A DNA stretch of 31,520 nucleotides, from IMG/VR virus record IMGVR_UViG_3300042448_001346, positions 1-31,520 of that record; one strand, written 5' to 3'. How positions within the stretch are numbered: the stretch's first letter is position 1; every line of letters begins with the position of its first letter. Below, piece after piece: positions 1 to 31,520 of the stretch. The position numbers and the translations under genes are program-made. The DNA comes from a virus. Taxonomy: Duplodnaviria > Caudoviricetes. The notes under the pieces are model-generated. The model saw only the letters and a program-made list of their open reading frames with translations, had not been told where the DNA came from and did no database searches.

Positions 1-2
1 TA

Positions 3-86
3 CTTACTGCTGCAAAATTTAAAACAGGCAGAGGTGGTGAAGTAGCATCGGCTCCAAAGTATTCCGATACAATGAAAGCTAAATAA
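3..86 (+). CDS. 3' end of an upstream gene (partial, hypothetical)
   Basis: Open frame from the window edge (LTAAKFKTGRGGEVASAPKYSDTMKAK) to TAA at 84-86, 10 nt before the next ATG. Confidence 0.55.
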   Translation, partial: LTAAKFKTGRGGEVASAPKYSDTMKAK

Positions 87-96
87 AAAACATTTA

Positions 97-507
97 ATGG
101 CTAAAAAAGTTACAAAGAAATCTAGCACTTGGGTTGCTAGAAAGTATGGGTTTAAATCAGGTCTTGAGGAGAATATCTCTGTACAAATTGAAAGTAAAGG
201 AATAAAAGTAGAATATGAAACCGAAAAGGTGGCTTACACTATACCTGCTTCTCAACATACTTACAATCCTGATTTTAAGTTACCAAATGGTATCTTCGTA
301 GAAACAAAAGGTAGATTTGTTGCTGCTGATAGGAAAAAACACTTGTTAGTTAAAGCGCAAAACCCTACACTTGATATTCGTTTCGTATTCTCCAATTCAA
401 AGAATAAAATCACAAAAACATCAAAAACCACATATGGGGATTGGTGTGATAAGAACGGATACACATATTCCGACAAAATAATACCAGATTCTTGGTTCGA
501 GGAGTAA
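97..507 (+). CDS. T7 endonuclease I-like Holliday junction resolvase
   Basis: Motifs FKSGLEE, YNPDF, VETKGRF, DRKKHL, DIRFVF and TYGDWCDKNG match the T7 gp3 PD-(D/E)xK pattern. Confidence 0.9.
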   Translation: MAKKVTKKSSTWVARKYGFKSGLEENISVQIESKGIKVEYETEKVAYTIPASQHTYNPDFKLPNGIFVETKGRFVAADRKKHLLVKAQNPTLDIRFVFSNSKNKITKTSKTTYGDWCDKNGYTYSDKIIPDSWFEE

Positions 508-523
508 AATAGTTCCCAAATTA

Positions 524-555
524 TTTGGAAATATCAAATATTGTTCATATATTTG
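524..555 (+). promoter_or_regulatory. Bacteroidota-type primary-sigma promoter (-33 TTTG / -7 TAnnTTTG)
   Basis: TTTG at 524-527, 20-nt spacer, TATATTTG at 548-555, directly before the primase start. Confidence 0.75.
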
Positions 556-559
556 TATT

Positions 560-1501
560 GTGTTGAATAGTACTGACAAATCCAAAGTTATTACAACGCT
601 TTCTAATGCGTTGGGTAGTTACTCCAATCTAAAGGGTAATGAACTTGCATTCCACTGTCCATTTTGTAATCACCATAAACAAAAACTCCAAGTCAATACC
701 GAAACTCAAAAGTGGCATTGTTGGACTTGTAATAGTGGTGGTAAGAAATTGACCTCATTATTAAAGAGGTTGGATGTGGATAGGAAAACAATCTCAATCA
801 TTAGAGAAATATACGGAGATTCTAATTATAATCCCCAAAATGAGGATGCGGATACAAAAGTATACATTTCCTTACCAAAAGAATTTAAATCGCTTAATGA
901 AGTTCCTAAAGGGTTTAATCCCGAATACAAACATGCTATGTTCTATCTTACACAAAGAGGAATTGGTATGAAGGAAATTATCAAATATAATATTGGATAT
1001 TGTACGGAAGGTTTGTATGCAAAACGAGTTATTATACCATCGTATTTATCGGATGGGCAATTAAACTACTTTGTTTCTCGTTCTTATTATCCAGAAGAGA
1101 AGATGAAATATAAAAATCCTCCAATCAGTAAAAATGTAATTTGTTTAGAATCGCAGATAAATTGGAACGAACCAATTATATTATGTGAGGGAGTATTTGA
1201 TGCAATTACAATTAGAAGAAACGCAATTCCACTATTAGGTAAGTTTCCATCCAAAACATTGGTTGAAAAAATCTTTATGAGTGGAGTTAGTGATATTATT
1301 ATCTCATTAGATAATGATGCAATAAATGAAGCATTAAAAGCAGCAGAATATTTTAGAAAACAGGGAATAAATGTAAAAATGATGCATATGAAAGATAAAG
1401 ATGCATCTGAAATTGGATATAATAAATTTTATGAAGAACTAAAGAAAACTAAAGAGTTTTCATCCAATGAATTATTATTAAATAAGATTATGAGTTTATG
1501 A
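560..1501 (+). CDS. DNA primase (T4 gp61-like; Zn finger + TOPRIM)
   Basis: N-terminal CPFCNHH...WHCWTC zinc-binding domain; KYKNP; TOPRIM motifs CEGVFDA and LDND. Start is GTG 560 or TTG 563. Confidence 0.9.
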   Translation: MLNSTDKSKVITTLSNALGSYSNLKGNELAFHCPFCNHHKQKLQVNTETQKWHCWTCNSGGKKLTSLLKRLDVDRKTISIIREIYGDSNYNPQNEDADTKVYISLPKEFKSLNEVPKGFNPEYKHAMFYLTQRGIGMKEIIKYNIGYCTEGLYAKRVIIPSYLSDGQLNYFVSRSYYPEEKMKYKNPPISKNVICLESQINWNEPIILCEGVFDAITIRRNAIPLLGKFPSKTLVEKIFMSGVSDIIISLDNDAINEALKAAEYFRKQGINVKMMHMKDKDASEIGYNKFYEELKKTKEFSSNELLLNKIMSL

Positions 1502-4500
1502 GTAGATTAAAAAAGATTTACCACATTGCCGATGTACACATCCGTAATGTAAAAAGACACAATGAGTATAGACAAGTGTTTGAAAAAATGTTTGAAGAAA
1601 TCCGTAAAAGAGGTACGGAAGATTCAATTATTTATTTAGCAGGGGATATTGCCCATGCTAAATTAGAATTATCTCCTGAATTAGTTAGAGAGATTAGTTG
1701 GTTATTTACCGAATGTTCTAAATTATGTGAAACAATCCTTATTACAGGTAATCACGATTGTAATATGAACAATTCGGATAGATTGGATGTTCTTACTCCA
1801 ATTGTAGAGGCGTTAAATCTGCCAAACTTTACATATCTAAGAGATACACAAGTTTATGGAATCGGTGATGTTGATTTCGCAGTATTCAGTATTTTTGATA
1901 ACAAAGATAATTGGCCTAAAGCAGAAACTTTATCTGGCAATAAAAAGATTGCCTTATTTCACGGACCAGTTGATAATTCTCAAACGGATATTGGATATGT
2001 AGTATCTTCTCGTCATTTTACAACGGATATGTTTGATGGATACGATTTAGCCTTATTGGGTGATATCCACAAACGACAGGAGATGATTTCTCCAAAAGGA
2101 TGTAAGGTAGTTTATGCCGGTTCATTAGTTCAACAAAACTTTGGTGAAACTTTGGATAAGCATGGATTCCTTGTTTGGGATTTGGATACAATGAGTTACG
2201 AAGCGGTTGATATTCATAACGAGTATGGGTATTATACTATGGATATTGATAATGGTAAAGTTCCTATCGTATCAGATATGCCAAACAAACCTCGTTTAAG
2301 AGTTCGTTTATCTAATACTGATTCTGCTGATACTAAAAGAGTAATGGCTGAAATTAAAATGAGATATGGTGTTGAGGATTTCACAGTTATCAGAACCGAT
2401 TCTCTTTCTAAATCAAAAACAGGTAATAGATTAAACAAATTAGACTTTGAAGATATTTCGGATATTAATTATCAGAACTCACTTATAAATGAGTACATTG
2501 AGAGAATGATGCCGTTTGTAGCTAAAGAAGATATCGAAAAATTAGAAGGAATTAATAGAGATATAAATAGTAGAATTGTAAATGAAGATGTACAAAGAAA
2601 TATTCAATGGAAACCGATTCGTTTTGAGTTTTCAAATATGTTTAGTTATGGAGAGAATAACAAAATTGATTTCACAAAGTTAGGTGGGTTAATGGGATTA
2701 TTTGCACCAAATGCAACAGGTAAATCTTCTCTATTTGATGCTATATCATTTTGTTTATATGATAAGAGTAGTAGAGCTTATAAAGCTCAAAATATTCTAA
2801 ACAATCGTAAATCGGATTTCGTTTGTCACTTACACTTTCAAATCGATGGGTTAGATTATCATATTGAAAGAACTGCAAAAACAATTAACAAAGGTAAAAA
2901 TGTTAAAGTTGATGTACAATTTTGGAGACAAGATGGTGATGATAGGACTTCTTTGAATGGAACGGAGAGAAGGGATACAAATCAGATTATCGAACAATAT
3001 GTTGGTAAGTATGAAGATTTTGTATTAACTGCTTTATCTTTGCAAGGTAATAACGCACTTTTCATAGACAAATCCCAATCAGAAAGAAAAGATTTGTTAG
3101 CACAATTTATGGGATTGAATGTATTCGATAAATTATATGAAACGGCTACTGAAGATATTAAGGAAGTATCTGTCCTAATTAAGAACTTTAAGAAAACTGA
3201 TTTCACAACTGAATTAGCTGATAAGGCAACTGAATTAAAAGATAAGAAGGGTGAATTAAAAGAATTTGAAAAAGAATTAGGTAGATTAAATACTGATTCT
3301 ACTGATTTAAATAATAGAATTGTTGGATTGAGTGCAGAACTTACTCCAATGGATGGTAATTTAGATTTGGATAGTTTAACTAAACAAGAAGGAACTATTG
3401 GTAGGGATATATTACATATTCTTGCAGAAAAGAAAGCCAAATTAGAATTGATTGAATCTCAAACTAATATTTTAAATGAATTATCACAATCAATAGAAGA
3501 TACAAAATTATTTAATCAAACTATTGATATAGAAGCGGCATATTCAAATTATCAACGAGAACAAAAAGCATTAACCGAAGCAACTAAAACTTATGATATT
3601 GCAAAGTTGCATGTAAGTTCTGCAGAAGAAACGATTTCACATTTAGATAATCATAAATACGACCCAAATTGTAAGTTTTGTTGTGACAATACTTTTGTAA
3701 AAGATGCAATGAGAGTAAAAGAATTATTACCTCAATTGAAAGAAATACTTAGAGAAGCATTGGTTGATTGTACCGGTATTCAACAAACATTGGATACGAT
3801 GGAAGGTGTGGAAGAACAATACAATGTGTTTAATGATTTGAAAGTTAAATATAGTAAAGCAATTGTTATTAAAGAAAAATCTGAAGCGGAGTTAGAAGGA
3901 ATGAGTAGTAAAGAACAATTGCTAGAACATCAATTAGAATCGGTTAAAGTTAATATTCAAAAATATCACGATAACGAAGCAACTATTAAGAAGAATGCAC
4001 AAATTAATGAAGTGATATTGGGTCTAAAACGAACCAAAGGTGAGATTGATGATGAAATCAAAAAAGTTACAAAGGATATAGCAAGTGTGAATGGCTCTAT
4101 TTCTTCCATATCTTCGTTTATAGAGGGGATAAAAGGTAAGATGAATGATGTTAAGGAGTTGGAAGAAAAGAACCGCCTATACACCTATTATTTAGATGCA
4201 GTCAAAAGAGATGGTATACCTTATGAGTTGATTTCAAAAGCATTGCCAGTAATTGAGAATGAAGTAAATAATATTCTTTCACAAGTAGTTGATTTTGGAG
4301 TAGTAATGGATGTCGATGGTAAATCAATCAATGCCAAAATTGTTTATGATGACCAAGAATGGCCATTGGAGATGTGTAGTGGTATGGAGAAATTCGTAAG
4401 TGGATTGGCTATTAGAGTGGCACTTATCAATGTATGTAATTTACCTCGTCCAAACTTCTTAGTAATTGATGAAGGATTTGGTACATTGGATAGTGATAAC

Positions 4501-4647
4501 TTATCATCCCTATTTATGATGATGCAGTATCTTAAAACTCAATTCGATTTTATTTGGGTTATTTCTCACTTAGAACAAATGAGAGATATCGTAGATGGAT
4601 TGATAGAAATAAAAAAAGAAAATGGATTTAGTAAGATTGACTTCTAA
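1498..4647 (+). CDS. Fused SbcD/Mre11 nuclease - SbcC/Rad50 ATPase (gp47-gp46-like recombination nuclease)
   Basis: Phosphoesterase motifs ADVH, AGD, GNHD, FHG and GDIH, then Walker A-like APNATGKSS, coiled coil with zinc hook CKFC (nt 3670-3681), signature CSGMEK, Walker B VIDEGFGTLD and ISH. ATGA overlap with the primase stop. Confidence 0.92.
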   Translation: MSRLKKIYHIADVHIRNVKRHNEYRQVFEKMFEEIRKRGTEDSIIYLAGDIAHAKLELSPELVREISWLFTECSKLCETILITGNHDCNMNNSDRLDVLTPIVEALNLPNFTYLRDTQVYGIGDVDFAVFSIFDNKDNWPKAETLSGNKKIALFHGPVDNSQTDIGYVVSSRHFTTDMFDGYDLALLGDIHKRQEMISPKGCKVVYAGSLVQQNFGETLDKHGFLVWDLDTMSYEAVDIHNEYGYYTMDIDNGKVPIVSDMPNKPRLRVRLSNTDSADTKRVMAEIKMRYGVEDFTVIRTDSLSKSKTGNRLNKLDFEDISDINYQNSLINEYIERMMPFVAKEDIEKLEGINRDINSRIVNEDVQRNIQWKPIRFEFSNMFSYGENNKIDFTKLGGLMGLFAPNATGKSSLFDAISFCLYDKSSRAYKAQNILNNRKSDFVCHLHFQIDGLDYHIERTAKTINKGKNVKVDVQFWRQDGDDRTSLNGTERRDTNQIIEQYVGKYEDFVLTALSLQGNNALFIDKSQSERKDLLAQFMGLNVFDKLYETATEDIKEVSVLIKNFKKTDFTTELADKATELKDKKGELKEFEKELGRLNTDSTDLNNRIVGLSAELTPMDGNLDLDSLTKQEGTIGRDILHILAEKKAKLELIESQTNILNELSQSIEDTKLFNQTIDIEAAYSNYQREQKALTEATKTYDIAKLHVSSAEETISHLDNHKYDPNCKFCCDNTFVKDAMRVKELLPQLKEILREALVDCTGIQQTLDTMEGVEEQYNVFNDLKVKYSKAIVIKEKSEAELEGMSSKEQLLEHQLESVKVNIQKYHDNEATIKKNAQINEVILGLKRTKGEIDDEIKKVTKDIASVNGSISSISSFIEGIKGKMNDVKELEEKNRLYTYYLDAVKRDGIPYELISKALPVIENEVNNILSQVVDFGVVMDVDGKSINAKIVYDDQEWPLEMCSGMEKFVSGLAIRVALINVCNLPRPNFLVIDEGFGTLDSDNLSSLFMMMQYLKTQFDFIWVISHLEQMRDIVDGLIEIKKENGFSKIDF

Positions 4648-4813
4648 CCTTGTCAGCTTTCAACACACCCGCTTGAGGTTTAGGAACACCAATGTGTTTC
4701 TTAATTAAGTTTTCTACTAAACTTCCCATTTTGAACCCGTGTTCTTCACAATAATTTTTGAGAAGTTCATGGGTTTCTTTTTTGATTTGTAGCATTGAGT
4801 ATTTCATAACCAT
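4628..4813 (-). CDS. Small ribbon-helix-helix/CopG-like DNA-binding protein
   Basis: 61 aa; strand-helix-helix pattern YSMLQIKKETHELLKNYCEEHGFKMGSLVENLIKKH; has its own upstream ATATTTATA motif on the - strand; fills the gap between two large genes. Confidence 0.65.
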   Translation of the reverse strand: MVMKYSMLQIKKETHELLKNYCEEHGFKMGSLVENLIKKHIGVPKPQAGVLKADKVRSQSY

Positions 4814-4814
4814 T

Positions 4815-4854
4815 TTAGTTTTCTTTAGTTTAATAAAGTATTTGTTAGTTTTCT
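4815..4854. repeat. 10-bp-phased direct repeats (TTAGTTTTCT), putative operator
   Basis: TTAGTTTTCT at 4815-4824 and 4845-4854, TTAGTTT at 4825-4831; AGT core at 4817, 4827, 4837 and 4847. Confidence 0.55.
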
Positions 4855-4857
4855 AAA

Positions 4858-4866
4858 TATAAATAT
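4858..4866 (-). promoter_or_regulatory. ATATTTATA promoter-like motif (for the RHH gene)
   Basis: TATAAATAT on the + strand equals ATATTTATA on the - strand, 44 nt upstream of the 4813 start. Confidence 0.5.
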
Positions 4867-4887
4867 GTAGAGTTTATTTTTTTAGAA

Positions 4888-4896
4888 ATATTTATA
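4888..4896 (+). promoter_or_regulatory. ATATTTATA promoter-like motif (tail operon)
   Basis: ATATTTATA 22 nt before ATG 4919; the same motif precedes the genes at 17857, 25232 and 28119. Confidence 0.6.
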
Positions 4897-4918
4897 GGAA
4901 ACAATACAAACTTTATAA

Positions 4919-7900
4919 ATGGCTTTACTTAAAAAAACTCTATTTGATGAAAAATTAGAGACATACAATGTATTAGTTGAAGATACTGCGCCTTTTAGTA
5001 ATTATTTTAAGATAACTGAATTATCAGATGTATTTACAGGTGGTAAAAACGCTTTCTTAATTCAAGGTTCTCCTGAATTAGTTGCCGATAGTCTTATTAA
5101 AATACAAATAAAAGATTCTCAAGGTAATACAATATATAACGAGCCCGGTGAAGGTATACCCGAATACTATGAAGGTACATCTAAGGTTGTAGCTGTTTAT
5201 ATTTACCCCGATACCTCATTCGGTCCATGTACTATAACAATTTTAGGAGAATTAAAAGAATATTATTCTAACAATGGTGTATTAAATCCTGTACCTGGAA
5301 ATTGGGAGGGTACTTATAATGTTAGATGGCAAAAACAAATAAATGTAAATCCATTATTACAAAATACTTCTAAAATTCGTTTCTATCGTAGACCTAAAGT
5401 TGCTATTGAAGAAACAATTTTACCAATTTATAATAGAAGTGTAAATAGAAAAACAATAAGTGGTAGCGTCGATGGTGTATCTATTAATCCATTAGCTGGA
5501 GCTAATTTTAAAACATTTAAGGGCGATACTTTGTATGAATTAAGAATTAGTGGAAGTAGTTTTTCATCATCTATGGAAGGTGAAACTATTACTATTACTA
5601 ATTTAAATCAATCGTATTCTACAACTATTAAAGATGTAATAACTTCGAATAAAGCAAATGCTACTATTCCATATTATGAAACATCATCGGTAACTTCTCC
5701 ACAAATTATAAAAAATTTCAGTTCCGCTTCTTTTTCATTAGCATATAATGAAAGTGTAACTCTTACAAATTCATCTGTTAGTTCATCATTTGCTAAGATT
5801 AAATTAACTGACTTAGAAGCATTTAGTGGTGATGTAAATCGTTTAAGAATATATGCAAGTAGAAAAGCTGATATTGGAAATTATACTTTATTAGAAGATA
5901 TTCAATTAGAATCTAATGAATTATTACAAACTGATGAATATAGTGGTAGTGTAAACATAAGAACGGGTGTTTTTAGTTCGCAAAATATAGTAAATGAATT
6001 TTGGGTATATAAAGATTATGATTCATCAACAAACTATACTGCTACATTAAATAATACCGATTTAGTTTCATCTGTGAAATTATTAGATGATGGTATTCAA
6101 AATACATCGGATTATCCACAAAGAATATTTTATTATTCATCATCGCTTGATTTATTAAAGAATACAGAATACCAATTAGATTTTACACCAATACTATCAT
6201 CATCTTTATATGGAAATAATATAATAGAAATATATGGTAGTGGTTCTGCTTTTGTTAATTTAGGTAGTAATATTGGATTGGGGAAAAACATAGGTAAATT
6301 AGTTACCAATTCTCAATTTATAAGATATGATAAACAACAAGTTAATTTTAAAACAGATGCTGATGGTACGGGTACTATTGTATTTGCTGTTTATCAGGGA
6401 AATTGGCAACTATCAAATATAAGTTTAAGAGCAACTCAAGAAACAAATTTTTCTCCAAATGAGATAACTTTAAATGTAGCAGTTCCTACAAAAGTTAAAA
6501 ATGATACTTTTGATTTTAAATTTGAATTTTATGATATAAATAACAACTATGTTCCTGTAAGTTTAAATCAAGAGTTTACATTTACAGGTGGAAATGATTT
6601 GGTTGTTAGAAAAAGTATAACAGTAACTCCTGATGGAAACTTATTTAGTTTTTCAGGTTCAGGAGAATCAATAGGTGTATCTTCTATTAATTTTGATATT
6701 GTTAAAGTTGGATTAACAGGCTCAACGATATTTTATTCATCCGCTTTTGATGAAAATGGAGATTATATACAACCATCAGTTTATGGTTCTCAACCTTTTT
6801 ATCCAGGATTATTAACAAATATAACATCGGGTTCAGCTACATTAACGGTATCTAATTTTACAGGCTCATTAACTACTCCAAAAGTTACAAGAATATTGTA
6901 TACCGCATCATGCGAAGATGTACAAGATTTAGTAAACATTTATAGAGTTGACCAGGGTGCAAATGGGCAAGATGGAATAGATGGTTCAGATGGTGCAACT
7001 TTTATAGTAATAGCTAATAAAAACCAATTTGTATACGACCCTGATAATCATTTTGAGCCTGCACAATCAAATGATTTTATTGATATTAAACTATCATCAA
7101 ATATAGTAAGTGGTTCTTTAACAATTGCTTCTGGTTCATTTTTACCAAAATTACAAAAATTAAGCACAACTCAGGTTGGATTTTATACTGAATCTGTTTA
7201 TAGAATTTACAGTGGAGATGATGATGAAGATGTTGCTATGCTTGGTACAAATGCAGCGTCTTGGTCGTATTATACTCCTACGAATCTTATACATGGCGGA
7301 ACTTATTTATTTACTCAAAATGGATTTAGTTCATCCGTACAAATAGAAGGTGTTTTAAAAGGAGATAAGAGTAAAAATTTAAATGCGGTTTCAAACGCTA
7401 ATCAATTTTTCTATAAAATGACTGATGTTAGTCTTTCTCCATCGGGTCAAGCAATAACAATAGATGTTAAAAGAAATAATTTAGGTAGTACATCAAACGC
7501 TATCACTGTAACAAGTGGAAGTGGCAAACCGGCATTGACTGTTGGTTCTAATAATGGTACTACGGGAGTGCAATCTTATAATGTAAATGGCGCCGATTAT
7601 CCATATTCAGCTGGAGCAACTACATATACATTTTTTGCAGAAGATTTAAATTTTGATGGATATACTGATACAATAACAATTACTCCTGTAATAGCAGAAT
7701 CTCAGATAGCTGTAAATTTAACAAATGAAAATACTACATTTCCCGCTTATTCAGGTGGAAGTGTATTCGGAGGATTCTTAGCAAGTAGTGGTTCTATATC
7801 AGTAAAAGTTGGTAGTGAAGATATTTCATACGCATCTACAATTGGAAATAATAAATTTAGTGCAAGTATATCATCTTCATTAAATGTAACACCCGTATTA

Positions 7901-10900
7901 ACAAATAACAACTATTCTATCACAGCTTTATCAGCTGATAGTGGTAGTATTAATTTAAAAGTTACATATAGAGATGGTAGAGGTAGTGATAGTGTGTTTA
8001 CAAAATTAGTAACTTATTCAAAAGCAAAAGCAGGTACTCCAAATGTATTAGTAGCAGTATCCCCATCAGCACAAACAATATCCGCAAATTCAAAAGGAAG
8101 TGGTTCTGCTACACCCATTGCATTAACGGTAACCGCTTTGGAAGCTGGAACAAGTAGATTTACTTCAATTGGTACACCCACATTCACAAACGGATTAGCA
8201 GGTTCAGTTTCTTCAAATGTTATAACAATAACATCAGACGCATCTACTATTACTTCAAATACAGCACAGGTAACAATACCTGTAAACTATACGGATAGTG
8301 AAGGCGCAACTGGAACAAAAAATGTTGTAGCTACTGTTTCAAAAGCATTAGCATCTGCACCATCTACTATTGTATTTATTGAAAAAGATGGGCAAACTAT
8401 TACTAAGAGTAAAACTGGAACATATGGTACTCCATCTTCATTCAGAATAAATGTTTTAGAAGGTGCAAACTCATCTTCATATGATAATACATCTCCATTT
8501 GCAAATTCTACATTTAGAATTAGTGGTGTAACAAATGGGTCTGTTTCTGCAACTGATTTAGATAAATATGCAACAATAACCCCAACTACTCCATCAAGCA
8601 CTTCAGGATTAGTTGTAAGTATAACCGGTTCATTTGTGGATTCTGAAGGAAGTACTACTTCATTTTTTAAAACACATAATGTAAATGTTGCATCAGATGG
8701 TACGGATGGAAGTACGGGAGCAACGGGACCTGGAATTGTTTTAAGAGGTGAATGGAAAAATAATACTCTTTATTATTATACAACAGTAGCAGGTTCATCT
8801 AGAAGAGATGCTGTTTATAAAAGCGTAAGCGGTGTTACTCATTATTGGGCAACTTTAGTACAACATACAAGTGAAACTGGAGTAAAAGAACTGCCAGCAG
8901 TTAGTAATGATAATACATATTGGCAATATTTAGGTGAGCAAGATTTCTTTGTAGCAGCTAAGATTGCAATATTTGATGAATCTTATGTAAAAAACACTTT
9001 AAATGTTGGTACAAACTCAGATGGTTCTGCTGCAAACATAACTTTAAAAGGAGGTACTACTTCTCCGTATGTTTCAATTGGACAAGGTACGCAAGGATAT
9101 GGTAACAATGGTATATGGTTAGGTATTGTAAGTGCTACTACACCAAAAGTAAGTTTTGTTAGTGGTAGTAATTATTTTAAATATGATGCCAGTGCCACAA
9201 ATATGGTAGATATTGGTGGCAGAATTTCAGCAACATCATTAACGGCTGATACCGGTTCTATTGGTGGTTTTGAAATTCAAGGTGGGTTGCTGCAAGCAGG
9301 TAGTACCACATCAGGTATACAATTAAATGGAACTACTTCTACCATAATAGTTGGTAATTTAAGTACTAATTCTTCTGCTAGGGTATCACCTGCAGGATTT
9401 TTTGCCGGAAATACTTCATTTGGGTCTGCTCCATTTAGTGTAAACTTGGATGGAGCATTAGTAGCAACAAATGCCGATGTTAGAGGAAAAATAACGGCAA
9501 CTCAAGGAACTATTGGTGGTTGGGTTATATCTCAAAACAGCATTTCAAAAAATAGAGTTACATTGAATGCAGGAGAATCAGATGCTGAAAATTACATACA
9601 AATTACAGGTACACCCGGTGGTTCATTTGCAGGTAACCGTGTATATATTCACCCTGGAGAGTTAACTGATATAAGTGGTGGAAGTGGTAACGCAATTGCT
9701 GCTACAAATGCATCTTCATATGTAAATATTTCATCAGCTAATACGATATACGCAGGTAATTCATCTACAACTGCTACAATGGGAACTTCATCTCAAACTG
9801 TAACATCTCTTAGTACATCTTCTACTTTTAACCTTATAGCTAAACTTAAATTTAAAATTGATGTAGTATATGAATCTGTACCCGTAACTCAAGTATTAAA
9901 TGAAACTAATACTCGTTCATATTATAGTATAGATTATGCAGCTGGGCAAATGGCTTGGTCAACATTAGTAGATGATGGTGCTGTAAATTTAACAACCGCA
10001 AGACCCGAATGGGGATGGATACCGCAATCGGATAATACTGCTGTTTTTAATTTTTTAAACCAAATGAATGCTGCAATGGGTACAAACATTACATCTATTC
10101 AACAAATGGAAAATGAAATTACGGGTTGGACAATTACCACAGCTTTATCTTATATGAATGGTTCAATTGGAGTAAATTCAGCAATGACCTATAAAACGAC
10201 TTCGGGTGGTACAACTGTATCTACATTTACACCAAATTCTCAAATTACAAGTGAAGAATTACCGGAAGTTACTTATACTGTAAACTCAACAGGAAATGGA
10301 ACTACTGGTCCATCGTTTGCCATAACAAAATCAAATACATTGCAAAGTGTATATAGAAGAGTTACATGGAGAGGCGGCCGATATAATATAAACTTTACAG
10401 GATATGGTGGTAGTAGTACGAATTATCAAGGTTATGCAATATGGGCTGAAACTGAAGGTGGGTTTGTTAGTACTCCATCGTCTGTAACATATAGTGCAAA
10501 AACGACATCATTAACTGCAAACGCTTTAACTAAGCAAGTTGAATTATCGGAAGCAGGTATGCAAGCCGTATTTAACGCAACAAATTCATCCGAAGGTAAT
10601 TACTTTAGAGTATCCGATGTGGGCACTCCAACTATATCAAATTTCAATATTAAATCAGCAGGGTTTTTTGCACATTATGGAGAAATGCATGTTAAAGGTG
10701 ATATAGCAGGTTTTTCAACAGCTCTTTCATCTGATAGAAGATTGAAAAAAGATATAGTAGATATCGAAGATACCGAAATAGAAGATATGGATAAATTACA
10801 TCCTGTAACATATAGTTGGAAAGATGATGAAAACAATAATAAACATTATGGATTTATAGCACAGGATGTTCAAAAAATATATCCACATTTAACTAAAACA

Positions 10901-11023
10901 AAAATTATGGGAGAATATTTAACTATAAACTACAACGAATTAATTCCCGTAATGGTTAAGCAAATTCAAAATTTGAAAAAAGAATTAGAAGATGTAAAAA
11001 AGGTTTTAGCTAATGGCAAGTAA
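4919..11023 (+). CDS. Large tail fibre/spike protein with C-terminal peptidase S74 intramolecular chaperone
   Basis: 2034 aa, S/T/G/N-rich beta repeats, short collagen-like GxxGxxG runs, C-terminal SDRRLKKDI...YGFIAQDVQKIYP...INYNELIPVMVKQIQNL plus coiled coil starting at nt 10730. Confidence 0.85.
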   Translation: MALLKKTLFDEKLETYNVLVEDTAPFSNYFKITELSDVFTGGKNAFLIQGSPELVADSLIKIQIKDSQGNTIYNEPGEGIPEYYEGTSKVVAVYIYPDTSFGPCTITILGELKEYYSNNGVLNPVPGNWEGTYNVRWQKQINVNPLLQNTSKIRFYRRPKVAIEETILPIYNRSVNRKTISGSVDGVSINPLAGANFKTFKGDTLYELRISGSSFSSSMEGETITITNLNQSYSTTIKDVITSNKANATIPYYETSSVTSPQIIKNFSSASFSLAYNESVTLTNSSVSSSFAKIKLTDLEAFSGDVNRLRIYASRKADIGNYTLLEDIQLESNELLQTDEYSGSVNIRTGVFSSQNIVNEFWVYKDYDSSTNYTATLNNTDLVSSVKLLDDGIQNTSDYPQRIFYYSSSLDLLKNTEYQLDFTPILSSSLYGNNIIEIYGSGSAFVNLGSNIGLGKNIGKLVTNSQFIRYDKQQVNFKTDADGTGTIVFAVYQGNWQLSNISLRATQETNFSPNEITLNVAVPTKVKNDTFDFKFEFYDINNNYVPVSLNQEFTFTGGNDLVVRKSITVTPDGNLFSFSGSGESIGVSSINFDIVKVGLTGSTIFYSSAFDENGDYIQPSVYGSQPFYPGLLTNITSGSATLTVSNFTGSLTTPKVTRILYTASCEDVQDLVNIYRVDQGANGQDGIDGSDGATFIVIANKNQFVYDPDNHFEPAQSNDFIDIKLSSNIVSGSLTIASGSFLPKLQKLSTTQVGFYTESVYRIYSGDDDEDVAMLGTNAASWSYYTPTNLIHGGTYLFTQNGFSSSVQIEGVLKGDKSKNLNAVSNANQFFYKMTDVSLSPSGQAITIDVKRNNLGSTSNAITVTSGSGKPALTVGSNNGTTGVQSYNVNGADYPYSAGATTYTFFAEDLNFDGYTDTITITPVIAESQIAVNLTNENTTFPAYSGGSVFGGFLASSGSISVKVGSEDISYASTIGNNKFSASISSSLNVTPVLTNNNYSITALSADSGSINLKVTYRDGRGSDSVFTKLVTYSKAKAGTPNVLVAVSPSAQTISANSKGSGSATPIALTVTALEAGTSRFTSIGTPTFTNGLAGSVSSNVITITSDASTITSNTAQVTIPVNYTDSEGATGTKNVVATVSKALASAPSTIVFIEKDGQTITKSKTGTYGTPSSFRINVLEGANSSSYDNTSPFANSTFRISGVTNGSVSATDLDKYATITPTTPSSTSGLVVSITGSFVDSEGSTTSFFKTHNVNVASDGTDGSTGATGPGIVLRGEWKNNTLYYYTTVAGSSRRDAVYKSVSGVTHYWATLVQHTSETGVKELPAVSNDNTYWQYLGEQDFFVAAKIAIFDESYVKNTLNVGTNSDGSAANITLKGGTTSPYVSIGQGTQGYGNNGIWLGIVSATTPKVSFVSGSNYFKYDASATNMVDIGGRISATSLTADTGSIGGFEIQGGLLQAGSTTSGIQLNGTTSTIIVGNLSTNSSARVSPAGFFAGNTSFGSAPFSVNLDGALVATNADVRGKITATQGTIGGWVISQNSISKNRVTLNAGESDAENYIQITGTPGGSFAGNRVYIHPGELTDISGGSGNAIAATNASSYVNISSANTIYAGNSSTTATMGTSSQTVTSLSTSSTFNLIAKLKFKIDVVYESVPVTQVLNETNTRSYYSIDYAAGQMAWSTLVDDGAVNLTTARPEWGWIPQSDNTAVFNFLNQMNAAMGTNITSIQQMENEITGWTITTALSYMNGSIGVNSAMTYKTTSGGTTVSTFTPNSQITSEELPEVTYTVNSTGNGTTGPSFAITKSNTLQSVYRRVTWRGGRYNINFTGYGGSSTNYQGYAIWAETEGGFVSTPSSVTYSAKTTSLTANALTKQVELSEAGMQAVFNATNSSEGNYFRVSDVGTPTISNFNIKSAGFFAHYGEMHVKGDIAGFSTALSSDRRLKKDIVDIEDTEIEDMDKLHPVTYSWKDDENNNKHYGFIAQDVQKIYPHLTKTKIMGEYLTINYNELIPVMVKQIQNLKKELEDVKKVLANGK

Positions 11024-14000
11024 TATTAAATTAGGTGATTTAGGAACTTCAGCTGGATTAAATACGGCAACAACAACTGTAAGTGGTTCTTATGTTGCTA
11101 CTATATTTTTAACGGGTTCTATTGGGGGTGGTGTAAGAGATTTACCAGATACTCCAGGAACATTATCAGGTACATCCGCTAGACCTTATGGACAACAATA
11201 TGAATTTATAGAATTTGATGGAAAAATTCCAACGGTTACAATTATATCAATTGCTAGTCCGGATACATCTGACTCTAATAGTGGTAAAAAAATTACTTGG
11301 GAATATTCAATCGCAGGTATGCTTGCTGGGGAAACTGCAAGATTAAAAATATTTGTAAATGGTTCAGATACAGGTGAATATTATAATATAAATGGAAATG
11401 TTGGACTTGCTAATGGAGTGTATGTTGATACTGCTAATTCGTATGTAGTTCCAAACTCCATTAATACTTTAAAATTAGTATTAAATATAAATTCATCAAA
11501 TAAGACGGGAAATGATAGTAAGACTGTATATGTTTATCCATTAGATTTAACAATAACATCTATAACGCAAACACCATCCCTAAGTGGAACTACTACATAT
11601 AATTACACAACGGGTTCAATTTCATTTAATGCAAATGTAGCAGGTGGTATTTCACCATACATTTATAATTGGAATAGTGGAGCAAGTTCTGCTAATCCAT
11701 ATTCATTTAATAACGCATCAACTGTAACCGATAAACAAATAACATTAGTTGTAACGGATTCTCATACTCCAACTGCGGATACCGCTAATGGAACGAGTTT
11801 ACCTATAATGAGGAGACCTGTATCGGTAAGTATTTCTAATGCATCGATTAGTGAACCATATGTAGATTATACATTAGATTCTACTGTAAATTATAATGTT
11901 CAAGGATTAAATATTTCATATGACTGGGTTGTAGGAAGCGGTACTGGTTATAAATTTGGATACGCATCTAATGATGCAGACCCAATTGTATATTATTCAA
12001 CATTAGGTGCAAAAACTCATAGAGTTAGTATAAGTTCATTTGAAAACGCATCAATTAGAAATCATATTACATCTAATACTACTGTGCAAGTTTCACCAAC
12101 CGCAAATGTAAGTGTAACATATGCGCCTGGAACTGAAACTTGGTCTGCCACATTTGATAGTGTAGTAGCAGCTTCCTATGGTTCAAGAACTTATGAATAT
12201 CAAGCCCGTTCAAAAGATGCAGGTGGAACATATACGGATTGGGGTGGTAGTGTAACTGTTTCATCTAATTCAATTTCTGCTCAATCATTTGCAGGAAAAA
12301 CAAATACTGCACAATATGTTCAAATTAGAGTAAGAGTTAGAAGAACATATACTCCGGACAGTTTTAATGAAGTTTCTACTTGGGTAGAATCAAACGAAGC
12401 ATTAGTTCCGCAAAAGGGTATTGTTAATATGGATAATCAAACTAATCTATTAACAGGTGGAGATAGAAGTTTTGATGGTAGTGTTACAATTGGCGGAGTA
12501 GCTGATACGGGATATAATACTCCAACAATAACGGCAGTTACTACGGGTGGTACTGTTACTGCTACCATTAGTAAACCTTCTTCTAATGTTGTTAGAGTGG
12601 TTGTTAATAATCCATGTACAAATGTAAATGATGGAACGGCTAGCCATGTTATATCTTTAAAAGATGGTAATGGTTATAATCTAACTAAATCTTTTACAAC
12701 TCAATATAAAATAAGTTCTACATCTATAAATTTAACTACTACTTGGGTAAATGGTAATTATTATAATGGAGCGAGTAATTCTATTGCAAATAGCTTAGCA
12801 CAATACTCATTTACATTAAATTCATTTGCTTATAAAGTTGGAGCTGGTTCATACACCACATTAAATAGTGGTAATATGAGTAGTTCGTATTCACATACTT
12901 ATACTGCACCCACTTCAGACCAGACTTGGACTTATAGAATTGTTGCTAGTGGGGGAACATATACGACATCGGATACAGCAGAAACTTCTTTGACCGTATA
13001 TGGATATCCTGGACAATCTTATGGTTATTCGGTTGCAGGTGTTCCATCATCTGGTACATTATCTCAAGTGGGTAGTGTTGTAGCAAGAGTAAGTAGAAGT
13101 AGTGGTAATTTCGCAAAAATATCAGTAGATAGTTATTATGTAACTAGACCTACGGGAACAAATGTATCACCTGCTGGTAAATCGGAAGCAAGTATCACCG
13201 ATTCAGCAACTAGCTTTGATTCAGCTACATTTTCATTATACGATTCGGCAGAATGTGGTAATAATGTAACGGGTATAGCAACTTTAATGGCTTATTTAAA
13301 ATATGAAATCGATGCATCGAGATATTATTTACATCAACTAATATCTTCAGGTGTATCTGTTTTAAATGAACCACCAAGCCTAACCTCTACATTAATTAGT
13401 GGTATTACAAGTGATTATGCAATTAGAGGAAATATTATAACACACGAGATTTCATATTCTTCATATGGTCCTCCAATAGCAGGTTATTACGATTTTAATG
13501 GTACATTTTATGATAATTCTGCGTACGCATATCTTTCTCAAAATACAAATCCATCGAGTTTTTCAGGTATAACAGTCAATGATGAAAATTCACCAGATTC
13601 ACCTTCAATTGGATATTACCGAATAGCTACCGATGGGACATTTTGTAGAAAGACTAGAAATTTATCATTTGAATACACACCAACTTCAGGCCAGGTAGGT
13701 ACTAATATAACATTGAATTATTATGCAAGAGAATACCAAATAGATGAAAATCAAATTTATGAAGGGCCTGGCTTATTTACTTATTTATATGATTATTATT
13801 TTGATGGAAGTGAAGCAACTTTAACTTCTACAAAAACATATAGCGTTAGAGGAAGAAGATTAGGTACTAGCGGTAATTCTTGGAGTATTGTAATTTATGT
13901 AAGCAAAGGATATAGTGATTTACAATTTGGATTGGGTAGTGGTACATTAACAGGACCTGATGGAGCTATTGATTATTATAATGGAAATTTAGATGCTTTA

Positions 14001-15899
14001 ACATATGTTTATCAAAGATATAATGGAAGTAGTTGGGTAGATATCGCTGGTTCATCTTACGATCCAGGTACATTCGGAACTACTTTAGTTAGAGTTAAAT
14101 TTACAGATACATGGGGTAATACATTTGCATCAGGCGAACAAAGTGCAACTACTTCGGATTTAGATTATACATTTAATGTAACTAATGAAGGCGGCCAGCC
14201 TACTGTATATGCTTATGTTGGTCCTGGTCAATCTAGTGCACCTGTTATATTAACTCCAGGATTTACCGATAAAAGAGCCATATGGTCAACTGGAACAAAT
14301 ATCAGTATTGATAATATGACTGTAGATGATTATGTTATAGTATATGAACATAATGTATCCGGTATGGATGAGAAGGGAACATATTCTAATTTTCCAGGTG
14401 CATATACTACCATAAGTGTATCTGTTACAGCAGGTAGTACTCCTACATATGGAATGTTTAGAACATTTACTTATACACTTAGTACTAATCAACAAGTAAT
14501 AGCAACTAGAGATTATGCCGGAAGTCCTTATGCAAACGCAACTGGCACAGATATATTAGGTATTAAATCATTTCAAATGTTTAATTCCGGTGATAACATA
14601 GGAAATGCTACTTTATTTGGCACAGGTGGTATTAGTGGTAACTTTAGATTGATGGCATTATTAAGAGCACCATCGGTATATGATGCAACTGCTACATATA
14701 CATTGCATGGACAAAAAGCTTCAAACAATACACAACAAGGTACAGACTATTATGTAGTGTTAAAGACAAGAGGTGTTCAAAATATTGTTAATATATTAAC
14801 TCAAACGGGTCAATGTGGTGGAATATATGTAGAATATAGAACGGGTCAAATAGATACCGCAACAAGATTGATTATTCAAGAAAGTACGGATAATTCTACA
14901 TTTACAAATACTTCATACAATTATAATGGTATATCAGCAAATACTACATACAATGCATTTATAACCGTAACAGGAAATTCAACAAAATATTATAGAGTAA
15001 TATTACAAAATAGTGCTGGTACTACTTTGGTTACTGGTACATCATATCCGTACACAAATTACGCAGCAGGTGCAGCCGGTACTTATGTTTTTTTAAATGT
15101 AGAGTCTGGTTGCTTCTCATTTACATATAGAGTTAATAGACCTTCTGGAGGTAATTCTAATAGTAACTCTTATTATGCTATTTCTTGGGCAGCTACAGAT
15201 GGATATGGTAATGTTACCACTTCAATTACATCCGATTCCGGCCGTGCATATGGTACTACTTACTCTCTTAGTTTATTTGGGTTTCCATGTGATGTACAAA
15301 TATATGTTACTATAACACCTTATTCGGCAACAGGTTGTGAGGGTACATCGGCTGGTACACTTGAAGTTGTGCATAAATCTGATTCGTATAGTAGTTTATG
15401 TGCTTGTTCTGGTGGAGATGGTTGTTTAGTATATGGTACAAAAGTTTTAATGTATGATGGCTCTTTAAAAAATGTTGAAGATTTAGTTATAGGAGATATT
15501 GTTAAGAGTATGTCGATTAATGGGTTAAATGCTGGACAGGAATTTGCTTGGCAAAACTTTTCTACAAATAATTTTGAATATGAAGAAGGTTTATCTATCA
15601 TATATGATATTAATGATAATTCATTCAATCAATATTATGTATTTAATAATAGATTAAGAGCAACATATGAACATCCTATATTTATAAAGAGAGGTGATAT
15701 TTGTATGTTTGAACCTGCTGAAAATGTAACAATTGGAGATTATATGTTTACATCTGATAATGAATTTGAAATAATTACATCAATTGATATAATAGATGAG
15801 AGTGTACAAACTATTAATATAAACATAGAAGAAAATGATGTATATTTTGCAGATGGTATATTAGTTCATAATTTTGCTCAACCAAAAGACCAAGCTTAA
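11013..15899 (+). CDS. Large virion structural/adhesin-like protein with C-terminal Hint (intein-like) domain
   Basis: 1628 aa, S/T/Y/G-rich beta-sandwich-like body; Hint motifs G|CLVYGTKV (Cys at 15423), ATYEHP and YFADGILVHN (Asn at 15870-15872). Confidence 0.8.
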   Translation: MASNIKLGDLGTSAGLNTATTTVSGSYVATIFLTGSIGGGVRDLPDTPGTLSGTSARPYGQQYEFIEFDGKIPTVTIISIASPDTSDSNSGKKITWEYSIAGMLAGETARLKIFVNGSDTGEYYNINGNVGLANGVYVDTANSYVVPNSINTLKLVLNINSSNKTGNDSKTVYVYPLDLTITSITQTPSLSGTTTYNYTTGSISFNANVAGGISPYIYNWNSGASSANPYSFNNASTVTDKQITLVVTDSHTPTADTANGTSLPIMRRPVSVSISNASISEPYVDYTLDSTVNYNVQGLNISYDWVVGSGTGYKFGYASNDADPIVYYSTLGAKTHRVSISSFENASIRNHITSNTTVQVSPTANVSVTYAPGTETWSATFDSVVAASYGSRTYEYQARSKDAGGTYTDWGGSVTVSSNSISAQSFAGKTNTAQYVQIRVRVRRTYTPDSFNEVSTWVESNEALVPQKGIVNMDNQTNLLTGGDRSFDGSVTIGGVADTGYNTPTITAVTTGGTVTATISKPSSNVVRVVVNNPCTNVNDGTASHVISLKDGNGYNLTKSFTTQYKISSTSINLTTTWVNGNYYNGASNSIANSLAQYSFTLNSFAYKVGAGSYTTLNSGNMSSSYSHTYTAPTSDQTWTYRIVASGGTYTTSDTAETSLTVYGYPGQSYGYSVAGVPSSGTLSQVGSVVARVSRSSGNFAKISVDSYYVTRPTGTNVSPAGKSEASITDSATSFDSATFSLYDSAECGNNVTGIATLMAYLKYEIDASRYYLHQLISSGVSVLNEPPSLTSTLISGITSDYAIRGNIITHEISYSSYGPPIAGYYDFNGTFYDNSAYAYLSQNTNPSSFSGITVNDENSPDSPSIGYYRIATDGTFCRKTRNLSFEYTPTSGQVGTNITLNYYAREYQIDENQIYEGPGLFTYLYDYYFDGSEATLTSTKTYSVRGRRLGTSGNSWSIVIYVSKGYSDLQFGLGSGTLTGPDGAIDYYNGNLDALTYVYQRYNGSSWVDIAGSSYDPGTFGTTLVRVKFTDTWGNTFASGEQSATTSDLDYTFNVTNEGGQPTVYAYVGPGQSSAPVILTPGFTDKRAIWSTGTNISIDNMTVDDYVIVYEHNVSGMDEKGTYSNFPGAYTTISVSVTAGSTPTYGMFRTFTYTLSTNQQVIATRDYAGSPYANATGTDILGIKSFQMFNSGDNIGNATLFGTGGISGNFRLMALLRAPSVYDATATYTLHGQKASNNTQQGTDYYVVLKTRGVQNIVNILTQTGQCGGIYVEYRTGQIDTATRLIIQESTDNSTFTNTSYNYNGISANTTYNAFITVTGNSTKYYRVILQNSAGTTLVTGTSYPYTNYAAGAAGTYVFLNVESGCFSFTYRVNRPSGGNSNSNSYYAISWAATDGYGNVTTSITSDSGRAYGTTYSLSLFGFPCDVQIYVTITPYSATGCEGTSAGTLEVVHKSDSYSSLCACSGGDGCLVYGTKVLMYDGSLKNVEDLVIGDIVKSMSINGLNAGQEFAWQNFSTNNFEYEEGLSIIYDINDNSFNQYYVFNNRLRATYEHPIFIKRGDICMFEPAENVTIGDYMFTSDNEFEIITSIDIIDESVQTININIEENDVYFADGILVHNFAQPKDQA

Positions 15900-15901
15900 A
15901 A

Positions 15902-16345
15902 ATGGATATTACGAATATACTTACTTACAATACTTTAATTGTTCCTATATTTGATATAGCTTCTAATAATTCCATTAGTGGTTGGTCTATATCAAAGAAA
16001 AATTACACTACTGAAAAAATCACATCAATTAAATCTAATAAAGTAGATACATACTATATTTTAAATGGAATAAAATTTCATACAAATTCGGAAGTATTAA
16101 TTAGAGTAGATGGTGAGATAAAAAATATGTTTGTTAAAAATTTATACGAAGATTTTGTAAATAATAAAGTTATATCAATTTTAAATTACAAATTAGAAGA
16201 TGTATTAATTAATGATTTTCAATTTGAAGAAAGAGCTAGTGTTAGAAATAGATGTATGTTTTTAAGCGTAAATGTATATGGAAATACTATTTATCTACCT
16301 TATTCAAAATATTCCATACTTATAAGAGGAGCATTATTTATATAA
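15902..16345 (+). CDS. Hypothetical protein, probable degenerate Hint-fold paralog
   Basis: 147 aa; ITSIKSNKVDTYYILNGIKFHTNSEVLIRVDG parallels IYDINDNSFNQYYVFNNRLRATYEHPIFIKRGD of the upstream Hint domain; catalytic Cys, TxxH and HN are absent. Confidence 0.5.
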   Translation: MDITNILTYNTLIVPIFDIASNNSISGWSISKKNYTTEKITSIKSNKVDTYYILNGIKFHTNSEVLIRVDGEIKNMFVKNLYEDFVNNKVISILNYKLEDVLINDFQFEERASVRNRCMFLSVNVYGNTIYLPYSKYSILIRGALFI

Positions 16346-16360
16346 GTTATTTAAATTGTT

Positions 16361-17770
16361 ATGGTACATAAATTGGGAATATGCATTCCATATAGGAATA
16401 GAGAAACTCATTTAAAAACTCTAATTCCACATCTTACAAAGTTTCTTAATAAAAAAGGTATTGAACACTCTTTTTATATAGCTCATCAAACCGATGATAA
16501 GTTATTTAATAGAGGAGCAATGAAAAACATTGCAGCTAAACATGCATTTGATGATGGGTGCGATTATGTAGCATTTCACGATGTGGATATGTTGCCTGAA
16601 AACGATAATTGTGATTATTCGTATCCAAATGAATTACCAACGCATATTTCTACAAAACTTTCAAAATACAAATATAAATTAAATTATGAACAATATTTTG
16701 GTGGAGTTGTATTATTTACAAAAGAGCAAGTTGTAAAAACCAATGGTTATTCAAATGATTATTGGGATTGGGGAATGGAGGATGATGATTTATTTTGGAG
16801 ATGTATATTTGAAAATATGGTAGATACGCATATATTTGCAAAATACACAAATAAATCGTATTTTAGTTTTAATGGAAATGATTCATATATTCAGATACCA
16901 AAAGATTTAGGGTTACATTCAGTTTTATCTAATTCGCATACTATTTCAATATTATGTAGTGTTGATAATCAGTCGGAAAAATATAATTATTGGTTAGTAG
17001 GAGATGAATCTAAATCGTTTATAGAGTATCCTATTTTTAGAAGTAATAGTAAAGATGGATATGGAATTGGATTTAATAATTCTAGAGCAATATGTTCTTC
17101 CATTAGAAACTCTAACAATCATTTTAACTATGGGTGGATTAAGCGTAATTTTAATGAATGGACTTGGATAACATTATCACTTGATTCGGAATCTAAAAAT
17201 ATATATTTTTATTGTAATAATAAACTTATAAAGAATACAACAAATGGAGTAGTAGAAGAAAGCTATTCTAATTATGAGGGCACATTAAAGAAAATAGATT
17301 CAGATTTTTACATAGGAAAAAATTCAGATATAACTACTGATATGATAGCTCCATTTTTAAAAGGAAAAGTAGCAGAAGTTAAAGTTTGGGATAAGTTTTT
17401 TAAAAAAGAAGAAATAGAAGATATTGTATTAAAAAATAAAGAAACTCCATATTTTGAATTATCAACTAGCAATACTAATGTAAATTATTTCAATGTAGTT
17501 AAAGGGGTTGAAACTTTTGATGTGATTAATAATATAATTCCATATCGTAGAGAGGGTAGGTTTCTTTCTTTACCACACATTGATGAAGGATTTGTAAATG
17601 GAAAATGGGCTAAAGGAGAAACTACTGCTAAAAATGAACGAAGATTTTTTTTAGAAATGAAAAAAGAAAAATTGAATTATAAAGAGGATGGTATAGCTCA
17701 AATTAAATACGATTTAGTATCAAAAGAGCAAATATCAGATAATGCTTGGATGATAAATGTAAAACTTTAA
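16361..17770 (+). CDS. Glycosyltransferase family 7 (beta-1,4-galactosyltransferase-like) with inserted LamG/ConA-like domain
   Basis: IPYRNR, FNRGAMKN, FHDVD, YFGGV, NGYSNDYWDWGMEDDDL; LamG-like segment from FSFNGNDSYI to KGKVAEVKVWD; GT7 C-terminus resumes at RREGRFLSLPH. Confidence 0.85.
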   Translation: MVHKLGICIPYRNRETHLKTLIPHLTKFLNKKGIEHSFYIAHQTDDKLFNRGAMKNIAAKHAFDDGCDYVAFHDVDMLPENDNCDYSYPNELPTHISTKLSKYKYKLNYEQYFGGVVLFTKEQVVKTNGYSNDYWDWGMEDDDLFWRCIFENMVDTHIFAKYTNKSYFSFNGNDSYIQIPKDLGLHSVLSNSHTISILCSVDNQSEKYNYWLVGDESKSFIEYPIFRSNSKDGYGIGFNNSRAICSSIRNSNNHFNYGWIKRNFNEWTWITLSLDSESKNIYFYCNNKLIKNTTNGVVEESYSNYEGTLKKIDSDFYIGKNSDITTDMIAPFLKGKVAEVKVWDKFFKKEEIEDIVLKNKETPYFELSTSNTNVNYFNVVKGVETFDVINNIIPYRREGRFLSLPHIDEGFVNGKWAKGETTAKNERRFFLEMKKEKLNYKEDGIAQIKYDLVSKEQISDNAWMINVKL

Positions 17771-17801
17771 TTGGAAATTTGGAAAAAATTTCGTATGTTT
17801 G
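17771..17801 (+). promoter_or_regulatory. Bacteroidota-type promoter (TTG-N20-TATGTTTG)
   Basis: TTG at 17771-17773, 20-nt spacer, TATGTTTG at 17794-17801. Confidence 0.65.
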
Positions 17802-17844
17802 ACCTAAAAAAAGACTAGTACTTACTAAAAGTACAATAAATAAG

Positions 17845-17853
17845 ATATTTATA
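17845..17853 (+). promoter_or_regulatory. ATATTTATA promoter-like motif
   Basis: ATATTTATA ends 3 nt before ATG 17857. Confidence 0.55.
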
Positions 17854-17856
17854 CAC

Positions 17857-20800
17857 ATGAATATAAAAGAAATAGATAAACCTGAAATTAAAAAAGTAGT
17901 AGTAGTTTACGCTGGTAGATTTCAACCCTTCCATAAAGGACATTATGCTACTTATCAGAAATTAGTTTCTAAGTTTGGTGCAAATAATGTTTACATAGGA
18001 ACTTCTAATGATACTTCAGGACCAAAATCTCCTTTTAATTTTAATGAAAAGAAAACTATAATGACTAAAATGTTTGGTATATCTCCAAATAAAATAGTTC
18101 AAGTAAAAAACCCATATGCACCAAAAGAAATTTTAAGTGGTATGGATGGAAAGACTACTGCCTATGTTGCAGCAGTTGGACAAAAAGATGCAGATAGATT
18201 AGCAGGTAAATATTTTAAACCATATAATGGTAAGACTGGATATGGTTATGATGAAATTGGTTATGTTTATGCAGTTCCTGCGGAAGATAACGCTATAAGT
18301 GGAACTGATGTTCGTAATTGGTTAAGTAAAGGCGATGATAAAGATAAACAAAAAGGATTTACGAAAGCATATCCAAAATTTGACAAAGATATATTCAATA
18401 TGATAACAGGTAAATTAAATGAAGAACTATACAAAGGCTACCCTTCAGAAGAACAAGTAAAAGATATCGAAAGAAAAAATAAAGAATTTAGAAATTCACC
18501 TGAATCAACTTCAGATGATGAATATCTTTATGACCCAATTGCAGAATTAATTGGTAGAGCTGCAATGGAAGAAATGTTTGAAGAATTTACTAGAACATAT
18601 TTTAACGAAGAATCTGAAGCAGAGAAAATGGGATTAACCCATTTAGGTGGTGGGTATTATGGTAAAGAGGGGCAACCGGCTACCCACAAATCAGATAATG
18701 GTAAAATTCGTACATTAACTCCAAAAGAAATTGATGCAGTTAAGAAAAAAGCAATGTCTAAAGGGCCTTCCGATGCACCTGTTAACGAACCTAAGCCATC
18801 TCAACCAGGTCAGCCTGTTAATAAAGGAGCAACTGCACAGGGTAAAGTAGATAAGAAAAAAGAAGAACCAACTGCAGATAAAAAAGGTGGAGCAGATACT
18901 GGAAAACAAGCACCTCCTCCTGAGCAAAAATTAAGTGGAGCAGAATTAAAATCTTCTGCCGAAATGACTGATGGGGATAAGAAAAAAGCAGAAGTAAAAG
19001 AGAAATTACACCAAGCTATGGCTGATTTATCAGATGATGAGAAAAAAGCAGCTGAAGATACTAACAACCCTGAATCTGAAACTAGAAAAGGTTGGTATGA
19101 AAAATTAAATGATTGGACTGGAGATAAATTACATAAGGTTGGTAAAGCAGTTGGGCATGTTATTGCACATAAAGTAGACCAATATAAAGAATTTGGTAAA
19201 GGAATGTACTCAATAGCAACTTCAGGTAAATTGGGTACTATTAAAGACGAAAAAACTGGTAAAAAAGTAAATTGGTCTGATTATACTCAAGAAGGTGATA
19301 AGGGGTTTTTTGGAAATATGAAGCCTAAAATGCAAGAAGTTCCTGTTTATAAAAAAGATAGCCATGGACACGATGTACATGACGAAGAAGGTAATCCCGT
19401 TCAAGCTAAAGATTGGAGAGGTAGACCTAAAACTACAAAAGAACCTGTATTCAGAGAAGATTTATCTCCAAGAGAAAAAGCATTAGCAAAGAAATCTTGG
19501 TACGAAAGAAGTGAGCAATTAAAAGGAATAAAAGGAACAGCAATGGATGCCGCTGTTATGTGTGCTAGTATGGCAGTGGCTGGAGCTGGAGTAGGAGCTT
19601 TAGCAGCTAAAGGAATCGGTACAACTGCAAATGTAACCGCATATGCAGGTCAAACCATTGGACAAGCAGCAACACACGGTGCGGCTAGTGCATTTACACA
19701 TGGAGCATTAGGATTTAGTACACATTTAGGTAAAGATATGGTTAAGCATGTTGCGTTTGAATCTGTTGGAGCTGGCGCATTACAAGCAGGTGGTGGTGGT
19801 GCTGTATTGAGCGTTGTAACGGGTGGTATTTTGGAAGCCATAGATGATAAATCAAATCAACCAAATCCACAAGATATGATGATGAACCTAATAAAGAAAA
19901 TAGGTGAGAGAATGGGAACATATAAGATGACCGATGAACAAATGTTGGCATCTATTGAATCATATAAAAAAAACAAACCTGAATCTGATTTAAAAAATGC
20001 AGCAATGGATTTGATGAAAGAGGATATTTCAGAATCAAAACAACAATCAATTCAGAATTTTGTAGAGTTTGCAACTAAAAGATTAAAATTAAAAGAAACA
20101 CCAAATATTACATTAGTTGGTGGTAGAGAGTTTGCAGAAGTAAAAACATCATTGGGTGGATATAATCCAGATGATAAATCAATATATGTAGCAACCGAAG
20201 GTAGATTAACTGCTGATATTTTAAGAACACTTGCACATGAAATGGCTCATAGAAAGCAAGATGAGATGGGATTGGTTACAAATGCAGAAACCGATGGAGC
20301 AGATGGTTCTCCAATAGAAAACAAAGCACATGCAGTAGCTGGAATCTTAATGAGAGAATATGGTAGAATCAACAAACAAATTTATAATGAAGATATCAAT
20401 GTAGATGTTGATAAGGGTGATACTGTTTTAATGGGTAAGTTTAAAAACAAAAAAACTACCGTTAAAGATATTGGAACTGATGACTATGGGATGCCAACAA
20501 TCAACGGAAAGAAAGCAACTACATTCAGAATTCCAAGAGGTGAAGAGAAATCTAATCCACAATCAGTATTCAATGAAGTAGGTCCAAACGATTGGCATTT
20601 TAAAGCAATTATGAAGATGTGGGATACCGCTGGTTCATTTGGTAGAAAGAAAATTGGAGTGGTAGTATGTAACGACCCAAAGGCTGATAGAAACGATGTA
20701 GCTAGAAAGTTAAGAAACTACGGATATAAAGAAGTTACCCATGTTACTGATAAGTTGGGATTAGACGAAAAAAAAAATCTAAATGAATTAACACAAGGTT

Positions 20801-22221
20801 TATTCGCAGGTAAGGTTAAGATAGGCGGACAGCCGGTTGAAATTGAAGTAGAATTATTAGGAGTAGATAATAAAACAAAAGAATTTATAACAAAAGTAAT
20901 TCATATTGATAAAAAATATCAAAGTAAATTACCAATAGGCTCTACATTCAAAATTCCCGCAAGAATATTCAGAATGCCAGGCGGTGGTTGGCACAAAATC
21001 AAATCATCTGCATTTAAAGAATCCCTAAACGAAGGTGGAGCATATGGACATATGTCACATCCATTTGATGATATGGATTTAACTTTTGGTGATTTAAAAA
21101 AGATTATCAAAGGAGCATTAACTGGTAATTTAGAATTGACAAGAGAAAAAACCGATGGACAAGCATTGGCAATTAGTTGGAAGAATGGTAGATTAATTGC
21201 AGCTAGAAATAAATCACATTTACAAAATGCCGGAGCAGGGGCAATGGGAATTGAAGATGTAGCATCAAAGTTTGGTGGTAGAGGTGGATTAACCGATGCA
21301 TATAACTTCGCTATGAAAGATTTATCCGTAGCAATTCAATCACTTTCGGAAGCACAACGAAAAAAGATATTTGATGAAGGAAAATGTTTTATGAATTTGG
21401 AAGTAATATGGCCAACTTCGGTAAATGTAATTCCTTATGGACAGGCTTTATTAGTATTCCATAATACAACTTGTTACGATGAAAAGGGTTCTGCGATTAG
21501 TGCAAATCAGGGAGCAGCAACTATGTTAGCAGGAATGATTAAGCAAGTGAACGCTGATGTTCAATCAAAGTATACAATACAAGGTCCACCTGTAACAGAA
21601 CTACCTAAAAAAGAGGAGTTAAGTTCAAAACAAACAAAGTACCTTACTCAATTACAAAAGATACAATTTCAGTTCCAATTATCCGATAAAGATGGTGTAT
21701 CTGAATATCATCAAGCATGGTGGGAAGATTTTGTAAATAAATCAAAAGTTAAATTACAAAAATTAGAAAAGGAAGCATTAGTAAGAAGATGGGCATTTGG
21801 TGATAAATCATTCCGTTTAAATACTATTGCTGATAAAGATGCTCAAAGTTGGGCAATTGAAAATGATAAAGTAAATGTAGCTAAACAACAAAAAGATAAT
21901 GTTAGACAATTTGAAGAAATATTTTTGGGTGTTGGGGCAGATGTTCTTTCATTTATGGGTTCAGTATTAACTGTAAATCCAGATGCAGCTGTTCGTAGTA
22001 TGAAAGATAGATTAAAATCAACTGCTGAAAAAGTTAGAGGTAGTGGTGATATATCTAAAATAGCTAAATTAAAAATGGAATTAAGTAGATTAGCTAGTAT
22101 TGGTGGTAAAGATAAAATAGTACCAAACGAAGGTATTGTATTTGTTTATAAAGGTAATACATATAAACTAACAGGTACATTTGCACCACTAAATCAGATA
22201 TTAGGTATATTTTACGAATAA
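17857..22221 (+). CDS. Multidomain protein: HxGH nucleotidyltransferase + Gly-zipper region + HExxH metallopeptidase + small modules + ligase-like nucleotidyltransferase (DUF6267-like); putative head-packaged polyprotein
   Basis: GRFQPFHKGH and ISGTDVR (cytidylyltransferase/NMNAT-like); TLAHEMAHRKQ...E; EKTDG, NLEVI, EGIVF and YKLTG (ligase motifs I, III, IV, V); modules separated by LNE/FNE/YNE/ILE/ISE. Confidence 0.8.
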   Translation: MNIKEIDKPEIKKVVVVYAGRFQPFHKGHYATYQKLVSKFGANNVYIGTSNDTSGPKSPFNFNEKKTIMTKMFGISPNKIVQVKNPYAPKEILSGMDGKTTAYVAAVGQKDADRLAGKYFKPYNGKTGYGYDEIGYVYAVPAEDNAISGTDVRNWLSKGDDKDKQKGFTKAYPKFDKDIFNMITGKLNEELYKGYPSEEQVKDIERKNKEFRNSPESTSDDEYLYDPIAELIGRAAMEEMFEEFTRTYFNEESEAEKMGLTHLGGGYYGKEGQPATHKSDNGKIRTLTPKEIDAVKKKAMSKGPSDAPVNEPKPSQPGQPVNKGATAQGKVDKKKEEPTADKKGGADTGKQAPPPEQKLSGAELKSSAEMTDGDKKKAEVKEKLHQAMADLSDDEKKAAEDTNNPESETRKGWYEKLNDWTGDKLHKVGKAVGHVIAHKVDQYKEFGKGMYSIATSGKLGTIKDEKTGKKVNWSDYTQEGDKGFFGNMKPKMQEVPVYKKDSHGHDVHDEEGNPVQAKDWRGRPKTTKEPVFREDLSPREKALAKKSWYERSEQLKGIKGTAMDAAVMCASMAVAGAGVGALAAKGIGTTANVTAYAGQTIGQAATHGAASAFTHGALGFSTHLGKDMVKHVAFESVGAGALQAGGGGAVLSVVTGGILEAIDDKSNQPNPQDMMMNLIKKIGERMGTYKMTDEQMLASIESYKKNKPESDLKNAAMDLMKEDISESKQQSIQNFVEFATKRLKLKETPNITLVGGREFAEVKTSLGGYNPDDKSIYVATEGRLTADILRTLAHEMAHRKQDEMGLVTNAETDGADGSPIENKAHAVAGILMREYGRINKQIYNEDINVDVDKGDTVLMGKFKNKKTTVKDIGTDDYGMPTINGKKATTFRIPRGEEKSNPQSVFNEVGPNDWHFKAIMKMWDTAGSFGRKKIGVVVCNDPKADRNDVARKLRNYGYKEVTHVTDKLGLDEKKNLNELTQGLFAGKVKIGGQPVEIEVELLGVDNKTKEFITKVIHIDKKYQSKLPIGSTFKIPARIFRMPGGGWHKIKSSAFKESLNEGGAYGHMSHPFDDMDLTFGDLKKIIKGALTGNLELTREKTDGQALAISWKNGRLIAARNKSHLQNAGAGAMGIEDVASKFGGRGGLTDAYNFAMKDLSVAIQSLSEAQRKKIFDEGKCFMNLEVIWPTSVNVIPYGQALLVFHNTTCYDEKGSAISANQGAATMLAGMIKQVNADVQSKYTIQGPPVTELPKKEELSSKQTKYLTQLQKIQFQFQLSDKDGVSEYHQAWWEDFVNKSKVKLQKLEKEALVRRWAFGDKSFRLNTIADKDAQSWAIENDKVNVAKQQKDNVRQFEEIFLGVGADVLSFMGSVLTVNPDAAVRSMKDRLKSTAEKVRGSGDISKIAKLKMELSRLASIGGKDKIVPNEGIVFVYKGNTYKLTGTFAPLNQILGIFYE

Positions 22222-22224
22222 AAT

Positions 22225-22244
22225 TATATATATATACATATATA
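22225..22244. repeat. Short (TA)n tract in an intergenic region, possibly a variant promoter box
   Basis: TATATATATATACATATATA between the 1454-aa gene and the 222-aa gene. Confidence 0.4.
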
Positions 22245-22268
22245 AAAGGTTATTAACAATATAGAATT

Positions 22269-22937
22269 ATGACAAAAAGAAAAAGTTTTGATGAGAAATC
22301 AAAGGGGATGCACAAATCTCGTAAATTAATTATAGATACGGTATTTGGTAGAACTGATAACAATCAAAGAGTTCATGGTTACGAAGGAGAAGTAGAACAA
22401 AAGAGAGAAGTCGGTGAAGTGTGGACTGATAAAGATGGTAAAGAGTGGGAGCAAAAAGAAGGATTTAAAATCAACCGTTCTAAAATGGATGATGTTAGAG
22501 AATATCTTTCTAAATTAAACACTTGTTCAGCTGAAAATTGCGAAACTATACAATATGGTAACGCAGATAAAAAATTAATTCGTAAAACAGGATTATGTAC
22601 ATCTTGTTTAGCTAAATTAGAAAGTGAGTTAAGAATAGATGGAACATTTCCATTTTATGAAGATTATAAAATAAGTAGAAATCAACTAGCATATGTTAGA
22701 GATTTAAAAATGAGATTTGAAGATGCTTTAGCAGGAGTTACTAAACAATTTGAATTTGTTAATGAAGATGGTAGCATGAGTAATTGGCAATGGGATATTG
22801 ATTTAGAGAAAGTTAAAGAAGATTTACAAAAAGATATTGATGGAGCTGCCGATGCAATAGAAGCACTATTGGAAAGGAAAGAAGCATTAGAAAATAAGTT
22901 ACGAGAATTAAATCACACAGAATTAATAAAAAACTAA
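22269..22937 (+). CDS. Hypothetical protein with putative Cys4 zinc-binding motif and C-terminal coiled coil
   Basis: 222 aa; CSAENC...LCTSC; heptad-like C-terminus. Confidence 0.7.
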   Translation: MTKRKSFDEKSKGMHKSRKLIIDTVFGRTDNNQRVHGYEGEVEQKREVGEVWTDKDGKEWEQKEGFKINRSKMDDVREYLSKLNTCSAENCETIQYGNADKKLIRKTGLCTSCLAKLESELRIDGTFPFYEDYKISRNQLAYVRDLKMRFEDALAGVTKQFEFVNEDGSMSNWQWDIDLEKVKEDLQKDIDGAADAIEALLERKEALENKLRELNHTELIKN

Positions 22938-22940
22938 ATT

Positions 22941-23588
22941 ATGAAAAAATTCTTAAACATTAAGAACATTGCATTATTAATACTAATTGCAATAGTAGTT
23001 TTCCAACAATGTGGTGGAAACAAAACAAAAACGGGTGAAATTGTAAAAATAGATGGTAAAAAATATGAACTTATTAAACATGAAATTGATACAATTGAAG
23101 TAGTTAAAACGAAAGTAGTAACAAAAAAGGGTGAAGATATCTATCACGAAACAATCGTTGAGAAAGAAGTACTAATCCCAGCAATCATTGATACAGCTGC
23201 ATTATTAAAAGATTATTACTCAAAAGTATTATACAAAGATGTGTTAGTGTTACCTGATTCATTAGGAACTGTATCAGTAATCGATACTATCTCACAAAAC
23301 AAAATATTAGGTAGAACTTTCAATGCAAGTGTTAAACAAAGAACTATTAAAGAAACTACGATTGTAAAAGAATTACCTAAAACAAAATTATTCTACGGAT
23401 TTGAAGGTGGATTTAACAAAGCAGATGTTGTATCTCATGTTGGAATGGGAATTTTAGTAAATACCAAAAAAGATAGAATATACAATTTAGGAATTGGTGT
23501 TGCAAATAGAGTAGTAGATGGAACAAATGGTGGATTGACTCCTTATATTAATGGTGGAGTATATTGGAAGATTAGAATGAAGAAATAA
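22941..23588 (+). CDS. Exported/membrane-anchored protein (possible lipoprotein) with beta-strand C-terminus
   Basis: Basic N-terminus, hydrophobic stretch IALLILIAIVVF, then QQC; C-terminal alternating strands ending GGVYWKIRMKK. Confidence 0.65.
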   Translation: MKKFLNIKNIALLILIAIVVFQQCGGNKTKTGEIVKIDGKKYELIKHEIDTIEVVKTKVVTKKGEDIYHETIVEKEVLIPAIIDTAALLKDYYSKVLYKDVLVLPDSLGTVSVIDTISQNKILGRTFNASVKQRTIKETTIVKELPKTKLFYGFEGGFNKADVVSHVGMGILVNTKKDRIYNLGIGVANRVVDGTNGGLTPYINGGVYWKIRMKK

Positions 23589-23594
23589 TTCAAT

Positions 23595-25202
23595 ATGATT
23601 CAAAATCAGCCAAAAAAGAATCTAAAAGATATCATTGCTGAAGAATATCGTAAGTCTGCAAACGACCCGATATACTTTATGAAAAAATATTGTGTCATCC
23701 AACATCCAACAAGAGGTAAGATACCATTTCATTTGTATCAATTTCAGGAAAATTGTTTAGATGATTTCAAAGATAATAGGTTCAATATAATTTTAAAATC
23801 CCGCCAGTTAGGTTTATCAACTCTATCGGCGGGCTTTATTCTTTGGAAGATGTTATTTAATCAGGACTATAATGCGTTGGTTATTGCAACTAAAGTAACT
23901 GTTGCAAAAAACTTAGTAGAAAAGGTAAGGGTTATGCACGATTTACTTCCAATTTGGTTGAGAGATGGTGGAAGCTCATCCGTTGAAGATAACAAACTTT
24001 CCCTTAAATTAAAAAATGGTTCTCAAGTAAAAGCTATTGCAAGTTCTCCAGATGCAGGTCGTTCTGAAGCCTTATCACTATTGGTAGTAGACGAGGCCGC
24101 ATTCATTAGAGATATTGATGAAATTTGGTTATCGGCACAATCAACCCTATCAACAGGTGGTTCGGCAATCGTATTATCTACACCAAATGGTATTGGTAAT
24201 TGGTTTCATAAAATGTGGGTAGATGGAGAAAGTGGTGCAAATGGTTTTAATTGTATTAACTTACATTGGACTGTACACCCTGAAAGAAATCAACAATGGA
24301 GAGATGAACAAACAAGAATTTTAGGAATTAAAGGAGCAGCACAGGAATGTGATTGTGACTTTGTTGGTTCTGGTGATACTGTAATCGACCCGGCATTATT
24401 GACTTGGTATAAAGATACATATGTGATGGAGCCAATAGAAAAAGCTGGGTTTGATGGGAATCTTTGGAAATGGGAATATCCAAATTACAATAAGTCATAT
24501 ATGGTTGTAGCCGATGTGGCGCGAGGCGATGGAGCCGATTATTCTACTGCCCAAGTATTAGATATTGAAGATTGTACCCAAGTAGCTGAATATAGAGGGA
24601 GATTGGATACAAAGGATTTTGGAAACTTCTTAGTAAGTTTAGCAACTGATTATAATAATGCATTACTTATTATAGAAAATGCCAATGTAGGTTGGTCAGC
24701 AATTCAACAAGTAATTAATAGAGCATATCCTAATTTATTTTATATGAGTAAGGATTTACAATATATTGATACTGAAAAACAAATGAGTAATAGGTATTAC
24801 AGAGATGAAAGAAATATGGTTGCTGGGTTTTCTACAACATCAAAAACCCGTCCTCTTATCATATCTACATTGGATACCTATATGAGAGAAAAAGATATTC
24901 TCATTCGTTCTAGCAGATTGATTGATGAAATGTTTACTTTTATTTGGAGTTCTGGTAGAGCTGAAGCTATGAAAAGTTACAATGATGACTTGATTATGGC
25001 ATTGGGAATTGGACTATGGGTTCGTAACACAGCGCTTAGATTGAAGCAAGAAGGGATTGATTTAACCAAAGCAATGTTGAATTCATCTACGGTTAAATCA
25101 TATGAAGAGGGGGTTTATACTAGCAATTGGCAAAAGGATAATCCATATGAAATGAAAATAGGTAATGGGGAAGTAGAAAATTTGAAGTGGTTGCTTGGAT
25201 AA
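23595..25202 (+). CDS. terL: Terminase large subunit (T4 gp17-like)
   Basis: FHLYQFQ Q-motif, KSRQLGLST, Walker B LLVVDEAAF, STPNG; RNase H-like nuclease DVARG..DYS, IENAN and NDDLIMA. Confidence 0.95.
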   Translation: MIQNQPKKNLKDIIAEEYRKSANDPIYFMKKYCVIQHPTRGKIPFHLYQFQENCLDDFKDNRFNIILKSRQLGLSTLSAGFILWKMLFNQDYNALVIATKVTVAKNLVEKVRVMHDLLPIWLRDGGSSSVEDNKLSLKLKNGSQVKAIASSPDAGRSEALSLLVVDEAAFIRDIDEIWLSAQSTLSTGGSAIVLSTPNGIGNWFHKMWVDGESGANGFNCINLHWTVHPERNQQWRDEQTRILGIKGAAQECDCDFVGSGDTVIDPALLTWYKDTYVMEPIEKAGFDGNLWKWEYPNYNKSYMVVADVARGDGADYSTAQVLDIEDCTQVAEYRGRLDTKDFGNFLVSLATDYNNALLIIENANVGWSAIQQVINRAYPNLFYMSKDLQYIDTEKQMSNRYYRDERNMVAGFSTTSKTRPLIISTLDTYMREKDILIRSSRLIDEMFTFIWSSGRAEAMKSYNDDLIMALGIGLWVRNTALRLKQEGIDLTKAMLNSSTVKSYEEGVYTSNWQKDNPYEMKIGNGEVENLKWLLG

Positions 25203-25214
25203 TCTATATTTATA
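25181..25214 (+). promoter_or_regulatory. Promoter-like element TTTG-N20-TATATTTA(TA)
   Basis: TTTG at 25181-25184, 20-nt spacer, TATATTTATA at 25205-25214, 17 nt before ATG 25232. Confidence 0.6.
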
Positions 25215-25231
25215 TGTTGAAACTCTTATAG

Positions 25232-26272
25232 ATGAACGAAGATTTAGATAAATGGTTTAAAGAAAAGTGGGTAAACATCGGCAAAAAAGTTGATGGTAAA
25301 CATCCACCATGTGGAACTTCGGGAGAAAAGAAAGGTTATGCTAAATGTGTTCCTGCGGCAAAAGCAGCTGGGATGAGTAAAAAAGAAAAAGAAAGTGCAA
25401 CTCGTAGAAAGAGAGATGCACAAAATGATGCAGGAAGAGGTGGTAAAGATAGTAGTGGACAAGGTAAAAAGCCAATATATGTTTCTACTAAACCAAAAAA
25501 TGAAGAATGGAGTGATAAATATAAAAGTAGTATAGATTGCAATAATCCAAAAGGTTTCTCTCAAAAAGCACATTGTGCAGGAAAGAAAAAAAATGAAGAT
25601 ATGAATATAGAAGAAAAACTAAATTTATTTTTAGAAAAGAATTGTCCAACTGACCCGGCAAAGTGGTCGGCATCTAAATCCGCAGCAAAATCTAAATTTG
25701 ATGTTTATCCATCTGCATATGCAAATGGATGGGCTGCAAAGAACTATAAATCAAAAGGTGGTGGTTGGAAAACTTGCAATGAGGGAGAAGCTAACGCATT
25801 ATGTGAAGATTGTTGGGATGGATATAAGCAAGTAGGAATGAAGGATAAAGGTGGAAAGCAAGTTCCAAATTGTGTTCCTATAAGTGAAGATATTGATTCA
25901 GATGATGATGTAAACTATGGTTTAGTTGAACCTGAAGAATATGATGTGGAAGATGAGGATATGGAAGATTTCATTTCTTTTATGAGAGCATATTCTAAAG
26001 ATTTAAGTGAAGCAAATTGTAATTGTGTTTATGAAGCAGAATATCAGGGTAGAAATGTTCAATTGGGTAAACCAATGGCAGGTGATGTTAAGAAATTCAA
26101 AGTTTATGTTAAAAATCCTGCCGGTAATGTTGTTAAAGTAAACTTTGGTCAAAAGGGAGTTAAAATTAAAAAGAATAATCCCGATAGAAGAAGAAGTTTC
26201 AGAGCAAGACACAATTGTGACCAACCAGGACCAAGACATAAAGCAAGATATTGGTCTTGCAGAAAGTGGTAA
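25232..26272 (+). CDS. Multi-module basic protein (DUF5872-like N-terminal and DUF6321-like C-terminal modules); putative head-packaged polyprotein
   Basis: Small phage modules LDKWFKEKWV..CG..KCVP, WSDKYKSSIDCNNPKGFSQKAHC, KFDVYPSAYANGW..YK..GGGW, CWDGYKQVGMK..VPNCVP and KFKVYVKNP..VNFG..SFRARHNC..YWSCRKW, separated by xxE motifs. Confidence 0.7.
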   Translation: MNEDLDKWFKEKWVNIGKKVDGKHPPCGTSGEKKGYAKCVPAAKAAGMSKKEKESATRRKRDAQNDAGRGGKDSSGQGKKPIYVSTKPKNEEWSDKYKSSIDCNNPKGFSQKAHCAGKKKNEDMNIEEKLNLFLEKNCPTDPAKWSASKSAAKSKFDVYPSAYANGWAAKNYKSKGGGWKTCNEGEANALCEDCWDGYKQVGMKDKGGKQVPNCVPISEDIDSDDDVNYGLVEPEEYDVEDEDMEDFISFMRAYSKDLSEANCNCVYEAEYQGRNVQLGKPMAGDVKKFKVYVKNPAGNVVKVNFGQKGVKIKKNNPDRRRSFRARHNCDQPGPRHKARYWSCRKW

Positions 26273-26274
26273 AA

Positions 26275-26308
26275 TTTGGTAATTTCAAAAATTTTACTTA
26301 TCTTTATA
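26275..26308 (+). promoter_or_regulatory. Promoter-like element TTTG-N20-TATCTTTA(TA)
   Basis: TTTG at 26275-26278, 20-nt spacer, TATCTTTATA at 26299-26308, upstream of the portal gene. Confidence 0.6.
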
Positions 26309-26326
26309 AATTAATATAAAATAAAA

Positions 26327-28066
26327 ATGGCAGATAAATCAATATTCGGTAGGTTACAAAAATTATTTTCAACAAACACCATTGTTCGTAAAACAAAAAA
26401 AGGTGTTAGAGTCATTGATACAGATGAATATCAATCAATGTCAACTAACCTTGTTGACCGTTTTATGAAAATGAAAACACCCGCATATAGTACTGGAATG
26501 CTTGAATCTGCAATGTCTTATCAACAAGTAAGAGCAGATTTATTCAGAGATTATGATTCAATGGATAACGACCCTATTTTATCTTCTGCTTTAAATATTT
26601 TTGCTGATGAATCAACTCCAAAGAATGAACATGGTGATGTATTAAGAATCAATTGTTCAAATGAAAATATTAAAAGTATTCTTCATAACTTATTCTATGA
26701 TATAATGAACATAGAATTTAACTTATGGCCTTGGGGTAGAAACTTAGTAAAATATGGCGATTTCTTTTTACAATTAGAAATTGCTCCAGAATTAGGTATT
26801 ATAAATATAGTACCAATGTCAGTATATGAAGTTAGTAGAGTTGAAGGATTTGATATGGAAAATCCACAAAGAGTAAAATTTGTTTATTCACCATATACCA
26901 ATCCATACGGAAGTACACAAGCTTCAAACAAAAAAGAATACGAAAATTATGAAGTAGCCCATTTCCGTTTATATTCGGATGCAAACTTCTTACCATATGG
27001 TAAATCAATGTTAGAAGGAGCTAGAAGAGTTTGGAAACAATTAACTCTTATGGAAGATGCGATGTTAATCCATCGTATTATGAGAGCTCCTGAAAAGAGA
27101 ATCTTTAAAATTGATGTAGGTAATATTCCACCAAATGAGGTAGATAATTACATGCAAAAAATTATAAACGCAAGTAAAAAGACTCCATTTGTTGATGCGG
27201 CTACTGGCGATTACAATTTGAAATATAATATGCAAAACCTTATTGAAGATTATTATATGCCAGTGCGTGGTAATGATAATGGTACTTCAATTGATACTCT
27301 AAAAGGTTTAGAATATAATATGGTGGATGACCTTAACTATTTAAAAAATAAGTTAATGGCTGCACTACATATTCCAAAAGCATATTTAGGATACGAAGAA
27401 GATATTAGTGGTAAAGCAACTCTTGCATCACAAGATGTTCGTTTTGCAAAAACAATAGAAAGAATTCAAAAAGTATTGGTATCTGAATTAACTAAGATAG
27501 CAATTGTTCACTTATATGCACAGGGATTAGATGATGCAGATGATTTAGATTTTTCTTTAGAATTAACAATCCCATCTAAAATTTATGAGCAAGAAAAAGT
27601 TGAATTATATACTTCAAAGGTAGCATTGATTCAGCAAATGCAACAAACTAAAATGTTTTCTAAAAAATGGATGTATGATACGGTAATGGATATGACTCCT
27701 GAAGAACAGGATGAATTAACATTAGATGTGTTGGATGATACTAAACAACAATTCCGTTTAACTTCTATTGAAACACAGGGTGTTGACCCTGCTAAACCAA
27801 CTGGTGCAGAAGGAGAGCCAACAAATGTTGAAGAAGAATTGGATAGATTAAAAACCGAATTGGAAACTGAAGGAGATGTTGGTAGACCAAAAGACCCGGT
27901 TAGATATGGTAAAGATGACCATCCATTAGGAAGAGACCCATTCGGTCAAAAATCTAATAAACAAAAAGAAGGTTCTGTCAAATATAAACCAAGAGAGAAT
28001 TACAAAGAAATTTTTAAGGATATGATGGGAAATAAAAAGACTATTTTGACAGAAGATTCTAAATAA
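26327..28066 (+). CDS. Portal protein (T4 gp20-like)
   Basis: YDSMDNDP, LMEDAMLIHRIMRAPEKRIFKIDVGNIP, EDYYMPVRG..GTSIDTLKG, ALHIPK; lies between terminase and prohead protease. Confidence 0.95.
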   Translation: MADKSIFGRLQKLFSTNTIVRKTKKGVRVIDTDEYQSMSTNLVDRFMKMKTPAYSTGMLESAMSYQQVRADLFRDYDSMDNDPILSSALNIFADESTPKNEHGDVLRINCSNENIKSILHNLFYDIMNIEFNLWPWGRNLVKYGDFFLQLEIAPELGIINIVPMSVYEVSRVEGFDMENPQRVKFVYSPYTNPYGSTQASNKKEYENYEVAHFRLYSDANFLPYGKSMLEGARRVWKQLTLMEDAMLIHRIMRAPEKRIFKIDVGNIPPNEVDNYMQKIINASKKTPFVDAATGDYNLKYNMQNLIEDYYMPVRGNDNGTSIDTLKGLEYNMVDDLNYLKNKLMAALHIPKAYLGYEEDISGKATLASQDVRFAKTIERIQKVLVSELTKIAIVHLYAQGLDDADDLDFSLELTIPSKIYEQEKVELYTSKVALIQQMQQTKMFSKKWMYDTVMDMTPEEQDELTLDVLDDTKQQFRLTSIETQGVDPAKPTGAEGEPTNVEEELDRLKTELETEGDVGRPKDPVRYGKDDHPLGRDPFGQKSNKQKEGSVKYKPRENYKEIFKDMMGNKKTILTEDSK

Positions 28067-28088
28067 ATTAATTAAAGTAATATAAAAA

Positions 28089-28098
28089 TATATTTATA
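28089..28098 (+). promoter_or_regulatory. TATATTTATA promoter-like motif
   Basis: 20 nt before ATG 28119; no -33 TTTG at the matching spacing. Confidence 0.55.
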
Positions 28099-28118
28099 TC
28101 AGAAAATTGTAGCAATTA

Positions 28119-28994
28119 ATGAAAACTATTAAACACTCAAAGTTTAAAAATACAGGATTTATTTTTGAATTATTGGTTAGACAAGTGACCTCAGAAATCA
28201 TGTCTGGCAAAATAAATTCTATCGCAGAAAAGATATTAAAAGAGCATTTTAATTCAAAAAAGGAATTATCCAAAGAATTAAAATTATATCAATATCTTAT
28301 TAATGAAAAATATAATTCAGAAAGTAAAGCTGAGAAATTCATTGATACAATATGCGAAGCTCGTAAAAGATTAGACGAGAAAAAACTTACAAAAGAGAAA
28401 TACATTCTTATTAAAGAAATTAAAGAAACTTATGGGTTAGATGAGTTTATTAAATCTCCTATTTCAAATTATAAAACATTAGCATCTATTTATAAAATAT
28501 TTGAAGTAACTACATCAGAGGAACAATACGAGCCAACTGATATAGTTTCATCTCGTTTTACTATTGCTGAAAATATTATTAATTCTTCGATTCAAAACAA
28601 AGATGTTAAAATCAAAGATGCTATAATGGAGCAATATAAAAAGCAAGATGATGATTTAAGAGCAATATCTTATAAATTGTTAATAGAGAATTTCAATAAA
28701 AAATATAAAAATTTATCTTTACAACAAAAAGGATTATTGAAGGAATATATCAATAATATGAATAATACTGGCAAATTAAAAGAATATGTATCAGTAGAAG
28801 TTCATACAATTGTTGAGGGATTAAAAGAAGTTGGTTCTAAAATTTCTGATAAAGTTACAAAAATTAAATTAGCAGAAACGATTTCAAACTTAAAGAAAGT
28901 TAAATCAGCTAAAGCTATTAAGGAATCGCATTTATCAGCTATGATGATGTCATACGAACTTTTAAAAGAATTAAAGGATGCCAGCACAAAGTAA
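28119..28994 (+). CDS. Hypothetical head-region protein (helical, K/E-rich; possible prohead core component)
   Basis: 291-aa ORF immediately after the portal gene; function inferred from position only. Confidence 0.6.
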   Translation: MKTIKHSKFKNTGFIFELLVRQVTSEIMSGKINSIAEKILKEHFNSKKELSKELKLYQYLINEKYNSESKAEKFIDTICEARKRLDEKKLTKEKYILIKEIKETYGLDEFIKSPISNYKTLASIYKIFEVTTSEEQYEPTDIVSSRFTIAENIINSSIQNKDVKIKDAIMEQYKKQDDDLRAISYKLLIENFNKKYKNLSLQQKGLLKEYINNMNNTGKLKEYVSVEVHTIVEGLKEVGSKISDKVTKIKLAETISNLKKVKSAKAIKESHLSAMMMSYELLKELKDASTK

Positions 28995-29745
28995 AGCACA
29001 ACAAAGATTTATGGGAATGGTTCATGCAACTCAAAAGGGTGATATGGATTCTCCATCTCCAGAAGTTTCAAAAGCTGCAGACTCGATGAGTGATAAAGAT
29101 GCTAAAGATTTCGCATCAACATCTCATAAGGGATTGCCTGATAAAATAAAAGAATTTATTCTTAGAGAAGCTAGAGGTGTTAAAACTATTACAAAAGAAT
29201 ATGGAGAAGTTGTAGACCAAATTCAAAAACATTTGGATTTATACAAACAAACAAAAGGAACTCCTGCTGAAAAGCAACACATCCAACAATTAAAGCAACT
29301 TAACAATAAGAAAAAAGCATTAGCAAACGAATTAGACCAAAAGGTTAGTGGTTTGTATAAAGATGCCGAATTGAAAGTTGATGAAATGAACACTACTGCA
29401 AATGTACAAGGATATGATTCTCCAAATGCATTTACTAAAAGAGGTGATGAAAAAACAAACGCTAAAAAACAAGCAGATTTGACTGGATATAGTGTAGTTA
29501 AAGAAAATCGTTGGTTAGAATTAAAAAAAGAAGATTCATCAGCTACATCCAAAATAGGTAAAGGTATTTCCAATATCAATAAGCAATTAGCAGAAATGGA
29601 AAGATTTCTTAATTGGTATGGTAAATTAAAAGCTGAAAATGGTGTAAGTAATGAACATTTTTGGAAAAGAACAAATAGTAATATTTATAAGATAAAGGAG
29701 CGACTCATTAAATTAGAACAACACATTCGCAAAATAGCAGAATAA
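28978..29745 (+). CDS. Multi-module head-region protein with N-terminal DUF3008-like module
   Basis: MPAQSKAQQRFMG...SMSDKDAKDFASTSHKGLP resembles DUF3008; later modules follow ILRE, KVDE and VVKE. Confidence 0.65.
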   Translation: MPAQSKAQQRFMGMVHATQKGDMDSPSPEVSKAADSMSDKDAKDFASTSHKGLPDKIKEFILREARGVKTITKEYGEVVDQIQKHLDLYKQTKGTPAEKQHIQQLKQLNNKKKALANELDQKVSGLYKDAELKVDEMNTTANVQGYDSPNAFTKRGDEKTNAKKQADLTGYSVVKENRWLELKKEDSSATSKIGKGISNINKQLAEMERFLNWYGKLKAENGVSNEHFWKRTNSNIYKIKERLIKLEQHIRKIAE

Positions 29746-30057
29746 ATGAAAATATCTCAATTAAAAGAACTTGTTAGGCAAGTAGTGAAAGAAGAAAACG
29801 ATTACCAACAATTATTTAAGCATATGCTTGATAAATGTGGTAAATCAATTACTGATATGTCTGATGATGAGAAGAAGAAATTCTTCAATGCCGTAGATAC
29901 TGCTTATAAAGCAAAATCTGAAGGTAAATTGAGAGGATATAATGAAAACTTACCTGGAAATCAGGAAAAGTTAGATACTGATAAGGATGGTGAGATTGAA
30001 GGTTCGGATTTAGCAGCATTAAGAGCTAAAAACGAATCGGTTAAAAAAAAAAGGTAA
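29746..30057 (+). CDS. Small head-region protein with EF-hand-like loop; ends at an A10 slippery run
   Basis: Leader MKISQLKELVRQVVKE; DTDKDGEIEGSD at 29974-30009; A10 at 30043-30052 just before TAA. Confidence 0.7.
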   Translation: MKISQLKELVRQVVKEENDYQQLFKHMLDKCGKSITDMSDDEKKKFFNAVDTAYKAKSEGKLRGYNENLPGNQEKLDTDKDGEIEGSDLAALRAKNESVKKKR

Positions 30058-30470
30058 ATGAAAATCTTGCGGTTGATATAATAGCCACTGTTGGTACTAT
30101 ATTAATTGCTAAGATTATTTTTTACTATATGATAGATTTGGCACAAAAAGGAATGAAATATTTCCAAGGTAACCAAAACTACAAAAAAGAGGTTAAACAA
30201 ATTTTAGATTCTATATCAAACGATAAGAAGACAATATCAGATATAGCTAAAATGGTTGACCCTAAAAAGGGAATTGATAATACAACTGTTGATAAAATTA
30301 TAAATTTACCATATGTAAAAACTCAAATAATAAAAATGAGTGATAAAACAAATGGTGAATTAAGTGAAACGGAATTAGAAAATCAATTAAAGACTATTAT
30401 ATTAAAGTCTTGGAATGATTCATCAATAACGGATAACGCTGTTGAAAAAGTTAAAAAGGATTTAAAATAA
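30045..30470 (+). CDS. Hypothetical protein; frame open upstream of the listed ATG (30129) back to the A10 run, probably the -1 extension of the preceding ORF
   Basis: Frame reads KKKVNE-NLAVDIIATVGTILIAKIIFYY-MIDLAQ... with no stop from 30045; includes a TM-like hydrophobic helix. Confidence 0.6.
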   Translation, partial: KKKVNENLAVDIIATVGTILIAKIIFYYMIDLAQKGMKYFQGNQNYKKEVKQILDSISNDKKTISDIAKMVDPKKGIDNTTVDKIINLPYVKTQIIKMSDKTNGELSETELENQLKTIILKSWNDSSITDNAVEKVKKDLK

Positions 30471-31060
30471 TGAATAAAGGATTATTAATAGAAACCCATT
30501 TGTTTGAAGCAAAACTTCAGCAAGAAGAAAATGGAACTTATTTAGTTAAGGGAATCCTACAAAGAGCAGGAGCCGCTAATCAAAATGGTAGAAGATATCC
30601 TAAAGAAATCTTAATAAGAGAATGTCAGAAATACGGACAACTCATTAAAGAAAGAAGAGCATTGGGTGAATTAGACCATCCAGATTCTCCCGTAATTAAT
30701 TTAAAGAATGTATCTCATAACATTAGAGAAATATATTGGGAGGGTGATGATGTGTGTGGTGTAGTAGAAATCTTATCAACTCCATCTGGCAATATTCTTA
30801 GAGAACTATTAAAAAATAATATTCGTTTAGGTATTTCATCAAGAGGGCTAGGTTCAGTTAAAGAATTGAATGATGGAACTGTAATGGTTCAGGAAGATTT
30901 TGAATTAGTAGGTTGGGATTTTGTTTCTAACCCATCAACACATGGAGCATTTATGGCACCTATGAATGAATCAAAGCATTGGAAGCAAGTAGCAGATGAG
31001 TGTGGTAAGTGGTGTAAGTCACAAGATTTAATGAGAGAAATTATAATAGAATTAAACTAA
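30470..31060 (+). CDS. Prohead core protease (T4 gp21-like)
   Basis: NQNGRRYP, ALGELDHP, NVSH, TPSGNIL, LGISSRGLGS and DFVSNPST. Confidence 0.95.
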   Translation: MNKGLLIETHLFEAKLQQEENGTYLVKGILQRAGAANQNGRRYPKEILIRECQKYGQLIKERRALGELDHPDSPVINLKNVSHNIREIYWEGDDVCGVVEILSTPSGNILRELLKNNIRLGISSRGLGSVKELNDGTVMVQEDFELVGWDFVSNPSTHGAFMAPMNESKHWKQVADECGKWCKSQDLMREIIIELN

Positions 31061-31065
31061 TAAAA

Positions 31066-31320
31066 ATGGCAAAGTTAATAAACTTAATACCAAAGAAAAA
31101 TATAGTAGTTAAAGAATCTATTGATGATATGGATGCAACACTTCCAACTCAAGTTGAAAGATTTTTAGATAAAGCTGTTAACGCTATAAAGGGATATAAT
31201 TTATCTAGAAAAAAAGAGCAATTGGTAATTGCAAAAATAATTGATGCATTAGGATTGGATAAACAACAATTGATGCAAGCAATTCAAAAGATTAAGAAAA
31301 ACGATATTTTAAAAAAATAG
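31066..31320 (+). CDS. Small hypothetical head-region protein
   Basis: 84 aa with leader MAKLINLIPKKNIVVKE. Confidence 0.65.
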   Translation: MAKLINLIPKKNIVVKESIDDMDATLPTQVERFLDKAVNAIKGYNLSRKKEQLVIAKIIDALGLDKQQLMQAIQKIKKNDILKK

Positions 31321-31323
31321 TAT

Positions 31324-31520
31324 ATGATACGCTTAAAAGACCTATTAAAGGAAGAAGAAGAACTTCAGCAGTTAACAACTGAATTGAAAAAACATTTCTT
31401 AGAAATAATTTCAACATACGGTCAACATAGAGAAGGTATGACTAGAAAATCTGATATCAGACAAGTTGCAGAAACTTTAGGTGGTATCGCAGATGCTGCA
31501 CAAGAATATACTTTAAGAGA
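31324..31520 (+). CDS. Hypothetical head-region protein (partial; not in the ORF track)
   Basis: ATG at 31324, reads MIRLKDLLKEEEELQQLTTELKKHFLEIISTYGQ... and is open to the window end. Confidence 0.7.
   Translation, partial: MIRLKDLLKEEEELQQLTTELKKHFLEIISTYGQHREGMTRKSDIRQVAETLGGIADAAQEYTLR

Follow-up and report, generated by a model that had tools for sequence, protein, structure and literature searches.

The closest described counterparts of the locus studied here are phage proteins that are packaged with DNA or proposed to be injected. In the passages drawn on here, the T4 internal proteins IPI-IPIII and Alt are cargos that lose terminal propeptides and yield one mature product each (PMC9026906, PMC5694885). 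The T4 head protease, gp21, cleaves after L/I-X-E, and processing is blocked when P1 is Asp (PMC9026906). For the ejection proteins of the giant phages SPN3US and phiKZ, a prohead protease likewise cuts after the Glu of a small motif, with several cuts in long propeptides; in SPN3US, however, the motif is A-x-E and 13 of 14 sites remove N-terminal propeptides, and the passages of the source drawn on here do not describe a chain that gives rise to several unrelated enzymes (PMC10052503). Polyvalent proteins, known from phages and conjugative elements, are large mosaic proteins with disparate domains, including a zincin, that are encoded near virion genes and for which early injection is proposed (PMC5512222). 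Their authors drew the polyprotein analogy and proposed release by embedded peptidases; in a text search of that paper, "prohead protease" appears once, in a reference title, and "cytidyl" never, and the passages drawn on here contain neither protease-rule joints nor a nucleotidyltransferase-plus-ligase core (PMC5512222).

Here we describe a 1454-residue chain from a T4-like phage of lake water that would be a new variation on T4 internal proteins and polyvalent proteins. Its likeness to the former lies in an S77 protease, the L/I-x-E rule, Glu-ended leaders on stand-alone modules and, on the chain itself, a leader as short as that of Alt (PMC9026906, PMC5694885). Unlike in T4, about nine unrelated modules share one chain with internal joints, and the set varies between phages. 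Like polyvalent proteins, it combines disparate domains in a variable polypeptide encoded beside virion and packaging genes; of the hub domains of that set (MPTase, ArdC-N, ART, SNF2 and MuF) the chain has a zincin, present in only 17 of 150 representatives, and Pfam detected no other in the chain or its homologs. The literature searched, made up chiefly of open-access papers, contained no description of such a protease-jointed cargo chain.

The gene and its setting

The window, that is, the whole stretch of 31,520 nucleotides analysed, encodes the chain in a single ORF on the plus strand (17857-22221), a candidate modular cargo polyprotein gene. Because the ORF is also present in two other contigs, at 100% and 99% identity, an assembly chimera is unlikely. 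Homologous chains are up to 2026 residues long, and cultured phages with homologs include Mel-JY01 (WWT39297) and immuto (YP_010114595 and YP_010114604). The neighbouring plus-strand genes at 23595-28066 encode the large terminase, which lies 1.4 kb downstream of the polyprotein gene, a second small-module protein (25232-26272) and a T4-type portal. The prohead protease follows the portal, and this gene order is shared with Mel-JY01, a phage for which we found no paper in the literature.

A weak candidate for a late-promoter element, TATTTATA, precedes the gene at 17846-17853 (plus strand). Five of the 19 window genes, and none of the three replication genes, have it in the 60 nt that precede them, and its spacing of 11 nt to the gene is identical in the complete relative G001. 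Across the window overall the element is not enriched (13 vs 9.6), and a sigma-70 scan gave no information (13 vs 20.9).

Hydrophobic-x-Glu motifs at the joints

The initial annotation proposed that the modules are delimited by [LFY]NE sites, each recognisable domain boundary falling on hydrophobic-x-Glu. All eight Glu residues that it listed are in place (KLNE189, YFNE251, GILE660, DISE726, IYNE845, VFNE907, NLNE977 and SLNE1059), and an N-terminal site, NIKE5, had been omitted. The narrow motif describes six of the eight but not GILE660 or DISE726, and the real motif is (L/I/V/F/Y)-x-E. Among 67 unique junction peptides, P3 is hydrophobic in 66, with V, F and Y accepted besides L and I, P1 is Glu in 60, and P2 is variable. 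[LFY]NE is enriched over shuffled sequence (7 in the chain vs 0.61 expected; 2000 shuffles, p<=0.0005), and tail fibre 1 is the only one of the 18 remaining window proteins to approach it (4 vs 0.97, p=0.019). In G001, 7 of 268 ORFs reach p<=0.01 on either motif pattern, and the polyprotein homolog is the sole ORF at the p floor on both. Motif enrichment by itself is thus a weak classifier.

The chain holds 23 further hydrophobic-x-E sites, 22 of them internal and one at the terminal residue. The joint sites closely flank the confidently modelled domains on both sides, so that the comparison of domain boundaries with motif positions proposed in the initial annotation came out in its favour. 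One [LFY]NE, NFNE64, falls inside the nucleotidyltransferase domain. Conservation in homologs is 140/157 comparisons for joints versus 351/513 for intra-domain sites, some of which, including E64, E737 and E747, are fully conserved.

Modules are exchanged at the joints

If the joints delimit modules, homologs should gain and lose sequence at them, which was the other test proposed in the initial annotation and likewise had a positive outcome. Long indels in 32 non-redundant homologs gave 110 events in 75 context classes, and we scored motifs within 3 residues of each breakpoint. The pattern [LIVFY][NSKT]E, in which [NSKT] at P2 was selected post hoc after inspection of the data, was found in 38 of the 75 classes (random mean 4.9, max 15); the pre-stated [LFY]NE was found in 10 (random mean 1.1). 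The controls [LIVFY]xD and non-hydrophobic-x-E were found in 4 (mean 10.8) and 19 (mean 23) classes, respectively. A further 150 proteins, more distantly related, had the motif at 152 of their 361 module starts (random mean 54, max 76), the excess being modest when counted per class (42/156; mean 23.5, max 40); over all points, non-hydrophobic-x-E was raised too (164/361; mean 117, max 146).

The motif stands directly before module 10 in 113 of 143 representatives of 50% clusters, with 12 different P2 residues. The 30 distant homologs that lack it comprise 11 with an inserted HNH module and 19 unexplained cases. In four lake metagenomes, 3, 4, 5 and 8 contigs begin matching exactly at base 21031, the E1059 codon. 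Modules are therefore gained, lost and reordered in homologs at the joint motif, and each module of the chain can be exchanged on its own, the links between them being hydrophobic-x-Glu sites.

The leader and modules 1-9

All features below are on the plus strand. The leader (17857-17871) has five residues ending in I-K-E5 and is a predicted propeptide, about as long as that of T4 Alt (six residues) and unlike the IP leaders; it is without a capsid-targeting helix. Ten of 17 close homologs conserve it. Leaders are longer in distant homologs and on stand-alone modules, and in 61 of 71 nucleotidyltransferase-first representatives the leader contains hydrophobic-x-E, in many cases behind a longer amphipathic leader.

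Module 1 (residues 6-189; 17872-18423) is a predicted HxGH (HIGH-family), NMNAT-like nucleotidyltransferase (PHROG 395, E=1.7e-16), with HxGH at H26 and an end joint, KLNE189, kept in 19 of 20 homologs. As an NMN adenylyltransferase it scores at best 31.8 bits, far below the curated-family cut-off of 127, and NCBIfam NMNAT models give E~1e-7; we limit the predicted assignment to the HIGH superfamily only. Its activity, which may be NAD-related or RNA-end-related, is among the least certain parts of our reading, as are the activities of the small basic modules. Cyanophage "cytidylyltransferase" or NMNAT-like proteins (PHROG 395), which are reported in virions, share the homologous HxGH domain but are 286-591 residues long, compared with 1454 residues and many more modules here.

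Module 2 (190-251; 18424-18609) is an acidic variable peptide with a variable start that ends in YFNE251, a joint kept in 10 of 10 homologs. Modules 3-4 (252-660; 18610-19836) comprise a basic peptide, a Pro/Lys-rich linker and a segment whose last part (about 560-660) is hydrophobic and rich in Gly and Ala; the final GILE660 is kept in 6 of 6, and PVNE311 in the linker is poorly conserved (3/12). We take an atlas match of 0.84 between modules 3-4 and a PT-TG cluster as no more than a lead. Module 5 (661-726; 19837-20034), an acidic helical peptide, ends in DISE726, a site that only 8 of 16 homologs retain; P1 is Asp or Pro in 7 of the 14 junctions listed.

Module 6 (727-845; 20035-20391) is a predicted metallopeptidase, an HExxH mini-zincin with HExxH at H794; its structure model, confident for residues 726-838, matched zincin folds (Z 8.8-7.3). 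Module 7 (846-907; 20392-20577) is a small basic module whose position differs between phages, and E845 before it is kept in 21 of 21. Module 8 (908-977; 20578-20787) is a small basic helical domain (pLDDT 78-93 over about residues 911-970) that is tandemly duplicated in some relatives, with E907 kept in 19 of 20. Module 9 (978-1059; 20788-21033), again small and basic, ends in AFKE1055-SLNE1059; E977 is kept in 20 of 27 and E1059 in 37 of 37. The model of the chain C-terminal to residue 660 gave no confident structure for modules 5, 7 and 9. We discarded alignment A1, in which disjoint fragments were misaligned, and the second fold alignment was made without L014, L019, L058, L062 and six misaligned module-9 fragments. 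The chain had been described as a candidate multi-enzyme cargo of about nine products; enzyme folds are recognisable in three of the nine pieces and not in the other six. The predicted masses of the nine pieces are 20.5, 7.5, 43.3, 7.6, 13.2, 6.9, 8.0, 9.1 and 43.7 kDa.

Module 10, a ligase-fold domain

Module 10 (1060-1454; 21034-22218; model pLDDT 94) is a predicted divergent covalent nucleotidyltransferase of RNA-ligase fold, related to DUF6267. Its model shares the fold and motifs I (EKTDG, K1098), III (E1182), IV (E1425) and V (K1437) with the ATP-dependent RNA ligases T4 Rnl1 and Rnl2, REL1, Naegleria Rnl and Trl1. The top structural matches are tied (Z 8.1-9.0), with Z 9.0 against REL1 and Naegleria Rnl and 8.4 against T4 Rnl2. 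The model aligns with T4 Rnl2 residues 3-4 from its residue 1 onward, which agrees with the earlier proposal that the ligase-like domain starts directly after E1059.

In contrast to the known ligases, module 10 has about 240 residues between motifs III and IV, and only about 190 of its 395 residues align, at an rmsd of 4-5, with no sequence-level match. The similarity is structural only (best Foldseek E=0.002). HHalign gave no significant match to T4 Rnl2, Rnl1 or DNA ligase (0.2-2.5%), whole-protein scans gave no Pfam match for the module, the best NCBIfam and PHROG hits had E 0.07 and 0.09, and searching PDB profiles with alignment A3 yielded nucleotidyltransferase-flank matches and noise only. 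These sequence comparisons do not place the predicted domain in a named family (Rnl1, Rnl2 or Rnl5). Module 10 matches 546 clusters at E<=1e-30; its atlas clusters contain 24% DUF6267, for which no paper was found in the literature. An S-PM2 protein of PHROG 395 type also matches module 10 structurally (E=2e-5).

The prohead protease and stand-alone modules

The gp21-like protease that had been noted at 30470-31060 (plus strand) is an S77 prohead protease (Pfam 103 bits; T4 gp21 match E=4e-17) and the predicted cutting enzyme. It keeps the catalytic H70 and S124, aligned with the T4 ELNHP and VSSRG motifs, and its own L-I-E8 is the counterpart of LIE-9 in T4 gp21 (PMC9026906). In relatives, L-D-E59 of the major capsid protein immediately precedes the first residue aligned to mature gp23.

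Modules 6, 7 and 10 are also found as genes of their own, where leaders of the T4 capsid-targeting type precede them and terminate in the joint Glu; the T4 IPII/IPIII leader has ten residues and ends in I-A-E. In 30 of 42 short Met-started homologs of module 7, the leader ends in hydrophobic-x-E exactly at the module start, and in the stand-alone module 6 homolog, gp332 of Synechococcus phage B23, the leader Glu9 aligns with E726. Distant homologs of module 1 occur in cyanophage virion proteomes (PMC10665884, PMC9602691). One protein homologous to module 1, S-CREM2 gp154 (HHalign 83%, E=9e-6), bears a T4-type leader and was found in purified virions with 3 peptides, its authors allowing for co-purification (PMC10665884). 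Partner modules in distant homologs are a CCA-adding/poly(A) polymerase head, HD, AAA_33 kinase, 2H and RegB-like modules; the kinase, 2H and CCA-adding modules recall jumbo-phage RNA repair (PMC7824862).

A candidate head-processed cargo

The joint motifs match the T4 head-protease rule, and so the chain is likely packed, cut and delivered. From the sequence comparisons, we think it probable that the chain is a head-packaged cargo, that the phage's gp21-type protease cuts its joints to leave about nine pieces, and that these are ejected together with the DNA. The chain may have originated by fusion of T4-type cargo genes, leader cut sites becoming joints. It would be loaded into the prohead core, a single packaging event bringing in a fixed cargo set, and the protease would then cut it, with the hydrophobic-x-E sites inside domains perhaps shielded by folding. 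Ejection of the pieces with the DNA is among the least certain points. Several observations count against this reading: the five-residue leader, the 30 distant homologs without the motif before module 10, the poor retention of E726 (with P1 Asp blocking gp21 processing in T4), the conserved hydrophobic-x-E sites inside domains, the modest per-class excess and raised non-hydrophobic-x-E count in the more distant set, the post hoc choice of [NSKT], the purely structural ligase match, and a virion detection that concerns a distant homolog. The ligase-fold piece would probably aid repair of host-damaged RNA.

Alternatively, the joints could be relics: leader-bearing genes were fused and still recombine at short A/T-rich "AATGAA"-like words, and the protein acts uncut as a late cytoplasmic multi-domain enzyme. 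The leader of only five residues, the 19 unexplained motif losses before module 10 and the P1 codons (GAA 103 vs GAG 2, background 3071:447, in related sequences that are not independent) are consistent with this. However, a hydrophobic P3 is kept over 15 codon types while P2 varies, as do the Asn codons (AAT 36, AAC 17); the motif persists in homologs to about 40% identity; there are at least 60 direct-repeat families, and the 20 largest include none that pairs joints, as a DNA repeat cassette would; and module 1 homologs occur in virion proteomes. We regard relic joints as unlikely.

The chain might also be packaged and cut for head assembly or DNA condensation, like T4 gp22, gp67 and gp68, its pieces exiting the shell or staying, undelivered. 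T4 proteins cut at many internal sites are indeed core proteins whose fragments mostly exit (PMC9026906), and six pieces, several of 7-9 kDa, have no known enzyme fold. Yet three pieces keep full catalytic motifs, the cuts would fall between folds rather than through them, relatives have a separate acidic scaffold gene upstream of the capsid gene, and the partner modules are RNA-end enzymes; we give this role little chance. Self-cleavage of the chain by its embedded zincin, either ahead of packaging or once injected, would accord with the mini-zincin fold of module 6 and with the MPTase autoproteolysis that Iyer et al. 2017 proposed for polyvalent proteins (PMC5512222), but is very improbable, as module 6 was detected in only 17 of 150 representatives and the joint motif is general and fits the gp21 rule.

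Delivery of a head-cut cargo could extend well beyond this phage. In a broader form, to which we give somewhat less than even chances, the capsid protease would be the polyprotein processor in a large group of aquatic T4-like phages: an exchangeable array of counter-defence cassettes, with a new RNA-ligase family and a HIGH nucleotidyltransferase as its anchors, would be packed once, cut in the head and injected as an RNA-repair kit that acts before phage gene expression. If true, this would be a dsDNA phage polyprotein strategy in which the head protease works in trans and its site also defines the unit by which modules are exchanged, and the motif would allow hundreds of giant phage proteins without annotation to be divided into candidates for injected effectors. 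It would also indicate that virions deliver an RNA-repair function, draw attention to a ligase family not yet studied, and provide a natural model for packing multiple proteins into a single capsid. The cultured relatives are Microcystis phage Mel-JY01 and Flavobacterium phage immuto.

Modules are joined and exchanged at hydrophobic-x-Glu sites

The eight glutamates that the initial annotation proposed as joints between modules of the 1454-aa chain (17857..22221, + strand), namely E189, E251, E660, E726, E845, E907, E977 and E1059, were all found at the positions given. Its pattern for them, [LFY]NE, is enriched in the chain (seven instances against 0.61 expected), but two of the eight sites differ in form, and one instance, E64, falls within the first domain rather than at a boundary. 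Across homologs the consensus is hydrophobic-x-Glu: among 67 unique junction peptides, P3 is L, I, V, F or Y in 66 and P1 is Glu in 60, with P2 free. This is the T4 gp21 cleavage rule, given in PMC9026906 as L/I-X-E, with a wider P3.

If the joints are where modules are gained and lost, breakpoints between homologs should fall on them. A first homolog set (69 loci, 71 ORFs, 43 after reduction) contained complete proteins of up to 2026 aa, sharing first and last modules and varying in the middle. In the 32 homologs of at least 700 aa, breakpoints, defined as long indels with conserved flanks, numbered 110 events in 75 classes. [LIVFY][NSKT]E, a pattern picked post hoc with the data already inspected, lies within three residues of the breakpoint in 38 classes (random mean 4.9). 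The originally proposed [LFY]NE also passed this check, at 10 of the 75 (mean 1.1), and Asp, Lys and non-hydrophobic control patterns showed no excess there. We repeated the count on more distant homologs (178 proteins, of which 150 were non-redundant): of their 361 module starts, 152 lay at the motif (mean 54, maximum 76). Counted per class, the figure was 42 of 156 (mean 23.5, maximum 40); the control non-hydrophobic-x-E was also elevated over all points (164; mean 117, maximum 146). Because the per-class excess is small and the control elevated, we regard this replicate as positive but weaker.

Module order varies as well: module 7 (residues 846-907) directly follows module 1 (6-189) in loci L051 and L058, and module 8 (908-977) occurs twice in L032 and L033. 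At the DNA level, contigs of four lakes start matching precisely at the E1059 codon. The arrangement of modules at joints is real and strongly non-random.

The joint before module 10

Out of 1788 cluster representatives matching module 10 (1060-1454), we took the best 150 and scored 143, excluding seven whose match started late or at the protein start. The motif immediately precedes module 10 in 113; of the 30 exceptions, 11 have a zinc-finger/HNH module inserted at the joint and 19 have no explanation. Sites internal to module 10 are kept in just 9-56% of 74-85 aligned rows. The in-frame zinc-finger and HNH-like insert sits exactly at the joint in P0135, P0149, P0185, P0193, P0198, P0209, P0245, P0266 and other representatives; it often has its own hydrophobic-x-E ahead of it, the joint Glu being changed to Cys or Ala. 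It may be a homing endonuclease that is carried along in the polyprotein.

Stand-alone modules and a proposed origin of the joints

Modules also occur as single genes, with short leaders that terminate at the same Glu as the joints. For module 7, 56 short homologs were found and 42 scored; the leader ends at this Glu in 30, two of which are polyprotein tails, and some stand-alone leaders closely resemble those of T4 IPII/IPIII. Module 6 (727-845) is a separate gene in Synechococcus phage B23, its Glu9 aligning with E726, and module 10 is a separate protein in several representatives. In G001, a complete relative, a gene with a leader encodes a kinase-like module that elsewhere lies inside a chain, in identical register. 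We infer that the simplest history of the joints is fusion of cargo genes, in which the cut site of each leader would turn into a joint.

Predicted enzymes

Module 1 is a predicted HIGH-family nucleotidyltransferase; against NMNAT models it scored under every cut-off. Module 6 is, on its fold model, a putative mini-zincin. The proposal that domain boundaries coincide with motifs held in part when residues 661-1081 were modelled: the confidently modelled zincin and module 8 begin and end at joints, but modules 5, 7 and 9 are of low confidence.

Sequence methods did not detect a likeness of module 10 to RNA ligases. Its model (pLDDT 94, first three residues loose) has RNA ligases as its best eight structural matches (Z 9.0-7.3, rmsd 3.8-4.8, 176-200 residues aligned; best Foldseek E = 0.002), and ligase motifs I, III, IV and V are conserved. 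The ligase-like domain does begin right after E1059, residue 1 of the module superposing on residues 3-4 of T4 Rnl2. In P0235, an intein (~738-878) lies within module 10, near motif I.

Of the 105 representatives of at least 750 aa, 93 have module 1 together with module 10. Among 36 and 24 selected proteins scanned, other relatives carry CCA-adding, HD, kinase, 2H and RegB-like modules, a set matching the components of phage RNA repair described in PMC7824862. A hydrophobic Gly/Ala-rich stretch (19534-19836, ~residues 560-660) could insert into a membrane during ejection.

Proposed packaging and cutting by the prohead protease

The gp21-like protease reported in the window (30470-31060, + strand) indeed aligns with T4 gp21 (E=4e-17), and retains H70, S124 and an N-terminal L-I-E. 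The capsid gene lies beyond the window end; in relatives' capsid protein, L-D-E59 immediately precedes the first residue aligning with mature gp23, which fits the same cleavage rule.

For packaging, the evidence is indirect. S-CREM2 gp154, a module 1 homolog with a T4-type leader at its start, was found in virions by three peptides (PMC10665884), and NMNAT-like proteins have repeatedly been reported in cyanophage virions (PMC9602691); both papers allow co-purification as an explanation. The leader of the 1454-aa protein has five residues, and T4 Alt is packaged with one of six (PMC5694885).

Several observations bear on cutting. The T4 proteins described in PMC9026906 as multiply cut are scaffold parts whose pieces mostly exit the head, which we counted against the cargo reading. 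The E726 joint is frequently lost in homologs, and this too counts against cutting. The chain holds 23 further hydrophobic-x-E sites, some fully conserved within domains, so selectivity would have to come from folding. On balance, the chain is probably packaged and cut by the prohead protease; its delivery as an RNA-repair kit is less likely, and we propose it tentatively.

The chain would work like T4 internal proteins and Alt. It also resembles the polyvalent proteins described by Iyer et al. (PMC5512222), who propose that embedded peptidases cut them; SPN3US processing, as described in PMC10052503, takes off propeptides. In the literature searched, we found no account of cargo modules that are linked and swapped at the sites of a prohead protease.

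Gene content and relatives of the window

The 31.5-kb record, ~17% complete, belongs to a T4-like phage and encodes tail-fibre genes, the 1454-aa gene, large terminase, gp20-type portal and S77 prohead protease. Among the DNA runs listed, 20 contain the 1454-aa gene (lake water 19, freshwater 1). The nearest cultured counterparts of the protease are from Microcystis phage Mel-JY01 (58.6%) and Flavobacterium phage immuto (49.7%). Immuto encodes two chains resembling the 1454-aa protein (L092:2132-4855 and 9007-11532), one with an HxGH domain and two HExxH motifs, the other with many hydrophobic-N-E joints. Mel-JY01 has a gene annotated as ribosomal protein S21 (L091:17184-17411) within its head gene cluster. 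G001 carries 25 tRNA genes and a tmRNA.

Elsewhere in the window, SbcD and SbcC are fused in one 1049-aa protein (1498-4647), an S74 chaperone domain lies at the C-terminal end of the 4919-11023 product, and a tail-fibre-like protein (11013-15899) ends in a weak HINT domain match. A GT7 glycosyltransferase (16361-17770) has a LamG domain after its catalytic Pfam segments. Another chain of small modules, these rich in Cys and Lys, is encoded between terminase and portal (25232-26272); it includes several xNE/xSE sites and has two short segments in common with S-CREM2 gp160 (weak, E~5e-4), which is in the virion table.

The sequence TATTTATA occurs on the + strand at 4889, 16335, 17846, 25207 and 28091, preceding four genes by 25-30 nt and the 1454-aa gene by 11 nt. 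It also lies upstream of 21 of the 259 plus-strand genes in G001, and is a possible late promoter.

Follow-up and report, generated by a model that had tools for sequence, protein, structure and literature searches.

An in-frame run of ten adenines as a candidate slippage site in a probable head polyprotein of a lake phage

Introduction

Why should a phage gene carry ten consecutive adenines, in frame, in the middle of a long coding sequence? The question is raised by positions 20768-20777 of the window, by which we mean the whole analysed stretch of DNA, 31,520 nt in length. The original prediction was that this run and a second one downstream are copies of a single reusable cassette, a rheostat that works by slippage or phase variation and is coupled to protease cleavage sites. 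Slippage on A9-11 is already known from bacterial genes.

The window and its two A10 runs

The window is part of the genome of a tailed phage whose head module is T4-like and includes a terminase, a gp20-like portal and a gp21-like prohead protease. The nearest cultured portals were those of Microcystis phage Mel-JY01 (52%) and Flavobacterium phage immuto (46.5%), with RM378 more distant, and these similarities suggest that the phage belongs to the Far-T4 neighbourhood (PMC4360716, main text). Most sequence words of the window were found in 20 sequencing runs of lake or freshwater DNA; there was no RNA run among the 23 runs listed with window words, which has no bearing on expression. Three related records were searched for RNA polymerase beta and for Sigma70_r2, and none of the three gave a match to either. 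As no phage RNA polymerase beta was matched, the host enzyme is presumed to transcribe these genes. Elsewhere in the window, a single ORF of 1049 aa (1498-4647) fuses SbcD-like and SbcC-like nuclease subunits, and a protein of 1628 aa (11013-15899) with a weak C-terminal HINT match (PF07591, E 0.008) adjoins a tail-fibre gene with an S74 chaperone domain. In two related loci (L031 and L042), a motif resembling TATTTATA recurs in intergenic positions upstream of late genes and may be a late promoter.

The window contains 67 runs of A6, 9 of A7, 2 of A8, none of A9 and 2 of A10, and no run of T longer than 8. As had been predicted, its two longest A-runs are followed by TC and GG spacers and then by TAAATGAA: at site 1 the A10 at 20768-20777 precedes TC and TAAATGAA (20780-20787), and at site 2 the A10 at 30043-30052 precedes GG and TAAATGAA. 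These are the only runs of at least A9 in the window. An A8 at 25586 had been taken for a shorter copy; it reads AAG AAA AAA AAT, and because the AAG codon interrupts a potentially longer run, we do not count it as one. Two cultured relatives had no run longer than A8 in the regions read. The features that bear on site 1 are as follows.

17857-22221, plus strand: ORF of a 1454-aa modular protein with a cytidylyltransferase-like N-terminus, an HExxH metallopeptidase-like module, small modules and a ligase-like C-terminus
20578-20763, plus strand: module U, about residues 908-969, from comparison of relatives; the run comes after it
20761-20769, plus strand: L-D-E971, an L/I-x-E motif (as given in PMC9026906) directly 5' of the run
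20768-20777, plus strand: in-frame A10, predicted slip site (GAA AAA AAA AAT, E971-K-K-N), from the sequence and its conserved codons
20779-20787, plus strand: L-N-E977, an L/I-x-E motif 3' of the run, whose codons incidentally give TAA (20780-20782) and TGA (20784-20786) when read in the other frames
20788-21033, plus strand: module D, residues 978-1059, lost on slippage; many relatives have other modules there
21034-22221, plus strand: ligase-like C-terminal domain with an invariant E-K-T-D-G in the alignment, lost on slippage
30470-31060, plus strand: T4 gp21-like prohead protease (PF03420, profile match), the presumed cutter

The modular polyprotein and the products of slippage

Homology between the polyprotein and its relatives breaks at module borders, and the order and content of the modules vary. 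The motif [LIVF]NE occurs seven times in the 1454-aa protein vs 1.0 expected, and none of the other window ORFs in this test, 15 in all, showed so large an excess; five of the seven lie at module borders (residues 189, 251, 907, 977 and 1059). The T4 Alt and internal-protein type is marked by L/I-x-E motifs where domains meet and by a gp21-like protease encoded in the same module. Both marks are present here, and the polyprotein is probably packed into the phage head.

In the C-terminal domain, E38-K39-T40-D41-G42 is invariant in 42 sequences and matches Motif I (KxDG) of the ATP-dependent RNA ligase superfamily. A structural model of the domain (pLDDT 80.7) gave weak matches to tRNA-ligase chains (Z 4.8-4.9, rmsd 3.4-3.7, 83-91 residues). 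Foldseek hits had E values of 0.6 or worse, and no firm ligase match was obtained by PDB sequence search, Foldseek or VIA. We speak of a ligase-like domain, for which the structural support is weak. In one relative (L015, 6100-12000) an intein lies inside the EKTDG motif and is split by a separate endonuclease-like ORF.

At site 1 the ORF reads GAC GAA AAA AAA AAT CTA AAT GAA (D-E-K-K-N-L-N-E, the first E being E971). Read-through is the default, and slippage of either sign would stop the chain early, as the original prediction held with its estimate of about 975 aa. The product would have 976 aa with one additional A (…EKKKSK, TGA 20784), 974 aa with one A fewer (…EKKI, TAA 20780) and 975 aa with two additional A. 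Translation also bore out that the predicted slip product loses the last two modules, including the ligase-like C-terminus. For comparison with relatives we used 61 distinct contexts of module U, of which 8 lie in the site-2 gene, 34 in polyproteins with the linker [EQ]KK and 19 in polyproteins without it; the 34, hereafter the carriers, were picked by this peptide and not by the DNA run. An additional A leads to a stop within 7 codons in all 34 carriers, and the loss of one A to a stop within 8 codons in 23, with 3 more carriers not determinable.

Cleavage motifs around the run

T4 gp21 cleaves after L/I-X-E, as described in PMC9026906. Such a motif stands at most 8 residues upstream of the run in 27 of the 34 carriers and on both sides of it in 24. 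The predicted coupling of the run to cleavage motifs thus holds in that site 1 lies at a module joint flanked by L/I-x-E, and fails in that an xNE motif is not obligatory: there is none behind the run in the L024 group or at the third-gene site described below, and in neither does any protease motif adjoin the run.

The cassette A10-NN-TAAATGAA, in which run, spacer and following octamer would form one unit, did not survive comparison. There are 10 copies of TAAATGAA in the window, 8 of them in-frame I/V/L-N-E codons, one at site 2 and one at a stop-start overlap, and relatives have TTAAAGAA, TTAACGAA, TAAGTGAA or TAGATGAG in its place. We rejected it as a DNA element in its own right, since it is the usual coding for L/V/I-N-E. 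The stops in both other frames were likewise rejected as a designed feature, the same being true of 290 of 506 [LIV]NE motifs that have no run.

Selective constraint on the run

Could the run be a relic or a tolerated by-product, either brought in from the site-2 gene together with module U or nothing more than E-K-K-N in an AT-rich genome? Neutral codon use yields A10 for EKKN with a probability of 0.6, and in the window alone one in-frame A10 was seen vs 0.81 expected from codon shuffling, so that an excess is visible only across relatives. A scan of the whole collection for the pattern was uninformative, returning 46 stretches from site-1 relatives and unrelated AT-rich viruses.

Among 675 non-redundant ORFs used as background, the observed/expected ratio of A-runs was 1.0 for A5, 1.1 for A6, 0.9 for A7 and 0.41 for A8. 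Runs of at least A9 numbered 37 vs 177 expected, 22 being of the site-1 type, 8 of the site-2 type and 7 elsewhere, and there was 1 run of at least T9 vs 29 expected. When distinct contexts able to give A10 were considered, 23 of 184 did so vs 95.1 expected; 20 of these 23 were site 1 and 3 were in-frame site 2, while the other contexts gave 0 of 161. No run of 9 ever arises from the matched peptides EKKR and NKKKI, a fact that argues against a by-product.

In the 34 carriers, all 68 lysine codons are AAA, and the preceding codon is GAA in 33 and CAA in 1. The length of the run is A9-11 in 33 carriers, and the fourth residue is K, N, T or an AGT-coded S, also in 33. By comparison, K/E columns of the adjacent module show a mean of 3.1 changes with 1 of 7 invariant, and the ligase-like domain has only 8 invariant columns among its 39 conserved K/E/Q columns (2 of 21 for K). 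The chance of three invariant codons comes to roughly 0.003-0.009, a rough figure because the carriers are related and recombine, forming 9 to 27 clusters depending on the cut-off. A median of 32% of synonymous codons differ among the carriers, yet the codons of the run show no synonymous change. A bias of lysine towards AAA, which had been named as a simpler explanation, does not account for a run found with 68 of 68 AAA codons here and in none of the 161 other contexts.

In distant relatives (L146-L157) the run follows module U in a small gene, U standing directly before site 2, and site 1 may thus derive from a unit of U plus run that moved. About half of the relatives have, moreover, lost the run: of 65 distinct polyproteins, 30 are free of runs of at least A9 in the interval from the KOW-like module to the ligase-like domain, and 1 more has a run elsewhere (the patchiness was followed on a quick tree of the polyproteins, used for this alone). 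The device is thus dispensable. Against a relic, the 34 carriers show no synonymous decay; the run also persists across a 46-residue insertion (L021, L022 and L134) and many swaps of the module that follows, and it recurs in unrelated genes. We consider a relic or by-product improbable, and the site-1 run looks to be under selection.

The second site

The gene containing site 2 lies upstream of the prohead protease gene and has these features.

30043-30057, plus strand: A10 and in-frame TAA ending a 103-aa gene (29746-30057); conserved reading resumes in the -1 frame (K-V-N-E)
30063-30116, plus strand: predicted RNA hairpin, 10 nt behind site 2 (-19.4 kcal/mol, z -4.35)
30054-30470, plus strand: -1 frame extension, giving a predicted fusion of 241 aa

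The default here is a stop, as originally proposed. A run of A10-11 was present in all 26 loci that show the junction. Among 39 distinct site-2 contexts, the -1 frame is needed in 35, 3 are in frame and 1 needs the +1 frame following a deletion upstream. Site 2 is fixed in frame through A11, with the hairpin kept, in L150, L154 and L157; in L072 it belongs to a separate gene that has a start of its own and an A10 in frame. In L005/L037 (10800-10830) the downstream module is shifted to the +1 frame by a short deletion ahead of site 2, a change that may be an assembly error. Upstream of the run (29950-30040), the window has one copy of a repeat D-x-D-K-D-G-E-I-E, of which L148 and L150 have two; each copy ends in K-N-E, and the repeat resembles a calcium-binding loop.

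The two sites of the window are not the same element, contrary to the original prediction. A 3' hairpin was found in 33 of 39 site-2 contexts vs 4 of 23 site-1 contexts (z under -2), and A_AAA_AAG in 28 of 39 vs 3 of 23. Site 1 of the window is a bare run with A_AAA_AAA and A_AAA_AAT, and the window holds no counterpart of the hairpin there (z -0.97).

Reuse of the run in other head genes

We searched 15 related virus records (2.43 Mb), three of them near copies and four chosen in the knowledge that they held a run. They contained 21 runs of at least A10: 3 at site 1, 10 at site 2, 3 at new joints, 1 near a gene end (six codons from it) and 4 in non-coding DNA. Thus 16 of the 17 coding runs of this length lie at joints of probable head proteins. 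Two complete genomes (G001 and G010) have exactly sites 1 and 2, and 3 of the 15 records have no such run. Runs of A9 are less specific, 25 being found in 5 records, several of them in frame in ordinary genes.

A third gene, marked by a DGHHRW motif, has A9-10 at a domain joint (for example L163, G003:22372). It has no Pfam label, and we take it to be ParB-like. Eight distinct junctions include both of its domains: 4 are in frame with A9-10 (L198-L201), 3 are default-stop and 1 has no run. In the default-stop forms (L208, L235 and L236) a bare A10 with no hairpin is the only frame link to a domain of 240-264 codons in the -1 frame. Restart may replace slippage in some cases, since L235 offers an ATG after 16 codons of the -1 frame and L210 contains both domains but no run. 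Among the other 24 distinct homologs of this gene, in which only the upstream part matched and of which one is cut off, no run of at least A9 was found there.

Two further A10 runs were noted in one phage (G009), on the minus strand at 172270 (L292) and 173482 (L295), in small head-module genes behind the prohead protease that are homologs of window 31324-31518 and 31066-31320. One of these sites is default-stop, with an 85-codon -1 extension starting K-I-K-E, and the other is in frame where the window homolog ends; both rest on this one phage, having been found again only in two identical contigs. From their position, or from leaders such as MIKLKSLLKEE, we infer that the additional run-bearing genes encode head cargo. 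The bare A10 at joints of other probable head genes thus has default-on and default-off forms. What stands of the proposed reusable slippage rheostat is the reuse of runs of at least A10 at head-gene joints in both polarities; the cassette and the identity of the two window sites do not.

These data bear on two further readings of the run. It might be kept for a role other than frameshifting, as a translational pause or attenuator between domains or as a joint for module exchange. Its place is always a linker, with downstream modules swapped right behind it, and iterated AAA reduces output (PMC4363877). However, the same run is the only frame link in the default-stop genes, and the other linkers of the polyprotein carry no run; we regard such a role as very improbable. 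The other reading is DNA-level phase variation, in which replication slippage would toggle the ligase-like end in sub-populations. Two relatives (L150 and L154) are in frame at site 2 through one additional A as compared with L148, and T-runs are avoided as well as A-runs. Against this, site 1 is known from relatives in frame only, with 0 of 34 carriers out of frame; the polarity of the third gene changes through downstream indels while the run stays A10; and the in-frame A11 form is common to two diverged sequences and so looks fixed rather than flickering. Contigs from 4 DNA sequencing runs over 19800-22300 showed no indel at the A-run, those from three of the sequencing runs bridging it without gaps, although contigs drop rare variants. 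Phase variation at the DNA level, one half of what the original prediction offered, is the least probable of the readings, while the selection and reuse of the run agree with the other half, slippage.

Transcriptional or ribosomal slippage

On this evidence site 1 is probably a functional slip site, and programmed transcriptional slippage there has somewhat better than an even chance. The homopolymer expected of transcriptional realignment, at least 8-9 A in coding sequence, is found at site 1 as A10, and the feature common to all sites is a length of at least nine A. Bacterial RNA polymerase shows no slippage below eight A (PMC6260861) and slips efficiently at nine (PMC5009743), in the accounts given there. 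The threshold of avoidance fits this requirement of RNA polymerase rather than a 7-nt shift site. In addition, an additional A, the direction considered at site 1, is the direction needed by the default-stop sites.

The run could also be a selected slip site at which the ribosome slips, by a -1 tandem shift on A_AAA_AAA or by sliding on poly(A), giving the same short product from a uniform mRNA. Site 2 resembles a textbook -1 cassette, all default-stop sites except one depend on the -1 frame, sliding of ribosomes on poly(A) has been described (PMC4363877), and transcriptional and ribosomal frameshifting are interchangeable in dnaX (PMC3711429). Because the default-stop sites mostly have A_AAA_AAG, the ribosomal route is favoured there. 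However, the E. coli dnaX/IS3-type features, an in-frame A_AAA_AAG and a 3' hairpin, are both absent from site 1 and scarce among its relatives. A_AAA_AAA is far less shifty in E. coli (PMC5009743), sliding on poly(A) is slight at A9-A10 in vitro (PMC4363877), and A7 is not avoided while A9+ and T9+ are. We therefore judge ribosomal slippage at site 1 unlikely.

The following scenario for programmed transcriptional slippage may be proposed. The host RNA polymerase would add an A at site 1 in a minority of transcripts, and translation of these would terminate near residue 976, before the last two modules. The polyprotein would enter the prohead, where the gp21-like protease would cleave it at L/I-x-E. 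With L-D-E971 and L-N-E977 flanking the run, a slip would not alter the maturation of the upstream modules: cleavage at L-D-E971 would remove the few residues added by the slip, and the downstream modules, chiefly the ligase-like domain, would alone be made in fewer copies; the L/I-x-E motifs on both sides in most carriers are what suggests this. If tssM3 and Thermus dnaX are a guide, some 15-50% of the product might be of the short form. In sister genes of related phages the bare run would be used in reverse, a slip producing the long form from a default stop, and site 2 of the window, with its added hairpin, may shift at the ribosome too. More broadly, we suggest, as a proposition with slightly less than an even chance, that this lake-phage clade uses a portable ten-A slippage dial, placed in the linkers of five or more head-cargo genes and switched between default-on and default-off in evolution, to set the capsid copies of enzymes released by the protease.

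Comparison with known systems

The closest parallels are bacterial. In tssM3 of Yersinia pseudotuberculosis and tssM1 of Citrobacter rodentium, poly-A frameshifting gives two length variants at 15-25%; tssM3 is default-long and tssM1 default-short, and AAG substitution abolishes the frameshifting (PMC4256274). As here, the poly-A run lies in a structural gene, theirs being of a phage-tail-like machine, and both polarities occur, in our case at site 2 and in the third gene. Unlike tssM, the present case is a phage gene with A10 in a linker between predicted protease sites, it recurs in several genes, and its predicted output is a ratio of released modules and not two isoforms of a membrane protein. 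In Thermus thermophilus dnaX, slippage on 9-10 in-frame A gives about 50% of a short product (PMC5009743, PMC3711429), and two-ORF dnaX genes with 10 A are the default-short homologs (PMC3711429). Site 1 shares the in-frame run, the shortening predicted on a slip and the absence, in these accounts, of any reported need for a hairpin; the two polarities have their parallel at site 2 and in the third gene. However, dnaX is a cellular replication gene with a stable short subunit, whereas the short form proposed here would be cut further.

The -1 ribosomal shift of the E. coli dnaX/IS3 type, on A_AAA_AAG with a 3' hairpin (PMC3711429, PMC5009743), fits site 2 and most of its relatives, unlike site 1, which lacks both. 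In the phage capsid and tail frameshifts (lambda G-T, T7/T3 capsid, A2, PSA; PMC5009743), recoding sets the ratio of two virion-related products, as we propose here. Those shifts are ribosomal and extend into a second ORF, whereas site 1 has no second ORF and would shorten the product. The head-module context, the gp21-like protease and L/I-x-E at domain borders recall T4 Alt and the internal proteins (PMC9026906), and the joining of unlike enzyme domains in one chain recalls the polyvalent phage proteins (PMC5512222). For neither is recoding, which we propose here, described in the text at hand of those two papers. Among the literature found, slippage elsewhere in tailed phages was only suggested, for a methyltransferase (PMC2853527). 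The device was not found in the openly accessible literature on slippage or frameshifting in phage head proteins, and the main text of the Far-T4 paper (PMC4360716) contains neither 'frameshift' nor 'slippage'.

If the proposal is true, virion stoichiometry would be set in a novel manner, by a conserved in-frame run at which a cargo polyprotein is shortened between protease sites. Such in-frame copies, having no second ORF, would also be a type of recoding missed by detectors that look for two ORFs, and a simple screen would be for long A-runs that are retained despite genome-wide avoidance. Long A-runs also occur outside coding sequence: at three loci of G009 (L287, L290 and L293), A10-11 stands a few bases 5' of start codons, where it may perhaps belong to an A-rich translation-initiation region.

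Follow-up and report, generated by a model that had tools for sequence, protein, structure and literature searches.

This locus raises the question of whether a run of ten A residues at the very end of a small phage gene serves to join the product of that gene to a second domain encoded downstream in another reading frame. The window, by which we mean the whole 31,520-nt stretch of DNA that was analysed, is the head region of a large A+T-rich phage. The features on which the argument depends are as follows.

23595-25202: terminase, by Pfam and PHROG profile matches
26327..28066, plus strand: portal protein, T4-like (PF07230, E 1.4e-72)
29746..30057, plus strand: gene A, 103 aa, the default short product, between the portal and prohead protease genes
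30042..30044, plus strand: TAA in the -1 frame, confining the shift to the run in the window's genome; not conserved
30043..30052, plus strand: the A10 run, the proposed slippage site (A10 in 57, A11 in 27 and A12 in 2 of 86 overlap loci; none shorter)
30053..30126, plus strand: predicted long RNA hairpin, 74 nt (-24.6 kcal/mol, z -4.65, 0/200 shuffles)
30054..30062, plus strand: V-N-E in the -1 frame, predicted prohead-protease site with the cut after E; conserved triplet
30054..30470, plus strand: domain B, 138 aa, start-less, all-helical (pLDDT 92.5)
30055..30057, plus strand: zero-frame stop, overlapped by the first codon of B; a stop right after the run in 86/86 loci
30066..30122, plus strand: 19-residue hydrophobic segment at the start of a 34-residue predicted helix (Kyte-Doolittle 19-mean 2.21)
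30470..31060, plus strand: prohead protease, T4 gp21-like, family S77 (PF03420, E 1.6e-29; phrog_207)

At the junction, gene A ends in GTT (30040-42), ten A (30043-30052), GG and the stop TAA (30055-57). In the -1 frame, the sequence after the TAA at 30042-44 reads K-K-K-V-N-E-N-LAVDIIATVGTILIAKIIFYY and stays open into the 113-aa ORF, to 30470; this annotated ORF, which begins at ATG 30129, is a truncated part of domain B. The letters of the junction, the stop and the -1 reading are therefore as an earlier note on this DNA had described them, and the fused product of about 241 aa that it expected was computed at 241 aa for the addition of one A or for a -1 shift. The removal of two A gave 240 aa, and every other junction change tested in silico ended at 103-105 aa. 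The same note held that the -1-frame TAA confines the shift to the run, which is true of the window's genome but does not extend to relatives, where the -1 frame is open for 3-21 codons upstream. Gene A itself has a helical N-terminal part and a DxDxDG-type acidic loop, and it has no Pfam or PHROG match and no similarity to the positionally similar gene of phage Mel-JY01. The loop lies at 29974-30012, and longer homologs have one or two copies and carry precomputed dockerin (PF00404) or EF-hand (PF13499) matches; calcium binding is possible.

In the window alone, the number of runs of at least ten A was not beyond chance (2 seen against about 2.1 expected under synonymous resampling), and the case for the A10 run thus rests on comparison, that is, on its conservation and on a genome-wide purge of similar runs. 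Among the 256 ORFs of the relative G001, runs of at least nine A were seen twice against 17.8 expected, and A8 runs 18 times against 43 expected, which indicates that long A runs are purged in this phage family. Five near-complete relatives (1.07 Mb) contained seven runs of at least ten A, three at the A-B junction, three at a second site that is discussed below and one elsewhere. The lone outside A10 (L322; G005:C1:63198-63207) lies in the reading frame of an unrelated ORF, a few codons from its end.

To follow the junction across relatives, loci were gathered by viral and metagenome scans with gene A, B and a natural fusion as queries; some of the query patterns contained the junction peptide, and most did not. 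A relative of gene A was encoded by 267 viral stretches, 80 of which were taken into the locus set. Deduplication on 180 nt around the start of B left 96 contexts, and after three without gene A in the fetched DNA had been set aside, 93 distinct loci with both genes remained. In 86 of them, B lies in the -1 frame behind a run of A10-A12 and a zero-frame stop, overlapping the stop of gene A, and the motif triplet is present in 86/86. The out-of-frame pairing of poly-A and xNE that the earlier note suggested looking for is hence conserved, and the homologs are mostly out of frame with the run rather than always in frame without it. The remaining seven loci comprised three in-frame A11 fusions, three with a B that has its own start and one deletion. 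Within the overlap class, the identity of B drops to 35%. In 16 distinct loci where the protease gene directly follows gene A, the longest A run at the end of gene A is just 3-7. B has no match in two of the five near-complete relatives, both of which are without the junction run, and it is therefore not a core gene. No homolog of the A-B pair was found among 50,697 phage records, that is, in no cultured phage, and no homolog of the fusion was found in GTDB genome contigs.

The region between the run and ATG 30129 is informative about how B is reached. Over the 25 codons upstream of this ATG, no stop was found in the B frame in 75 distinct segments, and each other frame was closed in 75/75. 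The pN/pS of the segment was 0.19, 0.34 and 0.51 by divergence class, indicating that the -1-frame peptide upstream of the ATG is under purifying selection. An ATG stands at the 30129 position in 31/86 loci, and 30/86 have none among their first 40 codons. Because the B frame is open and under selection without a conserved start, B is a real coding domain that is reached through the run. In addition, the first codon of B, which lies over the zero-frame stop, is GTA in 79, ATA in 5, CTA in 1 and GTG in 1 of the 86 loci and is never GTT, although GTT is nearly as frequent as GTA genome-wide. Since this codon always makes the zero-frame stop, the short product also appears to be selected.

Homopolymers are error-prone, and true in-frame fusions occur in relatives, two points in favour of an assembly error in an ordinary fused gene. 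However, the contigs of 4/4 lake DNA runs (Logan contigs, which drop rare variants and leave minor indels invisible) bridged the A10 with no indel; these runs, 4 of the 15 that contain most of the window's words, come from four studies, one of them possibly the window's own sample. The junction is also identical in three IMG/VR contigs, and the same frame relation holds in 86 diverged loci. The choice between A10 and A11 raised by the earlier note thus falls to A10, the assembly error is refuted at the level of contigs, and we give it practically no weight. It could also be argued that B is a separate gene starting at ATG 30129, at a nearby TTG or at a non-canonical codon, with the run as mere Lys codons or as an initiation leader; gene callers give B at 105-134 aa, a TTG stands at codon 29 in 57/86 loci, and one lineage has a true stand-alone B. 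No start codon is conserved among the first 40, though, codon 29 switches between TTG and TTA, which are synonymous for Leu, and the peptide is conserved up to the run. Moreover, stand-alone B acquired a new leader before x-N-E, not a start inside it. The independent start at 30129, which the earlier note had left as a possibility, is rejected given the rarity of the ATG and the purifying selection upstream of it, and a separate start for B in general is very improbable. DNA-level phase variation, in which replication slippage would turn A10 into A11 in some genomes and only those would make B, finds an argument in the in-frame A11 alleles, which exist in three distinct contexts (4 loci; proteins P0004 and P0086-P0089). 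Yet B is under purifying selection although 86 of 90 adjoining loci have an out-of-frame consensus, and the A10, A11 and A12 variants in the -1 class differ by frame-preserving substitutions, the sole +1 case being a 46-nt deletion. Together with the absence of an indel in the four runs (contigs only) and an in-frame state that is stable in three assemblies of one lineage, this makes phase variation improbable, if less so than a separate start. We consider it very probable that recoding occurs at the A10 run.

The exceptional loci are natural variants of the same junction. The in-frame fusions (P0004, P0086-P0089, L217, L218/L219, L223) encode exactly the junction that was predicted, and on a quick tree with 80 overlap rows the in-frame A11 alleles arose at least twice. 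The programmed slippage proposed by the earlier note stands in so far as recoding at the run is strongly supported, but in the in-frame A11 relatives the default product would be reversed. At the L048/L085/L149 junction, one contig has lost 46 nt just upstream of the run, which brings B into the +1 frame; this is either a natural mutant or an assembly fault. The three loci with a separate B have their own leader and keep an in-frame A10. In this lineage (L059:3013-3460, L068, L082; P0140, P0150), the leader is short and resembles that of the ORF at 31324, the in-frame A10 precedes S-V-N-E and the hairpin is lost; the A10 is possibly an attenuator or a relic. The leader pattern was tried as a specific mark of head genes and rejected, as of 305 ORFs in G001 it matched just 4, of which one lies in the head module, and it did not pick up gene A.

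The predicted RNA hairpin begins at the 3' edge of the run and covers the zero-frame stop. Its z value was below -2 in 18/20 main-clade, 1/6 VV-clade, 0/3 stand-alone and 3/3 in-frame loci. Compared with synonymous resampling, the hairpin window gave a z of -3.1, whereas the other 11 windows of B ranged from -1.4 to +0.4, and 19/26 diverse loci were below -2 at this position. In an alignment of 22 sequences, from which VV and stand-alone loci were left out, the pairs hold in 93% of cells, against 38-59% when the structure is slid. Synonymous partner bases of Leu and Lys codons in the stem agree in 58/65 rows, a count that rests on 4-5 changes, and their covariation was not significant on phylogenetically independent pairs (p=1). 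A search of Rfam gave a chance miRNA match below the gathering score. An ATG right after the gene A stop opens a 7-codon zero-frame ORF (30058-30081) that is buried in the hairpin, which may suppress re-initiation there. The hairpin is likely to act either as a ribosomal booster or as a block on internal initiation.

The short and fused products could be made by slippage of the host RNA polymerase or by a shift of the ribosome. Polymerase slippage is favoured because run length is the most strictly kept signal: at least ten A are found in 86/86 overlap loci, with a run of 10 in 57/86. In the fourth-last codon of the 80 overlap tree rows, the first base changes 15 times, and the second and third bases, both A, never change; the sequence after the run varies among G, GG, T and C. 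In the nine loci ending in AGG, whose run lacks its last 3' A, a class with 3-4 origins on the tree and hence few independent events, the run was extended 5' in all and is never down to A9, and CAA or GAA at that place is found in 0/9 against 55/77 of the others. These patterns support selection on run length rather than on a codon-phased heptamer. [quoted passage not shown] The VV clade (18 tree rows) keeps A10-11 with a strong hairpin in just one of six tested loci, so that the run is indispensable and the hairpin is not, and polymerase slippage is therefore taken as the base mechanism; we put the chance that it is the main route at about even. No RNA polymerase beta subunit was found in the five near-complete relatives (0/5; controls 14/14); a search for a single-subunit polymerase, for which there was no positive control, was uninformative. 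A sigma-70 promoter scan of the window was uninformative, with 24 sites against 20.9 expected and no terminator.

Programmed -1 ribosomal frameshifting would yield the same two products by tandem Lys-tRNA slippage at A_AAA_AAG or A_AAA_AAA, with the hairpin and the adjacent stop causing a pause and the long run offering positions for tandem and E-site slips. The stop is preceded in 71/86 loci by A_AAA_AAG, which is the best heptamer for a -1 shift in bacteria, and A_AAA_AAA is found in the window and the rest. The predicted hairpin 3' of the run points the same way; masking of the first 7 nt, which a ribosome would cover, leaves it most of its energy, it is weak in 3/3 loci where B has its own start, and it cannot act as RNA on a polymerase that is still at the run. 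However, 6 A would be enough for a heptamer and 9 for a tandem pair, and every locus has at least 10; the G of AAG is also accounted for by the motif's Val codon. The hairpin is weak in 5/6 VV-clade loci, and its scant covariation concerns a structure derived from the same alignment. In addition, an upstream Shine-Dalgarno-like word is present in 31/86 loci and absent from the window, so a conserved internal stimulator of this kind was not found. We regard a mainly ribosomal mechanism as a serious but rather doubtful alternative to polymerase slippage.

The start of domain B carries a conserved triplet. A Glu is found at codon 3 or 4 after the run in 86/86 loci (GAA 60, GAG 26), and the residue two places ahead of it is V, I or L in 86/86; the motif columns were anchored on the triplet, and no locus was dropped for want of the motif. 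T4 gp21 has an aliphatic preference at its cleavage site, and the gene that comes next in the head module of the window encodes a gp21-like protease (PF03420, 30470-31060). The proteases of T4, phiKZ and SPN3US are described as cutting after Glu (PMC5694885; PMC10052503). The motif [VIL][NKST]E was counted 346 times in G001 against 277 in shuffled sequence and is in excess also in an SbcCD-like enzyme; since it is common and occurs in a non-structural enzyme, the motif alone is no proof of a protease substrate. Behind it, the hydrophobic segment has a Kyte-Doolittle 19-mean of 1.73-2.41 in 41/41 diverse B proteins, and in the model of B the first helix spans residues 3-36. The conserved triplet and this segment would fit a cleavage site followed by a membrane-type helix, and cleavage at VNE is probable. 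However, the segment contains Asp/Glu and Lys and the model shows a single long helix running into the domain, so instead of anchoring in a membrane the segment may serve as a helix for packing or binding.

Neither profiles nor folds assigned B to a known family. It has no Pfam or PHROG match, and PDB fold searches with the fusion and with B alone returned nothing above background, which is not evidence of a new fold. In the fold comparison of B, the best value was for VIA (Z 5.9, rmsd 2.8, 80 aligned); colicin N rows (Z 5.5-5.8) were within background and were rejected as not meaningful. The sole strong structural match was BFVD A0A6J5M8K1, an uncharacterised phage protein of 204 aa whose alignment extends across the modelled fusion (TM 0.84 by target, 40% identity). 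In the ESM Atlas, a single hypothetical cluster was retrieved, at 0.76.

The surroundings of the locus are those of a T4-like head module in a freshwater phage. All 15 runs that contain most of the window's words are lake or freshwater metagenomes; the matching RNA runs (X16-X20) contain just 0.05-0.17 of the words. The nearest named portals are those of Mel-JY01 (51.7%) and Flavobacterium phage immuto (46.5%). The contig L094, which overlaps the window and is nearly identical to it, goes on to bS21, a scaffold-like acidic ORF and the Gp23 capsid gene. Similar bS21-encoding phages have been placed in Bacteroidetes hosts (PMC9723584), and on the grounds of the portals, bS21 and the head-module context the host is likely to be a member of the Bacteroidota. 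As in Immutovirus (immuto), Mel-JY01 and the bS21 freshwater Bacteroidetes phages of PMC9723584, the order is portal, protease, scaffold-like gene and Gp23 capsid. The bS21 gene (L094:2015-2194), between the protease and scaffold-like genes, is on the head-gene strand, unlike in the five clades described in that paper, where it is on the reverse strand. The words frameshift and slippage are absent from the main text of PMC9723584, whose supplements may list these gene families. A 291-aa ORF after the portal gene (28119-28994), syntenic with immuto and Mel-JY01 genes, has 9 [VIL][NKST]E motifs against 2.6 expected and is a candidate core protein degraded by the protease.

We propose that in part of the transcripts the host RNA polymerase inserts one extra A, so that they would encode the 241-aa fusion, while unslipped transcripts would give the 103-aa short form; the 3' hairpin probably contributes a measure of -1 ribosomal shifting. 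Carried by A, the fusion would enter the prohead, and at maturation a protease cut after V-N-E would free a 135-aa protein with the membrane-type helix first. Freed B would be a low-copy cargo that acts at the host membrane on ejection or anchors the prohead. We lean towards this scheme as a whole, with the A10 as a conserved recoding site whose slippage yields the 103-aa product and a 241-aa A-B fusion that is packaged and then cleaved. Packaging of the fusion through gene A, taken by itself, seems reasonably likely, and it is a tentative view that B is a membrane protein, either ejected or serving as a prohead anchor, with a copy number that the slip rate sets.

The only other run of at least nine A in the window lies in a large ORF upstream.

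17857..22221, plus strand: 1454-aa multi-module ORF with an N-terminal cytidylyltransferase-like domain (phrog_395, E 2.2e-16)
20768..20777, plus strand: second A10, in frame within the 1454-aa ORF and followed at once by L-N-E

This ORF has 11 [VIL][NKST]E motifs against 4.8 expected, and a slip either way at the second A10 would lead to a stop at 974-976 aa. The second site closes a module of about 65 aa, which long forms of gene A carry as an insert as well. The module (about 20570-20770, starting NDWHFKAIMKM) sits between xNE motifs, recurs in P0086-P0089, L148 and L222, moves between the large polyprotein and gene A, and is present as a tandem duplicate in L303/L304. Among 20 distinct homologous module ends, at least ten A were found in 12, at least nine in 15 and 3-8 in five, counts of limited independence because 7 of the 12 belong to close relatives of the window or share its peptide. 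A strong 3' fold at the second site was mostly absent (z below -2 in 2/9). These observations suggest that the second A10 is a candidate site of partial truncation, a lead towards one cassette used in both polarities: out of frame, it would add a rare module, as from A to B, and in frame it would trim a share of the 1454-aa cargo polyprotein. The cassette would work both ways because the x-N-E codons supply stops in both wrong frames. That such a portable combination of A10 and protease site serves as a copy-number valve for capsid cargo, through host RNA-polymerase slippage at two loci per genome, is a speculative and rather unlikely extension.

The recoding signals themselves are of known kinds, as in dnaX, tssM and the capsid and tail frameshifts of phages. 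For tssM1 of Citrobacter rodentium, a shift of about 20% on A11 has been reported, with both forms and their ratio needed (PMC4256274). The junction resembles tssM1 and Yersinia pseudotuberculosis tssM3 (PMC4256274) in that poly-A shortly before a stop leads to short and long forms, there of a component of a phage-tail-like machine. However, the tssM case as described concerns a bacterial chromosomal gene with the stop 28 nt downstream and transcriptional frameshifting, whereas here the gene belongs to the head module of a phage, the stop lies right against the run, which is followed by a protease-like site and a hairpin, and slippage is predicted from sequence. In dnaX, the RNA polymerase of Thermus thermophilus slips on a run of 9, and E. 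coli makes a -1 shift on A_AAA_AAG with a Shine-Dalgarno word and a stem-loop (PMC5009743). The likeness lies in a short and a long product of a single gene, in A_AAA_AAG and in a stem-loop 3' of it; the present case differs from dnaX as presented there in a run that exceeds the heptamer and is never below 10, in having no conserved Shine-Dalgarno word and in its product, a phage head protein that has a cleavage motif where the two parts join. That review (PMC5009743) also describes reversed cases, in which the shift site is immediately followed by the zero-frame stop, and notes that the roles can be swapped by one base change, as they are in the in-frame A11 alleles here.

Among phages, lambda G-T, gene 10 of T7/T3 and A2/A118/PSA (PMC5009743) likewise use a frameshift near the end of a gene to add a C-terminal domain at a set ratio. 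In that account, those are ribosomal heptamers in capsid, tail and chaperone genes, whereas here the long A run belongs to a small gene next to that of the prohead protease, and the appended domain is predicted to be released by cleavage. The T4 internal proteins, Alt and SPN3US gp47 (PMC5694885) are head cargo whose propeptide is removed after Glu by the prohead protease, as is predicted here, and gp47, an ejection-protein candidate, has a predicted transmembrane helix after the expected cleavage site. The resemblance of B to gp47 is one of analogy, not homology; no sequence or fold relationship to gp47, Alt or the T4 internal proteins was found, and these are, as far as that paper describes them, made without recoding. 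In the literature covered, listings and main-text passages from outside most subscription journals, we found no account of such signals in a gene of the prohead core whose junction carries a cleavage motif.

If the proposed reading is true, the copy number of a head cargo is controlled, in a widespread family of large freshwater phages, by poly-A recoding combined with a maturation-protease site. Hundreds of database entries for B (402 matches) would then probably carry false starts that cut off the hydrophobic helix. Natural controls are provided by lineages in which B is out of frame, in frame, stand-alone or missing, and by the presence or absence of the hairpin, so that the shares of polymerase and ribosome are testable. 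The phage structural-gene frameshifts covered in PMC5009743 are ribosomal, and a polymerase case would extend that mode of recoding to virion assembly. Should the cassette reading also hold, it would provide a phage case of programmed transcriptional slippage that tunes virion composition in genomes from which other long A runs have been purged.
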